This document shows, piece after piece, positions 1 through 64,000 of a DNA stretch of 64,000 bases; position 1 is the first letter of the stretch; each line of letters opens with the position of its first letter. The stretch is from Alphaproteobacteria bacterium (GTDB lineage Bacteria; Pseudomonadota; Alphaproteobacteria; Bin95). The stretch lies in assembly GCA_964291285.2 (NCBI GenBank), contig OZ219787.1, positions 736,001-800,000 of the forward strand, in the 5' to 3' direction. Both the position numbers and the translations under genes were made by a program. The notes under the pieces are model-generated. The model worked only from the letters and a program-made list of their open reading frames with translations, did no database searches and had not been told where the DNA came from.

Positions 1-242
1 CCGAGCCGCCGGCTGGCGGCGCGCCCGCCGATAACCGCGATCCCTTCGAACCCATCAACGGAGCACCGCACATGCCCGGCGCCACGCTTCCCATCCGCGT
101 CGAGGTCTCCCACCTCGTGACAGACGAGCCCACATGGATCCAGGAGTGGAACGGAACCGAGATCACCACCACCCGACTTCCAAACGCCGATCCCGACGCC
201 GGCGATATCGACGACTGGGGCGGCTACGCCTTCAATGACGAA

Positions 243-1269
243 CCTGCTTATTCTCAAGGATCATCCTGCAATGAGTAGTTGATATGGGATGGGTTGTGTT
301 CTGACGGCGCTGTGAAGGAAGCGTGGGATCATGGAGTTGAGTTGGTATCGTCGGTTGTATCGCCATGCGAAGCTGGCGAGGTAGCGTTCGGCATGGTCGG
401 GACCGAGCTTTCGGTAGGTTCCGGCGATGGCGCTCTTGATGTTGCCGAGGGTCGTGTTGACCCATTTGAAGGGGGCCATGCGGGCTGCCCGGCGGCCTGA
501 GCCGGTACGGATGGCGCTGTGGCTTGCGGCGATGCCGTCGAGGGCGTTCCAGCAGTGCAGGGCATCGGTGACGACCTCCGTCCCCGGGGCCAGCCAGCGT
601 TTGGCGCCGCGCGCGATCTCGCGCTTGCGGAAGCCCCTGACCGGGACGAGCTTGACCTTGCGCGGAGCCCCTTCGGCGCTGGTCGAGACCGCCGCCACGA
701 AGGGCGTCTTGCCCGGCGCGCCCCGGCCGCGCTTGCCGCCGGAGCGCGACCCGCCGAGATAGGCGTCGTCCATCTCGACCCGTCCTTCGAGCCGCGTGTC
801 GGCTTCGCGCCGGGCCATCACCGCCATGATCTTCTGCTTCATGCTCCAGGCGGTCGGCTGCCTGACCCCGAGGCGGCGACCGAGTTCCACCGACGAAATG
901 CCGTTCTTCGCCGTCACCACAAGGTGGATCGCCGCAAACCACAACGTCAGGGGCAGCTTGGTCGAGTGGAAGATCGTCCCCGACGTCACCGAAACCTGCT
1001 TCTTGCAGCGGTTGCACTGGTAAAGCCTGCGCCCGGCAAGAATGCAGTGCCCCCGATGCCCGCAGGAGCCGCACTCGAAACCGTTCGGCCAGCGCAATCG
1101 GGCTAGCACCGCCCGGCACTGATCCTCCGTGCCGAACGACGCTCGGAACGCATCGTCGCTCAAGCCACGAACACGCGATGCAACCTTGAATGCCATATCC
1201 ATGACCTCCCGATAACAGAAACCCTTCCAAACCTACAATCTCACAAGATGACTCTCAAGAATAAGCAGG
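243..1269 (-). mobile_element. IS1595-family insertion sequence
   Basis: Terminal IRs start CCTGCTTATTCT at both ends; 8-bp target duplication ATGACGAA at 235-242 and 1270-1277. Confidence 0.95.
261..1202 (-). CDS. IS1595-family transposase
   Basis: N-terminal zinc ribbon (RWPNGFECGSC...YQCNRC), VEMDDAY and VVTD catalytic motifs, YL..F.WRYNRR. Confidence 0.95.
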   Translation of the reverse strand: MDMAFKVASRVRGLSDDAFRASFGTEDQCRAVLARLRWPNGFECGSCGHRGHCILAGRRLYQCNRCKKQVSVTSGTIFHSTKLPLTLWFAAIHLVVTAKNGISSVELGRRLGVRQPTAWSMKQKIMAVMARREADTRLEGRVEMDDAYLGGSRSGGKRGRGAPGKTPFVAAVSTSAEGAPRKVKLVPVRGFRKREIARGAKRWLAPGTEVVTDALHCWNALDGIAASHSAIRTGSGRRAARMAPFKWVNTTLGNIKSAIAGTYRKLGPDHAERYLASFAWRYNRRYQLNSMIPRFLHSAVRTQPIPYQLLIAG

Positions 1270-1383
1270 ATGACGAATGGGAACGCGTTTTCGCGAAATG
1301 GGCCCCGCAGGAAGTGGCCGACGAGATCATCGATCTGCAAAACGGCGCCGGCTTCAACGCACGCCTCCTGCCCCAGGGTCATC

Positions 1384-2316
1384 ATGGCTGAGCACACCCT
1401 CATCGAATGGGCAGACGAGACCTGGAACCCCATCACCGGGTGCAGCGCCGCCAGCCCGGGCTGCCGGCATTGCTACGCCGTCCGCAGCGCCGCAAGCCGG
1501 CTGAAGAACCATCCCTCCCGGCAGGGCCTGACCCGCCAGACCAGGACCGGCCGGGCCTGGACCGGCGAGGTTCGCTTCAACGAACAATGGCTGATCGAGC
1601 CGCTCCGCCGGCGAAACCACAAACGCATATTCGCATGCGCTCACGCGGACCTCTTCCATCCAGCCGTCCCTACCAAATGGATCGACCGCATCCACGCCGT
1701 CATGGCGCTCGCCGACCGGCACGACTTCCAGGTCCTGACCAAGCGGTCCAGGCGCATGCAGGCCTATTTCGCCGATCCGGACCTGGACGAGCGCGTAAGG
1801 GAAGCCGCCCGCGAACTTCAATCGATCTATCCCCGCCACGTCGACCCCGACAGACTTGCGGGACAACCGCTGTTCCCGCTTCCCAACGAATGGCTGGGCG
1901 TATCCGTCGAGGACCCCCCTCGCACCTACCGCATCGACGATCTGCGCCGAACCCCGGCCGCGCTCAGGTTCATCTCCTTCGAGCCGCTTCTGGAGGGTAT
2001 CAACCCTCCCGACCTCACGGGAATTTCCTGGGCGATCGTGGGCGGCGAAAGCGGCCCCCGCGCCCGCCGCATGTCCGTGAACTGGGTCCACTGGATCCAC
2101 GACGCCTGCTTCGAGCAGAACGTCGCGTTCTTCTTCAAGCAGTGGGGCGGCCCGCGTCCGAAGAGCGCCGGGCGGCTGCTCGACGGCGAGCTTCACGACA
2201 CCATTCCGCAGCGCCTGGAGGACGGCTCGTACTTCATCCCGCTGCCCGCAGAGAACCGCAACCTCGATGCCGCCATCCGCAGGACGGAAGCATTTCTGGC
2301 CGCGTCGCAAAAATGA
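1384..2316 (+). CDS. Phage Gp37/Gp68 (DUF5131) family protein
   Basis: IEW.D.TWNPITGC...SPGC.HCYA, DLFH, FQVLTKR, WLGVSVE, SFEPLL, WAIVGGESG, FFFKQWG; start moved to ATG 1384. Confidence 0.9.
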   Translation: MAEHTLIEWADETWNPITGCSAASPGCRHCYAVRSAASRLKNHPSRQGLTRQTRTGRAWTGEVRFNEQWLIEPLRRRNHKRIFACAHADLFHPAVPTKWIDRIHAVMALADRHDFQVLTKRSRRMQAYFADPDLDERVREAARELQSIYPRHVDPDRLAGQPLFPLPNEWLGVSVEDPPRTYRIDDLRRTPAALRFISFEPLLEGINPPDLTGISWAIVGGESGPRARRMSVNWVHWIHDACFEQNVAFFFKQWGGPRPKSAGRLLDGELHDTIPQRLEDGSYFIPLPAENRNLDAAIRRTEAFLAASQK

Positions 2317-2508
2317 CGGGCGCAGCAATCGTGCTCCCACCCGTCAGGACCGGATGCCATGACTACAGACCACCCACCGACGCCACCGCTTTCCGAGCTG
2401 TCTGCACCCGGAACCTTCAAACTTTCGCACATCCCCTTCCATTCGCTACTCTTCGATAAGTGGCCGGGCCATGCCATCGCCCGCGCCGGTTTCGATGCTG
2501 CGGACTGA

Positions 2509-4098
2509 TTGATGTTCGATATCCCGCCTGACCTCTCGCGCGTCGCTCTCTACGCGCGCTACTCGTCCCACCTCCAGAACCCGAAGTCGATTCAGGACCA
2601 GCTTGCGGAATGCCACCGTCACATCCAAAATCTGGGCGGCACCGTCATTGCTGAATTCGAAGATCCCGCACTGTCCGGGTCGACCGCATCATCGAGACCC
2701 GGTCTTCAGGCCTTGCTCCAGGACTGCCGCAACGAACGGTTCACCGCAGTCTGCACCGAAGCGCTCGACCGAATCAGCCGCGATGTCGGTGATACTGCCA
2801 TCATACGCAAGAAACTCGCGTTCAACCGGATCGCACTCATCACCATCAGCGAAGGCGTCGTCGGACCCATCGTGGCAGCGTTCAAAGGAACGATGAACGA
2901 AATGTTCCTCCACGACCTCGCCAAAAAGACCCGCAGAGGCCAGATCGGCCTCATCCGCCAAGGACGCCAGATCGGCCCCCCCGCATACGGATACCGTCTT
3001 GCAAACCGCATCGATGGCTCCAAGGTCATTCGCGGCCTTCGCGAAATCGATCCCGAGACATCACCAATCGTTCGACGCATCTACCGCATGTATCTTGAAG
3101 GACGCTCCGCGCGCGCCATCGCCCGCACCCTCAACGAAGACGGAATCCCCCCGCCCCGCACAGCCAAAGCATGGAACCACAGCGCGCTAACCGGCGCTCA
3201 CTCGTTCTTCGGCATCCTGACCAACCCGATATACAAGGGCAACGTTCACTACGGCGTCATCGAAACCGCCATTGATCCAGCCACCGCCAAGCGGGTATAT
3301 CGAACGCAGCCCAAGCATACTTGGGAAGTCACACACGTTCCTCACCTCCAGATTATCGATGAAAAAACCTGGGACGCCGTCCAGGAACGCATCCACTCGC
3401 GCTCTCTTCCCCGAAGGCATCTCACTGGCGCGCCAGCTCTCGCCCGCGGCGCCATGCCCCTCACGCCGCTGCTGCGATGCGCCAAATGCCATGGCCCCGT
3501 CCGCACCATCGCACGCAATCGATGGGCCTGCCAGGCGAGCAGGTCCAACAGCGCATGCTCGTGCAACGCCAGAACCTTCGTCCTGCGCGACGTCGACCTC
3601 CGATGCGCCCGCCAGCTCCTCTCCTGGATCCGCCGCGGCAAGCAATGGGATCACATCGTTCAGGAAGCACAGAACCGCATCGTGGAAACCCGCGCCCATC
3701 TCGAAGCCGAAATTACCGACCGCACGCTCCGGCAAAGCCGCCTCATAACGGCTGTCGAAACCGGCGCCGACGTCCCGGAAATGCACAAACGAATCGTGGA
3801 ACTGTCTCAGGAAATCGCCAACCTTAAAGCCGAACTCGCCCGCAACGCAGACCACTCCCCCCTTCAGGCGAACAGCCGCGACATCCGCCCTATCCTCGTA
3901 GACCGCGCCCGCCGCATCCAGTCCGACATCGAAACCGGCGCCCCCGAAATCCGAATACCGGCAACCATCGAACTGGCCGGGTTCCTCGAGCATGTCGACA
4001 TGTCGCCCGGCCCGGGACCGGGCAAGGCCCGACTAAGAATTCGGCCGAACGTGATCTCCCTCATTCGCGCAGCGACCAGCGCACCGGCCGAGGCCTGA
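2509..4098 (+). CDS. Large serine recombinase (resolvase + recombinase + zinc ribbon)
   Basis: YARYSS catalytic motif, SRPGLQ.LL, LDRISRD, GY, ILTNPIYKG, LLRCAKCHG zinc ribbon, coiled coil. Confidence 0.92.
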   Translation: MMFDIPPDLSRVALYARYSSHLQNPKSIQDQLAECHRHIQNLGGTVIAEFEDPALSGSTASSRPGLQALLQDCRNERFTAVCTEALDRISRDVGDTAIIRKKLAFNRIALITISEGVVGPIVAAFKGTMNEMFLHDLAKKTRRGQIGLIRQGRQIGPPAYGYRLANRIDGSKVIRGLREIDPETSPIVRRIYRMYLEGRSARAIARTLNEDGIPPPRTAKAWNHSALTGAHSFFGILTNPIYKGNVHYGVIETAIDPATAKRVYRTQPKHTWEVTHVPHLQIIDEKTWDAVQERIHSRSLPRRHLTGAPALARGAMPLTPLLRCAKCHGPVRTIARNRWACQASRSNSACSCNARTFVLRDVDLRCARQLLSWIRRGKQWDHIVQEAQNRIVETRAHLEAEITDRTLRQSRLITAVETGADVPEMHKRIVELSQEIANLKAELARNADHSPLQANSRDIRPILVDRARRIQSDIETGAPEIRIPATIELAGFLEHVDMSPGPGPGKARLRIRPNVISLIRAATSAPAEA

Positions 4099-4108
4099 CC
4101 CGCGCTTC

Positions 4109-4399
4109 TCAGCGCCGTCCGGCAACAATGTCGCGAAAGACCTTGCCGGCCCGGAACCGGACCCGCTTGTGGGGCGGCACCACAACCACACCGCCCGTTG
4201 CCGGGTTCCTCGCGCGGCTCTCCGCGATCTCCCTGACGCGGAACGTCCCGAACCCCCTCAAGGTCAACTCTCCATGTTCGGCAAGCGTCCTCATCTGCGC
4301 ATCCAGAACGACCGATACGAACCCCATCGCCGCCTGCCTGTCCACGCTGAGCATCTGGGCAACTTTCGCTGCTACTTCCGTCTTTCCAGCCGTCATCAT
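4109..4399 (-). CDS. HU/IHF-family DNA-binding protein
   Basis: LTLRGFGTFRV...RARNPATG...VRFRAGK signature; SD AAGGGGAG before ATG 4399. Confidence 0.9.
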   Translation of the reverse strand: MMTAGKTEVAAKVAQMLSVDRQAAMGFVSVVLDAQMRTLAEHGELTLRGFGTFRVREIAESRARNPATGGVVVVPPHKRVRFRAGKVFRDIVAGRR

Positions 4400-4617
4400 C
4401 CGCTCCCCTTCCAAAACCCTTCGCAGTCAATAACCCCGCCGCGTTTCTCTGTCCACCCGAACACCCTCAATCCCTTTTCCTGCCCCGATCTTCGCCGTCA
4501 ATCAAACTGCGTAAAATGCAGCAATAACCTGGATGATTTCCTCATGCGACTCTCGACGAATTCCTCCTTTCCGAGTATACTCGAACCCCTTGTAAACAGC
4601 CCTTCCGGAGCACTTGC

Positions 4618-4896
4618 ATGGCCCGTTGCCGACACCCATCCACCACCCTCATCTTCGAGGGCTCCCAGACCAGCCGGACCCGCATCCAGATATACCAGTG
4701 CCGTCACTGCCGGGCCGTCCAGTCTCACGTCGTCGAAGCCGGCCGCGTCGAGGTCCACGACTGGAAACCACTTCCCTTCCCGGCCCTGCCCGTTCGAGAC
4801 CAATTGCGCTGCCTTCTCGCTCTTGCGAAGCCGCCGATGCCTCTTCCTCTCCATGCTCTGAACAGCGACCAGGCGTTCGACCGCGCGCACGCCTGA
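4618..4896 (+). CDS. Small hypothetical protein, possibly Zn-binding
   Basis: GGAG upstream; CRH and CRHC motifs; no family recognised. Confidence 0.4.
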   Translation: MARCRHPSTTLIFEGSQTSRTRIQIYQCRHCRAVQSHVVEAGRVEVHDWKPLPFPALPVRDQLRCLLALAKPPMPLPLHALNSDQAFDRAHA

Positions 4897-5204
4897 TCGT
4901 CTCCTCCCGACCTCCCTCAAACTCACCGGCGCCTGGCATCCCGGCGCGCATGCGAGTGCAGGAAAGCGCCTGTCGGACGGGCCTTCCCTTGTACCGATTC
5001 CCGGTTCCCCCGTTTTGCCGTCATCGCCTCCGCCCGGTCCCGGTTTCAACTCCATGAACCCACTTCCGGCTTTCGACCCGGGCACGTCATCCATACGAAA
5101 CCGCCAGTTAAGGGAAGGTCCTGTTCCGATAAGCGTTGAGGCGGTCCGGGTCCTCCCCGGGTCCCCGCGCTTGCTTCTCCCTGCAAACGACGAGGCAGTG
5201 CCCA

Positions 5205-7349
5205 ATGGCGATACCCGCTTCCGCCGCGGTCATCCAGACCGTCCCCCTTTCCCATCTCTTCCTGGCCCCGGAGAATGTCCGCGCGACGCCTCCGAGCAAG
5301 AGCGCCCAGGCCGAGCTGAAGGCCTCGGTCTTCAATCACGGCCTCCTCGAGAACCTGGTCGTCCGCGAGAGCGATCCCGCCAGGAACGGCGATCCCCGGT
5401 TCGGGGTCCTCGCAGGTGGCCGGCGCCTGGCCGTGCTCCAGGAGCTCGCCTCCGAAGGCGATATCCCCACCGACCATCCCATCCCCTGCATAGTCGCCAC
5501 GGCCGACACCCCGGCCGAGGAAATCTCGCTCGCCGAGAACGTCGTTCGCCTGGCGATGCACCCGGCAGACCAGGTCTCGGCCTTCTCCCGGCTTCTGGAT
5601 GCCGGAGCCAGCGTCACCGAAGTCGCCACCCGCTTCGGGGTCTCGCAGCGCCTGGTCAAGCAGCGCATGCGCCTCGGCAATGCCGCTCCCGAGATCATCC
5701 AGGCGTTCCGCGACGACCGTATCGACATGGAGACGCTGCAGGCGTTCAGCCTGACCACGGACCACACCCGCCAGATGGCCGTGTGGGAACAGCTCTCCGG
5801 CCTATCCTACCGGCCCAACGCCTACCAGGTCTCACGCATGCTCACCTCCGAGCGCGTGCCCTCCGGCGCCGCCATCGCCCAGTTCGTCGGCATCAATGCC
5901 TACAAGGCCGCCGGCGGCACGTTCCTGCGCGACCTGTTCTCCACCCGCGCCACCACCTGGCTCGACAATCCGGACCTCCTGAACGAGCTCGCCATGGCCA
6001 AGCTCACCGAGGAAGCGGAAAAGGTCTCCGCCGACTGGAAATGGGCGGTCCCGATGATCGAGGTTGAGTGGGCAACCACCGCCCAGCTTGGCCGCGTCTA
6101 TCCCGTCCCGGCCGAGCCGACCGAAGACGAGCAGAAGGCGATCGACAAGCACCGCGAGCGCATTGCCCGGATCGAGGCCACCGCCGAAGAAGACTGGACC
6201 GAGGAACTCGGCCAGGAACACGCCGCCGCCCACAGCGAGATCGCGCGCATCGATGGCGAGGTTGCCTCGCGCGCGGCCTACACGGACGAGGACAGGGCGA
6301 TCGCCGGCTGCATCGTGACGATCGACCGCGACGGCGCGCTGAGGACGCTCACCGGCCTCGTCCACCCGGACGACATGCCCGAGGAACCCGAGGAGGACAC
6401 CGCCTCGACGGGCACGCCGCCGGGTCCGGACCCGGACCGCTACCGCGCACCCGCCGACCGCAGCCCCGACCCCCACGCCGCGGCACGCAAGGCCGCGGGG
6501 ATCGGCATCGGCCTCGCCGACGACATGCGGGCCATCCGGACCACCACCGTCAAAGCGCACCTGCAAAAGGACTTCGAGGCGGCCTTCGACCTTCTGGCGT
6601 TCCAGATGGCACGCGCCGTCTTCGCGCAGGGCTACAACTACCAGCCCACCAGTCTCGACATCTCCTTCTCCCGAACGCAGACCCGTCCGACCAACCGCGT
6701 CAACGACCGGGACTTCGACACCTGGAATCCCGACGCGGGCAAGCTCGACGACGTATCGGACCTGCCGTTCGACTGGCTGGAAGACCCCTCCGCCCCCGGA
6801 TGCTTCGAGGCCTTCCGCGCCCTCTCCATGGACGACAAGCAGAAGCTGTTCGCGGCTGCCGTCGCCCGCACGCTGAAGGGCCAGCTCGCGTTCGAGCACG
6901 CTGCGCTGCCGGAGTTCGAATCGACCGTCGCCCGGCTCGATATCGACTTCGCCTCGCAGATTCGCCCGACCGCCGACATGTTCTGGTCGCGGATCAACAA
7001 AAGCCAACTCCTCGATATCGCCCGCGAGACGCTCGGCCCCGACTGGGCCGCCACGCACTCGAAGCAGAAGAAGACCGAGCTGGCGTCCGCCATGGAGAAG
7101 GCCTTCGCCGCCGGCGAGGTCCCGCTCGGGGTGACCGCCGCGGGGCATGCCGCCGCGCTGGCCTGGGCGCCGCCCGGCTTCGCGGCCTTCAACAACATCG
7201 TCGACCCGCCGGCCGGTCAGCAGGACACTGGCGACGGCTCCGAGGCCTCCGCCGCCTCCGAGGCACCGGACATCCCCGAGGCCGCCAACGACGACACCGA
7301 GACCGCCCCGGCCCCGGAGGTTCCGGAGTTCCTCCGCAACGTCTCCTGA
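5205..7349 (+). CDS. ParB/RepB/Spo0J-family protein (long plasmid/ICE type)
   Basis: GLLENLVV, VLAGGRRL, ISLAENVVRLAMHPADQ, HTH; typical C-terminal P.ADMFWSRI.K domain. Confidence 0.9.
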   Translation: MAIPASAAVIQTVPLSHLFLAPENVRATPPSKSAQAELKASVFNHGLLENLVVRESDPARNGDPRFGVLAGGRRLAVLQELASEGDIPTDHPIPCIVATADTPAEEISLAENVVRLAMHPADQVSAFSRLLDAGASVTEVATRFGVSQRLVKQRMRLGNAAPEIIQAFRDDRIDMETLQAFSLTTDHTRQMAVWEQLSGLSYRPNAYQVSRMLTSERVPSGAAIAQFVGINAYKAAGGTFLRDLFSTRATTWLDNPDLLNELAMAKLTEEAEKVSADWKWAVPMIEVEWATTAQLGRVYPVPAEPTEDEQKAIDKHRERIARIEATAEEDWTEELGQEHAAAHSEIARIDGEVASRAAYTDEDRAIAGCIVTIDRDGALRTLTGLVHPDDMPEEPEEDTASTGTPPGPDPDRYRAPADRSPDPHAAARKAAGIGIGLADDMRAIRTTTVKAHLQKDFEAAFDLLAFQMARAVFAQGYNYQPTSLDISFSRTQTRPTNRVNDRDFDTWNPDAGKLDDVSDLPFDWLEDPSAPGCFEAFRALSMDDKQKLFAAAVARTLKGQLAFEHAALPEFESTVARLDIDFASQIRPTADMFWSRINKSQLLDIARETLGPDWAATHSKQKKTELASAMEKAFAAGEVPLGVTAAGHAAALAWAPPGFAAFNNIVDPPAGQQDTGDGSEASAASEAPDIPEAANDDTETAPAPEVPEFLRNVS

Positions 7350-7373
7350 CCGCCCTATCGGCAACCTTCCATC

Positions 7374-7409
7374 GCCCCGCCAGACCCGCTCTGGCGGGGC
7401 TTTTCTTTT
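7374..7409 (+). terminator. Intrinsic terminator
   Basis: 11-bp stem GCCCCGCCAGA/TCTGGCGGGGC followed by TTTTCTTTT. Confidence 0.7.
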
Positions 7410-8291
7410 CCGCGCCTGCACCAGGAACCCGCCCATGAACGCATCCGCCTTCCCGCGCTCGATCCGGGCGCGCATCGACGAATCCACCCTCGACCGCGTG
7501 CCGAGGATGTTCTCCGCCAGCATCGAGGACATCGTCGCAGAGACCCTCCAGAACGCCCGCCGCGCCGGCGCCACCAGGGTCGATATCAAGGTCGAACGCC
7601 CGATCCCTTCGGCCGAGCAATCCCACCGCATCACCATCTGCGACGACGGCGCCGGCATCGCGGACCCCGGCGTCCTGCTTTCCTACGGGCAGAACGGCTG
7701 GAACCGCGACCTCATCGAGCGCGAAGACGCCGCCGGCATGGGCTTCCTCAGCCTCGCACGCATCGGCTGCACCGTCGCCTCGCGCCCGCAGTCCCTCAAC
7801 GGCCGGGCCCATGACGGCTGGCGCGTCCAGCTCGACACCGAGCACTTCACCGGCAAGGTCCCGGCGTCTGTTACCCGCTACGAACAGGCCCCGTGGCCCC
7901 ACGGCACGTCGATCGCGTTCCTGATCGTCACCCACGTCATGAACATCCGCAACGCCATCGCCAACGCCTGCCGCTACTATCCCCTCCCGGTCACCTTGTC
8001 CGGGCTCCCCGATTCGCCGCCTCCTGGCGAACCTCTTCCCCGCAAGGACTTCCTCGAGGACGCAATCCACGAGCAATCCTGGGAAGGCATCCGGATCGGC
8101 ATTCTCGCGAACAGCCGCCGCCCCTACCGCGAGCCCACCATCAACTTTCACGGCCACACGATCGAAACCGGCCTGCCGCATGAATCGTCCATCGACGGCC
8201 CGGACTGGTCCGTCCGTATCGACATCGAGAACTGCCCCGAGCTGGAACTCGTCCTCCCGGCCCGCAAGGAACTCGTCGCGACACCGTTCAT

Positions 8292-9987
8292 CCTAAATCC
8301 GGCAGTTGAGGATGGCTTGGCCTTGCCGAATCCCTTGTAGTCTGCGGGTATGAGCGGCTTTTCAGGGGCCGAAGAGGCTCACCCTTTGGGTGATTATCCT
8401 GGCGCTGTGCGGGATGTCGCCCGAGCGTCGGTGAAGGTGGACACCTTCGGCGGCGCGGTTCATGTGGAATGGGACCCTGATGCGGCGGTGACGCCGCTGG
8501 GGCATCTGGCGTTTTTCTCGGAATACCTGAAGGTAAGCGGTCGCTTTGACGCTTTGGTTGCGGACTGCCCGCTGCACTACACGAGCCCGAACGCGCCGTC
8601 GAAGCGGGATGTCCTGGGGACGGTTCTTCTGTCGGTTCTGGCGGGGCAGTCTCGCTATGCGCACATCACGTCGCTGCGCGGCGACGGGGTGAACCCTGCG
8701 CTGCTGGGTATGGACAAGGTTGCGAGCGAGGATTCGGTGCGGCGCGGTCTGGAGCGGATCGGTGCGGATGTCGGCACATCGTGGCTTCAGGGCCATCTGG
8801 ACGAGGTGGTCCGTCCGCTGCTGAGGGAGCCGTGGGTTCTGGACTGCGACACGACGATCAAGGCGCTTTACGGTCGTCAGGAGGGGGCGGTTGTGAGCTA
8901 CAACCCGAAGAAGCCGGGCCGCCCCTCGCATGCCTGCCATGCGTTCCTGATGGCGGGCACGCGGCTTGTTCTGGATGTCGAGGTGGCGCCGGGCAACCAT
9001 CACCATTCGAGGCGCGCGGCGCCGTCCTTGTGGGCGTTGCTCGACCGTCTCGGTCGGGATCGCTGGCCGCGTCTGGTGCGGGGCGATAAGGACTGGGGCA
9101 GCGAGGCCAACATGGCGTCGTGCGAGGCTGCGGGTCTGGACTATTTGTTCAAGCTGCGCCTGACGAAGGGGGCGCGCCGGCTTGCCGAGCGGCTGATGGT
9201 GCGGGACGGCTGGGAGGATGCAGGCCAGGGCTGGTCGGGGATCGGGGCCGATCTGCGTCTGCAGGGCTGGAGCCGGACGCGCCGGGTTGTGGTGCTGCGT
9301 CGGCGGCTTCCTGCGACGCTGGCGCTGACGCGTGGCGACAAGGCCCAGGGCGAGCTGTTCTGGACCGAGGCGCAGCCCGGCACCGGGGTGTGGGAGTTCG
9401 CGGTGCTGGCGACCTCGCTGGACCTGGAGATACGCTCGCTGGCCCAGCTCTACCGCGACCGGGCGGACGCGGAGAACGGCTTCGACGAGTTGAAGAACCA
9501 GTGGGGTTGGGGCGGCTTCACCACGCGCGACCTGACGCGCTGCCGGCACATGGCCCGGCTGATCGCGCTCATCTACAACTGGTGGAGCCTGTTCGTGCGC
9601 CTCGCCGACCCCGACCATCACCGCGAGGCGATCACCAGCCGGCCGCTGCTCCTGCACGGGGTTGCCCGCCAGACCCACCACGCCGGCCAGACCCGGCTGA
9701 CGGTGACCTCCCATCACGGGCGTCGCAAGACGGTGATGGCGGCGCTGCGCCGGATCGCCGGCTTCTTCCGGTCGCTGACGCAAACTGCGGAGCAGTTGAG
9801 CGCCGGGGATCGCTGGCGCCGCATCCTCGCCGAGGCGCTCAGGAAATACCTCCATGGCCGCGAACCGGGGCGTCAACCCTGGCTGCCGCCACCCAGGGCC
9901 GCGACCACGTGCTGAAATCCACGCCCAAATCCGACCGTTCACACTACCCCGAGACAGCGATCAAGCTCGTCAACTGCCGGATTTAGG
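8292..9987 (+). mobile_element. IS1380-family insertion sequence
   Basis: Perfect 18-bp IR CCTAAATCCGGCAGTTGA; 5-bp TSD TTCAT at 8287-8291 and 9988-9992. Confidence 0.93.
8350..9915 (+). CDS. IS1380-family transposase
   Basis: LDCDTT, VRGD, YRDRADAENGFDELK DDE motifs. Confidence 0.9.
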   Translation: MSGFSGAEEAHPLGDYPGAVRDVARASVKVDTFGGAVHVEWDPDAAVTPLGHLAFFSEYLKVSGRFDALVADCPLHYTSPNAPSKRDVLGTVLLSVLAGQSRYAHITSLRGDGVNPALLGMDKVASEDSVRRGLERIGADVGTSWLQGHLDEVVRPLLREPWVLDCDTTIKALYGRQEGAVVSYNPKKPGRPSHACHAFLMAGTRLVLDVEVAPGNHHHSRRAAPSLWALLDRLGRDRWPRLVRGDKDWGSEANMASCEAAGLDYLFKLRLTKGARRLAERLMVRDGWEDAGQGWSGIGADLRLQGWSRTRRVVVLRRRLPATLALTRGDKAQGELFWTEAQPGTGVWEFAVLATSLDLEIRSLAQLYRDRADAENGFDELKNQWGWGGFTTRDLTRCRHMARLIALIYNWWSLFVRLADPDHHREAITSRPLLLHGVARQTHHAGQTRLTVTSHHGRRKTVMAALRRIAGFFRSLTQTAEQLSAGDRWRRILAEALRKYLHGREPGRQPWLPPPRAATTC

Positions 9988-10868
9988 TTCATACCGCGCA
10001 TGAAAGAGGCCTGCAGGCACGCCATCTACCGCGCCATGGCCGCCCACCCCGATCCCCGGCCGAACTACAGGACATGGGCCGCAGCCCGGGACGCCGGCAT
10101 CCATATCGCGCCACCCCCACCACACCTGCGTCCCTGGCGCCCAGCCGACGCCGACTCGTGCAGCAATCGCGAATGTCCGCCCCGCGAGCCGCTCTCCCCC
10201 GATCCCCTCCTCGTCGACTTCCAGGAAACCCCACCTCTCTCGCAGGCCTTCTGGCGCGCGGCCCAGCGAGCCGGCATCCACGACCGCCTGTATTGCCAGG
10301 ATACCGATCTCGCCGGCTACGATTGGTACGACGCTCTCCCGAGACTCACCGCCGTCGACATCGAGGTCATTGCCGGCTCTCTCGCCTGGTCCCTCGACGA
10401 TTTCCCGACGGACGACACCTCACCGGGTAGTCGTCCCGACGCCATCACCGCGCACCTCGGGATCAACCACGCCGACGGCTCCAATTCCGCGCTTGTCATC
10501 GACGCCGACCTTGCCTTCGCCGGCAACGAGGACTGCTACGTCGAGGAGATCGCGCCGCTCGTCACCGCCTCGAGCGACATACAGCCCCACGACCTGGCCC
10601 ACCTGATTCGCGAAGCATACTTCTGCTATTCGGACGACGCCGAGGCCAACTCCTGGGAAACCCAGCGCGAGGACTTCGAACTCATCGCCAACCGCATCGC
10701 CACCGAGCTTCTCTGCTCCGAAGACGAAGCCACCATCGACGCGATCCGCAACGAAGCCTCCCGCCACCTTCTCTGGCTCGCTCCGCACAAACGCACCGTC
10801 ACGATTTCGATCGAAGGCAGCAGGGTCCGGGTCTCCCTGAACGACATCCAACCTGAGGAGGCGGCCTG

Positions 10869-11231
10869 ATGCCCAAGACCGTTTCCGTCCAGTGCTGCTT
10901 CGCGCTCTACATGTCCAATACCGTCCAGGTCGAGGTCCCCGACGGCGAGGACATCGAAACCGCCCTCAACAGCGCCATCGAAACCGCAAACTTCGACGAC
11001 GGCTGGAAGCGCCTCGACTACGAAGGCCCGATCTTCATCGTCGCGGCCTGCAACGGACACAGCACCGATCCGGGAGCGTCGGCCGACCGCATCGAAGTGC
11101 CGTACATCCTGACGGAACGCGGCCAGATGCAGCTCGACATTCCGTCCGATGCACGGCCCGTCACCGACACCTCAAACCAGTCCGAGCAACCCGACACCCA
11201 CGACACTGCCTTGACCCGGCCCGCATCCTGA
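10869..11231 (+). CDS. Hypothetical protein
   Basis: TGATG coupling to upstream gene, GAGGAGG SD, element-like codon usage. Confidence 0.7.
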   Translation: MPKTVSVQCCFALYMSNTVQVEVPDGEDIETALNSAIETANFDDGWKRLDYEGPIFIVAACNGHSTDPGASADRIEVPYILTERGQMQLDIPSDARPVTDTSNQSEQPDTHDTALTRPAS

Positions 11232-11276
11232 CTTAACCGTCAATCCGATCCCGGAGCTTTCCAGGGAGACCACAAC

Positions 11277-11537
11277 ATGACGACAGCATTCGATACCCTC
11301 TCCGCCGCGCAGCACATGGAAGATGCCGGCATGGACCGCAAACATGCGGAAGCCGTCGCCGCCGCCATCCGCTCCGGGCAGGGAGAACTGGCAACCAAAG
11401 CCGACCTTTCCGTCCTCCGCAGCGACATCACCGGAGTCCGTAGCGACATCACCGGACTGCGCTGGATAATCGTCATACACTTCGCAATCAGCCTTGCCAC
11501 CCTCGCTGCCGTCCTCGCAATGGCGTTCCGCGCTTAG
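11277..11537 (+). CDS. DUF1640/CCDC90-like coiled-coil protein with C-terminal TM helix
   Basis: AFDTL...AG...AEA, ELATKADL, duplicated heptad RSDITG(V/L), hydrophobic C-terminus. Confidence 0.75.
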   Translation: MTTAFDTLSAAQHMEDAGMDRKHAEAVAAAIRSGQGELATKADLSVLRSDITGVRSDITGLRWIIVIHFAISLATLAAVLAMAFRA

Positions 11538-11657
11538 CTCGCCCCAGCCCGGACTTACCCCTTATCAAGGCCCCGCGCCGGCTCCCGCCGCGCGGGGCCT
11601 TCCCGTTGAGCCCCGATCCTTGGCCTCCATTCCCCACCCTCCAGCCAGGCCCGACCC

Positions 11658-12041
11658 ATGCACACCATTTCGATCGATTTACCCCCGCCTCCGGCCATCT
11701 CCTGCGAGCGCCTGATCGTCGCTGCCTCCGGCGTCATCGCCGCCCTCTCCAAAGCCGGCTACGAGTTCACCACCACCATCAATCGCGAACCCGATCCCGT
11801 GCCCGGACGCCCGGCCTATTTCGTCTTCATCGCGCTCCATGACAACGAGGCCAACGGCTTCACCCCACACACCCTCGTCGACATCAAGATCACGGCCGAC
11901 GCCGCCGATCCCGCGGTCACCGTCCACGACACGTTTCCCGGCCGGTACCCCGCCCATATCGCCAAACACGAGACCATCGAGCGCTTCAAGCGCCGCCTCG
12001 CCCGCCACAACTTCCTGTTCCCCATGCAGATCCGTCTCTGA
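11658..12041 (+). CDS. Hypothetical protein
   Basis: ORF with element-like codon usage between a hairpin and radC. Confidence 0.6.
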   Translation: MHTISIDLPPPPAISCERLIVAASGVIAALSKAGYEFTTTINREPDPVPGRPAYFVFIALHDNEANGFTPHTLVDIKITADAADPAVTVHDTFPGRYPAHIAKHETIERFKRRLARHNFLFPMQIRL

Positions 12042-12131
12042 GCACCGCCGCCTGAAGCCGAGGAAAGCCGTTTCCAACCGGACCGGCCGCTCCGGTCCGT
12101 CATCGATCACCGATGCCACGGGACCCTGCCC

Positions 12132-12887
12132 ATGCCCCCTCTCGACGACTGCACCGCGCCGCGCAAGCCGGTCCTGCCCCTCTTCGCTTCCTCTCCGGAG
12201 ACCGACGCCGACGCGACACCGTCCGCCAGGCTCATATCTCCCGCGCTCAGGCTCATCGGCGAGCAGCGCGACATCCTGGACGAACGCGAACTCGTCACCC
12301 TCCTCCTTTCGGGCTCCCGGCCGATCGAGGAGGCCGAAGCGCTGGCCGACACCCTTCTGGCCGTCTTCCGCGACCCGTCCCGCATCCTTGCCGCTACACC
12401 CGGACGGCTCCGCTCCGTCCCCGGCATCGACAATGACGCCATCGTCGCCATCAAGGTCGCCGAATGCCTCGCCATCCGGCACTCGGCCGCGCGGCTTCCC
12501 GATACCGTCAACCCGATGCTCAACGACTACAAGGCCGTAATCGAGCACTGCCGGTCGCTCATCGCGCACAAGCCGCACGAGGAACTGCACGTCCTCTATC
12601 TCGACATCCGCAACCGGTCGATCGCCTTCGAGCTTCACCGCACGGGCACCGTGAACAATGTCCGTGCCCATCCCCGCGACATCGTCATGCGCTCCCTGCA
12701 ACTCAACGCCACCGCACTCGTGCTCGTCCACAACCACCCGAGCCAGGTCGCGGAGCCGTCCCGCGACGACGTCGCCCTCACCAACGAAATCAAGACCGGC
12801 GCCGCCTGTCTCGGCATCAAGCTCCTGGACCACATCATCATCACGGAATCCGGCCATCTCAGCTTCGCCGCAGCCGGCCTTATCTGA
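12132..12887 (+). CDS. radC: RadC/JAB-domain protein
   Basis: E..HVLYLD, GTVN...HPRD, LVHNHPS...PS.DD...T, LLDHII. Confidence 0.92.
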   Translation: MPPLDDCTAPRKPVLPLFASSPETDADATPSARLISPALRLIGEQRDILDERELVTLLLSGSRPIEEAEALADTLLAVFRDPSRILAATPGRLRSVPGIDNDAIVAIKVAECLAIRHSAARLPDTVNPMLNDYKAVIEHCRSLIAHKPHEELHVLYLDIRNRSIAFELHRTGTVNNVRAHPRDIVMRSLQLNATALVLVHNHPSQVAEPSRDDVALTNEIKTGAACLGIKLLDHIIITESGHLSFAAAGLI

Positions 12888-13074
12888 CCAGACACAGCAA
12901 CCGCCTACCGCTCTTTCCCGCACAGGAACCCGACCATGCCCGAACCCGGCAGCGCCACCGCATTCGGTCCCGTCATCTCCGCATATGTTGCGGCCAAGGA
13001 TATGTTGCGGAGCGGTCGCATCGAACCGCCCACGCTCAGAACCTTCAATCTGACCGCAACATAATCTTTTGCAG

Positions 13075-14070
13075 TCAGAGCGAGTCAAGGAAGGCCATCA
13101 GCCCCTTGTCCTCCTTCCAGGGACGATCCGGCGCTTCTCCCGCGGCATCGCACAGCGCCATCGCCTTGGCCTTCATTTCGAGATCGATCTGGGCGTAGAC
13201 GTTGGTCGTGTCGAGGTTCTCATGACCCAGCCATGCGCGGATCGTGTTCAGGTCGACCTTGGCCTTGAGCATTTGGCAGGCGCTCGTGTGCCGAATCAGG
13301 TGGGGCGTCACTTTCCTCCCTTCCAGCTCCGGCACTCGGGCGGCACAGCGTTCCACGAGCCGGTAGACCCCGAACCGGGTGTACGGTCTCCGCTGCCGGC
13401 TGAAGAAGACGGCATCGCCGTCGGCCCGACCATGCAGCAGTCCGGCAAGCGCACGCTCGGTCCGGGGCCAGAGCGGACACTGGCGGCGCTTTCCGCCCTT
13501 GCCGTGGATCGTCACGAGCGCGTGGCCGCCGTCGCGCCGCCCGATCTGGAGGTCTCCCTTCACGAGGCCGGTCGCTTCGGAGACGCGCGCCGCGGAGTTG
13601 AAGAGGAACAGCAGCAGGGCGTGTTCCGTCCGGCCGCGTTGGGTGCCGCGGTCTGGGACCTTGATGAGCGCCTCCATCTCCGCCTTGCTGAGCCAGCCGA
13701 CCGGCTGCGGCGTCGCCTTCTTCAAGGCGACCGAGCGGACGCCCGCGCTCCACTCCAGGCTGGCCGGGTCGCGGCTGGCGACGAAGCGGGCGAAGGCCCG
13801 GACCGCGGTCAGTCGCTGGTTGCGGGTCTGCACGGAGCAGCCGCGGCCTTCCTCTAGATGGACAAGGAAGTCAAGCACGCGCCGGGGCGTGAGATCTTCC
13901 AACGCAAGTCGCTCGGCCGGCTTGCGGGCCTTTGCGCCCACGAACGGGACCAGGAGCTTGAAGGTGTCGCGGTAGCTGAGCTGGGTGTTGCGCGCGAGGT
14001 TGCGTTCGGTGACGACATGTTCGACCAGGAACCGGCGCAGCCAAGGGCTGAGCGTGCGGGGATCACTCAT
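13075..14070 (-). CDS. RIT tyrosine recombinase C
   Basis: ARVSE, HGKGGK.R, PHLIRHT, WLGH..LDTTNVY. Confidence 0.92.
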   Translation of the reverse strand: MSDPRTLSPWLRRFLVEHVVTERNLARNTQLSYRDTFKLLVPFVGAKARKPAERLALEDLTPRRVLDFLVHLEEGRGCSVQTRNQRLTAVRAFARFVASRDPASLEWSAGVRSVALKKATPQPVGWLSKAEMEALIKVPDRGTQRGRTEHALLLFLFNSAARVSEATGLVKGDLQIGRRDGGHALVTIHGKGGKRRQCPLWPRTERALAGLLHGRADGDAVFFSRQRRPYTRFGVYRLVERCAARVPELEGRKVTPHLIRHTSACQMLKAKVDLNTIRAWLGHENLDTTNVYAQIDLEMKAKAMALCDAAGEAPDRPWKEDKGLMAFLDSL

Positions 14071-15016
14071 GGCCGCCTCCGTTGACATGGCGGTCAAAGC
14101 GAACCGAGGCCTCCTGTAGCAGTTCTGGCGTCATCGAGAGGTAGACCCGGGTGCCGTCGAGACTGTCGTGACCGAGCCAAGTGGAGAGCGCCGGCAGTAA
14201 TCGCTGCACGTCGGCTCCCTGCCGGTACCACGATTCCAGCCGATGCACCGCCGCCGCATGGCGCAGCGAATGAAGGCACGGCGCGCGGCGTCCGTCGTTC
14301 CCGTCACGCCGGATCCCGGCTGCCTTGAGCAACCTACTGAACACGTCCCGGGCGGTATCCCCGACCAGGGGGGTGCCGTCGAGGTTGGCAAGCACCGTCG
14401 AGGCGCTGCGCTGCGGCAATGGGCGCTCGACGCGCTTGGCGACATGGGCCCGCAGGGCATCCGCGAGTTGCGGGCAGACAGGAACGAGGCGGGTCTTGAA
14501 GAACTTTGTGTTCCGTATGGTCAGGACCGCCTCGGCCAGGTCGGCGTCGTCGAGCGTCAGGCGCTGCGCCTCGCCAAACCGAAGGCCTGCGCCGTAGAGA
14601 AGCAGGAGCAGCGCCCGCAGGGTGTCCGCGTTGAGCTGGACCGAGCGCTGGCAACAGGCGTCGATGGCGCCGAACAGGCGCCGAAGCTCTTCGCGGGAGA
14701 AGACGTACGGCGGTGCCGGGAGTGGAGTTCTTGGTTCGTCCTCCGGCGCCGGAACCGGAGACCGGGCGACGAGACCTCGGCTGATCGCGTAGCGGTAGAA
14801 TCCGCAAAGCGCGCCGTGCTTGCCGGCCCGGTACCGGGTGAGCCGTCCGTTGCCGGCGAGGAAGCCGAGAACGTCCGCGTCGGTGACGGACTCGCACTCG
14901 ACGCCTTCCCCGACATGTCGGGCGAAGAGATGCAGCATCCGCGCACCACCGTCGAACTTCGCGCCGTGGTCCTGGCGCCAGGCGACGTAGGAATTGATCA
15001 CGTCCCGGAGCATCAT
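14063..15016 (-). CDS. RIT tyrosine recombinase B
   Basis: GLRFGEA, TKFFKTRLVP, HSLRH, LSTWLGH...T..YL; ATGA overlap with recombinase A. Confidence 0.9.
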   Translation of the reverse strand: MMLRDVINSYVAWRQDHGAKFDGGARMLHLFARHVGEGVECESVTDADVLGFLAGNGRLTRYRAGKHGALCGFYRYAISRGLVARSPVPAPEDEPRTPLPAPPYVFSREELRRLFGAIDACCQRSVQLNADTLRALLLLLYGAGLRFGEAQRLTLDDADLAEAVLTIRNTKFFKTRLVPVCPQLADALRAHVAKRVERPLPQRSASTVLANLDGTPLVGDTARDVFSRLLKAAGIRRDGNDGRRAPCLHSLRHAAAVHRLESWYRQGADVQRLLPALSTWLGHDSLDGTRVYLSMTPELLQEASVRFDRHVNGGGHE

Positions 15017-16266
15017 GTCAGGCCCTCCAGGTCGATGCTGGCGACCTCGCGCAGCGTGCCAAGGCGCACCCTGGCGTATTCCGAGGTGGCCCTGATGCCG
15101 CGATGTCCGAGATAGTCGCCGACCTCCTTCATCGACAGGCCGTGGTCGAGCAGGTGCTGCGCCGTGCCGTGGCGCAGCGCGTGCGGGCCGCGACACTTGC
15201 CCGTTATGCCGATCCGGTCGAGACGGCTTCTGACGACATGTCCGATCGCGCGCGTGGTAATCGGACGGATCGGAGCGTTCAGGGTCAGGAACAGCGCTCT
15301 CTCCGGGTGTCGGGGACGGCCGTCGCGGACATAGCGCAGGATTGTCTGCCCGACGCCGCGTGAAAGCGGATAGAGATGCGTCCGGGCCGGCTTCGGGCAG
15401 CGCACCCGCAGGATCTCCTCCGTCCAGTCGAGATCGTCGAGCCGCAGGCCCGCGACCTCCCCGGAACGCAGGCCGTAGGCGACCAGTACCATCAGGATCG
15501 CGCGGTCGCGAACGTCGGCAGGGCAGTCGCTTTCGGAGGTCGCGAGAAGGCGCAGGACCTCGTCCCGATCCAGCCCCTTCGGAAGCGGCTTGCCCGGATG
15601 GAACCGCGGCGGCATGATCCCGTCCGCCAGTCCCGGCGTGCACCAGCCCCGGCTTTCAGCGAACCGGAAGAAGGTGCGGAGACGTTCCGCGTAGCAGCGG
15701 ATCGCGATCCGGCTGCAGTGGCGGGCATGCCAGCGTGCTACCTCCCGATCGATGTCGGCGATCTCGACCTCGGCCAGGGACACTCCGCGGTCGTCCAGGC
15801 GAACGAGGAAGCGGTCGACGACATACAGGCGGCAGAGAACCGTCTGTTCGGACAACCCGCGCTCGTCGCGCATCCAGGCCTCGAAGGCCGCGACTTCCCT
15901 AGCGTGAGCGTGCCGCGCCCTGGCCGGTTCGTCGATAAGGCCGGCGAGGCGTAGCCATCGCTTCGCGTGGCCGATGAAGCGCAGACGCGCCTTGGACGTA
16001 GCGGGCCGGCTGGATTGGCGGCCGCCGGGCAGCGACCATTGATCGGCCGCGGCTTCCACGCGTGTCACGCTGACGCGCTCGCCTTCGTGCAGGTCCAGAA
16101 GGCGAACCAAGCTGACCTGCTGCGCCGCGATCGTGCACAGCGTATCCCGACTGGCGCCTGCCTGGGCATAGTACTCAAGGTAGCCGAGCCGTTCATCCAG
16201 CAGCGGCGCTATGCGATAGCGCCCAGCGGTGCTTGGACGGGCGAAGAGAGTCTCGAACATTGTCAT
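15013..16266 (-). CDS. RIT tyrosine recombinase A
   Basis: YGLRSGEV, GPHALRH, YLGHR...T..YA; SD AAAAGGAG before ATG 16266. Confidence 0.9.
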   Translation of the reverse strand: MTMFETLFARPSTAGRYRIAPLLDERLGYLEYYAQAGASRDTLCTIAAQQVSLVRLLDLHEGERVSVTRVEAAADQWSLPGGRQSSRPATSKARLRFIGHAKRWLRLAGLIDEPARARHAHAREVAAFEAWMRDERGLSEQTVLCRLYVVDRFLVRLDDRGVSLAEVEIADIDREVARWHARHCSRIAIRCYAERLRTFFRFAESRGWCTPGLADGIMPPRFHPGKPLPKGLDRDEVLRLLATSESDCPADVRDRAILMVLVAYGLRSGEVAGLRLDDLDWTEEILRVRCPKPARTHLYPLSRGVGQTILRYVRDGRPRHPERALFLTLNAPIRPITTRAIGHVVRSRLDRIGITGKCRGPHALRHGTAQHLLDHGLSMKEVGDYLGHRGIRATSEYARVRLGTLREVASIDLEGLT

Positions 16267-16916
16267 GTCTCCTTTTGGTTGGAGACATGACCTTGGCAAA
16301 CGGTAGCGCGTCAGGAAATTATGTTGCGGTCAGATTGAAGGTTCTGAGCGTGGGCGGTTCGATGCGACCGCTCCGCAACATATCCTTAGCCGCAACATAT
16401 GCGAAGAGATGTTGCATGCAACATCTCTTCGCCTACACCCGCGCCCAGGCGATCGAGGATGGCCTCCTCGTCGACGTCTCCGACACCGCGCGCGAGGCGG
16501 GCTTCAACATCCCCGTCGCCGTTACGCGAGCCGTCTGGAACCGCCTGATCGCCCTTCCCGACGGCTACCAGGGCTTCCAAGACGAGCGCGGACGCCTCTG
16601 GGACGTCGTCTCGATGGCGCGCCATTACGCGCTCCGCGCCTCTGACCGCGACCGCGTGACCATGTGCGTGCTGGTGCGCGACATCCGCCAGGACCTGCAC
16701 GACAGCAACCGGCCGCCGCGCAAGCACTTCCCCGTCGTGGCGATCGGCGCCGGCGACGAAGGCCAGCCCGCGATCACCATCATTTTTCCCGAAGACGACT
16801 GAGCGCGCCCGCTCCTCCCCGCAGCCCGCCCCGCTGCTCCTCCACATCAACGTCACCCGCTCCGGTCGCCTCAACTCCGCCGGACCCTACCTGCCCCTTC
16901 CACCGGAGAGTCCCCC

Positions 16917-18419
16917 ATGCTCACCGTCGACAACTTCGCCTGCGGCGGAGGAACATCGCTCGGCATCGAGAAGGCGCTCGGCCGCCCGGTCGATTTCGCC
17001 GCCAACCACGATGCCGAAGCCATCGCCATGCACCGCATCAACCACCCCGCCACCGTCCACTATCTCCAGGACATCTGGGCCGTCGATCCCGCCGCCATCG
17101 CCAGCCTGGCCCCGATACTGCTTGCCTGGTTCAGCCCCGACTGCACGCATTTCAGCACCGCCAAGGGCTCGGCCCCCATACGGCCCGAACACCAGCGCAG
17201 CCGCGACCTCGCATGGGTCGTCATCCACTGGGCCCGCCTCGCGCGCCCCCGCATCATCATGGTCGAGAACGTGCAAGAGTTCATGGGATGGGGCCCGCTC
17301 CTCCCCGACGGCCGTCCGAACAAGTCCCGCGCCGGCGAAACCTTCCGTTCCTGGCTCGCAGCCCTCTCAGACGCCGGCTACACCTTCGAGTGGCGCAAGC
17401 TCCGCGGCTGCGATTACGGCGCCCCCACCTTCCGCACCCGGTTCTTCCTCGTCGCGCGGCGCGACGGCCTTCCCATCATCTGGCCGGATCCCACCCACGG
17501 TCCCGGCCGCCGCCCCTTCCGCGTCGCTGCCGATTGCATGGACTGGGCCGTGCCCGTCCACTCCATCTTCCTCTCCCGCGAACAGGCCCGCAAAGCTCGC
17601 GTTCGACGGCCGCTCGCCCACAAGACCCTGGCCCGCATCGCCAGAGGCGTGAAACGCTACGTCCTCGACGCCGCCCACCCCTTCATCATCCCCGTCACCC
17701 ATGACGGCGACCACCGCACCCACGCCATCACCGAACCGCTGCGCACCGTCACCACCGCGAAGCGCGGCGAGTTCGCATTCGTGGCCGCGCACATGGCACA
17801 GCACAACACGGGAATGACCGGCCACTCCTGCGGAGAGCCTGTCAGCACCATCGTCTCCCGGGGCTCGAACCAGGCTCTCGTCACCTCGCTCCTCACCCGC
17901 GAGTTCGGCGCCAGCACCGGACAGCCCGTCGACAGGCCCATGCCCACGGTCATGCCCCGGGGCGGAGGCAAGACCACTCTCGTCTCCGCCTGCCTCACCA
18001 ACTTCCACCAGAGCAATACCAACGGGGGCTCCGGAGATCTCCGCGAGCCCGTCAACACCATCCTCGCCCAGGGCCAGCACAAGGCGCTGGTCGCCGCCTT
18101 CCTCGCCAAATATTGCGGAACCGACCCCGGCCTTCGCGATCCCGCTCCTGACGCAACCGCGAAGGCGCGCGCCGGCCTCGTCTCCATCGACGCCGTCGAC
18201 TACCAGCTCACCGATATCGGCATGCGCATGCTCACGCCCCGCGAGCTCTACAACGCCCAGGGATTCCCGGACACCTACCGCATCTCCTTCGAGTTCAACG
18301 GCAAGCCTCTCAGCAAGGAAGCCCAGATCCGGATGTGCGGAAACTCCGTCTGCCCCGATATCGCCAAAGCACTCGTCGCCGCCAACGTCCGGCCTCACCT
18401 CCACTCGCCCGCCGCCTGA
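16917..18419 (+). CDS. Orphan DNA (cytosine-5) methyltransferase
   Basis: DNFACGGG SAM motif, FSPDCTHFS catalytic motif, ENV, YGAPT.R.RFF, AQGFP, CGNSV. Confidence 0.92.
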   Translation: MLTVDNFACGGGTSLGIEKALGRPVDFAANHDAEAIAMHRINHPATVHYLQDIWAVDPAAIASLAPILLAWFSPDCTHFSTAKGSAPIRPEHQRSRDLAWVVIHWARLARPRIIMVENVQEFMGWGPLLPDGRPNKSRAGETFRSWLAALSDAGYTFEWRKLRGCDYGAPTFRTRFFLVARRDGLPIIWPDPTHGPGRRPFRVAADCMDWAVPVHSIFLSREQARKARVRRPLAHKTLARIARGVKRYVLDAAHPFIIPVTHDGDHRTHAITEPLRTVTTAKRGEFAFVAAHMAQHNTGMTGHSCGEPVSTIVSRGSNQALVTSLLTREFGASTGQPVDRPMPTVMPRGGGKTTLVSACLTNFHQSNTNGGSGDLREPVNTILAQGQHKALVAAFLAKYCGTDPGLRDPAPDATAKARAGLVSIDAVDYQLTDIGMRMLTPRELYNAQGFPDTYRISFEFNGKPLSKEAQIRMCGNSVCPDIAKALVAANVRPHLHSPAA

Positions 18420-18604
18420 CCCGGCCCGTTTTCTTCCGCCGAATCCGGCACCTATGTCTCATCCCGCTTGTGATATGCTTCGCGAGCGGGTCGGGACCAT
18501 CTTCGCTTCAATCCCGGAGGCGACGACATGAACACCAACCGCGGACTTGCTGCCGACCACCCATTCTCATCGATGGACGGCGCCGCACCTGCGAAGGGTT
18601 CCTG

Positions 18605-18865
18605 ATGGAAAATTCCGCTCTCATCACGGCCTGGGCAACAGTCGCGATCCCGCTCGTCACCGGCCTCGGCGCCGCGGCAACCTGCTTCCTCATCTGGCGC
18701 GGCCTTCTGGAGATGCGCCGCTCGTCTGACCAGCGTGCGGAAGACCGCAAGGCCGCGACCGAAGAGCTCAGGACCTGGCGAGATGCGGACCTTCGCCGCC
18801 ATGACGAGGCCATGACAGCACTCCGGGCGCTGATTGCCCGAAATGCGCCTGCGGAGAGCTCCTGA
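18605..18865 (+). CDS. Small membrane-anchored coiled-coil protein (copy 1)
   Basis: N-terminal TM helix; C-terminal RRHDEAMTALRALI. Confidence 0.7.
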   Translation: MENSALITAWATVAIPLVTGLGAAATCFLIWRGLLEMRRSSDQRAEDRKAATEELRTWRDADLRRHDEAMTALRALIARNAPAESS

Positions 18866-19149
18866 TCGACAATCCCGCACTCATCGCAGCATGGGCCACC
18901 GTCGCTATCGCGCTCGTCACCGGCCTCGGCGCCGCGGCGACCTGCTTCCTCATCTGGCGCGGCATTCTCGAGATGCGCCGCTCTTCGAACGAGCGGGCAG
19001 AGGACCGCCGCGAAGCCCGCGACGCCGACCTTCGCCGCCATGACGAGGCCATGGCCGAGGGTCTTCGCCGCCACGACGAGGCCATGACGGCGCTCCGGGC
19101 ACTGATTACCCGCACCGCACCCCCTGGCACCCTCGGCCAGGCCGACTAG
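18862..19149 (+). CDS. Tandem paralog (copy 2), non-canonical or lost start codon
   Basis: Open frame IDNPALIAAWATVAIALVTG...RRHDEAM x2; CCTGATC where copy 1 has CCTGATG. Confidence 0.55.
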   Translation: MIDNPALIAAWATVAIALVTGLGAAATCFLIWRGILEMRRSSNERAEDRREARDADLRRHDEAMAEGLRRHDEAMTALRALITRTAPPGTLGQAD

Positions 19150-19248
19150 ACACACCCATATCCTCCTCTTGGCCCGGCTGTGATATGCTCCACGCAACAC
19201 ATCGCAGCCCTGCCTCGCTTCACTGGCAACACAACCGCGCAGGTGCCC

Positions 19249-19473
19249 ATGACCGACACCCTCATCAACCGCGACCCTGAAATTCTCGCAGGCACGCCCG
19301 TCTTTGCCGGAACCCGGGTCCCCATCCGAACCCTCATGGACTATCTCGAAGCCGGCGATCCGCTTCACGAGTTTCTCTACGACTATCCGACAGTCTCCCG
19401 CGACCAGGCCGTCGCAGTGCTCCAACGCGCCAAGACCATCCTGACAAGCTCTCCCGATGAAGCTGCTGCTTGA
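19249..19473 (+). CDS. DUF433 antitoxin
   Basis: DPEILAGTPVFAGTRVP...L.DYL..G..L.EFL.DYPTV. Confidence 0.9.
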   Translation: MTDTLINRDPEILAGTPVFAGTRVPIRTLMDYLEAGDPLHEFLYDYPTVSRDQAVAVLQRAKTILTSSPDEAAA

Positions 19474-19783
19474 CGAATCCCTTCCCCGCCGCCTCCCCGT
19501 TTTCTTTCCACCCCAATTCGATGTCTTCACAACCCAGATCATGGGCTGGTCAGGCATATCCAACGGAGAACTCTTGCGTCGCGCTGCCGCTCACGCCTTC
19601 GACGCCCTCCTCACCGTAGATCGCGGAATTCAATATCAGCAAAACCTCAACACCATTCCGATAGCCGTCATCATCCTTTTTTCCGTGACCAACCGAATCG
19701 ACGATCTTCGACCCCTGATACCGTCTGCAATAGAACTTCTCCGTTCCAACCCCAGCCCCGGAATTCATAGCGTTTCCCTCTGA
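19457..19783 (+). CDS. DUF5615 PIN-like toxin
   Basis: MKLLLDESLP, GW.G..NGELL, LLTVD...YQQNL; overlaps DUF433 gene. Confidence 0.88.
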   Translation: MKLLLDESLPRRLPVFFPPQFDVFTTQIMGWSGISNGELLRRAAAHAFDALLTVDRGIQYQQNLNTIPIAVIILFSVTNRIDDLRPLIPSAIELLRSNPSPGIHSVSL

Positions 19784-22700
19784 TCCCCCTTTGCCCCCTC
19801 CTCCCCCATCAGAGACCAGAAAAGCGGGTTCCTCCCGAATCCAATGACACCGGGCTGCAAAAGCGCCCGGCGCCGCCATTGACCGATCGGGACCCTGCTT
19901 ATGAACGAACTCCCCGCCGCCGTCTCCGGCAGCCCCATCCTCCCCCTCTCGCGCTCCAACGCCAGCCGGACCGGCAACCGCGCCGCCGCCATCTTCGCCG
20001 CGGCCCAGATGCTGCTGCCCATCCTGTCCGCCGGCAGGCCCCTCAGCCCGCCTACGCTCCGCAAAACCATGAGACAGGTCTTCGGGCACCATTCCGGGAG
20101 CTGGCTCTGGAAAGAGGCCTATGAAGCCTCGGAAGCCGCCACCGTCCTCTTCCTGCAGCACTTCGGGCCCGCGCTGGTCAACCACGCCGCCGAAGACGGG
20201 CCGGCCCGCATCCTGGCCATGCTCGAACGCATCTCCGCCCTCGAGCCCTCCCACACAAAGCGGTCCGAGCACCAGGTCCAGCTGCAGCAGTTCTCCACCC
20301 CGCTTCCCCTTGCCTATGTCGCAGCCGCCGCCCTCGATCTTCAGCGCAGCGACATCATCCTGGAGCCCTCCGCCGGCACCGGCATCCTCGCCGCCGCCTG
20401 CCAGCTCCTGACCGGAGACACCCGGCCCGTCCTTCACCTCAACGAGATCGCCGAGACCAGGCACGCCCTACTCGGCAGCCTCTTTCCGGGCGCCTCCATC
20501 ACATCCCACGACGCCGAATCCCTCGCCGACCACATGCCCGGTCTCCATCCTACCGCAATCGCCATGAACCCTCCGTTCTCGGCAACCATCGACGTCGGCC
20601 GCACCAGCCGCCGGGCCGACCTCCGCCACCTCCGCGCCGCCTACGCCATGCTCGCCCCGGGCGGCCGTCTTTCCGCGATCACGTCACCGAACTGCATCCC
20701 GGGCTCCGACGCATGGAACGTCGCCTTCGCCGGACATACGCCGCCCCCGCGCATCCTCTTCACCTCCCTGATCGACGGCCGCCTCTATGCGCGCCGGGGA
20801 ACCACCGTCGACACCCGTCTCACCGTCATCGAGCGATCCGACAAGGCCGCGTTCCGGCTCGATCCTTCCACCCGCGCCTCATCCGCCGCCGAGCTGCTTG
20901 AAGGTCTCGGCCGCAGCCTGCCTCCCCGCCAGCAACCTCCCGCCGCAGGACCGTTCGCCGCTTCGGGGCCTGCCACCGACCTTTTCGGGCAACCCATTGC
21001 CCCTGCTTCCGGCAGACGCGCCCACCTCAGCACGATGCCGCACGAGTGGGGTCCGACCGCGCCACTCACGGTCGAACCCACCGCCGCCAACGACTCCGAC
21101 CCCGCTCCTTCGGCCGGCGCCGGCGCCTACCATCCCTGGCGACCGTCTTCCTTCCGTATATCCGGCGCCGCCGAACACCCGACACCGCTGGTCCAGTCCG
21201 CCGCCATGGCCGCCGTGCGCCATCCCTGTCCCGACTACCGCCCCGAGCTCCCGACCCGCGCGCTCGCCGACGCCCTGCTCTCCGACGCCCAGCTCGAGTC
21301 CATCGTGCTGGCCGGCGCCGCCCACGCCCGCCACCTCCCCGCGCGCTACGGGATCGGCGAAGGCTGGGAAACCATCCACCGCGTCAGCGATTATGAGGAC
21401 GAAGACGACAGCCCCGTCGTGCCTGCAAACTCCAACGAGCCACTTTCAATGCCGGTCCATCTCCGCCGCGGATGGATGCTCGGAGACGGAACGGGGGTAG
21501 GGAAGGGCCGCGAGGTCGCCGCCGTCATCCTCGACAACTGGCTCAAGGGCCGCCGCAAGGCTCTCTGGCTCTCCCAGTCCGACAAGCTCGTCGAGGACGC
21601 CAGGCGCGACTGGGCCTCGGTCGGAGGCGCCGAACACCAGGTCGTGCCGATCTCGAAGTTCCGCCAGGACGCGAAGATCGGCCTCCCCGAAGGCATCCTT
21701 TTCGCCACCTACGCCACGCTCCGCTCACCCGCGCGCGAAGGCAAGCCCTCGCGCCTCGACCAGATCGTCGAATGGCTTGCCGGCTCCCTGCAGGAACACC
21801 GCCGCCACGAATACGAGGGCGTCATCGTCTTCGACGAGGCCCACGCCATGGCCAATGCCGCCGGCACCAAAACCGAGTACCGCGAGACGAAAGGCTCCCT
21901 TCAGGGCCGCGCTGGCCTCCGTCTCCAGAACGCACTTCCGGACGCCCGCATCCTCTACGTCTCCGCTACCGGAGCGTCCACGATTCCGGGCCTCGCCTAC
22001 GCAACCAGGCTCGGCCTCTGGTCCACGGACGACTACCCCTTCAACCGGCGCACCGACTTCGTTGCCGCCATGGAGGCCGGAGGCGTCGCCGCCATGGAAA
22101 TCGTCGCCCGCGACCTGAAGGCCCTCGGCCTCTACCAGGCCCGCGCACTGTCCTACCAGGGCGTCGAGGTCGACATCCTTGAACATCCCCTCACCCCGTC
22201 GCAGCGGCGCATCTACGACAGCTACGCCGAAGCCTTCAAGGTCATCCACTCCAATATCGACAAGGCGCTGGAAGCCACCGGCATCGTCAAGGACAAGGAC
22301 ACCCTCAACAAGCGCGCCAAGGCCGCCGCGCTGTCCGCCTTCGAGGGCGCCAAGCAGCGCTTCTTCGGCCACCTGCTGACGAGCATGAAATGCCCCACCC
22401 TCATCCGCTCGATCCAGGAGGACCTCGACGCCGGGCATTCGGCTGTCGTCCAGCTCGTCTCCACCGGCGAAGCCCTGATGGACCGCCGCATCGCCGAGAT
22501 CCCCGCCTCCGAATGGGACGACCTCTCCATCGACCTCACCCCGCGGGAGACCGTGATCGAGTTCCTGGCCCACTCCTTCCCTGTCCAGCTGCAGCAGGAG
22601 TTCACCGACGACAACGGCAACCTCTACTCCCGGCCCGTCTTCGACGAACAGGGACACGCCGTCCTCTGCCAGGAAGCGATCGCGCGCCGCGAAGCCCTCA

Positions 22701-23015
22701 TCGGCAAACTCGCCGCCCTGCCGCCCGTCGCCTCAGCCCTCGACCAGATCATCCAGCATTTCGGTCACGAGGCCGTCGCCGAAATCACCGGCAGGTCGCG
22801 CCGCGTCCTGCGCATCAGCGACGCCAAAGGAGAACGCCTGGCGCTCCGCAACCGCCCGGCGTCGGCCAATCTCGCCGAGACCTCCGCCTTCATGCAGGGC
22901 GACAAGCGCATCCTCGTCTTCTCCATGGCCGGAGGCACGGGCCGCAGCTACCACGTGTTAGCGACGGTTACAGAGCGCGCCTATTCGCTGACATTTTTCG
23001 GCCGGTTGCGGTTTT

Positions 23016-23888
23016 TCAGTTGATCTGTTGGTCATCGGTTTCGATTGGTTCGCCGGCTCGGTCGCGGATGAGCATGTCGTTCCAGTCCCGGTTGTCGAGT
23101 GCGGGTCGCAGCCGGACGATTCTGGTGTCGTTGCGGGCGAGGCGCCTTGCGGCGTGATCGCCGTTTGTGGTGGCGTCGTATGCACAGAAGATGAGGCGCG
23201 GGTTCCATGCCTCGATCCATTTGGGGACTTTGGTGGCGACGGCGCCGGTGGAGACGGTGGCGCATTCGGTGCGTTTTACCGGGCCGAGGTGGAGGGAGAG
23301 GATGGAGAGTGCGTCGAGGGCGTTGCCGGCCAGGATGACGGCGTGTGGCCATTCGGTCTCCCAGGACATCCAGAAGCCGCCGCCCGCGGTCGTTTTGCGG
23401 TCAGCGGTGACGGTTTCGATGCCGGTAGCCTCGCCGGCGGCGTTTCGGCGGACGAACACGGGGTTGCCGTGAGGGTCGGCATGGACCAGGCCGAGGTCGC
23501 GGCACAGGGTGACGAGCGCGTCCGCGAGGCCGCGCCGCTCGACGAGGTATCGCCGGAGGTTGGGCCAGCGGGGGTCCTTGGCCGGCGCCTGCCGGCGGCC
23601 GCCTGGGGGCATTGAGAGGTCGGACAGTTCGGCGAGGAAGTCGATGGCGTCCGGCGGGGTGCATCCGAGCGCATGGACCGCCAGTTCGATAGCCCCGGCT
23701 CCCTCCTCTGCGCGCAGATGGTCGTAGAACATGAAGCGGTTGATGGAGAGGACCGATCCTGGCCGTCTCCAGCGCACGGCATTGTCGGGATCGCTGCGGT
23801 AGCCGAGGGCTCGGGCGACGGGTTCGAGGGGATAGCCCCGCAGGCTCTCGGCCCGCACCCGCCGCTCGCGGGGGCGGGAGGGATGCAT
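23016..23888 (-). CDS. DUF3991/Toprim primase-like passenger protein
   Basis: GAGAIEL, YL..RRGL, VF.RR...G..TG.E, NALDALS, CAYD...NGD, DWND; starts 2 nt after the istB stop. Confidence 0.7.
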   Translation of the reverse strand: MHPSRPRERRVRAESLRGYPLEPVARALGYRSDPDNAVRWRRPGSVLSINRFMFYDHLRAEEGAGAIELAVHALGCTPPDAIDFLAELSDLSMPPGGRRQAPAKDPRWPNLRRYLVERRGLADALVTLCRDLGLVHADPHGNPVFVRRNAAGEATGIETVTADRKTTAGGGFWMSWETEWPHAVILAGNALDALSILSLHLGPVKRTECATVSTGAVATKVPKWIEAWNPRLIFCAYDATTNGDHAARRLARNDTRIVRLRPALDNRDWNDMLIRDRAGEPIETDDQQIN

Positions 23889-23890
23889 GG

Positions 23891-24685
23891 CTATGGCGAC
23901 GGGACCGGGTTCGCCTTTCCAGTGCTTTGCCCGGCTTTCGGTCCGCGCCGGCGGCGGCGTTCGGCGCTGCGCTGCTTCTGACGTTCCTCGGCTTCCTTGC
24001 GGCGCCAGGAGTCGCCGTCGATGGCGACGATCTCGGCGTTGTGGACGAGCCGGTCGACGAGGGCGACCAGGCAGGCGGCGTTTGGGAAGGCCTCGCTCCA
24101 CTCGGCGAAGGGGCGGTTCGTGGTGATTATGGTTGAGTTCTGCTGGCTGCGGCTTGAGACGATGTTGAACAGCAGGTCGGCGTGGCGGTTGGAGTAGGAG
24201 AGATATCCGACTTCGTCGATGACCAGCAGGTGCTGTCGGGCGTAGAAGCGCAGCCTGCGCTGGAGCAGGGTGTCGGAGTCGATGGCGGCGAGTTCGCCGA
24301 GCAGGCTGGCGGCGGTTGCGAAGCGCACGATGTGGCCTTCGAGGACGGCGCGGTGGGCGATATTGGCGGCGATGGTGGACTTTCCGACGCCGTTGGGTCC
24401 GACCAGTACGAGGTTTGCGGCCTCCTTGAGGAAGTCGAGGGTCATGAGGTCCTCGACGGCCATGCGGTCGCAGCGCCTTGGCCAGTCCCAGTCGAAGTCT
24501 GCGAGCGGCTTGAACTGTCCGAGGCGGGCGTCGGCGAGGCGGCGTTTGAGGCTTCGGGCGCGCTTCTCATCTTCTTCCCACGCGATCAGGGAGGCGAGCC
24601 AGTCGCGCTCCGCGACTTCGCCCCAATGGGCGAGGAGGCCGTGCAGGCCCAGCGCGCGGGCGCGGTTCATGAGGGTGTCGGTCAT
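23891..24685 (-). CDS. istB: IS21 helper ATPase IstB
   Basis: GPNGVGKS Walker A, LLVIDEVGY, TTN.PF.EW, DRLVH, G.SWR. Confidence 0.95.
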   Translation of the reverse strand: MTDTLMNRARALGLHGLLAHWGEVAERDWLASLIAWEEDEKRARSLKRRLADARLGQFKPLADFDWDWPRRCDRMAVEDLMTLDFLKEAANLVLVGPNGVGKSTIAANIAHRAVLEGHIVRFATAASLLGELAAIDSDTLLQRRLRFYARQHLLVIDEVGYLSYSNRHADLLFNIVSSRSQQNSTIITTNRPFAEWSEAFPNAACLVALVDRLVHNAEIVAIDGDSWRRKEAEERQKQRSAERRRRRGPKAGQSTGKANPVPSP

Positions 24686-26187
24686 TCTTCGCTGTCCTTT
24701 TCATGGTAGCCGGCCAGCCCGTCGTATCCGCCGAGATCGTGATCGCGCACGGCGATGTCGCGCACGCGCGGGTCCCTGGGCAGGTCGATGGGGATCGGCG
24801 GCGGCCTGTCCTGCAGTTCGCGCCGCCGTGTGAGGCTGAGGCGCACGGCATTGGGATGGGGGACGCCGCGTTCGAGGGCCTCGTCGATGGCGGCTTCGAG
24901 CTCGGCGGCGCCGTATTGGTCGAGCAGGCGCAGCAGGGCGGCGACGGTGGCGCCGATATAAGCGCCGCGGGGGGCGGCCTCGGCGATCAGGCGCTCGCTG
25001 TTGGGCGCGGCCTGGAGCAGCCGGCTCTGCCCGCGCAGGCTGCGGGCGTGACGCTTGCGCCTGACCAGCTCCTCAATGTGTTCGGGGTTCTCGATGCGGG
25101 CCGCCTTGTCGAAGCTGCGCGGATGGCGGGCGATGACCTCCATGCCGTCGAGGATGCGCACCTCTTCCAGCGTCGCGGCCACGGTGAGGGTGCGCCGGAC
25201 ATGGGTATGCGGGACGCTGTAGTCATTGAGGTCGAACCTGGCATAGGGGGTCTTGGCGATCCTGACCTCGACCCTCTCGTCGACGGGGGGACGGTCGTCG
25301 GGCAGCGCCATCAGGGAGCCGCGCTCGCGCTCGAAGGCCTCGCTCACGGTGAGGGAGCGGTCGTCCGGCCAGGGGCGGTCGGCGGCGACGCCCTCGCACC
25401 ACTCCCGGGCCTGGGCGTTGAGATCGTCGAGGTCACGCCAGGCGCGGGCGGCGAAGAAGCTGTCGCGCACATAGCGTATGGCCCGCTCGACGCGGCCCTT
25501 CTCGTTGCCTCGGGCGACCGCGACCGGCTTCGGCAGGAAGCGGTAGGCGCCTGCGAAGTCGAGAAGCCGGGGATTGAAGCGGATGGCGTCGCCGCGCCGC
25601 TCCAGCACGACGCTCTTCAGATTGTCGTACCAGAGCTCGCGGGGCACGCCCTGCCAAGCCTCGAAGGCCTCGACATGGCCGCGCAGGAAGTTGTCCATCC
25701 CGGCGTTGAGGTAGAAGCGCAGGAAGAGGCGGCGCGAGTGGCCGAGCACCATCACGAAGGCCATCAGCGGGCGCTCCGCACGCCCGATCCTCACCTTGCC
25801 GAAGTGGGCCCAGTCGACCTGGGCCTGCTCGCCGGGCAGGGCCTTGAGGCGCAGATAGGCCTCGGCCACCGGCCGCGGACGCTCGGGCGCGATCATGCGC
25901 CGGAAGTGGCTCTCGCACCCCCGGTAACCGCGCTCGACCGCCATCCGGTAGAGCCGGCTGGAGGGCAACTTCGGCCAGACCGCCAGGGTCTGGCGGACGA
26001 AGGGCAGGAACGGATCGATCATCGAAGATCTGCGCCGCTTCTCAGGCGTGGGCGCCCCGGCGGCCGCCACCGCGCGCTCGACCGTGCCGTGGTGGACGCC
26101 GAGCTGGCGCGCGATCGTGCCGATCCGCCACTTCTCGGCAAAATACAGCCGCAGGATCTCGGCCCGGGTCTGCTGGTCGATCGCCAT
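24682..26187 (-). CDS. istA: IS21 transposase IstA
   Basis: PGEQAQVDWA, YDNLK, KGRVERAIRY. Confidence 0.95.
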   Translation of the reverse strand: MAIDQQTRAEILRLYFAEKWRIGTIARQLGVHHGTVERAVAAAGAPTPEKRRRSSMIDPFLPFVRQTLAVWPKLPSSRLYRMAVERGYRGCESHFRRMIAPERPRPVAEAYLRLKALPGEQAQVDWAHFGKVRIGRAERPLMAFVMVLGHSRRLFLRFYLNAGMDNFLRGHVEAFEAWQGVPRELWYDNLKSVVLERRGDAIRFNPRLLDFAGAYRFLPKPVAVARGNEKGRVERAIRYVRDSFFAARAWRDLDDLNAQAREWCEGVAADRPWPDDRSLTVSEAFERERGSLMALPDDRPPVDERVEVRIAKTPYARFDLNDYSVPHTHVRRTLTVAATLEEVRILDGMEVIARHPRSFDKAARIENPEHIEELVRRKRHARSLRGQSRLLQAAPNSERLIAEAAPRGAYIGATVAALLRLLDQYGAAELEAAIDEALERGVPHPNAVRLSLTRRRELQDRPPPIPIDLPRDPRVRDIAVRDHDLGGYDGLAGYHEKDSEE

Positions 26188-26188
26188 C

Positions 26189-26623
26189 TCACTCCCTTCG
26201 CGCCGGGCGCAGGCCCGGATAGACCGCCCGGGCGCAGAACCGCCCGCAGTGATCGCAGCGGAACACTCCGGCGGGACGGTCGGGTCCGAAGGGCCTCCTT
26301 CCCGAGCGCCCCGCCGGCATGCCCGCCACAACAGGACGGCGCGGTGAACGGGTCAAAGGGTGATGCGTCACTTTCTGCGCACGGCGCCCCTCCTCAGGCG
26401 CACGGACGCGACGGCGCTCGCGGTAGCGCCGCTGGCGTTCGGCATGCTTGTGACGGCCCCGCCGGCTGTTCTGGTAGCGACGCCCGGCAAGGCGCAGCGA
26501 GCGCCGCCGCGCCCGGCCGCTGCACGGACGCGAGCAGTAGATGTTGCCGTGGTCGCACCGCCGGCACAGCACAACCTGGCGATGGCACGAAGCGCAGGTG
26601 AACAGGCGGGCGGCGTTCCTCAT
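26189..26623 (-). CDS. Cys-rich basic protein upstream of istA
   Basis: CASC...CRRCDHG..YCS..C, HAERQRRYR; coupled to istA. Confidence 0.7.
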   Translation of the reverse strand: MRNAARLFTCASCHRQVVLCRRCDHGNIYCSRPCSGRARRRSLRLAGRRYQNSRRGRHKHAERQRRYRERRRVRAPEEGRRAQKVTHHPLTRSPRRPVVAGMPAGRSGRRPFGPDRPAGVFRCDHCGRFCARAVYPGLRPARRE

Positions 26624-28481
26624 CGCAAAGACCGATGAGAACGGGGTGGACCCACGCCCGAACGCCTACGATACTGCGCATACGGGCCGTGCCTTGCATG
26701 GCTCGGGGGGTGCGGCGCCGGTCGTTGCCACCTAGCAAACGGGGCCGGCGCCGCATCGTTCTCAGCAGCCCCAGTCTACCCCCTCGCGCAGCCCGGCGAC
26801 CCCCGCCGACAGCGCCAGGACACCCTCCCCTCGGCAGGCGAAAATATCAACGCGACGGGGGCCGGCGACTCCAGTCGGGCTACGCCCTCCTTCCGTCCCA
26901 GGCCCCCGTCACAAACACCGCCGCACCACAATCACTGCGATCATCACGCCCCGCAAAAACGCGCAACGCCAGCAAATAAGCGCCTTTTACGACCGTCACC
27001 TACACCACGCCGATCTCGGCTCGCCCAATACCGAACGGCGCATCCACTACCTGCTGGAGCCCGGCTGGCGCGCCGACCAGGCGATCCAGGGCCTCGGGCG
27101 CACCCACCGCACCCACCAGGCCTCCGCCCCGCTGTTCCGGCCCGTCACCACCGACGTCAAGGGCGAGCGCAGGTTCATCGCCACCATCGCGCGACGCCTC
27201 GACTCCCTCGGCGCCATCACACGCGGCCAGCGCAACTCCCAGACCTCCATGGGCACCGAAAGCCAGACCCTCTTCCACGAGAGCGACAACCTGGAGAGCC
27301 CCTACGCCAAGGCCGCGCTTCGCCTCCTCTACGGCGCAATCCATCGCGGCATCATCCGGGAATGGTCCGTCAAGCGCTTCCAGGAAGCGACCGGCCTCAA
27401 GATCGAGCATGAGGGCAATCTCAAGGAAGACCTGCCGCCCATGCCCAGGTTCTTGAACCGCCTGCTCGCGCTGCCGATCGACGAGCAGAACCAGCTCTTC
27501 ACCGAACTGGAAACCCGCATCGACGAAAATATCGACCGCGCCAGGGAAGCCGGCACCTACGAAGTCGGCGTCGAGACCATCATCGCGGACTCGCTTGCGA
27601 TCAAGGCCCGCGAGACCCTGTTCGAGCATCCCCGTTCCTCAGCCGTCACCGAGCTCGTCGAGATCGCCCGCCGCGACCGTCTCGTCCCGCTTCCCTCAGA
27701 CGATGCGATCGACATCGCCAGCCGATACGGCGACAACGACGGCCAACCCTTCCTCGTCATCAACTCCAGGTCCCGACGCGCTGCCTTCGTCCTCCCGGCG
27801 CCGTCACGCCTCTTCGACGACGGCGGCGTGCAACGGCGCGTGCGCCTGGTAAGGCCGGCAAGCCACGAAACCATCCCCTACGCCGACCTCCAGGCCTCCA
27901 ACTGGTCCCTCGCCAATGAGGCGCCCTGGCGTATCCACTGGGAACGTGAAATCGCCGGCCTCCCGAGCCACAGGGACTCACGCTTCTGGATCACCTCCGG
28001 CTTGCTTCTGCCCATCTGGAACCGGCTCCCCGACGACAATATGCGCGTCCGCCGGCTCACCGCCGACGACGGCGAACAGCTTATCGGCCGGGTCCTCGAC
28101 GCCGACCAGGTGCGCAAGGTCAGGAAAGCCTTCAATCTCGAAGGAGCCACGGAGCTCACGGGCGAGGAGGCCTACGACGCCATCCTGAACCGGGGGTCCG
28201 CACTGCCGCTGTCCAACGGATGGCGCCTCTCGCGCCGCTCCATCTCCGGCGAGGACCGCATCGAGCTCGAAGGCCCCGACGACACCGACACCGAAGCGCT
28301 CCGCCAGCTCGGCTGCACCGTCGAGCTCATCACATGGCGGGCGCGCATCTTCGTCCCGGCGCCGCACGTGCTGGAACGCATCTTCACCCGCTGGCCCCTC
28401 TCGGCCTAGCGATACCGGAACCGCAAACCCCGAAAGGACCCCGACCCTTCATCCAACCCTGAACCGAAAAGCGCCCGCGCC

Positions 28482-28736
28482 ATGACTCTGCAATCGATCG
28501 GGGCCAACCCCACCTATGCCTTCTGCCCGGCCTACGACTTCGCCGACGAGCCGCAGGAAATCCGCATCGTCTTCCTCGGACACCCCGGCTACATCTCTAC
28601 CAGCCTCACCACCACCAACCTCGAGGAAGCCGAAACCCTCTGCGACAAGCTCAACGCCAAGCTCGGCATATCCCGCGATATCTGGACCGCCCTCATGACA
28701 GCCTCCATGGAAGGCCAACCCCTGCTCTTCAACTGA
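28482..28736 (+). CDS. Hypothetical protein
   Basis: Compact ORF with GY...CDKLN.KLG, element-like codon usage. Confidence 0.65.
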   Translation: MTLQSIGANPTYAFCPAYDFADEPQEIRIVFLGHPGYISTSLTTTNLEEAETLCDKLNAKLGISRDIWTALMTASMEGQPLLFN

Positions 28737-28755
28737 ACGCCCCTACCCCCAACCG

Positions 28756-28796
28756 AAAAGCCCCGCCGCCTTCTTCAGGCCGCGGGGCTTCTTTTG
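28756..28796. terminator. Bidirectional intrinsic terminator
   Basis: AAAAGCCCCGC...GCGGGGCTTCTTTT between convergent genes. Confidence 0.65.
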
Positions 28797-28834
28797 CTGC
28801 GCCAACAGGGCATCGGCGCCGGCTCCTCTCGCGT

Positions 28835-29155
28835 CTATTCCCCTCTGCGCTCCCAGACCAGACCCGTTTCCCCATAGTAGCGCTCCGCCGCCCTGTCGCG
28901 CGCATCCCTCAACGCCCCCACCCTCTCTACAGAAGCCTGCTCGCCCTCCGCCTCCACCACCCGTTCGTCCAACATGGACACGAGGTCATGCAGCACCGGC
29001 CCCCGGTCCGGTTTCGCCACATCGCCTCCAGCCTCTTCCATGATCTTCAGCGTCGCATCGATCATCTTGTCCACCGCTTCCTGCACATTTGCCCCAGTTT
29101 GATCCGACCCCAAACTATTGCCATTATCCTGTCCGTTCCGAATTTCCTCGACCAT
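28835..29155 (-). CDS. Stand-alone helical domain homologous to the N-terminus of the 29298 protein
   Basis: SD GGGGAG before ATG 29155; DRG..L...V..L and Y...TGL.W..R motifs shared with the neighbour. Confidence 0.7.
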   Translation of the reverse strand: MVEEIRNGQDNGNSLGSDQTGANVQEAVDKMIDATLKIMEEAGGDVAKPDRGPVLHDLVSMLDERVVEAEGEQASVERVGALRDARDRAAERYYGETGLVWERRGE

Positions 29156-29235
29156 CGCGCTTCTCCCCGTATCAAAGTCGGTACAATCACTATTCTCCAA
29201 ATATAATTATTCAGTCAACACAATTCGTTCGATTC

Positions 29236-29277
29236 TTGACAGGTTCCATCTACTCGATTCCTATAGTTAATAGGAAT
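29236..29277 (+). promoter_or_regulatory. Candidate promoter with overlapping operator palindrome
   Basis: TTGACA (29236) - 20 nt - TATAGT (29262); IR ATTCCTAT-N5-ATAGGAAT at 29257-29277 in an AT-rich divergent spacer. Confidence 0.5.
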
Positions 29278-29297
29278 GGCGCCGAGGAAATCGAACT

Positions 29298-32200
29298 ATG
29301 GATAATCAACACATTGATGACGATCCCCATGCTACAGGCGATATCGAACAATTCGAGGGATTCGGACCGTCAGGAGGAAACCCGGGGGTCGATGAGCTGG
29401 ACCCCCACGACCGGGACGATATCGACCCCGCCGACCGCGCCATCAGCTCCGGCGACTGGATGAACCAGGCCCGCCTGTTCGGCCTCGGGCCCGCGCGCGG
29501 CGAGCCGGATACCCGCGCCATCTACGACCAGGACGACGCCCACACGGCCGTCGAAGAGGTCCTCAACATCATCGCGACCAGGATCGCGCCGGACGGATCG
29601 GCCCTCGCCGGCGACCGCGGCGAGCTCCTCTACGGCTTCGTCCACGTCCTCAACGCACAGGCGGAGCGGCTGCACAAGCGCGTCGACAGCATGACCCGCG
29701 AGCTTCGGGAGCTCATCCATGCCCAGGACGGCTCCGAGGTCCGCGACACCGAACTGTCGGACAAGACCGAAGAGGCCCGCAGCCTCCATGACCGCGCCCT
29801 TGCCTTCGACCGCCTCACCAACACCGCCTCCATCTCGTACGAGAACCTCACCGGCCTTACCTGGCGCGCACGCGAGGCCCACAAGTCGACCTTTTCTCTG
29901 ACCGAGCCCTCCCGCGCGCCAACGGTCTCGCTCGCCGACCACCTGAATGCCCGCACCTGGCTGGAACGCTCCCAGGGCACCCGGATCGCCGTCGTCTCCG
30001 GCCAGCGCCCCGGACGGGCCCTCGTCTGGGGAACCCTCTCGCGCCTTCTGAAGGAACATCCCGACCTCGTCGTCGTCACGGGCGGCAACAAGAACGGCGC
30101 CGACCGCGATGCCCAGGAATGGGCCACCCACTACGACGTCCCGCTCAACGTCGTGAAACCCGACTTCGACGCCCCCGACTTCAACGCCGAACTCAGGGCC
30201 CGCAACACCCGCATCGTCCACCATATGGGCGAGAAGGGCCTGAAGGAGGACGGCGCGGCGATAAACGGCCTCCTCGTCTTCCCCGGCGCCCGGACCGGCG
30301 TGCCGGGCGATCTCGTCGCCAAGGCCCGGGCCGCCCGCGTCCCCATCGCGGAGATCGAAAACGCCGCCCAGCTCCATGCCGGCCGCGGCCGCCTGATGCC
30401 GGGCTATACCCTCGACCACAACGAGTTCCGTCAGGAACCCGACGCCGGCGACGCGGACCCGGGCCGCGGCGAGCGCCGCACGACCCGCGCCGCCACTGCC
30501 GCCGGCGCTGCCGATCCCGAGCGCACTCGCACGTTCGCGGACCCCAGGGACACCCTGGCCTTCGCCGTGAACCTCCTGGCCGAGAGGGTCACCGCCGACG
30601 GCTACCAGCTGAACGATGAACGCGAAAAGCTGCTCTGGGGCGTGGGCAATGTCTTCTACAAGCAGTTGCAACGCCTCAATACCGAAGCGAAGGCCGCCGT
30701 CTCGGATACCGACCTCGCGCCCGAGACCAGGGACGCGCTCGCCCGCGACTACGATAACCGCCGCGATGCCCTCGGGGCGCTTTTCCAGGAAGCGCGCACG
30801 ATCTACGCCCGCGAAGCCCGGCAGCCCTGGAACGCGGACGGCTACGCCAGGCTCGACCACACCCACACGCTCGCCACCCTCGAAGCCGAGAGCTTCCTGA
30901 AGCAGGTCCAGCAGCACCGCCACGAAGCGATCTACCGCGACGGACAGTATGTCGTCGCCGCCGGCGGCGCCCTGGCGCCCGAACAGGAAGAGGCACACCG
31001 CCCCGTAGTCGACCGCTATCTCGACAAGGTGCTCGCCACATACCCCGACACGGTCCTGGTCCATGGCGGAAACGACAAGGGCTACGACAGGCTCTTCGCC
31101 GAATGGGCCGCACGCAACGACGTCCCCCAGATCGCCGCGCAGCCGGAATGGGGCCCGCACGCCCAGGGCAAGGCCCCCATCATGCGCAACGAGAAGATCT
31201 TCGACAAACTGGCCATCAAGGGCCTCGTCGCCTTCGGATCCAGGGGCGCGATCCTCGAGGACATGATCCAGCGCGCCGGAAAGGCGACCTGGCACATCGA
31301 TCCCGCCGCCGAAATCGCCAACCTCCCCAAGCCGGTCCTTCACCCCGATCCCGACGGCACCTGGGAGAAGATCAAGGCGGACCACACCACCATCTTCCGG
31401 GCCGCCGGGAACCAGCCGCACCTTCTCCCCTACCAGGAAGGCTTCGACGACTTTCGCGGGCTCCTCAAGACCGCGATCGACACCGGGAACCACCCGGAGC
31501 ACCACGGAGCCCGCCTCCGGAAACTCCAGGACGATCTCGATATCCAGGCCGAACGCCGCGATACCGTCCTGCGCCTCCAGGACCGCGTCGAGCACCTTTC
31601 GGAACGGCTGGATGACCTGAAGGGGTGGGTGGAAGCCGAGCCCGGGCGCCCGGTCGAGCTCGCCCCGGGCTTCACCGCCTGGCTCAGGGACCGCGACGCC
31701 ACCGTCGCCCAGTGGAACAACGCAACCCGGAACCCCGAGCTGCAGGACCATCTCCCCCGGATCGACCCGGACGCCATCCACGCGCAGGTCGATCGCTTCG
31801 CCAATCCCGACCTGCCGGCGCTCTTCCACCCCCGGCTGGAGACCGGCAACACGCATGTCGAGCGCGTCAACAACCTCTACGAGCATGCGCTCGCCTTCGT
31901 CGACCGCGACCCGAACCTGGTCGCCTACTCGCCGCATTTCGAGGAACTGCGCGATACCGTGAAGCAGGTCGCCGGCGAACTCGTCTCGCAGCCCGACCAG
32001 GCGCAGGACCTCAGCAGGATCGACGGCCGCCTTCAGGCCTCCAGCGACCGCCGGGCCGAAGCCGGCGCCGCGGCGCGCGACCTCTCCGAGGCCTGCACCC
32101 AGGTCCTCGGGTTCCAGCAGTGGGCCGCCGAGAACGAACGTCCCGTTCACGAGGCCCCCAACTTCAAGGAATGGCGCGACAGCGCGGACCGGATCCTCAC

Positions 32201-32399
32201 GCGCTGCGAGACCATGCGCAACGACCCCGAGCTTGCGCCCCACCTCGAACGCGCCGGCGCCTCGGCCGAAACTACCGAAATCGCCGTCGCCCTCCTCCGC
32301 GACGAGCGCTTCCAGCGCCCGGTCGTGCCCGAACTGCCCATGGCCCAGCACCGGGCCCGGCAGGAGAGCATGGAAGAAGGCCGGTCCATGAGCGTCTGA
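29298..32399 (+). CDS. 2x[helical + DUF2493/SLOG] protein with two C-terminal helical repeats
   Basis: VVVTGG..NGAD..A..WA...RARN and VLVHGG..KG.D....WA...P.MRN SLOG motifs; C-terminal repeats shared with the next two ORFs. Confidence 0.8.
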   Translation: MDNQHIDDDPHATGDIEQFEGFGPSGGNPGVDELDPHDRDDIDPADRAISSGDWMNQARLFGLGPARGEPDTRAIYDQDDAHTAVEEVLNIIATRIAPDGSALAGDRGELLYGFVHVLNAQAERLHKRVDSMTRELRELIHAQDGSEVRDTELSDKTEEARSLHDRALAFDRLTNTASISYENLTGLTWRAREAHKSTFSLTEPSRAPTVSLADHLNARTWLERSQGTRIAVVSGQRPGRALVWGTLSRLLKEHPDLVVVTGGNKNGADRDAQEWATHYDVPLNVVKPDFDAPDFNAELRARNTRIVHHMGEKGLKEDGAAINGLLVFPGARTGVPGDLVAKARAARVPIAEIENAAQLHAGRGRLMPGYTLDHNEFRQEPDAGDADPGRGERRTTRAATAAGAADPERTRTFADPRDTLAFAVNLLAERVTADGYQLNDEREKLLWGVGNVFYKQLQRLNTEAKAAVSDTDLAPETRDALARDYDNRRDALGALFQEARTIYAREARQPWNADGYARLDHTHTLATLEAESFLKQVQQHRHEAIYRDGQYVVAAGGALAPEQEEAHRPVVDRYLDKVLATYPDTVLVHGGNDKGYDRLFAEWAARNDVPQIAAQPEWGPHAQGKAPIMRNEKIFDKLAIKGLVAFGSRGAILEDMIQRAGKATWHIDPAAEIANLPKPVLHPDPDGTWEKIKADHTTIFRAAGNQPHLLPYQEGFDDFRGLLKTAIDTGNHPEHHGARLRKLQDDLDIQAERRDTVLRLQDRVEHLSERLDDLKGWVEAEPGRPVELAPGFTAWLRDRDATVAQWNNATRNPELQDHLPRIDPDAIHAQVDRFANPDLPALFHPRLETGNTHVERVNNLYEHALAFVDRDPNLVAYSPHFEELRDTVKQVAGELVSQPDQAQDLSRIDGRLQASSDRRAEAGAAARDLSEACTQVLGFQQWAAENERPVHEAPNFKEWRDSADRILTRCETMRNDPELAPHLERAGASAETTEIAVALLRDERFQRPVVPELPMAQHRARQESMEEGRSMSV

Positions 32400-32444
32400 C
32401 CGGCACCCATCGACACCCCCAAAAGCCGATCCGGAGTTCAACCC

Positions 32445-33818
32445 ATGTCCACAAATCCCGATGCCCGTCCGCCCGACCGCATGAAAAAAGCGCTCTCCTC
32501 CTGGCTGCAGCGCGTCGAGGAGAACCCCAAGGCGGATGCGATCACCGATGTCGTCTTCGATGATGACGAGGTCCCACTCGCAGCCAGGACGCTCGTCCTC
32601 GATACCTTCCGGAGGAATTGCGAGCAGCTCTTTGCGGCCGACGACATCCCCGGCGATCTCGATTTCGTACGCGTCCTCAAGCGTTCGTTCGAACAACACG
32701 ACAAGAGAATGGACGGCGCGCTCGAATCCCCCTGGCAGCCCGCCACGCCCAAGCGGACCTGGGACACCATCAAGGAGATCTACAGATCAATTTACGAAGC
32801 CGCCGGCTCCAGAATCGACGGCATAGCCTACCAAAAGGGATTCCCGTTCCTCTACGACCTTGTCGAGAAGGCGGAGTTTGCCGCCCACTACCCCGACCAT
32901 GCGGAAGACAAGCTCCAAGCGCTGCTCCTCACGCTCAAAACGCAGCAGAAGCTTACTTTTGCTGTCTACAACCTCACCGGCGCCCTCCATGGCGCCTGCG
33001 GGCGCCTCGATCATCTGCAGGAACTGGCCCGCAACCTTTACCATCAGCCCTTTCTGCAAACCGAGGATTATTTCGAATGGCTTCCCGAACGCGATGAAAT
33101 CTTCGCGAAACTGCACGAACTGCGCGCCGATCCCGTCCTGAAACACCACGTGCCCTTTCTCGACATCGAGCGCCGCCTCGATCGCATCGCCGCCCCCAGC
33201 CTGCCCACGGCGTTCCACCCGTTCCTGGAGGCCCATAGGAACCGCCTCGACTTCAGCCCCGAAATGGAGGAAGTCGCCGCCATCTACGGCCGCGCCCACG
33301 CGGACATGGGCGACGCCGATCTCGTTCCTTACTCTGCAGCGCACTTCGCCGACCTTGAGATCGCCATCGAAACCGCGATCAGCGCTGCCGCAGACAACCC
33401 GCGCCAGCTCGGTTCGCTCTATGCCCTGCAGGCCCAGCTCGCGATCTCCACCGGCCGCCGCGAAACCGCCCACGCCGGAATCGAAGACCTGACCGAGGTC
33501 TCGACACAACTCACCAGCCTGCAGGCCTGGGCCTCGTCGAACCGGCAGCCCATCCACCGGGCCCCGGGGTTCGCGGCCTGGCGAGACCGGGCCGACGAGG
33601 TCCACGACCGCTGCCAGCGTATGCGCACGGATTACCTTCTCTGTCCCCACTTCCAGCGAACCGGCGTGTCCGACGACTCTGTTGCGATGACCCTCGCCCT
33701 CCTTCGGGACAGCCGGTTCCAGAAGCCTCCCTCACCCGAGCAGATCGCCGCGCAGCGCCAGGCCCGCGCCCTGGCCCGCGCAGACTCCCGCGAGGAATCG
33801 GCCTCCATGAGCGCCTGA
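32445..33818 (+). CDS. Protein with a short unknown N-domain and two helical repeats
   Basis: TW..IK..Y..., PIHRAPGF..WRD.AD, LLRD.RFQ.P, ends SMSA. Confidence 0.75.
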   Translation: MSTNPDARPPDRMKKALSSWLQRVEENPKADAITDVVFDDDEVPLAARTLVLDTFRRNCEQLFAADDIPGDLDFVRVLKRSFEQHDKRMDGALESPWQPATPKRTWDTIKEIYRSIYEAAGSRIDGIAYQKGFPFLYDLVEKAEFAAHYPDHAEDKLQALLLTLKTQQKLTFAVYNLTGALHGACGRLDHLQELARNLYHQPFLQTEDYFEWLPERDEIFAKLHELRADPVLKHHVPFLDIERRLDRIAAPSLPTAFHPFLEAHRNRLDFSPEMEEVAAIYGRAHADMGDADLVPYSAAHFADLEIAIETAISAAADNPRQLGSLYALQAQLAISTGRRETAHAGIEDLTEVSTQLTSLQAWASSNRQPIHRAPGFAAWRDRADEVHDRCQRMRTDYLLCPHFQRTGVSDDSVAMTLALLRDSRFQKPPSPEQIAAQRQARALARADSREESASMSA

Positions 33819-33858
33819 CCGGACGCTCACCGCAGAAAACCCAGGAGAGCATCCAGCC

Positions 33859-36837
33859 ATGAACCCCGAACTGCATGCCTTCTTCCTCGACCCGTCCGCA
33901 TCCGGACATTTCCTGCATGCCGAGCTCTCCCAGGCCTATCGCCGCGCATATGAACAGGCCGGCGGCCAGCACGAACTCATGGCCTATGCCGACGACTTCG
34001 ACTTCCTGCTCGAGGAAACCCGCGAGTATCTCGACGACGAGGCGGAACACCACCTCTACCCGGAATATGTCACCAACCTTGCCAACCTTCAGACCGCTCT
34101 CCGGGCCATGGGACGACGCTCCGCCCAGGCCAGCGAACTGCTGATCGAAATCCGACAACGCCTTGAGGAGATCGAAGACCTCCGTATCCGCTACGGCGAA
34201 GGCCTGCTGGCCGGAGACGACGGCGCCTACGACAGCTGGCTGGAAGCCCGCCAACGCACCCTCGCGGAAGTCGAACGCCTCCGCGCCGATCCCGACATGG
34301 CCCCCCACCTCGACCGCGTGCTGACCAACCTTGCCGAACTCGCCAATGCCGCGACGCCGGCGACCCTCGCCGAAGCCGCCGCTGCCGCAGCATCCCCACC
34401 GGCGCCGGCCCCGGACGAAACCGCCTCCGTTGCACCCGCCGCCGATGCCGGCCTGCAATCCCAAGCCGAGGCCTCAACCGTCCACGCTCCGGAGAACGAC
34501 CGCCCCCTGGTGTGGGCCGGCATCGGCTCGCGCGGGAATACCCGGGAACCGATGCCCCCTTCCGTCCTCACCGACATGACCGAACTGGCACGCCGGATGG
34601 CGGCCGCCGGCTGGCACCTCTCTTCCGGAGGCGCGGACGGCTCCGACACGGCCTTCGCCAACGGCACCCCCGTCGACCAGCGCACGATCTGGGTCCCCTG
34701 GGCCGGTTACAACGACCTCTCCGGACCCGACTGCCACCCGATCCCGCGAGACCGCCTGCAGCAGTCCCTGGACCTTGCAGAACGCATCCACCCCGCCTGG
34801 GACAAGTGCTCCCAGGGCATGCGCAAGCTCCACGCGCGCAACGGCCTGATCCTGCTCGGCCGCGACCTCGACCGTCCTGTCGATGCCGTCGTCGCCTACA
34901 CCCAGGGCGGCAAGCTCCAGGGCGGCACCGCCCAGGGCCTCCGCATCGCCATGGAGCACAACATCCCGATCTTCAATCTCGGCTCCATGACGATGGAACA
35001 GGCCTGGGAAAAGCTCCAGGCCCTGCAACGCTCCCTCCGGCCTGACGCAGCGGTCCGGTCCGCAGCCGAAACCGCCCGGAAGGAGGCAACGGGGCAGGGC
35101 GCTTCACGCAGCTACGACGCCGACACCGCCTGCGTCTTCCGATTCAGCCGCGACGAATGGGGCGTCTTCAGTAACTTCTTCCCGTCCATCCAGGCGATCC
35201 ACGCCGCCGGACACATATTCAAGACCTCGGAGCATCTCTACCAGGCGGCGAAGTTCCGCGAGTCCCCCGACGTCCAGGCGCGGATCGCGGGCGCCCCATC
35301 GGCGAAAGACGCCGCCACCATGGGCCGCGACACCGCCAATCCGCTGGACGCCGACTGGAACGCTCGCCGCATGAACGCCATGCGCTGGGTCATCCGGATG
35401 AAGCGCGAGGCCAATCCCGAGCTGGTCAATGCCGCCCTCCAGAAGACCGGCGATCGGCCGATCGTCGAGTTCTCCCGCCACGATTCCTTCTGGGGCGCGC
35501 AATCCCAGGGCAACAACCTGGTCGGTCAGAACATCCTCGGACGGCTCTGGATGGAGCTCCGCCAGCACATACGCGACGGCGATCCCCGCGCGCTCGCTTC
35601 CGCCTGGGAGGATCCGCTCACCCCAAAAACGGTCGCCCGGGCGCCTGCAGCTCAAACCGCTGAAGCGGACCTGCCCGAAGCGCCCGGGCTCACCACCCGC
35701 CGCGAGTTTCTGCAGACCTCGGGCAACACCTGGGCCGCCGCCCACGAGGACCCGGCCGCGGCCGCCGCAACCTGGCAGAGCATCAAGACAGACTACGCCT
35801 CGCTGTACGCCGCGTCGGGAGACCGCATCCACCACCTTCCCTACCAGGAAGGCTTCGCAGGGTTTCGCGATCTCGTCGCCGGCGCCGTGCGGGACGGCGC
35901 GTGCCCGCCCGAGCACCGGGACCGCCTCCAGGCCCTGCACCAGACCCTCGAAACCCAGGCCGGCCGTCACGACACGGTCACCGACGCCGCGAGCCGTCTC
36001 GACGATGCGTTCTCACGCCTTCAGGACCTGAAGGAGAAGGCGAACTCGGAAGAGGGACATACCATCGAGACCATGCCGGGCTACACCGCCTGGCTCCGCG
36101 ACCGCGATGCGGCCGTGGCGCGCTGGCACGAGCTGGCCGCGGACCCGGCGCACCGGGAGCACATGCACATCGTGGCGCCCGACATGATGGCGCCGCGCAT
36201 CACCGAGCTCTCGAACGGCCCGCTCGCCAGCATCCACCAGCCACGCGCCGACACCCCGGTCCCTTCACCCGGACAAGACGTCTACACGCCCTCCCTGCAG
36301 CCGCTCTCCCGGGTCTATGACCGCGCCATGGCATTCGTGGACCGCGACCCGAACCTCCTGCCCTACGCTCCGCAGTTCGACGAGCTGAAGGCAGCCCTGT
36401 CGACGGCCCTCGACGAATGCAGCCACACGCCCGATCTCGTGACCAGGCTCACCGCCCTGCGCACGGCGCTGGACGAAAACCAGGAGCTCAAAAGCCGCGC
36501 AGAAGCCGTCACCGAAAGCGTCTCCAGGGCCGGCCACACGCTTTGCAGCATGAAGAGCTGGGCCACAGACGCCGGCAGACCCGTTCACGAAGCGCCCCGG
36601 TTCAAGACCTGGCGCGAGGAGGCCGACCGTGCACTGCAGGACTACGACGCGGCCGCGACGACCCCGGGCCTGGCCGTTCATCTCGCCCGCGCCGACAGCC
36701 TTGGCGTCCTCGCCGAAACCGCGGTCCCGATGCTCCGCGACGACTCCTTTCGCGAACCGGTCGCCGCCCAGGCCTCGCTGGCTGCCAGCCGGCAGCGTTC
36801 GGAACAGGCCGAAGAGCATTACTCGATGAGCATCTGA
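33859..36837 (+). CDS. Repeat - SLOG (DprA-like) - NADAR - repeat - repeat fusion protein
   Basis: WAGIGSR...SGGADGSD.AF...HARN...GGTAQ..RIA (SLOG); FSNF...SEHLYQAAKF...DSFWG...GQNILGRLWMELR (NADAR); ends SMSI. Confidence 0.85.
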   Translation: MNPELHAFFLDPSASGHFLHAELSQAYRRAYEQAGGQHELMAYADDFDFLLEETREYLDDEAEHHLYPEYVTNLANLQTALRAMGRRSAQASELLIEIRQRLEEIEDLRIRYGEGLLAGDDGAYDSWLEARQRTLAEVERLRADPDMAPHLDRVLTNLAELANAATPATLAEAAAAAASPPAPAPDETASVAPAADAGLQSQAEASTVHAPENDRPLVWAGIGSRGNTREPMPPSVLTDMTELARRMAAAGWHLSSGGADGSDTAFANGTPVDQRTIWVPWAGYNDLSGPDCHPIPRDRLQQSLDLAERIHPAWDKCSQGMRKLHARNGLILLGRDLDRPVDAVVAYTQGGKLQGGTAQGLRIAMEHNIPIFNLGSMTMEQAWEKLQALQRSLRPDAAVRSAAETARKEATGQGASRSYDADTACVFRFSRDEWGVFSNFFPSIQAIHAAGHIFKTSEHLYQAAKFRESPDVQARIAGAPSAKDAATMGRDTANPLDADWNARRMNAMRWVIRMKREANPELVNAALQKTGDRPIVEFSRHDSFWGAQSQGNNLVGQNILGRLWMELRQHIRDGDPRALASAWEDPLTPKTVARAPAAQTAEADLPEAPGLTTRREFLQTSGNTWAAAHEDPAAAAATWQSIKTDYASLYAASGDRIHHLPYQEGFAGFRDLVAGAVRDGACPPEHRDRLQALHQTLETQAGRHDTVTDAASRLDDAFSRLQDLKEKANSEEGHTIETMPGYTAWLRDRDAAVARWHELAADPAHREHMHIVAPDMMAPRITELSNGPLASIHQPRADTPVPSPGQDVYTPSLQPLSRVYDRAMAFVDRDPNLLPYAPQFDELKAALSTALDECSHTPDLVTRLTALRTALDENQELKSRAEAVTESVSRAGHTLCSMKSWATDAGRPVHEAPRFKTWREEADRALQDYDAAATTPGLAVHLARADSLGVLAETAVPMLRDDSFREPVAAQASLAASRQRSEQAEEHYSMSI

Positions 36838-36856
36838 CGCGCCGCGGAGGAGAACC

Positions 36857-38341
36857 CTGACCGAAAGCCGCCTCACCCCAAGACAGCTCTCCGACCTGCT
36901 CAAACCCCAGGCCGAGGCCGTCTGCCGGCATTACCTTCCGGCCGGCCGGAAAACCGGCGACTACTGGCAGGTCGGCGACGTCCACAACAACCCGGGCCAA
37001 TCCCTTTACGTCCATCTGACCGGAAGGAAGGCCGGGCGCTGGAAGGATACCGCCACGGGCGAAGACGGCGACCTCCTCGACCTCATCAAACATGCGCGCG
37101 GCCATCTCAAGCTCGGGCACGCCATGGCCGAAGCCAGGCAGATCCTCGGGATCACCGACGCGCCCCGCAACGCGGATCCCAAACCGAAACCCGCACCCGC
37201 CGCGCCCAGGCCGGCCGCGCAGCCTGTCGAGAACGATGACGGCGATGTTTCGTCCAACACCGCCAACGCGCGCCGCCTCTGGGAGCGCTGCAGGCCGCTC
37301 ACCGACACCGATGCGGCGATCTATCTCCATTCCCGGGGCATCTCGGACATCGCCCACGACTCCCTGCGCTACCATCCCGAAGTGATCTACCGCGACGACA
37401 GCTTCGTCACCCGGGCTCCCGCCATGGTCGCCGCCATCAAGGCCCCGGACGGCTCGATCAACGCCGTCCACCGCACCTGGCTCGACGCAAGCGGAACCGG
37501 GAAGGCCAATCTGCGCGAGCCCCGCAAGCTGCTCGGATACGCCAAGGGCCACGGCGTCCTGTTCCATCCCGAACGCGCCGATCGGAACGATATCGTCGTC
37601 GGTGAAGGCATCGAAACCGTGCTGTCCGTCACCTCCGCCATCCCGGGCTGCGCCGGCATCGCGACCCTCTCCTCTTCGGTGATGGCCGGCATCGCCATAC
37701 CCGCCTCCCTCGGCCGGGTGCTCATCGCCGTCGACCGCGACAAGTCCGGCTACCCGGCCGCCATGAAGCTCGAAGAGCGCCTTCGGGAAGAGGGCCGGCC
37801 GGTTCGCCTTATCCTTCCCCAGCGAAACGACTTCAACGATGACCTGATGGCGCTCGGCGCCAGCGGCCTGCGCGAACACGTACAGGCCCAGCTGGCCGCC
37901 CCGGCCCTGCAGTTGCCCGGAGAGATCCCGCCGCCCCCGGCGCCGTGCTCCGAGCAGCCCGCCGCCCCCGAGCCCGTGCTCGCCCTGGCGCGCAGCGCGC
38001 TCTCCTCGGACGCCTCCCAGTTCGGCCTGGTCGCGCTGGACGAGGTCGACCACAAGGGGCTGGCGAAAACCATCCACTTCGAGAAAACGCCCAACGAACA
38101 GCAGGTGCGCACCTGCGCCCGCGCCTGGGCCGACGTCGCCACAATCGCCGCGCGCCAGAAGGGCATACGCAAGGTCCTCGTGCTCGCGGATGCCTGGCTG
38201 ATTCCGCCCCTCGAGCGCGAGCTCCGCGCCCGGCAGCTCATCCCCGTCTATCCGCACCTCGTCACCCGAAAGATCGATACCCCCTCAGGGCCCCGGTGGG
38301 ACCGCAAGCTCATCGGCATCGTGCCCTCCCTCCGGGACTGA
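36857..38341 (+). CDS. DUF7146/Toprim primase-like protein with C-terminal extension (CTG start inferred)
   Basis: Frame open from CTG 36857 through AEAVCRHYLPAG...GDLLDLI; VHRTWL, GEGIET, DFNDDL. Confidence 0.8.
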   Translation: MTESRLTPRQLSDLLKPQAEAVCRHYLPAGRKTGDYWQVGDVHNNPGQSLYVHLTGRKAGRWKDTATGEDGDLLDLIKHARGHLKLGHAMAEARQILGITDAPRNADPKPKPAPAAPRPAAQPVENDDGDVSSNTANARRLWERCRPLTDTDAAIYLHSRGISDIAHDSLRYHPEVIYRDDSFVTRAPAMVAAIKAPDGSINAVHRTWLDASGTGKANLREPRKLLGYAKGHGVLFHPERADRNDIVVGEGIETVLSVTSAIPGCAGIATLSSSVMAGIAIPASLGRVLIAVDRDKSGYPAAMKLEERLREEGRPVRLILPQRNDFNDDLMALGASGLREHVQAQLAAPALQLPGEIPPPPAPCSEQPAAPEPVLALARSALSSDASQFGLVALDEVDHKGLAKTIHFEKTPNEQQVRTCARAWADVATIAARQKGIRKVLVLADAWLIPPLERELRARQLIPVYPHLVTRKIDTPSGPRWDRKLIGIVPSLRD

Positions 38342-38507
38342 AACCTCCCCGCCGGCGTCGCCCGACTTGCATGCCGAAAGGGAGAGGAAAGCGAAATGCG
38401 TGCGAACCCGCCTGGACCGGGCCTGGACCGGACGGAGCCTGATTCCCCGTCAACGAGCCCGGCGCCGGCGCCACGCACCACCGCGCCAATCCCGGAAAGG
38501 AACACGG

Positions 38508-39386
38508 ATGGCTGACACGAAACGCATCTCCGAGCTCACGGAGACCATGCCGGCCGAGGCCTCCACCAACCCGCCGCACGACGAGACGAAGAACCGGAAA
38601 GCCTTCAACACCGTCTCGCTCGGCGCCTGGCTCGACGTCTGCAAGGCGGCCGGCGTCGATACCGTCCCGGCAACCGAGATCGGCCGGATCGAGATCGAGA
38701 ACCTCATCGTCGCCCTCGACGACCCGGAAAGCACCGAAGAGACCGACGCCACCAGGGCGCTCAAAGCCTTCTGGGCGAAGATCGAGACCGCCAAGAAGCC
38801 CGGCACCATGATCCGCTGGGACTGCTGCACCTGCGCCGAGGTGAAGCACCGCCTCGACACCGGCAGGCCCGAGTGGCACCAGGATCTGCTCGACTGCTTC
38901 TATATCGACGACTTCCGCGCGACCGATATCATCTTCGAGTATCCCGACACCGTCATCGCGGCATGGTCGAGACCGTGGATGCGGGCGCGCCTCGTGGACG
39001 GCTACCCGGTCGAATATCGCGTCTTCGTCGAAGCCGACGAGTTCATCGGCGTCAGCAGCTACTATCCGCAACGGCCGCTGCCGGACAGCCCCGCGGTGCG
39101 CGAGGACGTGGCCGCATGTCTTGCTGAAACCTCCAAGCTGATCGCCGCCCTTCCGACGCCCCTCGAATATCCGGGGTGGCCCGAACGGCCCCTGTCTCCC
39201 GACAGCAGGAGCTTCACCGCGGACTTCATGCGCCTGGAGGACGGGCGCTTCCTCTACCTCGAAGGCGGACCGCCCTTCGGCGCCGGCGCGCATCCCTGCT
39301 GCTTCGAGCATTTCGACAAGTGGGCCGACGCCGCCGCATTCCACCTTTCCGGCGTCCCCGTCGCACTGAAGAGAGCCCCATCATGA
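38508..39386 (+). CDS. Putative ATP-grasp (R2K-like) protein
   Basis: EYRVFV...GVSSYY and FTADF......LYLEGGP pattern. Confidence 0.5.
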   Translation: MADTKRISELTETMPAEASTNPPHDETKNRKAFNTVSLGAWLDVCKAAGVDTVPATEIGRIEIENLIVALDDPESTEETDATRALKAFWAKIETAKKPGTMIRWDCCTCAEVKHRLDTGRPEWHQDLLDCFYIDDFRATDIIFEYPDTVIAAWSRPWMRARLVDGYPVEYRVFVEADEFIGVSSYYPQRPLPDSPAVREDVAACLAETSKLIAALPTPLEYPGWPERPLSPDSRSFTADFMRLEDGRFLYLEGGPPFGAGAHPCCFEHFDKWADAAAFHLSGVPVALKRAPS

Positions 39387-39763
39387 ACGCCGGCGCCCCG
39401 GCCGCGGCATCCACAGCCGCCAGGTGCAGCAGCACAGATTCCAACGCCGCCGCGACCGCCCTCGATACGCTCACCAGGGACCAGCTGCTGGACGTCCTCG
39501 AAACCGTCCCGCAAAGCTATTGGCCCCCGCGCCCGACACGGCAGGACAAGGCGGAACTGAAAGCCCGCATCTTCCAGGCCCTCCAGTCCCGGAAGTCCGC
39601 TCAAATCGCACGGGCCATCTTCCAGGCTGCCCGCCTGCACGACTGGCAAGACGAAGTGCGCAACTCGCACAGCTGGCTCCAGCGTTGCACGCGCTGCGGA
39701 GCAACGCGCGAGAAGCACCGCCAACATCGCCGCGACATCTGGCCCGTCTGGACCTACCGCTGA
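39383..39763 (+). CDS. Hypothetical protein with C-terminal CxxC
   Basis: ATGA overlap; HDW...RCTRCG. Confidence 0.6.
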   Translation: MNAGAPAAASTAARCSSTDSNAAATALDTLTRDQLLDVLETVPQSYWPPRPTRQDKAELKARIFQALQSRKSAQIARAIFQAARLHDWQDEVRNSHSWLQRCTRCGATREKHRQHRRDIWPVWTYR

Positions 39764-39891
39764 CCGGACCTCCGGACCGCCGCGCCTGCCGGCGAGGGAC
39801 CCGGAGGAGAAGGAAAGCCTCCCCGGCTCGAACCGGTCCGAAAGAGAGATCCGCTCCGGACCCTCAACATCCTGCACAGGGAACCAGAGGC

Positions 39892-40134
39892 ATGCCTTCC
39901 ACCAAGCCACGCCGCCGGCGCGCAAAACGGCGCCAGGTCAAGCCGGCGCCTGTCCGTTCCTTCGACAACCGCCCGAAGGCGGAGGAGACCGCCAGCTCAC
40001 TTTCCGCGCCTATCATCTACGCCGACCACAGCGGACCCAAAGGCGAACGCCGCTGGAAGATCGAGGCCGCTACCGGGCTCAAGTCCTGCTCGCGGGTCAG
40101 AGGATGGTTGCGCACGGACGGCAAAATCGTTTGA
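39892..40134 (+). CDS. Small basic hypothetical protein
   Basis: CAGGGAACC/GAGG upstream of ATG. Confidence 0.5.
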   Translation: MPSTKPRRRRAKRRQVKPAPVRSFDNRPKAEETASSLSAPIIYADHSGPKGERRWKIEAATGLKSCSRVRGWLRTDGKIV

Positions 40135-40190
40135 GCCGCGCCAACCTCACACGGACCGCCCGATCCCCTCCTCGCACAGGGAGCACACCC

Positions 40191-40424
40191 ATGCCCCGCA
40201 AGCCCACCGACTCCGGCACTCCTCCCGCCAGGAAACACCTCGACCGGGCCCGCCGCATGGGCCGTGCCGCCTTCCGGAACGGCAACTGGCGCGGGAACCT
40301 GGTCGCCCGCCTTTGCCACCCCGCCACCGCGCAGGCCTACGAGAACGGATATGACACCGCCCGCGTCAAGGCCGCCCTGCGCTACCCCGGAACCAGTTCC
40401 GGATACACCGGAGGCTGGTTCTGA
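40191..40424 (+). CDS. Small hypothetical protein
   Basis: SD GGGAG; GR.AF..G...AY..GY. Confidence 0.55.
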   Translation: MPRKPTDSGTPPARKHLDRARRMGRAAFRNGNWRGNLVARLCHPATAQAYENGYDTARVKAALRYPGTSSGYTGGWF

Positions 40425-40551
40425 ATACGTCTCTCCCGTGCCAGCACCCGACGGCCCGAAAGGAGAAAGGAAAGCCTCATGGCCGTGAACCTGCGTGAGC
40501 CGGGTCACCGGCTTCGCGTTCTTGAAACTTCGGTCGAAGAGGAATAGATCG

Positions 40552-40908
40552 ATGGCTGTCATGGAATCCCAAGGCCTCATTTCCTGGACGATGGCCCACC
40601 CCGATGCGGCCACGGCCCTGGCCACCATGGCCCTCGTTGCAGTGGGCCTTTTCATCGGCGCCGGCCAGATCGGCATCGTCTTCTACGGCATCAGGAAAAT
40701 GACTGACGGCAATGCCGCGCGGACCGCGCAGCACAAGGAAGTCATGGAAACCGAAGCCAACCGGCACACCGAGACCATGGAAGCCGAAACCAGACGGCAC
40801 ACCGAAGCCATGGACGCCGAGAGAAACAGGCACCAGGAGGCGATGAAGGCCCTCAACGCCCTCATCCGGAACTCCGGACGTCGAAACCGGCCGATCCCGG
40901 CGAGGTAA
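40552..40908 (+). CDS. Membrane-anchored protein with 11-aa RH.E.M repeats
   Basis: TM helix, then QHKEVM/RHTETM/RHTEAM/RHQEAMKALNALI. Confidence 0.65.
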   Translation: MAVMESQGLISWTMAHPDAATALATMALVAVGLFIGAGQIGIVFYGIRKMTDGNAARTAQHKEVMETEANRHTETMEAETRRHTEAMDAERNRHQEAMKALNALIRNSGRRNRPIPAR

Positions 40909-41012
40909 ACCGCCGGCGTCGCGGCGCCTTTCCATACCGCATCACTCTCCGAACACGGGCCCTGCAGCAGCAGCGGCCCGTTTTTCGTGTCCGCTCCCCA
41001 GGGAGATCCGTC

Positions 41013-41996
41013 ATGCACGCCCAAACCTCCCCCGCATCCGAGATCGCCGCCGCCCTGGCCGCCCAGGCCGAGGCCGTCTGCCGGCATTACCTTCCCGCCG
41101 GCGAGCGCCAGGGCCGCTACTGGATCGCAGGCGACGTCCACGGCGCCCGCGGCAAGTCCCTGTTCGTCCGCCTACACGGCCCCCGGTCCGGCAAATGGAA
41201 CGACGGCGCCACGGGCGACCACGGCGACCTCCTGGACCTCATCAAGCACCGGACCCGGTCCGAGACGCTACGGGAGACCCTGGCCGAGGCGCGCTCGTTT
41301 CTCGCCACGCCCGCTCCCAGCCGCCGGTCCGCTCCGGAACTCGTCGACAAGGACCCCTCCGCCGCCATCGAGCGCCTGTGGCGAGCCTGCCGGCCGATCG
41401 GCGGCACCCACGCAGAGGCATACCTCCACGCACGCGGTATCCGGCGCTGCCGCTTCCCCTCGCTCCGCTTCCATCCGAAGCTCCGCTACCAGGACGAGAA
41501 CTTCACCGGCGCATTCCCCGCCCTCGTGGCCGCAGCAACCGACGCACGCGGCGAGCTCACCGGCCTGCTGCGCACCTGGCTCGATCCGAAAGAGCCGACC
41601 AAGGCGCCGGTCCAGCACCCGCGCAAGGCGCTGGGACGCCTCTTCGGCTCCGCCGTGCGTTTCCCTCCGCGGAGCCCGCGTTCCACGCTCGTGGTCGGGG
41701 AAGGCCTGGAAACCGTTCTCTCCATCATCACGGCCTACCCGGGCGCAGCCGGCGCAGCCGCTCTTTCCGCCGCTGGCGTCGGATCGTTCTCGGCCTCGGC
41801 CGCCAGGCGCGTTGCCATCGCACGCGACAATGACCCCGACGGCATCCAGGCTGCTGACCGCCTGGCCGAGCGCTGCGAGAAAGCCGGCATCGTCTGCCGC
41901 GTTCTCATCCCCCGCGGCAACGACTTCAACGACGACCTGACCGACTACGGGATCCCGTCCCTTCGCTGGCACCTCGGCTCGCCCTGGTCGCGCTGA
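41013..41996 (+). CDS. DUF7146/Toprim primase-like protein (second paralog)
   Basis: AEAVCRHYLPAG, GDLLDLI, RTWLD, GEGLET, DFNDDL. Confidence 0.85.
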   Translation: MHAQTSPASEIAAALAAQAEAVCRHYLPAGERQGRYWIAGDVHGARGKSLFVRLHGPRSGKWNDGATGDHGDLLDLIKHRTRSETLRETLAEARSFLATPAPSRRSAPELVDKDPSAAIERLWRACRPIGGTHAEAYLHARGIRRCRFPSLRFHPKLRYQDENFTGAFPALVAAATDARGELTGLLRTWLDPKEPTKAPVQHPRKALGRLFGSAVRFPPRSPRSTLVVGEGLETVLSIITAYPGAAGAAALSAAGVGSFSASAARRVAIARDNDPDGIQAADRLAERCEKAGIVCRVLIPRGNDFNDDLTDYGIPSLRWHLGSPWSR

Positions 41997-42110
41997 CCCG
42001 CCGGGCCAACCGCGCACTCCGCAACAAGTCCAGAAAAGGCGTTTCCAAGCGGCCCGCGGCATTCGGGGGCCGCACGCCTTCCCTCTCATACTCCCTCCGC
42101 GAGGCCCTTC

Positions 42111-43136
42111 ATGCTCGATCCCGTCAACGTCTCCGCCGACTACTCGCTGAAGCCCAGCGAGCTCGCCGATACGCTCTCGCTCCTGGTCGAAGCCAGGGAA
42201 CCCTGCATGGTCTGGGGCCAGCCCGGAATCGGCAAGTCCGACATCGCCGATGCCGTCGCCACCGCCACCGGCCGCCAGTATATCGATGTCCGCGCCCTTC
42301 TCCTCGATCCCGTCGACCTGCGCGGCATTCCCTGGCGCGACAAGGACGACCGGACGCGCTGGGCCTCGCCCGAGTTCCTGCCGCCCTCCAACGATCCCGG
42401 CCGCTTCCTCATCAATCTCGAGGAGCTGCCCTCCGCCGTGCCGATGGTCCAGGCTGCCCTTTACCAGCTCGTCCTCAACCGCCGCATCGGCGAGTACGAG
42501 CTGCCCCCGGGCGCATCCCTCATCGCCTGCGGCAACCGCGAGAACGACCGCGGCGTCGTCCACCGCATGGTGGCACCGCTCGCCTCGCGCTTCGTCCACC
42601 TCGAGCTCAAGTCCGATCACCAGGACTGGTGCGCATGGGCCGTCGACGCCGGCGTCGCCCCCGAGGTGATCTTCTTCATCTCCTGCCGCCCGGAACTCCT
42701 CAACGACTTCGATCCGACGTCCAGGGAGAAGGCCTTCGCCTGTCCCCGGACCTGGCACAAGGTCTCCAACATCATCAACGAACGCGCCGACCTTGCGCCC
42801 AATATCGAGCGCGCCCTCTTCCGCGGCGCCGTCGGGGAAAGCCCCGCCGTTGTCTTCTCCGCCTTCCTGAAGATCTGGCGCGAGATCCCGCACCCCGCCG
42901 ACGTCATCGCCGACCCCGAGAACGCCGATGTCCCCACCGAAGCCGATGTCCTCGTCTCCCTCTGCGGCGCCCTCTTCAACATGGCCGACGACACCAACTT
43001 CGACGCGATCGTCACCTACGCGATACGGATCCGCCGCGAGATCGGCGAGTTCCTGGTCACCATGTGCCTCAAACGCGACCCGGAGCTTCAGAAGACCAAG
43101 GGCTTCATCCACTGGGCCTCGCACCGCACCCGGTAA
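42111..43136 (+). CDS. MoxR-like AAA+ ATPase
   Basis: GQPGIGKS, DLRGIP, INLEEL, ACGNR, PL.SRF, CPRTW. Confidence 0.88.
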   Translation: MLDPVNVSADYSLKPSELADTLSLLVEAREPCMVWGQPGIGKSDIADAVATATGRQYIDVRALLLDPVDLRGIPWRDKDDRTRWASPEFLPPSNDPGRFLINLEELPSAVPMVQAALYQLVLNRRIGEYELPPGASLIACGNRENDRGVVHRMVAPLASRFVHLELKSDHQDWCAWAVDAGVAPEVIFFISCRPELLNDFDPTSREKAFACPRTWHKVSNIINERADLAPNIERALFRGAVGESPAVVFSAFLKIWREIPHPADVIADPENADVPTEADVLVSLCGALFNMADDTNFDAIVTYAIRIRREIGEFLVTMCLKRDPELQKTKGFIHWASHRTR

Positions 43137-43225
43137 CCCCACATTCAAGCCCTGACCGCCTTCCCGCTGCCACGACCGCAGCAATCCAGACACCGCTCCT
43201 TTCTCCATCTTCCGGGAGACACTTC

Positions 43226-44125
43226 ATGGACCTCACCCGCGACGCCATGCTCGTCAGCCTGCGCATCAACAACTGGTCCGGACGCCGCTACGACCGCGAG
43301 GCCAGCGACGACGTTGCCGTGCGCAACGACGCCGACCCGAGCGCCGGCCGCTACAACAAGCGCCTCCTGCGCAAGGAGGCCTTCGCCGCCATGACCAAAA
43401 CCATGAGCAAGGCCCGGTCCCTGCACTACGAGAACACGCTTCCCTGGGACGACGCCGGATCGCGCCTCCTGACCACCGCCAACTACGACCACTACACCGC
43501 AACCATCGACGAGCTCGCCGAGCAGCTGGTCACCGAGCGCAACTCGTTCATCCACGACTACGACGCCAATATCGCCCAGGCCCGCATCGGACTCGGCGGC
43601 CTCTTCCGGACCGAGGACTACCCGGCCAAGGATTCGCTGCGCCACCGCTTCGCGATCAAGTACCGGATCGTTCCCGTCCCCAATCCTCAGCATTTCCTGG
43701 CGGACCTCACCGCCGGCGATGCGGACCGCATCAAGCGCGATATCGAAGCCCTCGTCCAGGAGCGCCTCCAGGACGCCATCACCGACCTCTACAAGCGCCT
43801 CGGCGAGGCCGTCGACCACGTCGTCAAGCGCCTCGATGTCGATGCCAAAGGAAAGCCGCTCGTCTTCAGGAACAGCCTCATCGGCAATATCCGCGACCTG
43901 GTCGACATCGTGCCCCGCCTGAACATCTTCGGCGACGAACGCCTCGCCCAGCTCTGCCAGCAGGTGAAGGACCGCATCGCCAGCGTCGATCCCGACGAGC
44001 TCCGGCCCTCGGGCTCCTTCAATCCCATAACCCGCGAGCGCGTCAGACGCGATGCCGAGGACCTCGCCGCCAAGTTCGCCGGCTACTTCGCCCCGCCCGG
44101 CGCCGCCCTCAAGGAAGCCGCCTGA
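43226..44125 (+). CDS. DUF3150-like protein
   Basis: AMLVSL.I..WSG...D, K.L, TLPW...G.RLL, DYP; typical position between AAA and vWA genes. Confidence 0.65.
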   Translation: MDLTRDAMLVSLRINNWSGRRYDREASDDVAVRNDADPSAGRYNKRLLRKEAFAAMTKTMSKARSLHYENTLPWDDAGSRLLTTANYDHYTATIDELAEQLVTERNSFIHDYDANIAQARIGLGGLFRTEDYPAKDSLRHRFAIKYRIVPVPNPQHFLADLTAGDADRIKRDIEALVQERLQDAITDLYKRLGEAVDHVVKRLDVDAKGKPLVFRNSLIGNIRDLVDIVPRLNIFGDERLAQLCQQVKDRIASVDPDELRPSGSFNPITRERVRRDAEDLAAKFAGYFAPPGAALKEAA

Positions 44126-45447
44126 TGACCTCCCGCGCCATCAAGGACGCCGGGATGCGCCTCAGCAGGTGCGTCACGGCCCTCCTCCAGGACCAGCCCT
44201 TCTTCGGCAACCTCACGCTGCGCCTGCCGCTCCGGCCCGATTTCGACCGGCAGACGATCGCCAGCGACGGCCACGAAATCCGCTTCTCCCCGGCATGGGT
44301 GATCGACACCGAAGCCGACCTGCTCAAGACCGCGCTTGCCCGCATCGTCACCGCCTGCGCGCTCAAGCACCACACCCGCCGGCGCGACCGCGATCCCCAG
44401 ATCTGGCAGCTCGCCTCGCAGCTCGTCACCCATCCCATTCTTGCAGACGCGGGCTTCATCCTTCCCGAAGGCGCCGAGTGCTGGCCCGACTGCAGCGTCG
44501 AGGAAGCCTATGACAGGCTGATCGACGACGGCCCCGGCAACCCGGACCCCAACGCCGATCCCGACAGCCGGCAACCCACCGCCAGCACCGCCGGCGCCGT
44601 ACCCTCCCAGGCCGGTCCGGACGCCGACCCCGACACCGATAGTTCGTCGGACCCCGGCTCCAACGACGAGCAGGCCGAGACTGACAACCAGAACCCGGCT
44701 TCCTCACCACACAACTCCAGCTTCGACCCCTCCGGCACCGGCGAGGTCCTCGACGCCGACATGCGCGCAGCCCCCTCCGACAGGCCGCTCGACCCCGTCA
44801 TCGAAGAGCAGACCTGGGACGAGGCCATGCACAATGCCGCCCAGATCGCCCGAGCCCAGAGCAACCTTCCCGGCCTCGTGCAGCAGACCGTCGACGATGC
44901 CCACCGCAGCACCCTCGACTGGCGCTCGCTCCTTCACCGCTACCTCACCGACGCCTCCAGGTCCGACTATTCCTGGAGCGCACCCAACCGCCGCTTCATC
45001 GACAGCGGCCTCTACCTGCCGTCCATCCGCAGCGAGGGCATCGCCGAGCTTGCCATCATCATCGACACCTCCGCTTCCCTGCCGGCAGCCGTCCTTGACG
45101 AATTCTGGGGCGAAATCCGCGAGATCGCGACCGACATCCGTCCCGCTACGCTCATCCTCCTCCAGGTCGACGCCGTCCTCCAGGACGCCTCGGAATACGC
45201 CGCCTTCGAGCTTCCCGACAGCATCGCCCTGAAGGGCCGCGGCGGCACGGACTTCCGCCCGGGCTTCACCTGGCTCGCAGAACACGGCCGCCAGCCGAGC
45301 TGCTGCATCTACCTCACCGACATGGAGTGCGACAGCTACCCGGACGCCAAGCCGCTCTTCCCTGTCGTGTGGTGCAACTACGGCCCGGTCCCCGGACCCC
45401 AATTCACGGAGCCCTGGGGCGAGCGCATCGACATGCGCTCCGGCTGA
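44125..45447 (+). CDS. DUF2201 metallopeptidase-like + vWA protein (peptidase motif degenerate)
   Basis: PFFG.L, W..PNRR, YLP, IDTSAS MIDAS, GRGGTDFRP, YLTD. Confidence 0.85.
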   Translation: MTSRAIKDAGMRLSRCVTALLQDQPFFGNLTLRLPLRPDFDRQTIASDGHEIRFSPAWVIDTEADLLKTALARIVTACALKHHTRRRDRDPQIWQLASQLVTHPILADAGFILPEGAECWPDCSVEEAYDRLIDDGPGNPDPNADPDSRQPTASTAGAVPSQAGPDADPDTDSSSDPGSNDEQAETDNQNPASSPHNSSFDPSGTGEVLDADMRAAPSDRPLDPVIEEQTWDEAMHNAAQIARAQSNLPGLVQQTVDDAHRSTLDWRSLLHRYLTDASRSDYSWSAPNRRFIDSGLYLPSIRSEGIAELAIIIDTSASLPAAVLDEFWGEIREIATDIRPATLILLQVDAVLQDASEYAAFELPDSIALKGRGGTDFRPGFTWLAEHGRQPSCCIYLTDMECDSYPDAKPLFPVVWCNYGPVPGPQFTEPWGERIDMRSG

Positions 45448-45685
45448 CCGCCCAGACAAACCGACCCGGGCCTCTGAGTCCCTCTATCCATCGGAAGACG
45501 AGAAAAGCCGTCTTCTCGCGAATCACTTCAAGCCCGATGCCCCGTAACGCGGCTCCCATGTCCTGCACTCTCTAGCCCGAACGAAATCGCATATGCGAAA
45601 CTATCAGGCCATGGGACGGGGACAGGTCCAGGCGCCTGCAAACGCGCAGCGGGTCGCCACCAACTTCCCGACAGGAGGTACCAAC

Positions 45686-46024
45686 ATGAGCAGCGATGCC
45701 ACCCAAGACGGCCGCCCGCCCTGGGCTCCCCGCCCAGTCTCGATCCTGCCCGACATCATCTGGATTCGCGAGCGACCCGACGACTATCTGGTCGACGACG
45801 AACACCTGATCGTCACGTATGAGCCCATGTCCGGCAATCCGGACCAGTTTGTCCGGAAGTCCAGGACGGACCCGCTGGCCACGGCCCTTCAGGAGATCCT
45901 GGACACGGGTGATGCTTCCCTCGCCGGCACCGACCTTTGGCAGCGCTGCCGCACTGCCCTGGACGAGTACCGACAGGCAGAAGCAGCTCGCCGACTTTCG
46001 ACAAGAGGTCCAACGGGTTCCTGA
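45686..46024 (+). CDS. Hypothetical protein
   Basis: Strong SD AGGAGGT. Confidence 0.65.
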   Translation: MSSDATQDGRPPWAPRPVSILPDIIWIRERPDDYLVDDEHLIVTYEPMSGNPDQFVRKSRTDPLATALQEILDTGDASLAGTDLWQRCRTALDEYRQAEAARRLSTRGPTGS

Positions 46025-46186
46025 TCCGCTTTTTTTCGGAACCTCTCCTTCCTCACCAGCAACACGGGCCCCTGCACCGCAGGAGGCCCGTTTTCGCATC
46101 AGTTTCCAACCCTCAATCACTCCGCGGGAGACCAAAGCCTTCCGCGAACGAGCCCACTCGACCCCAGAACCCCGCGAGGTTGTCCC

Positions 46187-46513
46187 ATGCGTACCGAACA
46201 ATCCCCCGTACCCGACCACGTTGCCAACAGCAACGAGCCGGCCCGCCCGCCGGCCGCCTCCGAACACTGCCTCGACATTCACGAATTCGCGCGCGCCAAC
46301 AACGTCGCCATGGTCCCCGACTGCATCGCGCGCGTCCGGAGAAAAATCAACGCCATCGCGCCTGACGCCCCGCGCTACTCCAGGGCCGGCTGCTACTCCA
46401 GATCCGCACTGGACGCCCTTGACCATCTCGAACGCCTGGTCACCGGACTCCTCAAGGGCGAGAAGCCACCGATTCTGGCCGCCCGCCACCCGTCCGAAGG
46501 CACCAGCCCGTAA
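46187..46513 (+). CDS. Hypothetical protein
   Basis: GAGGT SD; TAATG coupling to the next gene. Confidence 0.6.
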   Translation: MRTEQSPVPDHVANSNEPARPPAASEHCLDIHEFARANNVAMVPDCIARVRRKINAIAPDAPRYSRAGCYSRSALDALDHLERLVTGLLKGEKPPILAARHPSEGTSP

Positions 46514-46848
46514 TGACCGGCAACATCGCGCCGCCCCGCGAGGGCGAAGACTCGCCCTGGGGCGTCATCGAGGTCGCCGAGCCGATCGCCGACGGTATCG
46601 TCTGCGTTCACACGCCCTCCCATGGCGGCATATGGCTCTCCGCGGCCCGCCTTGCACAGATGTCCCCGGACGAGCGCTCCAGCGATGGCTGGTACGAAGA
46701 GGACTGCGAGGCCGCCTGGCCCCTCCGGCGCTTCCGCGACGAGGTCCTGCACGCCTTCCCGGCCCACAAGCTCGATCCCTACATCGACGCAAACATCTCG
46801 TTCTCAGGCGGCTCCTTCACCAGCATCACCATGAACAGGAAACCCTGA
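46513..46848 (+). CDS. DUF7007 family protein
   Basis: SPWG, GI..V.TPSHGG..LS, WYEEDC. Confidence 0.75.
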   Translation: MTGNIAPPREGEDSPWGVIEVAEPIADGIVCVHTPSHGGIWLSAARLAQMSPDERSSDGWYEEDCEAAWPLRRFRDEVLHAFPAHKLDPYIDANISFSGGSFTSITMNRKP

Positions 46849-46849
46849 C

Positions 46850-47233
46850 ATGCAGCCACTCACCGAAGAGGACACCGACCGCCAGCTCCTCGACAGCATC
46901 ATCGCCGCCATCGAGGACATGAACTGGACGCACGAAACGCCGCCCGGAGCCATGCGCCGCGTCAATACTATCCTGCACGAACACGAGGACGGTTACCGCG
47001 ACGAAACCCAGTGGAACCGGATTGCGGCCGCCGCCTACCAACGAGCAGAGGAGAAAGCGGAGGAAGACACCCTCGACTACGAGCAACGACCCTGGTTCGT
47101 CTGCTTCGCGCCGCACCAGTGCGCCACGCTGCCGGAAGCGCACGAGAAGGCTGGGCAGATCGCCAGGACGACCGGCCAACCGGAACGCGTCGTCATCTTC
47201 CGCGACACCGTCGACTGGACTACCGGGCCATGA
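46850..47233 (+). CDS. Hypothetical protein
   Basis: Operon-coupled ORF. Confidence 0.6.
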   Translation: MQPLTEEDTDRQLLDSIIAAIEDMNWTHETPPGAMRRVNTILHEHEDGYRDETQWNRIAAAAYQRAEEKAEEDTLDYEQRPWFVCFAPHQCATLPEAHEKAGQIARTTGQPERVVIFRDTVDWTTGP

Positions 47234-47415
47234 CCATGATCGACACCCACAGCGCGTTCCGGTCCGGATTCGCCATCATCCGGCAATCCGCGCCCATGGC
47301 CATCGGCAGGCATGACTGGCGCGTTACGTTCATCCGCCGCGATTACGACTCCCAGCCCCTGGTCGAAGCCGAATACAGGCGCAATGACGGCCGCGAACAC
47401 ACCAGCGTGACGCCC
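47230..47415 (+). pseudogene. Hypothetical gene truncated by an IS1-like end
   Basis: ATGA-coupled start; frame runs into GGTAGTGTCTCAC at 47416 and stops at 47433. Confidence 0.5.
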
Positions 47416-47473
47416 GGTAGTGTCTCACTTTGACTTTACTGGGCGATCACAAGCCAGATGGAGGTTCCCATGG

Positions 47474-47755
47474 CTACTGAATCGTCGGATCGTTACCGAA
47501 CATCTCCTGATGCAGGAGGCTCCCTACGGCTGAAATCAGAAGTTTGCGCATCGTGCGGAGCCGTGCTTTTTCGTCCTCGGACAACGTTGAGGGAAGTGAT
47601 GCTTCGGTCAGGCGTGACAGAAGATCTGCTGCGAGAGTTGCACAGCCACGGATTTGGGCGAGTTCTCGAAGAGCTTGCGCCAACTCGAAGATGAACGCGG
47701 TCTCGGCGGTGCCGTCGTAGGCCATCTCGACGATCTTCCGGGTGTCCTCATCCAC
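47474..47755 (-). CDS. Hypothetical cargo protein
   Basis: GTG start overlapping the upstream gene; lower GC. Confidence 0.55.
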   Translation of the reverse strand: MDEDTRKIVEMAYDGTAETAFIFELAQALRELAQIRGCATLAADLLSRLTEASLPSTLSEDEKARLRTMRKLLISAVGSLLHQEMFGNDPTIQ

Positions 47756-47975
47756 GGTAGGTCTCCCTCGTGTTCCGGTGCCGTCGGCAGCGCGGCTCGC
47801 CGTTCACCGTGTGGGTCGCCCTCGCACCGCAGGGCATCTCGCCATACGGGCCTGGGGCCGTGCAGCGCGGGCCGGGGTCCGGCCGCTGCTCCGGCCTCGG
47901 GGCATTGCGTCCAGCGACCATGCCCAGGAGGCCGAGCAGCACCGCGCCGCCCACGATGACGATGAGGGTTGTCAT
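47748..47975 (-). CDS. Small TM + Cys/His cargo protein
   Basis: ATGA overlap with the transposase stop; N-terminal TM, C..C..C..H. Confidence 0.5.
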   Translation of the reverse strand: MTTLIVIVGGAVLLGLLGMVAGRNAPRPEQRPDPGPRCTAPGPYGEMPCGARATHTVNGEPRCRRHRNTRETYRG

Positions 47976-48883
47976 GCGCCGCAGGGATTGTTGCGGGTGC
48001 GGTAGCGTGTCCCCTTCGCCGGACCAGGCTTCTTCGGTGGCGGCGCGGCGGCGTCGATGAGGCCGACGATCCACTCCATGTCGTGCAGGCTCCTGTCCAC
48101 GCCGGCGGCCATGGCGGGCGTCACCCTGAGCGTCTTGTGGACCCGCACGAAGTTGTAGAAGCAGAAGAACAGCGAGCTCATGTGGATATGGTTCTCGACC
48201 TTCTTGGAGAAGGCGTTGGTGAGCCGCGTGAACCGGCGCATCCCCATCCGCATGGTGAGGTTGTGGCGCTCGACGTGTGACGTGCTGATCTTCTCCGGCT
48301 CGGGCCAGCCCTCGACCGTCTTCTTGATGATGCCGACGCACTCCGAAGGCGAGTAGCGTTTGGACGCCTCCTTGCCCGCTTCCAGCACGCCGTAGAGCTT
48401 CACGAGCTGGGCATAGTCCACGTCGCCCCCGAACGCGCCCTCGACGGCTTCCAGATAGGCGGCATGGCCATCCGTGGTCAGTTGCACCCGGTTCACCAGC
48501 CGCGAGCGCAGATCGTCCATGAGGTCGAGGGCAACGTCGGCTTCGCGGGTGCCGAACCGGTAGGACAGGATTATCTTCGAGTCGCTGTCGAGAGCGGTCC
48601 ATGTCCAGAGGTCGCCCGCGCCTGGGGGAGGTTTCAGGGCGAAGGGGACGTTCTTCTTCTTGGCGTAGCAGAAGGCCCATATCTCGTCGCACTGGACGTG
48701 GCGGGCGTGAACCTCCCGGACTGCCTGGTCGTGGTGCATGGCGCAGGCATGGCCCGCGTCCACGAGCAGCTTGGAGACGGTGTTGATCGAGACATCCGCG
48801 ATCCGCGTGATGGCCCGCATCGACACACCCTCGACGAGCATGTGGAGGATGTGAGCGCGCTTGGCGGTTGAGAGCTTGTTCAT
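47972..48883 (-). CDS. IS1-family DDE transposase
   Basis: LVEG.S.R HTH, QCDEIW, LTTDG, TSHVER.NLTMRM..RRFTRLTNAFSKK, TPAMAAG. Confidence 0.88.
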   Translation of the reverse strand: MNKLSTAKRAHILHMLVEGVSMRAITRIADVSINTVSKLLVDAGHACAMHHDQAVREVHARHVQCDEIWAFCYAKKKNVPFALKPPPGAGDLWTWTALDSDSKIILSYRFGTREADVALDLMDDLRSRLVNRVQLTTDGHAAYLEAVEGAFGGDVDYAQLVKLYGVLEAGKEASKRYSPSECVGIIKKTVEGWPEPEKISTSHVERHNLTMRMGMRRFTRLTNAFSKKVENHIHMSSLFFCFYNFVRVHKTLRVTPAMAAGVDRSLHDMEWIVGLIDAAAPPPKKPGPAKGTRYRTRNNPCGA

Positions 48884-48890
48884 GGCGTTG

Positions 48891-48918
48891 AAGATAAAGG
48901 ACGATTGCACACTGTCAA
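48891..48918 (-). promoter_or_regulatory. Candidate sigma70 promoter of the transposase (leaderless)
   Basis: TTGACA-N16-TATCTT, 7 nt before ATG. Confidence 0.5.
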
Positions 48919-48937
48919 GCACAATGTCATTTTATCT

Positions 48938-50230
48938 TTATGCTGCCATGGGGAGCTGGAGCTTGGCCCGCAGATACTCCATCCCCCGGTCGCCCTTCAC
49001 GGCGTTGCAGGCGCCGCAGAGGAGTTGGAGGTTGCTGATGTGGTCGGTCCCGCCCTTGGCCCGCGCAATGATATGGTCCACATGAAAGTGCCGAAGCTCA
49101 AAGTGATGCTGGCAGCCTCGGCAGTATCCCGCCTGTTCGCCGTAAAGGTGACGCTTGTTGTTCGGGTGGTTGTACGGAAGCAGCGGGACTAGGTCCGTGC
49201 GCTCCGGCAGATCGGTGCGGACCGTGCCCTTGAAGAACATGCCCAGCTCGTCACGCATCCGAGTCTGGACAAGCTCGGCAGCCTTCGGGGATATGTCGAT
49301 CCCCACCCATTGCCGCCCCGCGTCTTGTGCCGCAACGCACGTTGTTGCGCAGCCGCAGAACGGGTCGAGGATCATGCCGTCGGCCGGGCATGACGAAAGG
49401 ATGATTCGGCGAAGAAGCGCCAGCGGCTTCTGTGTCGGGTATCCGGTCTCTTCCTTGCCCTTGGTCGTCGGGAACCATCCCCGGCGGCTGGAAAGCTGCA
49501 TGATGTCCGACCAGACCGTCGAGAGCGGCATACCAGGGCTTTCGTCGAGGTATTGGCGGACGATCCCTCCGGCCCGCTGTCGGGTGCGGTAGGGCCTGCC
49601 CTTTTCATCCTTGTGCCGGAACCAGCGCAGATACCTGTCCGTATAGGGCGTGTATTGCCGCGCGTAGAAGTGCTTCCCGTATTCCGAGGCATAGGCCAGA
49701 AGACAGTCATGCACCTTCACGGGCTTCTTGCCGCCGACGCGCCCCCCGGACGGGGTGCCGTAGTTCCACACGATTTCGTTGATGAAGTTCCCGCGCCCGA
49801 AAATTGCGTCCATCACCAGCTTCAGGTAGTGAGACGCGAATTGATTGCAGTGCAGGTAGATGGTGCCGCTCGGCTTCAGCAGGCGGTGCATCTCCAGCAG
49901 CCGCGCCGCCATATAGACCAGATACGCCTTGTCGCTTGCCGTCATGGCGGCGAGCAGAACGCGATACAGGGCCGGGTGCTTCGCCTCGATGAGGTTGATC
50001 CACTCGGCGTCCACGTCCGTCAGCGTCCAGGTATCCTTGAACGCAGCCCCGGCGGCCTTGCTGCCGATGGGCGCGGCGTAGTTGGCTTGCGAGTTGAAAG
50101 GCGGGTCGAGATAGATGAGGTCAACCGAGGCACTGTTCATGCCTCGCATGATGTTCAGATTGTCGCCGGTCCAGACTGTCTGGTTAGCCCAATTCGGACT
50201 CCCTGGGGGGGGGGTACTACGCTTTGGCAT
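48938..50230 (-). CDS. N6A/N4C DNA methyltransferase fused to HNH endonuclease
   Basis: GDNL, YLDPPFNS, YPTQKP..LL.RII, LDPFCGCATT; C-terminal CRGC...HVDHI...GG.D...NLQLLC..CN..KG. Confidence 0.9.
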   Translation of the reverse strand: MPKRSTPPPGSPNWANQTVWTGDNLNIMRGMNSASVDLIYLDPPFNSQANYAAPIGSKAAGAAFKDTWTLTDVDAEWINLIEAKHPALYRVLLAAMTASDKAYLVYMAARLLEMHRLLKPSGTIYLHCNQFASHYLKLVMDAIFGRGNFINEIVWNYGTPSGGRVGGKKPVKVHDCLLAYASEYGKHFYARQYTPYTDRYLRWFRHKDEKGRPYRTRQRAGGIVRQYLDESPGMPLSTVWSDIMQLSSRRGWFPTTKGKEETGYPTQKPLALLRRIILSSCPADGMILDPFCGCATTCVAAQDAGRQWVGIDISPKAAELVQTRMRDELGMFFKGTVRTDLPERTDLVPLLPYNHPNNKRHLYGEQAGYCRGCQHHFELRHFHVDHIIARAKGGTDHISNLQLLCGACNAVKGDRGMEYLRAKLQLPMAA

Positions 50231-50454
50231 CGGCCCACCGCGCTGCCGCCGCGGCCTGGGCGATCTCCTTGCGCCGTTCGGGCGTCATCGCGCGCGCGGG
50301 CTTTTCCTCCGGCGCGGCCGCCCTTGGCCTTGTTCGGCTGCCGGGGCTGCTCCTCAAGGGTTTCCTCGATGTCGCCGACTGCGATCTTGCAGACATGCAC
50401 GGCATTGCTGATCACGTCAGCCGGGCGCTTCTGCCCCTGCGGTCCTGTGGGCAT
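50217..50454 (-). pseudogene. Small basic transposon-associated protein, frameshifted
   Basis: MPTGPQGQKRPADV...GG.AGGKARA | MTPERRKEIA..AA.ARW in two frames; 238 nt, 2 nt short at a (CG)n run. Confidence 0.7.
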
Positions 50455-50617
50455 CGTCGTTCCTCCTTGCCAGACGCGGCGGGCGCAAACAATCAGGGCT
50501 GGCCCCCCGCCTTCGCGGGGGTGACGGTGGTGTGGCGGGGGCGGCGCGCTTGACCGGCGGGGGGCGCGGGCGCAGGATGGCGGCCGTGAGCGCGCGCGAA
50601 GCGGAGAAGCCGCCGGC

Positions 50618-50863
50618 ATGTCCCCCGAACTCATCGCAATCCTCGGCGTCGGCATAGCCCTGGCCGGCATGATCTGGCAGGGCCAGCGCAGCCTGCGCAC
50701 CGACCTCGGCGCGCGCATGGACCGCATCGAGGCGCGCATGGACGGCATCGAGGGCCAGCTGCGCGAAATCCGCGACCGGCTCGCCCGCCTCGAAGGCAAG
50801 GTGGACTTCCTGGAAGCCTGGATATCGGGCCGCAACGAACGCCCCGCCCCCGCCGCCGAATAG
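50618..50863 (+). CDS. TM-anchored coiled-coil protein, copy 1 (81 aa)
   Basis: MSPELIAILGVGIALAG TM + heptads + RLARLEGKV. Confidence 0.8.
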   Translation: MSPELIAILGVGIALAGMIWQGQRSLRTDLGARMDRIEARMDGIEGQLREIRDRLARLEGKVDFLEAWISGRNERPAPAAE

Positions 50864-50963
50864 GCCGGCCGCATCCGCCGGGGTGGGGCGCGCGCTTGAC
50901 CGGCGGAGAGCGCGGGCGCAGGATGGCCGCCGTGAGCGCGCGCGAAGCGGAGAAGCCGCCGGC

Positions 50964-51317
50964 ATGTCCCCCGAACTCATCGCAATCCTCGGCGTCGGCA
51001 TAGCCCTGGCCGGCATCCTCCTGAAAGGCCAGCACGGCCTCGGCGCGCGCATCGACGAGACCAACAAGCGCATCGACGAGACCAACAGGAACCTCGGCGC
51101 GCGCATCGAGGAGGTGAACAGGAACCTCGGCGCGCGCATCGAGGAGGTGAACAGGAACCTCGGCGCGCGCATGGACCGCATCGAGGCGCGCATGGACGGC
51201 ATCGAGGGCGAACTGCGCGAAATCCGCGACCGCCTCGCCCGCCTCGAAGGCAAGGTGGACTTCCTGGAAGCCTACATATCGGGCCGCAACGAACGCCCCG
51301 CCCCCGCCGCCGAATAG
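50964..51317 (+). CDS. TM-anchored coiled-coil protein, copy 2 (117 aa)
   Basis: Same N- and C-termini; extra IDETN/IEEVNRNLGAR repeats. Confidence 0.8.
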   Translation: MSPELIAILGVGIALAGILLKGQHGLGARIDETNKRIDETNRNLGARIEEVNRNLGARIEEVNRNLGARMDRIEARMDGIEGELREIRDRLARLEGKVDFLEAYISGRNERPAPAAE

Positions 51318-51655
51318 GCCGGCCGCATCCGCCGCGAAGGCGGACGGCGCCGCCCCCACCCGCCTGCCCCCGCGAAGGCGGGGGTCGCCCCGGACCCCGA
51401 TCCGGGGCCCATGTCGTCATCCCGGCCTCCGAGCCGGGACCCGGACCCTCCCGACAGCCCCGGCGGCCCGCCCTGCCTCCACCGGCTGCGGCGGACGCAA
51501 ACAATCAGGGATGGCCCCCCGCCTTCGCGGGGGTGACGGTGGTGTGGCGGGGGTGACGGTTGCGGGCCGCAGGCTTGCGCGCGCCGGGGCGCCGGGGTAG
51601 GGTCCGGCCGCGCCGGCAAGGGTCCGCCGGAGGAAGGCAAACCGGGAGGTGCGGC

Positions 51656-51877
51656 ATGACAAGGCGGCTGACCGCGATCGTCGAACGCGAGGGCGACGGC
51701 TATGTCGCGCTCTGCCCGGAAGTGGATGTCGCGAGCCAGGGCGGCAGCGTGGCCGAGGCGCGCGACAATCTCGCCGAGGCGCTGGCGCTGTTCTTCGAGA
51801 CCGCAAGCGCCGGGGAGATCGACCGGCGCCTCAGCGGCGAGGTCTACGTCACCCAGGTCGAGGTCGCGGCTGGCTAG
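51656..51877 (+). CDS. hicB: HicB-family antitoxin
   Basis: EREGDGYVALCPE.DVASQG.SV.EARDNL.EAL. Confidence 0.88.
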   Translation: MTRRLTAIVEREGDGYVALCPEVDVASQGGSVAEARDNLAEALALFFETASAGEIDRRLSGEVYVTQVEVAAG

Positions 51878-52088
51878 GCTGCGCGTCCTGTCCGGCCGGG
51901 AGGTCCGCCGGATTCTGGAGGCGCACGGTTTCGCGGAAGTCCGCAGGCGCGGCAGCCATGCGGTCATGCAGAAGGCCGGCCCGGACGGCACGGCGACCGT
52001 GCCGGTTCCCGACCATGACGAATTGCGCGCCGGCACGCTGCGGTCGATTATCCGCCAGTCCGGCCTGCCCCGTTCCGAATTCGAGTAG
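51870..52088 (+). CDS. hicA: HicA-family toxin (CTG start inferred)
   Basis: LSGREV..IL..HGF..VRRRGSH...VPVP.H.EL..GTLRSIIRQ. Confidence 0.88.
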   Translation: MARLRVLSGREVRRILEAHGFAEVRRRGSHAVMQKAGPDGTATVPVPDHDELRAGTLRSIIRQSGLPRSEFE

Positions 52089-52369
52089 CGCCCGCGCCGG
52101 CGGGCGCGTATCGAAGGACGGCGGCGCCCCCACCCGTCGCCCCGGACCCCGATCCGGGGCCCATCCCGGACCCTCCCGGCAGCCCCGGCGGCCCGCCCTG
52201 CCTCCACTGGCTGCGGCGGACGCAAACAATCAGGGATGGCCCCCCGCCTTCGCGGGAGTGACGGTGGTGTGGCGGGGGTGACGGTTGCGGGGGCGGCGCG
52301 CTTGACCGGCGGGGGGCGCGGGCGCAGGATGGCCGCCGTGAGCGCGCGCGAAGCGGAGAAGCCGCCGGC

Positions 52370-52690
52370 ATGTCCCCCGAACTCATCGCAATCCTCGGCG
52401 TCGGCATAGCCTTGGCCGGCATCCTCCTGAAAGGCCAGCACGGCCTCGGCGCGCGCATCGACGAGACCAACAAGCGCATCGACGAGACCAACAGGAACCT
52501 CGGCGCGCGCATCGAGGAGGTGAGCAGGAACCTCGGCGCGCGCATGGACCGCATCGAGGCGCGCATGGACGGCATCGAGGGCCAGCTGCGCGAACTCGGC
52601 GAACGCCTCGCCCGCCTCGAAGGCAAGGTGGACTTCCTGGAAGCCTACATATCCGGCCGCAACGAACGCCCCGCCCCCGCCGCCGAATAG
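52370..52690 (+). CDS. TM-anchored coiled-coil protein, copy 3 (106 aa)
   Basis: As copy 2 with one fewer 11-mer and the ELGER variant. Confidence 0.8.
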   Translation: MSPELIAILGVGIALAGILLKGQHGLGARIDETNKRIDETNRNLGARIEEVSRNLGARMDRIEARMDGIEGQLRELGERLARLEGKVDFLEAYISGRNERPAPAAE

Positions 52691-52790
52691 GCCGGCCGCA
52701 TCCGCCGGGGTGGGGCGCGCGCTTGACCGGCGGGGGGCGCGGGCGCAGGATGGCGGCCGTGAGCGCGCGCGAAGCGGAGAAGCCGCCGGC

Positions 52791-53090
52791 ATGTCCCCCG
52801 AACTCATCGCAATCCTCGGCGTCGGCATCGCCCTGGCCGGCATGATCTGGCAGGGCCAGCGCAGCCTGCGCACCGACCTCGGCGCGCGCATCGAGGAGGT
52901 GAACAGGAACCTCGGCGCGCGCATGGACCGCATCGAGGCGCGCATGGACCGGATCGAGGCGCGCATGGACGGCATCGAGGGCCAGCTGCGCGAACTCGGC
53001 GAACGCCTCGCCCGCCTCGAAGGCAAGGTGGACTTCCTGGAAGCCTACATATCGGGCCGCAACGAACGCCCCGCCCCCGCCGCCGAATAG
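52791..53090 (+). CDS. TM-anchored coiled-coil protein, copy 4 (99 aa)
   Basis: Copy-1 type N-terminus, one 11-mer, duplicated MDRIEAR, ELGER variant. Confidence 0.8.
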   Translation: MSPELIAILGVGIALAGMIWQGQRSLRTDLGARIEEVNRNLGARMDRIEARMDRIEARMDGIEGQLRELGERLARLEGKVDFLEAYISGRNERPAPAAE

Positions 53091-53245
53091 CGCCCGGCAG
53101 CCCCCGTTCGGCCGGCCCGGGCGGTCCGGCCCTGCCTCGACCGGCTGAGCCGGGCGGTTTGCAAGCGGGCCGCTTGCGCTATCCTTGGGCCGGCGTCATG
53201 CGGCTTCGGCGGCATCGGAACGGAATCTAGCGAAAGCCTGTCGTT

Positions 53246-55327
53246 ATGAGTGAGAAGGCCCGCTGCAGGGTGGGGATCGATGTGGGCGGCACCTTCACGG
53301 ATGTCGTGCTGGAAGCCGGCGGGGCGCGGACCTCGGCCAAGGTGCTGACCACGCCGCAGGCCCCCGAGAAGGGCGTGATCGACGGCCTCAGGGAAGCGCT
53401 GCGGAAAGCCGGGCTGGCGCCGGGCGATGTCGGGCTCGTCCTGCACGGCACGACGCTCGCCACCAACGCGGTGCTGGAGCGGCGCGGCGCCAGGACCGCC
53501 TTCATCACCACCGAAGGGTTCCGCGACATCCTCGAGGTCGGCTACGAGACCCGCTACGACCAGTACGACCTGATGATCGAGAAGGTGACGCCGATCGTGC
53601 CGCGCCGGCTGCGCTTCACCGTGCCGGAGCGCGTCGATGCGCGCGGGCGCATACTGGAAGCCCTCGACGAAGGGGCGGTCCACGCGCTCGTGCCGAAACT
53701 CTCCGCCGCCGGGATCGAGAGCGTCGCCGTCGGGTTCTTCCATGCCTACGCCAACCCGGTCCACGAACGGCGGGTCGAGGCGATCCTCGGCGAAGCCCTG
53801 CCGGCGCTCTCGGTGACGCTCGCCTCGGAGGTATGTCCGGAGGTCCGGGAATATGAGCGCTTCACCACGGCCAGCGTGAACGCCTATGTCCGCCCGCTGA
53901 TGGAAGGCTATGTCGCGCGCCTCGACGGAATGCTGGCGGAGATCGGCATCGGCTGCCCGCTGCTGCTGATGACGTCCGGCGGCGGGCTCACGACCGTCGA
54001 GACGGCAAGGCGCCAGCCCGTCCGGCTGGTCGAGTCCGGCCCTGCCGGCGGCGTGCTGCTGGCCCGCGACATCGCCGCGCGCGCCGGTCTCGACAAGGTG
54101 ATGTCCTTCGACATGGGCGGCACGACGGCCAAGATCTGCTTCATCGAGAATCTCGAACCCCGGCGCGCGCGGGAGTTCGAGATCGACCGCCAGGCGCGCT
54201 TCATGAAGGGCAGCGGCCTGCCGCTCCGCATCCCGGTGATCGAGATGGTGGAGATCGGCGCGGGCGGCGGCTCCATCGCGCGCGTGGACCGGCTGGGGCG
54301 GATCGCCGTCGGACCGGAAAGCGCGGGCGCGGAACCCGGACCGGCAGGCTACGGCCGCGGCGGCGCTGACGCGACGGTCACGGACGCCGACATCGTTCTC
54401 GGACGCATCGACCCGGCGGGCTTCGCCGGCGGGCGCATCGAGCTCCGCCCCGGGCTTTCGGCCGAGGCGGTCGGCAAGAGCGTGGGGGGGCCGCTGGAGC
54501 TCGGGCCTTCGCAGGCGGCGCAGGGGGTGGTCGAAATCGTCGATGAGAACATGTCGAACGCGGCGCGGGTGCTGGCCGTCGAGGAAGGCAAGGTCGCCTC
54601 GGAGCAGACCGTCATCGCCTTCGGCGGGGCCGCGCCCCTCCATGCCTGCCGGATCGCGGAAAAGCTCGGGATCGACAGGATCGTCGTGCCGGTCGATGCC
54701 GGCGTCGGCTCGGCCGTCGGGTTCCTGCGGGCGCCGGTCGCCTACGAGGTGGTGCGCAGCCTCAACATGCGCCTCTCGGCCCTCGACGCGGCGGCCGTGA
54801 ACGAGCTCATGGCCGACATGCGCCGCGAGGCCCGCACGGTCGTGGAGTCCGGAGCGTTCGGCGCGGCGCTCACCGAACGCCGGGTCGCCTATATGCGCTA
54901 TCTCGGGCAGGGGCACGAGATCGCCGTGCCGGTGGAGGCCGGGCGTCTGGGCCCGGACGACGGGCGCGCGTTGCAGGCGGCCTACGACCGGGAGTACGAA
55001 CTGCTGTTCAAGCGGACCATACCCGACGCCGATGTCGAGGTGCTGTCCTGGGGCCTGACCGTTTCGACGGTGGAGACCATGCCGGCAGCCGAAAGCGGGG
55101 CGCGAATGTCGGCTTCGCCGGAGCCGGCGGGCTGGCGGGACATTCACGACACGGAAGGCGGCGGGGCAGCGAAGGTGCCGCTCTACCGGCGGGCCGACCT
55201 GGCTGCGGGAGACGGGCTGGACGGCCCGGCGCTGATCGTCGAAGAGCAGACTTCGACCTTCGTTTCCCGCGCGTTCCGGGCCATGCTGGCGCCGGGAGGC
55301 AATATCGTGCTGGAAAGACGGGCTTGA
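53246..55327 (+). CDS. hyuA: Hydantoinase/oxoprolinase subunit A
   Basis: GIDVGGTFTD, HGTTLATN, ESGPAGG, DMGGTT, GAGGGS, GP.SAGA.PGP. Confidence 0.92.
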   Translation: MSEKARCRVGIDVGGTFTDVVLEAGGARTSAKVLTTPQAPEKGVIDGLREALRKAGLAPGDVGLVLHGTTLATNAVLERRGARTAFITTEGFRDILEVGYETRYDQYDLMIEKVTPIVPRRLRFTVPERVDARGRILEALDEGAVHALVPKLSAAGIESVAVGFFHAYANPVHERRVEAILGEALPALSVTLASEVCPEVREYERFTTASVNAYVRPLMEGYVARLDGMLAEIGIGCPLLLMTSGGGLTTVETARRQPVRLVESGPAGGVLLARDIAARAGLDKVMSFDMGGTTAKICFIENLEPRRAREFEIDRQARFMKGSGLPLRIPVIEMVEIGAGGGSIARVDRLGRIAVGPESAGAEPGPAGYGRGGADATVTDADIVLGRIDPAGFAGGRIELRPGLSAEAVGKSVGGPLELGPSQAAQGVVEIVDENMSNAARVLAVEEGKVASEQTVIAFGGAAPLHACRIAEKLGIDRIVVPVDAGVGSAVGFLRAPVAYEVVRSLNMRLSALDAAAVNELMADMRREARTVVESGAFGAALTERRVAYMRYLGQGHEIAVPVEAGRLGPDDGRALQAAYDREYELLFKRTIPDADVEVLSWGLTVSTVETMPAAESGARMSASPEPAGWRDIHDTEGGGAAKVPLYRRADLAAGDGLDGPALIVEEQTSTFVSRAFRAMLAPGGNIVLERRA

Positions 55328-55339
55328 GGGGGCCGGACG

Positions 55340-57004
55340 ATGGCAAGCAAAGACGGACTCGATGTCATCACCAGGCAGGTGATGTGGAACCGCCTGATCT
55401 CGGTCGTCGAAGAGCAGGCGCAGACGCTGCTGAGGACCGCGTTCAGCCCCATCGTGCGCGAATGCGGCGACCTGTCGGCCGGCGTGTTCGACCTGAAGGG
55501 CCGGATGCTCGCCCAGGCGGTGACGGGCACGCCGGGCCACGTCAATTCCATGGCCGAGTCCGTGCAGCACTTCATCCGCCATTTCCCGATTGCGGAGATG
55601 AACGAGGGCGACATCTACATCACCAACGACCCCTGGATGGGCACGGGGCACCTCAACGATTTCGTGCTGACCACGCCCTGTTTCCGCCGGGGCCGGATCG
55701 TCGGCATGTTCTCCTGCACCTCGCACCTGACGGACATCGGCGGCATCGGCACCGGCCCGGACGCGACGGACGTGCATATGGAAGGCCTCTACATCCCGAT
55801 GCTCAAGCTCGCCGACCGGGGCAAGATCGACGACACGCTCATGGCGTTCGTCCGGCGCAACACCCGCGAGCCGGTGGAGTGCGAGGGCGACGTCTATTCG
55901 CTCGCCGCCTGCAACGAGGTCGGCTGCGTGCGCCTTGTCGAGATGATGGACGAGTTCGGGCTGGAGGACCTGGACGGGCTCGGCGAATACATCGTGTCGA
56001 GCTCCCGCCGCGCGGTGCTGGCGGAAGTCGCCGAACTGCCGAGGGGCAGATACCGCAACACGATGACGGTGGACGGCTACGACCGGCCGATAGACCTGGT
56101 CGCGACGCTGGAGATCGGCGACGAGGGCATCCATGTCGATTACGAAGGCACCTCGCCCATGTCGCGCTACGGCGTCAATGTGCCGAGCGCCTACACCACC
56201 GCCTACACCAGCTTCGGGCTCGGCTGCGCCATCGCGCCGGGCGTGCCGAACAATGCGGGTTCGCTCTCCGCCTTCCGGGTGACGGCGCCGGAGCGCTCGA
56301 TCCTCAATGCGCCCTATCCGGCAGCCGTCTGCGCCCGGCACCTCATCGGCCAGCTCCTGCCCGACGTGGTGTTCGGCTGCCTGGAGAAGGTCGTGCCCGA
56401 GCGCGTGCCGGCGGAAGGCGCCTCTTCGCTCTGGAACCTCACCTTCCGGGGCGAGGCCGAACGCGGCTCGAACGAGCGCAGCCTGTTCGCCTTCACCGCC
56501 GTCACCAACGGCGGCACCGGCGCGCGCGGCGTGAAGGACGGCCTGAACGGCACCGCCTATCCGAGCGGGGTCAAGGGCACCCCGGTCGAGATCGTCGAGA
56601 CGATGACGCCGGTGCTGTTCCGCCGCAAGGAGCTGCGCACCGACTCCGCCGGCGCCGGGAACTGGCGCGGCGGGGCCGGGCAGACCATCGAGGTCGAGTC
56701 GGCCAATGGCAGGGACATGGAGCTTCTGGCGGCCTTCGAGCGCATCGAGAACCCGGCGCGGGGGCGGGCCGGCGGCGGCGGCGGCGAGCCCGGCGCGGTC
56801 TTCCTGGCTTCCGGGACGCGGCTGAGGGGCAAGGGCACGCAGACGATCCCCGCCGGCGAGCGGCTGGTGGTCCACACGCCCGGCGGCGGCGGCCACGGCC
56901 CCTCCGGGGAGCGCGCGCGCGAGGCCGTGGCGGCGGACATCGAGGACGGCATCCTCAGCGAGGCGGCGGCCCGCAGGGACTATGGCTGGAAAGGGGCCGC
57001 CTGA
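55340..57004 (+). CDS. hyuB: Hydantoinase/oxoprolinase subunit B
   Basis: RTAFSP..RE..D.S, NDP..G.GHLND, DSAGAG..RGG, TPGGGG.G. Confidence 0.92.
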   Translation: MASKDGLDVITRQVMWNRLISVVEEQAQTLLRTAFSPIVRECGDLSAGVFDLKGRMLAQAVTGTPGHVNSMAESVQHFIRHFPIAEMNEGDIYITNDPWMGTGHLNDFVLTTPCFRRGRIVGMFSCTSHLTDIGGIGTGPDATDVHMEGLYIPMLKLADRGKIDDTLMAFVRRNTREPVECEGDVYSLAACNEVGCVRLVEMMDEFGLEDLDGLGEYIVSSSRRAVLAEVAELPRGRYRNTMTVDGYDRPIDLVATLEIGDEGIHVDYEGTSPMSRYGVNVPSAYTTAYTSFGLGCAIAPGVPNNAGSLSAFRVTAPERSILNAPYPAAVCARHLIGQLLPDVVFGCLEKVVPERVPAEGASSLWNLTFRGEAERGSNERSLFAFTAVTNGGTGARGVKDGLNGTAYPSGVKGTPVEIVETMTPVLFRRKELRTDSAGAGNWRGGAGQTIEVESANGRDMELLAAFERIENPARGRAGGGGGEPGAVFLASGTRLRGKGTQTIPAGERLVVHTPGGGGHGPSGERAREAVAADIEDGILSEAAARRDYGWKGAA

Positions 57005-57022
57005 AGCCCGGAGACCGGCGGT

Positions 57023-58327
57023 TCAGCCCTTCAGCTGGATGTTGTCGGGCAGGAACATGACGATCTCGGGGAAGACCGTGATCAGCAGCGCCATGCCCGC
57101 CATGATGAAGAAGAAGGGCAGCGTCGCGATGGCGATGCGGCCGATCTTCTCGCCGGTCATGCCCTGAATGACGAACAGGTTGAAGCCGACCGGCGGCGTG
57201 ATCTGCGCCATCTCGACAACGATCACCAGGAAGATCCCGAACCACACCTTGTCGAAGCCCGCCTGCGTCACCAGCGCAAGGGTGATCGGCAAGGTCATGA
57301 CGATGCTGGACATGCCCTCCAGCACGCAGCCCAGGATGGCGTAGAACACCAGCAGCAGCAGGATGAGCCCGAAGGGCGAAAGGCCGAGCCCGGCGATCTC
57401 GCCGGCGATGATGCGCGGCACGCCCAGATAGCCGATGGCGATGGACAGGAAATAGGCGCCGGCGACGATCAGCCCGATCATCGAGATGGTGCGGACGGCG
57501 CCGAAACAGGCCTGGCGCAGATTGCCGAAGGTGAGCGTGCCCTGCATGGCGCTGACGATGAGCGCGCCGACAACGCCGACGGCCGCGGCTTCCGACGGGC
57601 TGGCGTAGCCGCCGTACATCGAGCCCAGGACGAGGAAGATCAGGAAGACGACCGGACCGAGATGCCGAAGGCCGGCCAGCCGCTCGGCCATCGGGACATG
57701 GAGTTCCTCGTTCGAGACCATGGAAGGCCGGGTGAGGGTCCTGACCGCGATGTAGAGCATGTAGCCGAGCGCGAGCAGCAGCCCTGGAACGACGCCCGCG
57801 ATGAAGAGCTTGAGGATCGAGGTCTCGGCCAGCACGCCGTAAACGATCAGAACCAGGCTCGGCGGGATCAGCAGGCCGAGCGTACCGGCGCCCGCGAGCG
57901 AGCCCATCGCAAGGTCCTTGTCGTAGCCCCGCCGGAACAGTTCGGTGAGGGTGATGCGCCCGACCGTGGCCGTGGTGGCGGCCGACGAGCCCGAAATCGC
58001 GGCGAACAGCGTGCAGCCGAGCACGTTGACATGCAGCAGGCGTCCGGGAAGCCGGGTCGTCCAGGGCGTGATCCCGGCGAACAGCGTTTCCGAAAGCTTG
58101 GTGCGGAACAGGATTTCCGCCATCAGGATGAACATCGGCAGCGCCAGCAGTTCCGGCGTCGTCGTGACGTTCCAGATCATCTGGGCGAGCAGCTTTTCCA
58201 CCGGCATGGACCGGAAGACGCCGAGCGAGATAAGCCCGACGGATATGAGCGACACGGCCACCCAGACGCCCGCGGCAAGCGTGATCGCAAGAAGGCCGAG
58301 GACCGTGAAGACGATGGCGGTGGTCAT
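57023..58327 (-). CDS. dctM: TRAP transporter large permease
   Basis: FAAISGSS.AT, GTLG.LIPPS, ITPPVG.NLFV. Confidence 0.95.
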   Translation of the reverse strand: MTTAIVFTVLGLLAITLAAGVWVAVSLISVGLISLGVFRSMPVEKLLAQMIWNVTTTPELLALPMFILMAEILFRTKLSETLFAGITPWTTRLPGRLLHVNVLGCTLFAAISGSSAATTATVGRITLTELFRRGYDKDLAMGSLAGAGTLGLLIPPSLVLIVYGVLAETSILKLFIAGVVPGLLLALGYMLYIAVRTLTRPSMVSNEELHVPMAERLAGLRHLGPVVFLIFLVLGSMYGGYASPSEAAAVGVVGALIVSAMQGTLTFGNLRQACFGAVRTISMIGLIVAGAYFLSIAIGYLGVPRIIAGEIAGLGLSPFGLILLLLVFYAILGCVLEGMSSIVMTLPITLALVTQAGFDKVWFGIFLVIVVEMAQITPPVGFNLFVIQGMTGEKIGRIAIATLPFFFIMAGMALLITVFPEIVMFLPDNIQLKG

Positions 58328-58342
58328 GGAGGCTCCGGCCTT

Positions 58343-58867
58343 CTACTCGACGCTGTAGGAGCGCATGGCTTCCTGGTCGTCCGGCGGATCGTCGATAACC
58401 AGCCGGATCAGGCGGACGATCATCTGGAGGGCCAGAAGCGTGGCGCCGATCGCGAGGCCGGAGGTCGGATAGATCAGGGGCACCGCAACCACGGTGAACG
58501 AGGTGCTGCCGGCGACGAACGTCTGCCAGGCGAAGAGGATCAGCGAATAGGCCAGGTAACAGGTGATGGCGACGCCGAAGATCGTGGCGAGGAACTCCGA
58601 GATCCGGGCCACGTGGGGGTTCCGGCTGGTAATGAGGAACGCGACGCGGACCTGGCCGCCGGTTCGCAGCGTGAAGGCGGCGCCGAGGAAGATCGCGGTG
58701 CCGAGAAAGTAGGAGCTGTATTCCCAGGCGAAGCTGAGCGAGATGTTGAAGACCGTGCGGCAGACGACTTCCGCGATGATCAGGATCACGATGCCGACCA
58801 CGAGCAGCACGGCGATGACGCCGGCGGCCTGAGACACCCTGTCCACGGCGGTCAGCGCTGCCCGCAC
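58343..58867 (-). CDS. dctQ: TRAP transporter small permease
   Basis: 4 TM helices, EV..R, FLG.A.TLR.G..VRV. Confidence 0.9.
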   Translation of the reverse strand: MRAALTAVDRVSQAAGVIAVLLVVGIVILIIAEVVCRTVFNISLSFAWEYSSYFLGTAIFLGAAFTLRTGGQVRVAFLITSRNPHVARISEFLATIFGVAITCYLAYSLILFAWQTFVAGSTSFTVVAVPLIYPTSGLAIGATLLALQMIVRLIRLVIDDPPDDQEAMRSYSVE

Positions 58868-58884
58868 CGTCCCCTCCCCGCGAA

Positions 58885-58910
58885 CGGCTCCCCGGCTTGT
58901 CCGGGGAGCC
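58885..58910. terminator. Intercistronic stem-loop after dctP
   Basis: GGCTCCCCGG-CTTGT-CCGGGGAGCC. Confidence 0.5.
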
Positions 58911-58928
58911 GCGCCGCCTGCCGGTCGT

Positions 58929-59921
58929 TCAGCGTCCGACAGCCTTCCAGAAGTCTTCGATGACCATCTTGGCCTTCGGGTGGGCGTCCATGAACGCGCC
59001 GACCATGGGCTTGGTCGCGTCCTGCATGCCCGAGAGCATTTCAGGCGTCACCACGCCCATCGCGACGCCGTTGTCGTTCAGGATCTTGGACTTCGCCTCG
59101 TCCTCCATGCGGCTCACATCCCAGAACGGGGCCTCGAGCCTCCTGGCGGTTTCCTCGATCGCGGCCCGGTCCTTCTCGTCGATGGCCGCCCAGGCGTCGA
59201 GATTGACGTTCATCATGTTCGAGCCCCAGACATGGGCGGTCGGGTACATGAACTTGAGGAACTCCCAGAACTTGCCGTCCACGCCGGAACTCGCGGAGGT
59301 GGTGACGGCGTCGATGGTGCCGGCGGCCAGCGACGGCACGACCTCGCCCCAGGGAAGCTGGACCGCCGTCATGCCGATGGCATTGAACAGCGCGGTGGTC
59401 GTCTTGTCATAAGTGCGGATCTTGATGCCCGCCAGGTCTTCGAGCTTCCCGATCGGCACCTTCGTGTACACATACTGCCGGGGCCACGGCACTATGTAGA
59501 GGAGCTTCTGGTTGAACTGGGCCAGAACCTCGTCCAGCACGGGGCGGAAGTGCTGGTGCAGCTGCCGCAACTCGTCGAAACCGGAGACCAGATAGGGCTG
59601 GGCCTCAATGCCGACGATCGGCGCCTCTCCGACCTGCTGGTTCAGCAGCACGTCGCCGATCGGCACGAGCCCGTCGCGGACTGCGGTCAGCATCTCCGGG
59701 CCCTTGAAGCCCAGCGAGCCGCCGGGGTGGATGTTGATCTTGATGCGGCCCTCGGTCGCCTTCTCGACCTCGGCAGCGAACACCTTGGCGTTTTCGACAT
59801 GGAAATTGCCGTCCGGCCAGGCCAGCGGCAGGTCCCATTCGGCCGCCGAAAGCGCGGTGGCGCCGAACGAGAGCAGCGCAGCCGCCGTCGTCACAGGCAA
59901 GACTCGACGCATAGCGGTCAT
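58929..59921 (-). CDS. dctP: TRAP transporter substrate-binding protein
   Basis: Signal peptide, HPGGSLG, DL.G.KIR, W.EV...L..G.IDA. Confidence 0.93.
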   Translation of the reverse strand: MTAMRRVLPVTTAAALLSFGATALSAAEWDLPLAWPDGNFHVENAKVFAAEVEKATEGRIKINIHPGGSLGFKGPEMLTAVRDGLVPIGDVLLNQQVGEAPIVGIEAQPYLVSGFDELRQLHQHFRPVLDEVLAQFNQKLLYIVPWPRQYVYTKVPIGKLEDLAGIKIRTYDKTTTALFNAIGMTAVQLPWGEVVPSLAAGTIDAVTTSASSGVDGKFWEFLKFMYPTAHVWGSNMMNVNLDAWAAIDEKDRAAIEETARRLEAPFWDVSRMEDEAKSKILNDNGVAMGVVTPEMLSGMQDATKPMVGAFMDAHPKAKMVIEDFWKAVGR

Positions 59922-60127
59922 GGAAATTCCTCCTCCCGGTTGCTACGTCAGCGGACAAAGCAGGACTCCCTCATGCCCGCCGGCGACTCGCAGTCCTGCT
60001 TGTCCCGCTGTCGAAACACTCGCGCAGCCAGCCTGGGCTGTCAAATGCCGCGCGATGCCGCCCGGGCCGGGTCCCGGTCCCCGCGCGTCTCCCCCGAACG
60101 GGGGCGGTATGCTAGGCTCCGCGCGCA

Positions 60128-60739
60128 ATGGCAGTCCACCTCCACCGCGACGATATTCCCGAGGGCCTGACCTTCGGCACCATGGCGGCGGTCGATACCG
60201 AGACCATGGGGCTGAAGCCGTCACGGGACCGGCTCTGCGTGGTCCAGCTCTCGGCCGGGGACGGCAACGCGCATCTGGTCCAGTTTCCCGACGGCGACTA
60301 TGGCGCCCCGCGCCTCAGAGCCTTGTTGACGGACCCGGGCGTCACCAAATTGTTCCACTTCGCCCGCTTCGACCTCGCCGTGCTGGAGCGCTATCTCGGC
60401 GCGGCGGCATGGCCCGTCTATTGCACCCGCACGGCCTCGCGGCTGGTGCGCACCTACACCGACCGGCACGGCCTGAAGGACCTCTGCAAGGAGTTGCTCG
60501 GCATCGAAATCTCCAAGACGCAGCAATCGTCCGACTGGGGCGCGCCGGACCTCACCGGGCCGCAGCGGGACTACGCCGCCGCCGATGTGTTGTATCTTCA
60601 CCGCCTGAAGGAGCGGCTGGACTCGATGCTCGCCAGGGAGGGACGGACGGAACTGGCGTCGGCCTGTTTCGATTTCCTGCCGGTGCGCGCGCGGCTCGAC
60701 CTCGAAGGCTGGGCGGAGGAGGACATCTTTGCTCACTGA
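60128..60739 (+). CDS. rnd: Ribonuclease D-like 3'-5' exonuclease
   Basis: VDTETMGL...RDRLC.VQL, FHFARFD, QQSSDWG, YAA.DV. Confidence 0.93.
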   Translation: MAVHLHRDDIPEGLTFGTMAAVDTETMGLKPSRDRLCVVQLSAGDGNAHLVQFPDGDYGAPRLRALLTDPGVTKLFHFARFDLAVLERYLGAAAWPVYCTRTASRLVRTYTDRHGLKDLCKELLGIEISKTQQSSDWGAPDLTGPQRDYAAADVLYLHRLKERLDSMLAREGRTELASACFDFLPVRARLDLEGWAEEDIFAH

Positions 60740-61700
60740 ATCGCCGGATAACGCAGTGCGCGCGGCCGGGCGCCGGGTGCTGGCGATGGAAGCGGACGCG
60801 CTGCTGTCGCTCGCCGACAGCCTGGACGGCGCCTTCGACGAAGCGATCGATATCCTGGCCGGAGCCAGCGGGCGGGTGATCGTTTGCGGGATGGGCAAGA
60901 GCGGCCATGTCGCCGTCAAGATCGCCTCCACCCTGGCCTCGACCGGCACGCCCGCGCATTTCGTTCATCCGGGCGAGGCGGCGCATGGCGACCTCGGGAT
61001 GATTGCGCGGGACGACGTCCTGCTGGCGCTTTCGAACTCAGGCGGCACCGCCGAGCTCGCGGCCGTGATCGCCCATGCGGCGCGCTACTCCGTGCCCCTG
61101 ATCGCGGTAACGGCGAATGCCGACAGCCCGCTCGCGGAAGCGGCGGCGCTTGCTGTCGTGCTGCCGCCGGTGTCGGAGGCCTGCCCGATGGGCCTCGCGC
61201 CCACCACCTCGACCACCATGATGCTGGCGCTCGGCGATGCCCTGGCGGTGGCGCTGCTTGAGCGCAAGGGTTTCTCGGCAGACGATTTCCGCACCCTGCA
61301 CCCCGGTGGTTCGCTCGGCCAGAGCCTCAAGCTCGTCTCCGACATCATGCATGCAGGCGACGCCATGCCGCTCGTCGGGCCCGACACGGTCATGGGCGAG
61401 GCCTTGTTCGAAATTTCGTCCAAGGCGTTCGGCTGCGTCGGCGTGACGGACGATGCGGGAGCGCTTCTCGGCATCGTGACGGATGGCGACCTGCGGCGCT
61501 CGATGAGCACCGACCTGCTGCAACGCCCCGTCTCGGCGATCATGACCGCGTCGCCCAAGACCATCCGCCCGAGGGCGCTGGTGGCCGAGGCGCTGGCGGT
61601 CATGAACGAGGCGCAGATTACCGCCCTCTTCGTCGTCGAGGACGATGCGCCCGTCGGCATCGTCCATGTCCATGACTGCCTGCGCGCCGGGGTCGCCTGA
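60729..61700 (+). CDS. kdsD: Arabinose-5-phosphate isomerase (SIS + CBS)
   Basis: GMGKSGH, STGTP..FVHP.EA.HGDLG, APTTST, HPGG.LG, CBS pair. Confidence 0.95.
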   Translation: MLTESPDNAVRAAGRRVLAMEADALLSLADSLDGAFDEAIDILAGASGRVIVCGMGKSGHVAVKIASTLASTGTPAHFVHPGEAAHGDLGMIARDDVLLALSNSGGTAELAAVIAHAARYSVPLIAVTANADSPLAEAAALAVVLPPVSEACPMGLAPTTSTTMMLALGDALAVALLERKGFSADDFRTLHPGGSLGQSLKLVSDIMHAGDAMPLVGPDTVMGEALFEISSKAFGCVGVTDDAGALLGIVTDGDLRRSMSTDLLQRPVSAIMTASPKTIRPRALVAEALAVMNEAQITALFVVEDDAPVGIVHVHDCLRAGVA

Positions 61701-61703
61701 GCG

Positions 61704-62342
61704 GTGGCGGCCCGCGGCCAGGCATATTTCGCTTTCGTCGGCAGAGGCCGGCGGCCACAGGATTTCCGCTTTTACTCGTCCTTCGTGCGGGCCGCGAAGA
61801 TCGCCTTGCCGTCCGCGGCGGCGGCCCTGCTGCTGGCGGTCTTCGCCTGGCCGGAAACCGAGGAGATTCTGGGACCGGAATGGAAGGACGAGGCCGCCGC
61901 AGAGTTCGCGATGACCAATATGGAGGCGTATGGCTGGGACGAGGACCGGCCCTACTCGATCCGGTCCACCGGCATCCGGCGGCTCGGCAATGAAGGCCGG
62001 CGCTTCCACATGGACCACCCAACGGCCTGGATGGTCCTTCCGGACGGCGCCTGGCTCTCCGGCAGCGGCGAGAGCGGCGTCGTGGACTGGACCGAGCGGA
62101 CCGTGCATCTGTCGGGCGAGGTCCAGCTCCGCCACGAAGCCGGCTATGCGGTCCTCACCCAGTCGGCTTTCGTCAACATTGCGGAGAGAACCGCGTCCGG
62201 CGACGGGCCGCTGGAGGGCGCGGGCAATTCCGGCCGCTTCCGGGCCGAGGGATTCCGGGTCCTGGACGGCGGCAACAGGATCCGCCTGCTTGGCCGTTCG
62301 GCCGTCAGGTTCGATCCTGCCCCGGCCGCACCGCAGCAATGA
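61704..62342 (+). CDS. lptC: LPS export protein LptC
   Basis: Single TM plus beta-jellyroll-like region; synteny. Confidence 0.8.
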   Translation: MAARGQAYFAFVGRGRRPQDFRFYSSFVRAAKIALPSAAAALLLAVFAWPETEEILGPEWKDEAAAEFAMTNMEAYGWDEDRPYSIRSTGIRRLGNEGRRFHMDHPTAWMVLPDGAWLSGSGESGVVDWTERTVHLSGEVQLRHEAGYAVLTQSAFVNIAERTASGDGPLEGAGNSGRFRAEGFRVLDGGNRIRLLGRSAVRFDPAPAAPQQ

Positions 62343-63139
62343 AGCCGGCCGCGTTAGCCGTCCTTGCGGTTCTCGCCTCCGCGGCGGCATGGGGCTTCGA
62401 GCTCGACCTTGCGACCGGGTCTGGCGGGCCGTTCCAGATCGAGGCCGGCCGCAGCATCGAGTGGCGCCGGGACGAAAAGGTCTATATCGCGGAGGGCAAT
62501 GTCCGCGCCGAACAGGGCGGGCTGGTGCTGCAGGCGGAGACCCTGTCCGCCTACTATCGGTCGGACGACGCCGGGAAGACGCAAATCGAGCGGGTCGAGG
62601 CCGAGGGCGGCGTGACAATCGACTCTCCGGACGGAACGGCGAACGGCAGGGAGGCGATCTACGACCTCGACCGGTCGCTTATCGTGCTTCGCGGCGGCGA
62701 CCTCTCGCTCCAGACCACTGACTACCGGGTCACGGCGCGCGACAGCCTCGAATTCCACAGGGGCGAGAATTACGCCGTGGCGCGCGGCGCAGCGCAGGCC
62801 GTGCGGGCGGAGGAGTCCGTCTCGGCCGAAACGCTGGTGTTGCGGTTCGAGGATACGGGAGACGGCAAGCTGGCGGCGCGGCGCCTGGAGGCGTTCGGCA
62901 AGGTCGAGGTCCGCAGCGGGCCGGACTCGGTTACAGGCGAGCGCGGCTTCTACGACACCGAGGCGCAGACCGCCGAAGTCTGCGGTGATGTCCGCTTGCA
63001 GCAAGGCCCCAACCGGATGGCCGGCGAATGCGCCGAGGTGGACATTGCAAGGGGCCGCAGCCGCCTGGTGGCAGGCGCCGGCGGGCGGGTGAGCGGTCTG
63101 TTCGAGCCCGGAGCAACGGACCTCGCGCCGGCGCGATGA
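62339..63139 (+). CDS. lptA: LPS export protein LptA/OstA
   Basis: Signal peptide, A.GNV...QG, A.YDL; synteny. Confidence 0.85.
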   Translation: MKPAALAVLAVLASAAAWGFELDLATGSGGPFQIEAGRSIEWRRDEKVYIAEGNVRAEQGGLVLQAETLSAYYRSDDAGKTQIERVEAEGGVTIDSPDGTANGREAIYDLDRSLIVLRGGDLSLQTTDYRVTARDSLEFHRGENYAVARGAAQAVRAEESVSAETLVLRFEDTGDGKLAARRLEAFGKVEVRSGPDSVTGERGFYDTEAQTAEVCGDVRLQQGPNRMAGECAEVDIARGRSRLVAGAGGRVSGLFEPGATDLAPAR

Positions 63140-63879
63140 AGGAGCCCGGCCTCGCCGCATCCGGCCTTACTGCCTCCGGCCTCGCCAAACGCTATCGCAG
63201 ACGCACGGTCCTGCGCGATGTCTCGCTTTCCGTCGGCAGAGGCGAGGCGGTCGGCCTGCTCGGGCCCAACGGCGCCGGCAAGACCACCTGCTTCTACATC
63301 ATGACCGGCCTGACGGCGCCGGACAGCGGAAATGTCGGCATAGACGGGCAGGATGTGACCGGCCTTCCGCTCTACCGCCGCGCGCGGCTCGGGCTCGGCT
63401 ATCTGCCCCAGGAGCCCTCGATCTTCCGCGGCATGACGGTCGAGGCGAACATCCGCGCCGTGCTCGAAGTCGTCGAGAAGGACCGGAACACGCGCGCCGC
63501 GGTGCTGGAAGACCTGCTGGAGGAGTTCGCCATCGGCCATTTGCGCCGTTCGGCGGCATTGGCGCTTTCCGGCGGCGAGCGGCGGCGGGTGGAGATCGCG
63601 CGCGCGCTCGCGGCGCGTCCGAACTACGTCCTGCTGGATGAGCCGCTGGCCGGCATCGACCCCATTGCCGTCGGCGAGATCCGCGACCTCGTCTCCCACC
63701 TCAAGGACCGCGGCATCGGCGTGCTGATTACCGACCACAATGTCCGCGAGACGCTGGAGATCGTGGATCGCGCCTATATCCTGGCGGGCGGGGCGATCCT
63801 CAAGGAGGGCCTCCCGGCGGACATCATCGCCGACGAGCATGTGCGCCGCGTCTATCTGGGCGACAGCTTCAGCCTTTAG
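63136..63879 (+). CDS. lptB: LPS export ABC ATPase
   Basis: GPNGAGKTT, YLPQE.SIFR, LSGGERRR, LLDEP.AG.DP, ITDHNVRETL. Confidence 0.97.
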   Translation: MKEPGLAASGLTASGLAKRYRRRTVLRDVSLSVGRGEAVGLLGPNGAGKTTCFYIMTGLTAPDSGNVGIDGQDVTGLPLYRRARLGLGYLPQEPSIFRGMTVEANIRAVLEVVEKDRNTRAAVLEDLLEEFAIGHLRRSAALALSGGERRRVEIARALAARPNYVLLDEPLAGIDPIAVGEIRDLVSHLKDRGIGVLITDHNVRETLEIVDRAYILAGGAILKEGLPADIIADEHVRRVYLGDSFSL

Positions 63880-63944
63880 CACCGTTTTGGGCTATAACCT
63901 CCCTCGGGCAGAGGACGGGAGCGGCGAACGGCTGCATGAGGACG

Positions 63945-64000
63945 ATGACGCTCGGACCGAGGCTGCGGCAACGCCAGGCCCAGGGGCTGGTGATGACGCC
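63945..64000 (+). CDS. rpoN: RNA polymerase sigma-54, 5' fragment
   Basis: MTLGPRLRQRQAQGLVMT matches the RpoN N-terminus; follows lptB. Confidence 0.75.
   Translation, partial: MTLGPRLRQRQAQGLVMT

Follow-up and report, generated by a model that had tools for sequence, protein, structure and literature searches.

Three adjacent alphaproteobacterial genes with a C-terminal module common to conjugative relaxases: candidate substrates of type IVB-like conjugation

Results and discussion

We describe three consecutive genes whose products end in one common module of around 350 aa, found elsewhere at the C-terminus of relaxases, and carry different domains in front of it. From their sequences, we somewhat favour the view that the proteins are substrates of a conjugative T4SS, with a module that would be derived from relaxases or common to them and with cargoes that would counter the defence of the recipient. 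The part in which a relaxase-type signal has been grafted onto nucleotide-processing enzymes we infer with good support, because an HMM search of the genome was positive, a relaxase in the databases has the module and the elements of relatives have transfer genes.

Three genes, one C-terminal module

All three genes are on the forward strand of the window, that is, the whole stretch of 64,000 nucleotides analysed. In the ORF list gene 1 (P0001, 1033 aa) occupies positions 29298..32399, gene 2 (P0002, 457 aa) 32445..33818 and gene 3 (P0003, 992 aa) 33859..36837, so that the gaps between them are 45 and 40 nt. The earlier note had described three ORFs with a single C-terminal module, and we found its positions exact and all three ORFs on the same strand. 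In BLASTP comparisons the last ~350 aa are colinear, with identities of 31-37% and E-values of 1e-38 to 4e-69: 37% between P0001 and P0003 (E 4e-69), 34% between P0001 and P0002 (E 5e-52) and 31% between P0002 and P0003 (E 1.4e-38).

The module consists of two helical repeats of ~150 aa (A and B), a Q/R/E-rich linker and a terminal SMSx, which is a small-hydrophobic-small-hydrophobic motif at the very end of the protein. In gene 1 it extends over 31350..32396 (repeat A, repeat B, linker and the end ...EEGRSMSV; BLASTP, alignment and HMM), in gene 2 over 32748..33815 (end ...REESASMSA; the part used for AlphaFold2) and in gene 3 over 35761..36834 (end ...AEEHYSMSI; BLASTP and alignment), always on the forward strand. 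Every sequence string that had been cited for the repeats can be found in the alignment, namely TWEKIKADH, TWDTIKEIY and TWQSIKTDY, LPYQEGF and IAYQKGF, and AWLRDRD and EWLPERD in copy A, as well as PVHEAPNFKEWRDSAD and its counterparts, LRD..F..P and the tails in SMSV, SMSA and SMSI.

The same source had counted two repeats per protein and a seventh copy opening P0003; the matches for an internal duplication, with copy A similar to copy B, and for the seventh copy are weaker yet consistent. The seventh copy covers residues 1-156 of P0003 (33859..34326, forward strand; BLASTP, phmmer and HMM) and ends in DPDMAPHLDR. By BLASTP, this N-terminus matches copy A of P0002 with E 4.4e-7 and copies B and A of P0001 with E 1.6e-5 and 0.002, while phmmer gave domain E-values as low as 1.1e-8 for the same comparisons. 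Its HMM domain E-value is 1e-42, the copy being counted as a member of the seed. An N-terminal repeat copy is likewise present in P0004, P0007, P0014, P0031 and P0037.

The module on relaxases

An HMM of the seven repeats was compared with every six-frame ORF of 60 aa or more in the 6.1-Mb genome, 52,871 in total. Beyond the window proteins it matched only three ORFs, all of them TrwC relaxases with the match in the C-terminal third (E 5.6e-6, 1.9e-3 and 1.9e-2). After four iterations the matches were the three window proteins, 8 of the 17 TrwC relaxase ORFs and one protein of 1596 aa whose gene lies directly downstream of a relaxase, and no unrelated ORF had been drawn in. The search for the repeat at relaxase C-termini, suggested in the earlier note, was therefore positive and specific. 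A relaxase of the same genome (C2:250536-255089) has three repeats and adjoins T4CP, DotA/TraY and IcmT/TraK genes and DotB-, DotG-, DotI- and DotD-like genes. The earlier note had drawn its analogy from VirB/D4 substrates; the linked secretion genes are of this type IVB-like kind (DotA/TraY, IcmT/TraK and others) and VirB4/TrbE (PF03135) has no match in the genome.

Among 1.84 billion database representatives the module profile matched only 37 clusters at E<=1e-3, and in 17 of the 18 clusters with E<=1e-30 the match ends at most 15 residues from the C-terminus. P0010, a relaxase of the MobA/MobL+AAA_30 (Ti-type TraA) kind, has a complete two-repeat module at residues 750-1093 (E 2.6e-92). Its residues 754-1101 are 41% identical to the P0003 module over 362 columns and its C-terminus is 38% identical to the P0001 module, so this relaxase is as close to the window modules as these are to one another. 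P0022 is a TrwC relaxase with four repeats. The module is thus common to two relaxase families, MOBQ-like and MOBF, which is more in keeping with recruitment to the transfer machine than with DNA chemistry. P0014 and P0018 consist of repeats only, without an enzyme, and therefore the repeat may have a function of its own.

At the level of sequence, these searches establish that the module is confined to proteins of this kind and to relaxase C-termini, and that it forms the extreme C-terminus of nearly all full-length homologs. Other collections gave nothing: tblastn of the P0002 module and the P0010 C-terminus against 72,556 PLSDB plasmids found no similar sequence, the module profile met only coiled-coil noise among PDB sequences (best E 0.03, a myosin construct), and the ESM Atlas returned no usable match for P0002.

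The C-terminal tail

The earlier note had found the three tails alike and had compared them with the short Arg-containing tail of VirB/D4 substrates. Arg is indeed present, but the positive charge of such tails is not: over their last 25 residues P0001, P0002 and P0003 have net charges of -1, +1 and -1, and the values for 19 homologs lie between -5 and +5 and are mostly <=0. The tails are rich in Q, R and E and near neutral. The 'E-block' is a Dot/Icm-type signal motif from the Legionella literature; we dropped this label for the tail, which is Q/R/E-rich but near neutral. The tail resembles none of the experimentally defined signals available for comparison.

The terminal small-hydrophobic motif is also found on relaxases that bear the repeats. 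The pattern [SGAT][MIL][SG][AVILM] at the protein end matches 19 of 4187 called genes, a descriptive count only, since the pattern was written after the tails had been seen and the total is about what a rough by-hand calculation from approximate residue frequencies predicts. Eleven of these 19 are the three window proteins, five relaxases and three large proteins encoded downstream of relaxases.

Cargo domains

P0001 is built of two tandem units, each a helical region and a YAcAr SLOG domain, followed by the module. Pfam recognises the SLOG domain (PF10686) in two stretches, with 95.9 bits against a cut-off of 28.2 (E 1.3e-27). The rest of the genome encodes 20 standalone YAcAr proteins of 227-396 aa that are homologs of each unit, and since these paralogs end directly after the SLOG domain, the module is an add-on.

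In P0002 the module follows an N-terminus of ~100 aa. The protein has no family match in Pfam, NCBIfam or PADLOC, and its N-terminal 101 aa have no paralog among the called genes of the genome.

In P0003 the seventh repeat is followed by a DprA/SLOG-like region, a NADAR domain and the module. The NADAR domain (residues 431-572; 35149..35574, forward strand) matches positions 7-163 of the 163 of the Pfam profile PF08719 with 84.8 bits against a cut-off of 35.1 (E 1e-23), and matches to the NCBIfam NADAR models are below their cut-offs or at domain level. The putative DprA-like SLOG region, at approximately residues 206-400 (34474..35058, forward strand), has sub-threshold Pfam matches (LDcluster4 E 0.09, DNA_processg_A E 0.19), and its homolog P0016 also matches DNA_processg_A below the cut-off (E 2.3e-4). 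This region has homologs (E 4e-70 to 4e-67) in the middle part of proteins of 1584-1596 aa, whose genes, at C2:484973, C5:38950 and C3:1885970, are directly downstream of relaxases.

The domain assignment of the earlier note thus stood for the two SLOG domains of P0001, the ~100 aa without family in P0002 and the NADAR domain of P0003, whereas the SLOG domain of P0003 is hinted at by sub-threshold matches. The cargoes of homologs include DUF4326+NADAR and Macro+SLOG-like+NADAR. PADLOC has no model for P0001 or P0002, and for P0003 it gave only a NADAR-type candidate model (E 1e-6).

Genomic context

The element in the window contains genes for a serine recombinase, ParB, a methylase, a helicase and toprim proteins. 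Upstream of the cluster, a Strawberry-notch-type helicase gene (Pfam; 19901..28406, forward strand) is interrupted by an IS21-like insertion with IstB (23894-24685) and IstA (24685-26331) on the reverse strand, which leaves the two parts 19901-23020 and 27249-28406 (Pfam). In L007, L008 and L009 the helicase gene is whole (1490 aa) and the gene order is as in the window: methylase, helicase, P1, P2-like, P3 and toprim. Downstream there are two DUF7146-Toprim (primase-like) genes on the forward strand, at 37124-38338 and 41013-41993 (Pfam), which are syntenic in relatives.

We found no relaxase, coupling protein (T4CP) or T4SS gene in the element of the window: this copy sits in a decayed element without transfer genes of its own, and therefore its proteins would depend on a T4SS from another part of the genome. 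The T4CP that is linked to the cluster in relatives has an ortholog in this genome, which is truncated at its 5'-end and lies beside a transposase.

In relatives the nearest TrwC relaxase is 17 kb (G002), 23 kb (G001) and 15 kb (G003) away from the cluster, and G001 and G002 also have a T4CP and DotI/IcmL within a further 20-35 kb. The element around the cluster is conjugative or mobilisable in these two genomes, and partly so in G003. These nearest relaxases have no match to the module profile at E<=0.01; they carry a single distant repeat that was seen only after HMM iteration (E ~1e-14). Among 37 genomes of the order, which are related and not independent samples, DotI/IcmL is present in 8 of the 9 module-bearing genomes, 3 have DotI only and 25 have neither DotI nor the module.

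Proposed mechanism

The proposal that a translocation signal was grafted onto nucleotide-processing enzymes, as the earlier note put it, keeps its support from the module on relaxases and from the elements of relatives. A likeness to BID was not found by sequence, and the tail and the linked systems are not of VirB/D4 type. In the proposed mechanism the coupling protein would recognise the module and the tail as it does in the relaxase, and the proteins would consequently pass into the recipient during mating. By analogy, the logic would be that of VbhT, in which a FicT toxin is fused to the BID domain of a relaxase. The cargoes would then act in the recipient and erase ADP-ribose-based defence chemistry before the genes of the element are expressed, the candidate targets being ADPr-derived signals or bases of the entering single strand that bear ADP-ribose. 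Going by the identity of their domains, the cargoes may have such an anti-defence role.

More tentatively, and with rather more doubt than belief, we propose that a previously undescribed family of relaxase-derived translocation domains may serve the type IVB-like conjugation of Alphaproteobacteria and inject ready-made ADP-ribose erasers and SLOG nucleotide-processing enzymes into the recipient before genes are expressed there, which would shield the single strand from DarT-type ADP-ribosylation and quench ADPr-derived signals.

Alternative explanations

The repeats could be highly divergent BID domains, arranged as BID1 and tBID2 are in alphaproteobacterial TraA, and the module an ordinary member of the BID family. 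The layout is the same, with two tandem helical domains on the Ti-type TraA relaxase P0010 and on effector-like proteins, and in an exploratory tree without support values the terminal copies of relaxases and effectors group together, as in the tBID classes. The seed HMM and the HMM iterated four times found nothing in the C-terminus of A. fabrum pAt TraA, and hhalign gave a probability of 0.14%. This negative is a weak one, because the pAt TraA C-terminus itself finds no PDB chain (phmmer); moreover, the similarity among BID domains is reportedly only about 14% (PMC6509941), so that sequence tests for BID may simply fail. The AlphaFold2 model of the gene 2 module (mean pLDDT 92.9, pTM 0.83) is all-helical, without strands according to DSSP, and a single helix of 44-48 residues marks each repeat. 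With this two-repeat model as query, the matches listed by Foldseek and by VIA, in a wide search and in a second look, include no BID chain; the fold has no clear known match and therefore nothing structural ties the module to a known signal domain. Thus, the likeness to BID/TSA domains that had been suggested was found neither with HMMs, hhalign and PDB sequences nor among the listed fold matches, and the module is not detectably BID by sequence. Also against BID are the lack of a convincing PDB match to the module profile, the best being a myosin construct, the acidic repeats (net charge -4 to -17), the tail without positive charge and the type IVB-like T4SSs in a genome without VirB4. We consider this explanation unlikely.

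Slightly less unlikely is a docking role within the donor, in which the module would attach the protein that carries it to the relaxosome, the coupling protein or the transferred strand, so that the enzymes would service the transfer apparatus or the T-strand without being exported. Relaxase C-terminal domains also bind accessory proteins, and the presence of the module on relaxases fits docking equally well. Nevertheless, the relaxase is itself a translocated protein, and the conserved C-terminal position (17 of 18 strong matches) and last four residues are typical of secretion signals and needless for docking. Conservation of position and terminal motif argues as well against a general helical scaffold or oligomerisation domain, spread by recombination among cytoplasmic maintenance or defence enzymes with no secretion role. 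Such a domain would hardly be restricted, in a 6.1-Mb genome, to relaxases, one relaxase-adjacent protein and the three window proteins, of which P0001 and P0002 match no PADLOC model; this account seems improbable to us. Finally, a variable N-terminal enzyme with a common C-terminal T4SS domain mirrors the Xanthomonas X-Tfes with XVIPCD (PMC8740702), and the three proteins might be contact-dependent toxins for competitors instead of helpers in DNA establishment. We give this very little credence, because SLOG, NADAR, Macro and DUF4326 belong to the eraser or processing domains and are not known as killing domains (PMC9503650), the short gaps between the genes leave no space for small immunity genes, and the neighbours of the cluster serve replication and establishment (ParB, methylase, helicase and toprim). 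Delivery through a conjugative T4SS remains the reading we prefer.

Significance

Anti-defence in conjugation is now thought of mainly as the early expression of leading-region genes, and the main text of a Nature 2024 paper on this subject contains neither NADAR nor SLOG, nor any word beginning with ADP-ribos or translocat. If the proteins are delivered as we propose, conjugative elements would have a second, faster route to disarm recipients, and ADP-ribose-based immunity would hinder conjugation and not phages alone. With the module in hand, substrates of type IVB-like conjugation T4SSs could also be predicted from sequence. Furthermore, effectors would have arisen via fusion to a relaxase C-terminus in a second, independent case; this route has been proposed for the origin of host-targeted effectors (PMC5675462). 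No prior description of the arrangement appeared in the mostly open-access literature searched, and one may exist.

Comparison with known systems

Establishment and protective proteins such as ParB, SSB and PsiB of the F plasmid pass through the conjugative T4SS (PMC8406263, PMC11288057), and primases of IncI/IncP plasmids are likewise co-transferred through the conjugation system (PMC5675462). As far as these texts say, such substrates have no common recognisable relaxase-like domain, unlike the proteins described here, and no ADP-ribose-processing enzyme is among them. The same combinations of cargoes occur in the SLOG-Macro-NADAR-DUF4326 fusions of phages and giant viruses, which are predicted counter-defence enzymes that would break down ADPr-derived immune signals or strip off ADPr adducts (PMC9503650). 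NADAR reverses the guanine ADP-ribosylation of DarT, and phages use orphan NADARs against DarTG1 (PMC11125620, PMC11825919). The viral fusions are expressed from the invading genome, whereas the proteins described here bear a relaxase-type module, which would imply the delivery of ready-made protein.

The XVIPCD of X-Tfes in Xanthomonadales is also a conserved C-terminal domain behind diverse N-terminal enzymes; it binds the all-alpha domain of VirD4 and is followed by a Q/A/E/R-rich tail, to which our Q/R/E-rich linker is similar (PMC8740702). XVIPCD has an alpha-alpha-beta-beta-beta fold of ~120 aa and is not known from relaxases, whereas our module is all-helical, duplicated and present on relaxases. 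An identity with XVIPCD was rejected, the module model having no strands.

The closest parallel is BID with its tail, a bipartite T4SS signal of alphaproteobacterial relaxases, Bartonella Beps, VbhT (FicT-BID) and PezT/Zeta-BID toxins. Like our module, BID is a helical C-terminal domain, often in tandem, that is followed by a short C-terminal tail; in Alphaproteobacteria it occurs on relaxases, twice in TraA, and on effector enzymes that are otherwise unrelated. Our module, too, is C-terminal both on relaxases (P0010 and TrwC) and on effector-like proteins. A relaxase-derived BID domain makes VbhT a conjugation-delivered effector, and the composite BID architecture is taken as a mark of terminal reassortment from a relaxase (PMC5675462, PMC6509941). 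The differences are that our repeats are acidic and longer (~150 aa against ~100 in BID), with no detectable sequence relation, that a tail close to neutral with SMSx at its end takes the place of the positively charged BID tail, that the module is also on TrwC (MOBF) relaxases with a type IVB-like and not a VirB/VirD4 linkage, and that the cargoes are ADP-ribose- or nucleotide-processing domains instead of TA toxins. By analogy, the arrangement is best read as an extension of the known BID/VbhT principle with a different module and different cargoes.

Three tandem proteins with a common C-terminal module

The three ORFs reported in the earlier note were confirmed on the + strand at 29298..32399 (P0001, 1033 aa), 32445..33818 (P0002, 457 aa) and 33859..36837 (P0003, 992 aa), with gaps of 45 and 40 nt between them. 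The final ~350 residues could be aligned colinearly in every pair (31-37% identity, E 1.4e-38 to 4e-69), and the three-way alignment (A1) contained all the strings quoted for the shared C-terminal module and ended in an invariant E-E-x-x-S-M-S-x. The internal duplication of the module and a seventh copy of the repeat at the start of P0003 were also supported, by weaker but consistent BLASTP matches (E 1.6e-5, 0.002 and 4.4e-7) and by phmmer domain E-values as low as 1.1e-8. The three-gene module set is a real feature.

Regarding the tails, the last 25 residues were rich in Q, R and E and near neutral (net charge -1, +1 and -1 for P0001, P0002 and P0003), and nearly all family members ended in small-hydrophobic-small-hydrophobic residues, e.g. 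SMSA, SMSV, GMSM or SMGL. Relaxases of the window's own genome had similar ends (GGGISV, GGLSLL, DQGLSL, and MDLGL in relaxases without repeats). Almost all the full-length relaxases of this genome carried a hydrophobic-small-hydrophobic tail (also EMELGM), with or without the repeat. In relatives, small proteins (207-256 aa) whose genes lie between cluster and relaxase (L028:8117-8737, L029:15608-16375 and L031:11179-11925) had acidic tails, DEGYSMAA, DESYPMAA and GDEPAMAA, resembling the ends of the module proteins.

Occurrence of the module on relaxases

The earlier note had proposed to look for the seven repeats at relaxase C-termini. We ran this HMM against all the six-frame ORFs of at least 60 aa of the own genome (n=52,871; 6.1 Mb, 5 contigs) and, beyond P0001-P0003, only three ORFs of 1548, 1447 and 1447 aa were matched (E 5.6e-6, 1.9e-3 and 1.9e-2), all of them TrwC relaxase/helicases with the match in the C-terminal third. 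After four iterations of the profile over these ORFs plus relatives, the own-genome members were P0001-P0003, eight TrwC relaxase ORFs out of 17, each with one to three repeats, and a single protein of 1596 aa whose gene lies immediately 3' of a relaxase; no unrelated own-genome ORF was recruited. TrwC is matched 21 times in the 6.1-Mb genome, across 17 larger ORFs, and the coupling protein (T4CP) 7 times.

The whole-module profile matched only 37 clusters among 1.84 billion representative proteins at E<=1e-3, and the match ended 15 residues or less from the C-terminus in 17 of the 18 clusters with E<=1e-30. Pfam domains were scanned in 31 of the 37, leaving out six fragments (<=139 aa): three carried 2x YAcAr, four DUF4326+NADAR, and one Macro, a weak DprA-like domain and NADAR. 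Several homologs (P0014, P0018) were devoid of an enzyme domain: two or three repeats and the tail made up the whole protein, which suggests that the repeat may be active by itself. Four repeats are present in P0022, a TrwC relaxase. P0010 is a MobA/MobL + AAA_30 relaxase in which residues 750-1093 form a complete two-repeat module (E 2.6e-92); 1389 plasmid records contain 'Ti-type conjugative transfer relaxase TraA' genes that match its N-terminal 740 aa. The P0010 module shares 41% identity with the P0003 module and 38% with the P0001 module, therefore it is as near to the window modules as these are to each other. An exploratory tree without support values nests the A and B copies of P0010 among the window A and B copies, and clusters the terminal repeats of two TrwC relaxases with the B copies. 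The module and its terminal motif are confined to relaxases and effector-like proteins of the P0001-P0003 type.

Cargoes

The cargoes described earlier were recovered in part: Pfam found two stretches of YAcAr SLOG in P0001, a near full-length NADAR domain in P0003 and no family in P0002, while the SLOG claimed for P0003 had sub-threshold matches only. Around 20 standalone YAcAr SLOG paralogs of 227-396 aa, homologous to each half of the P0001 cargo, are encoded in the own genome (e.g. C1:150110-151297, C2:230549-231472 and C3:115834-117021); 20 end directly after the SLOG domain, without module or tail, and 10 of 20 have a relaxase gene within about 50 kb. The putative DprA-like SLOG region of P0003 is shared by own-genome proteins of 1584-1596 aa (C2:484973-489724, C5:38950-43701 and C3:1885970-1890757), whose genes lie immediately 3' of long TrwC relaxases; they terminate in GMGLGA or GRGLSA, and the C3 copy has a single repeat. 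A protein of a relative (L027, 1818 aa) combines 2x YAcAr with two repeats. These relaxase-downstream proteins and L027 could be one more class of such putative substrates.

The window element and its relatives

The element in the window is decayed and integrated. Its genes include a serine recombinase (2509-4095), a ParB-like gene, RadC, a C5 methylase, DUF3150, DUF2201/VWA and DUF7007. The gene for a Strawberry-notch-type helicase (PF13872 + PF13871) is interrupted by an IS21-like insertion on the minus strand (IstB 23894-24685, IstA 24685-26331), which leaves the parts 19901-23020 and 27249-28406, and is followed 3' by the three genes and two DUF7146-Toprim genes. At the right edge, an N6/N4 DNA methylase-HNH endonuclease fusion (48941-50230, minus strand) adjoins an IS1-like transposase (47975-48922, about 48 kb), with ordinary metabolic genes beyond. 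Relaxase, coupling protein and T4SS genes were looked for in this element and none was found.

The search for related loci gave seven, of which six come from records titled Alphaproteobacteria and one from a record titled Gammaproteobacteria. The three long ones keep the order methylase, helicase, P1, P2-like, P3, toprim, with an intact helicase of 1490 aa. All three relatives have a TrwC relaxase gene near the cluster: at 17 kb in G002 and 23 kb in G001, followed in both by T4CP and DotI/IcmL, and at 15 kb in G003, where the nearest T4CP and DotI/IcmL are about 134 kb and 146 kb away. In relatives, the cluster is linked with genes for a relaxase, a T4CP and type IVB components. Short ORFs adjoining it there (L008:11103-12008, L009:12465-13436, L007:17537-18109 and L013:1919-2866) match only the first ~72 module positions and seem to be truncated or remnant copies.

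The own-genome relaxase with three repeats (C2:250536-255089) adjoins a T4CP and a type IVB-like apparatus with DotA/TraY (224 bits, cut-off 100), IcmT/TraK (53 bits, cut-off 40) and DotB-, DotG/TraO-, DotI/IcmL- and DotD-like genes. Next to this locus there is a DISARM/BREX-like set (C2:236102-246039) of SNF2 helicase + NOV_C, DUF1156 methylase-like and DUF499, with a PIN/Phd pair alongside. The own-genome ortholog of the cluster-linked T4CP (C3:2075651-2077273) also lies in a type IVB-like locus. It lacks the first ~100 residues present in the G001-G003 orthologs and a transposase-like ORF ends just 5' of its gene; a defect of this transfer system is therefore probable. The order is represented by 37 genomes, of which 9 had the module (E<=1e-10) and 11 had DotI/IcmL, all these being of the window's genus; 8 had both, 3 DotI only, 25 neither, and one, a 240-contig assembly, the module only, a co-occurrence that is descriptive only because related genomes are non-independent.

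Proposed delivery and other explanations

We consider it fairly probable that the coupling protein recruits P0001-P0003-type proteins through module and tail, and that these would enter the recipient during mating. Several points count against such delivery: transfer genes are missing from the window copy, the cluster-adjacent relaxases of relatives bear a single distant repeat detected only after profile iteration, the repeats-only homologs hint at a separate activity of the repeat, and nothing was found in PLSDB plasmids. Less probably, the module bearers could dock on the donor side without export, a reading that shares the confinement of the module to relaxases and effector-like proteins, or the module could be a generic scaffold domain, against which speaks the absence of unrelated own-genome ORFs among those recruited by the iterated profile. 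That the proteins are contact-dependent toxins is an unlikely further reading.

If delivery does take place, the cargoes would act against ADP-ribose-based defences, which we put forward tentatively, as a possibility somewhat on the doubtful side. It draws on SLOG/Macro/NADAR/DUF4326 combinations described in phages as predicted counter-defence enzymes (PMC9503650), and on NADARs that reverse the guanine ADP-ribosylation by DarT, orphan NADARs being used by phages against DarTG1 (PMC11125620, PMC11825919). In our view, the incoming single-stranded DNA would be a natural DarT target.

Comparison with known translocation signals

PMC6509941 and PMC5675462 describe BID domains plus a positive tail as the bipartite signal of alphaproteobacterial relaxases (two BIDs in TraA), found also on Bartonella effectors and on toxins such as VbhT and PezT-BID, and tied to VirB/VirD4-like systems. 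The analogy proposed in the earlier note holds as to a helical C-terminal module on relaxases, but neither a sequence link to BID or TSA nor a clear fold match was obtained. Its VirB/D4 parallels failed, since positive tail and VirB/VirD4 linkage are defining BID features whereas here the tails are near neutral and the linked apparatus is type IVB-like, with no match to VirB4 (PF03135) or MobA/MobL in the own genome.

The repeats might still, at a low probability, be very divergent BIDs. The module profile matched no BID chain in the PDB, and the seed and iterated repeat HMMs found nothing in the C-terminus of A. fabrum pAt TraA, a relaxase type named as tBID2-bearing in a review (PMC6509941); for the same region, hhalign gave a probability of 0.14%. 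This sequence negative is weak because that C-terminus itself matches no PDB chain. The C-terminal 540 aa of this TraA (L014:6001-10629) are internally duplicated (about 250 aa, 28% identity, E 2.5e-12), which fits the two BID-bearing units known from the literature. The P0002 module as modelled confidently by AlphaFold2 (28-row alignment; mean pLDDT 92.9, pTM 0.83) was wholly helical, with one helix of 44-48 residues per repeat. Three fold searches with this model gave no clear match (Foldseek against PDB, best E 0.15), a BID chain being absent among the matches listed. Both VIA matches hit N-terminal four-helix bundles that belong to toxin domains, and they fall inside the stated helical-protein background. 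XVIPCD has beta strands (PMC8740702) and the model has none.

No prior description of the arrangement was found in the literature covered, which came mostly from outside the subscription journals. VbhT and BID already illustrate the underlying principle. The apparently new points are a sequence-distinct module that relaxases of the MOBQ and MOBF types have in common, the link of this module to type IVB-like conjugation systems, a tail that is near neutral and ends in SMSx, cargoes of ADP-ribose/nucleotide-processing enzymes and the presence of three such genes in tandem.
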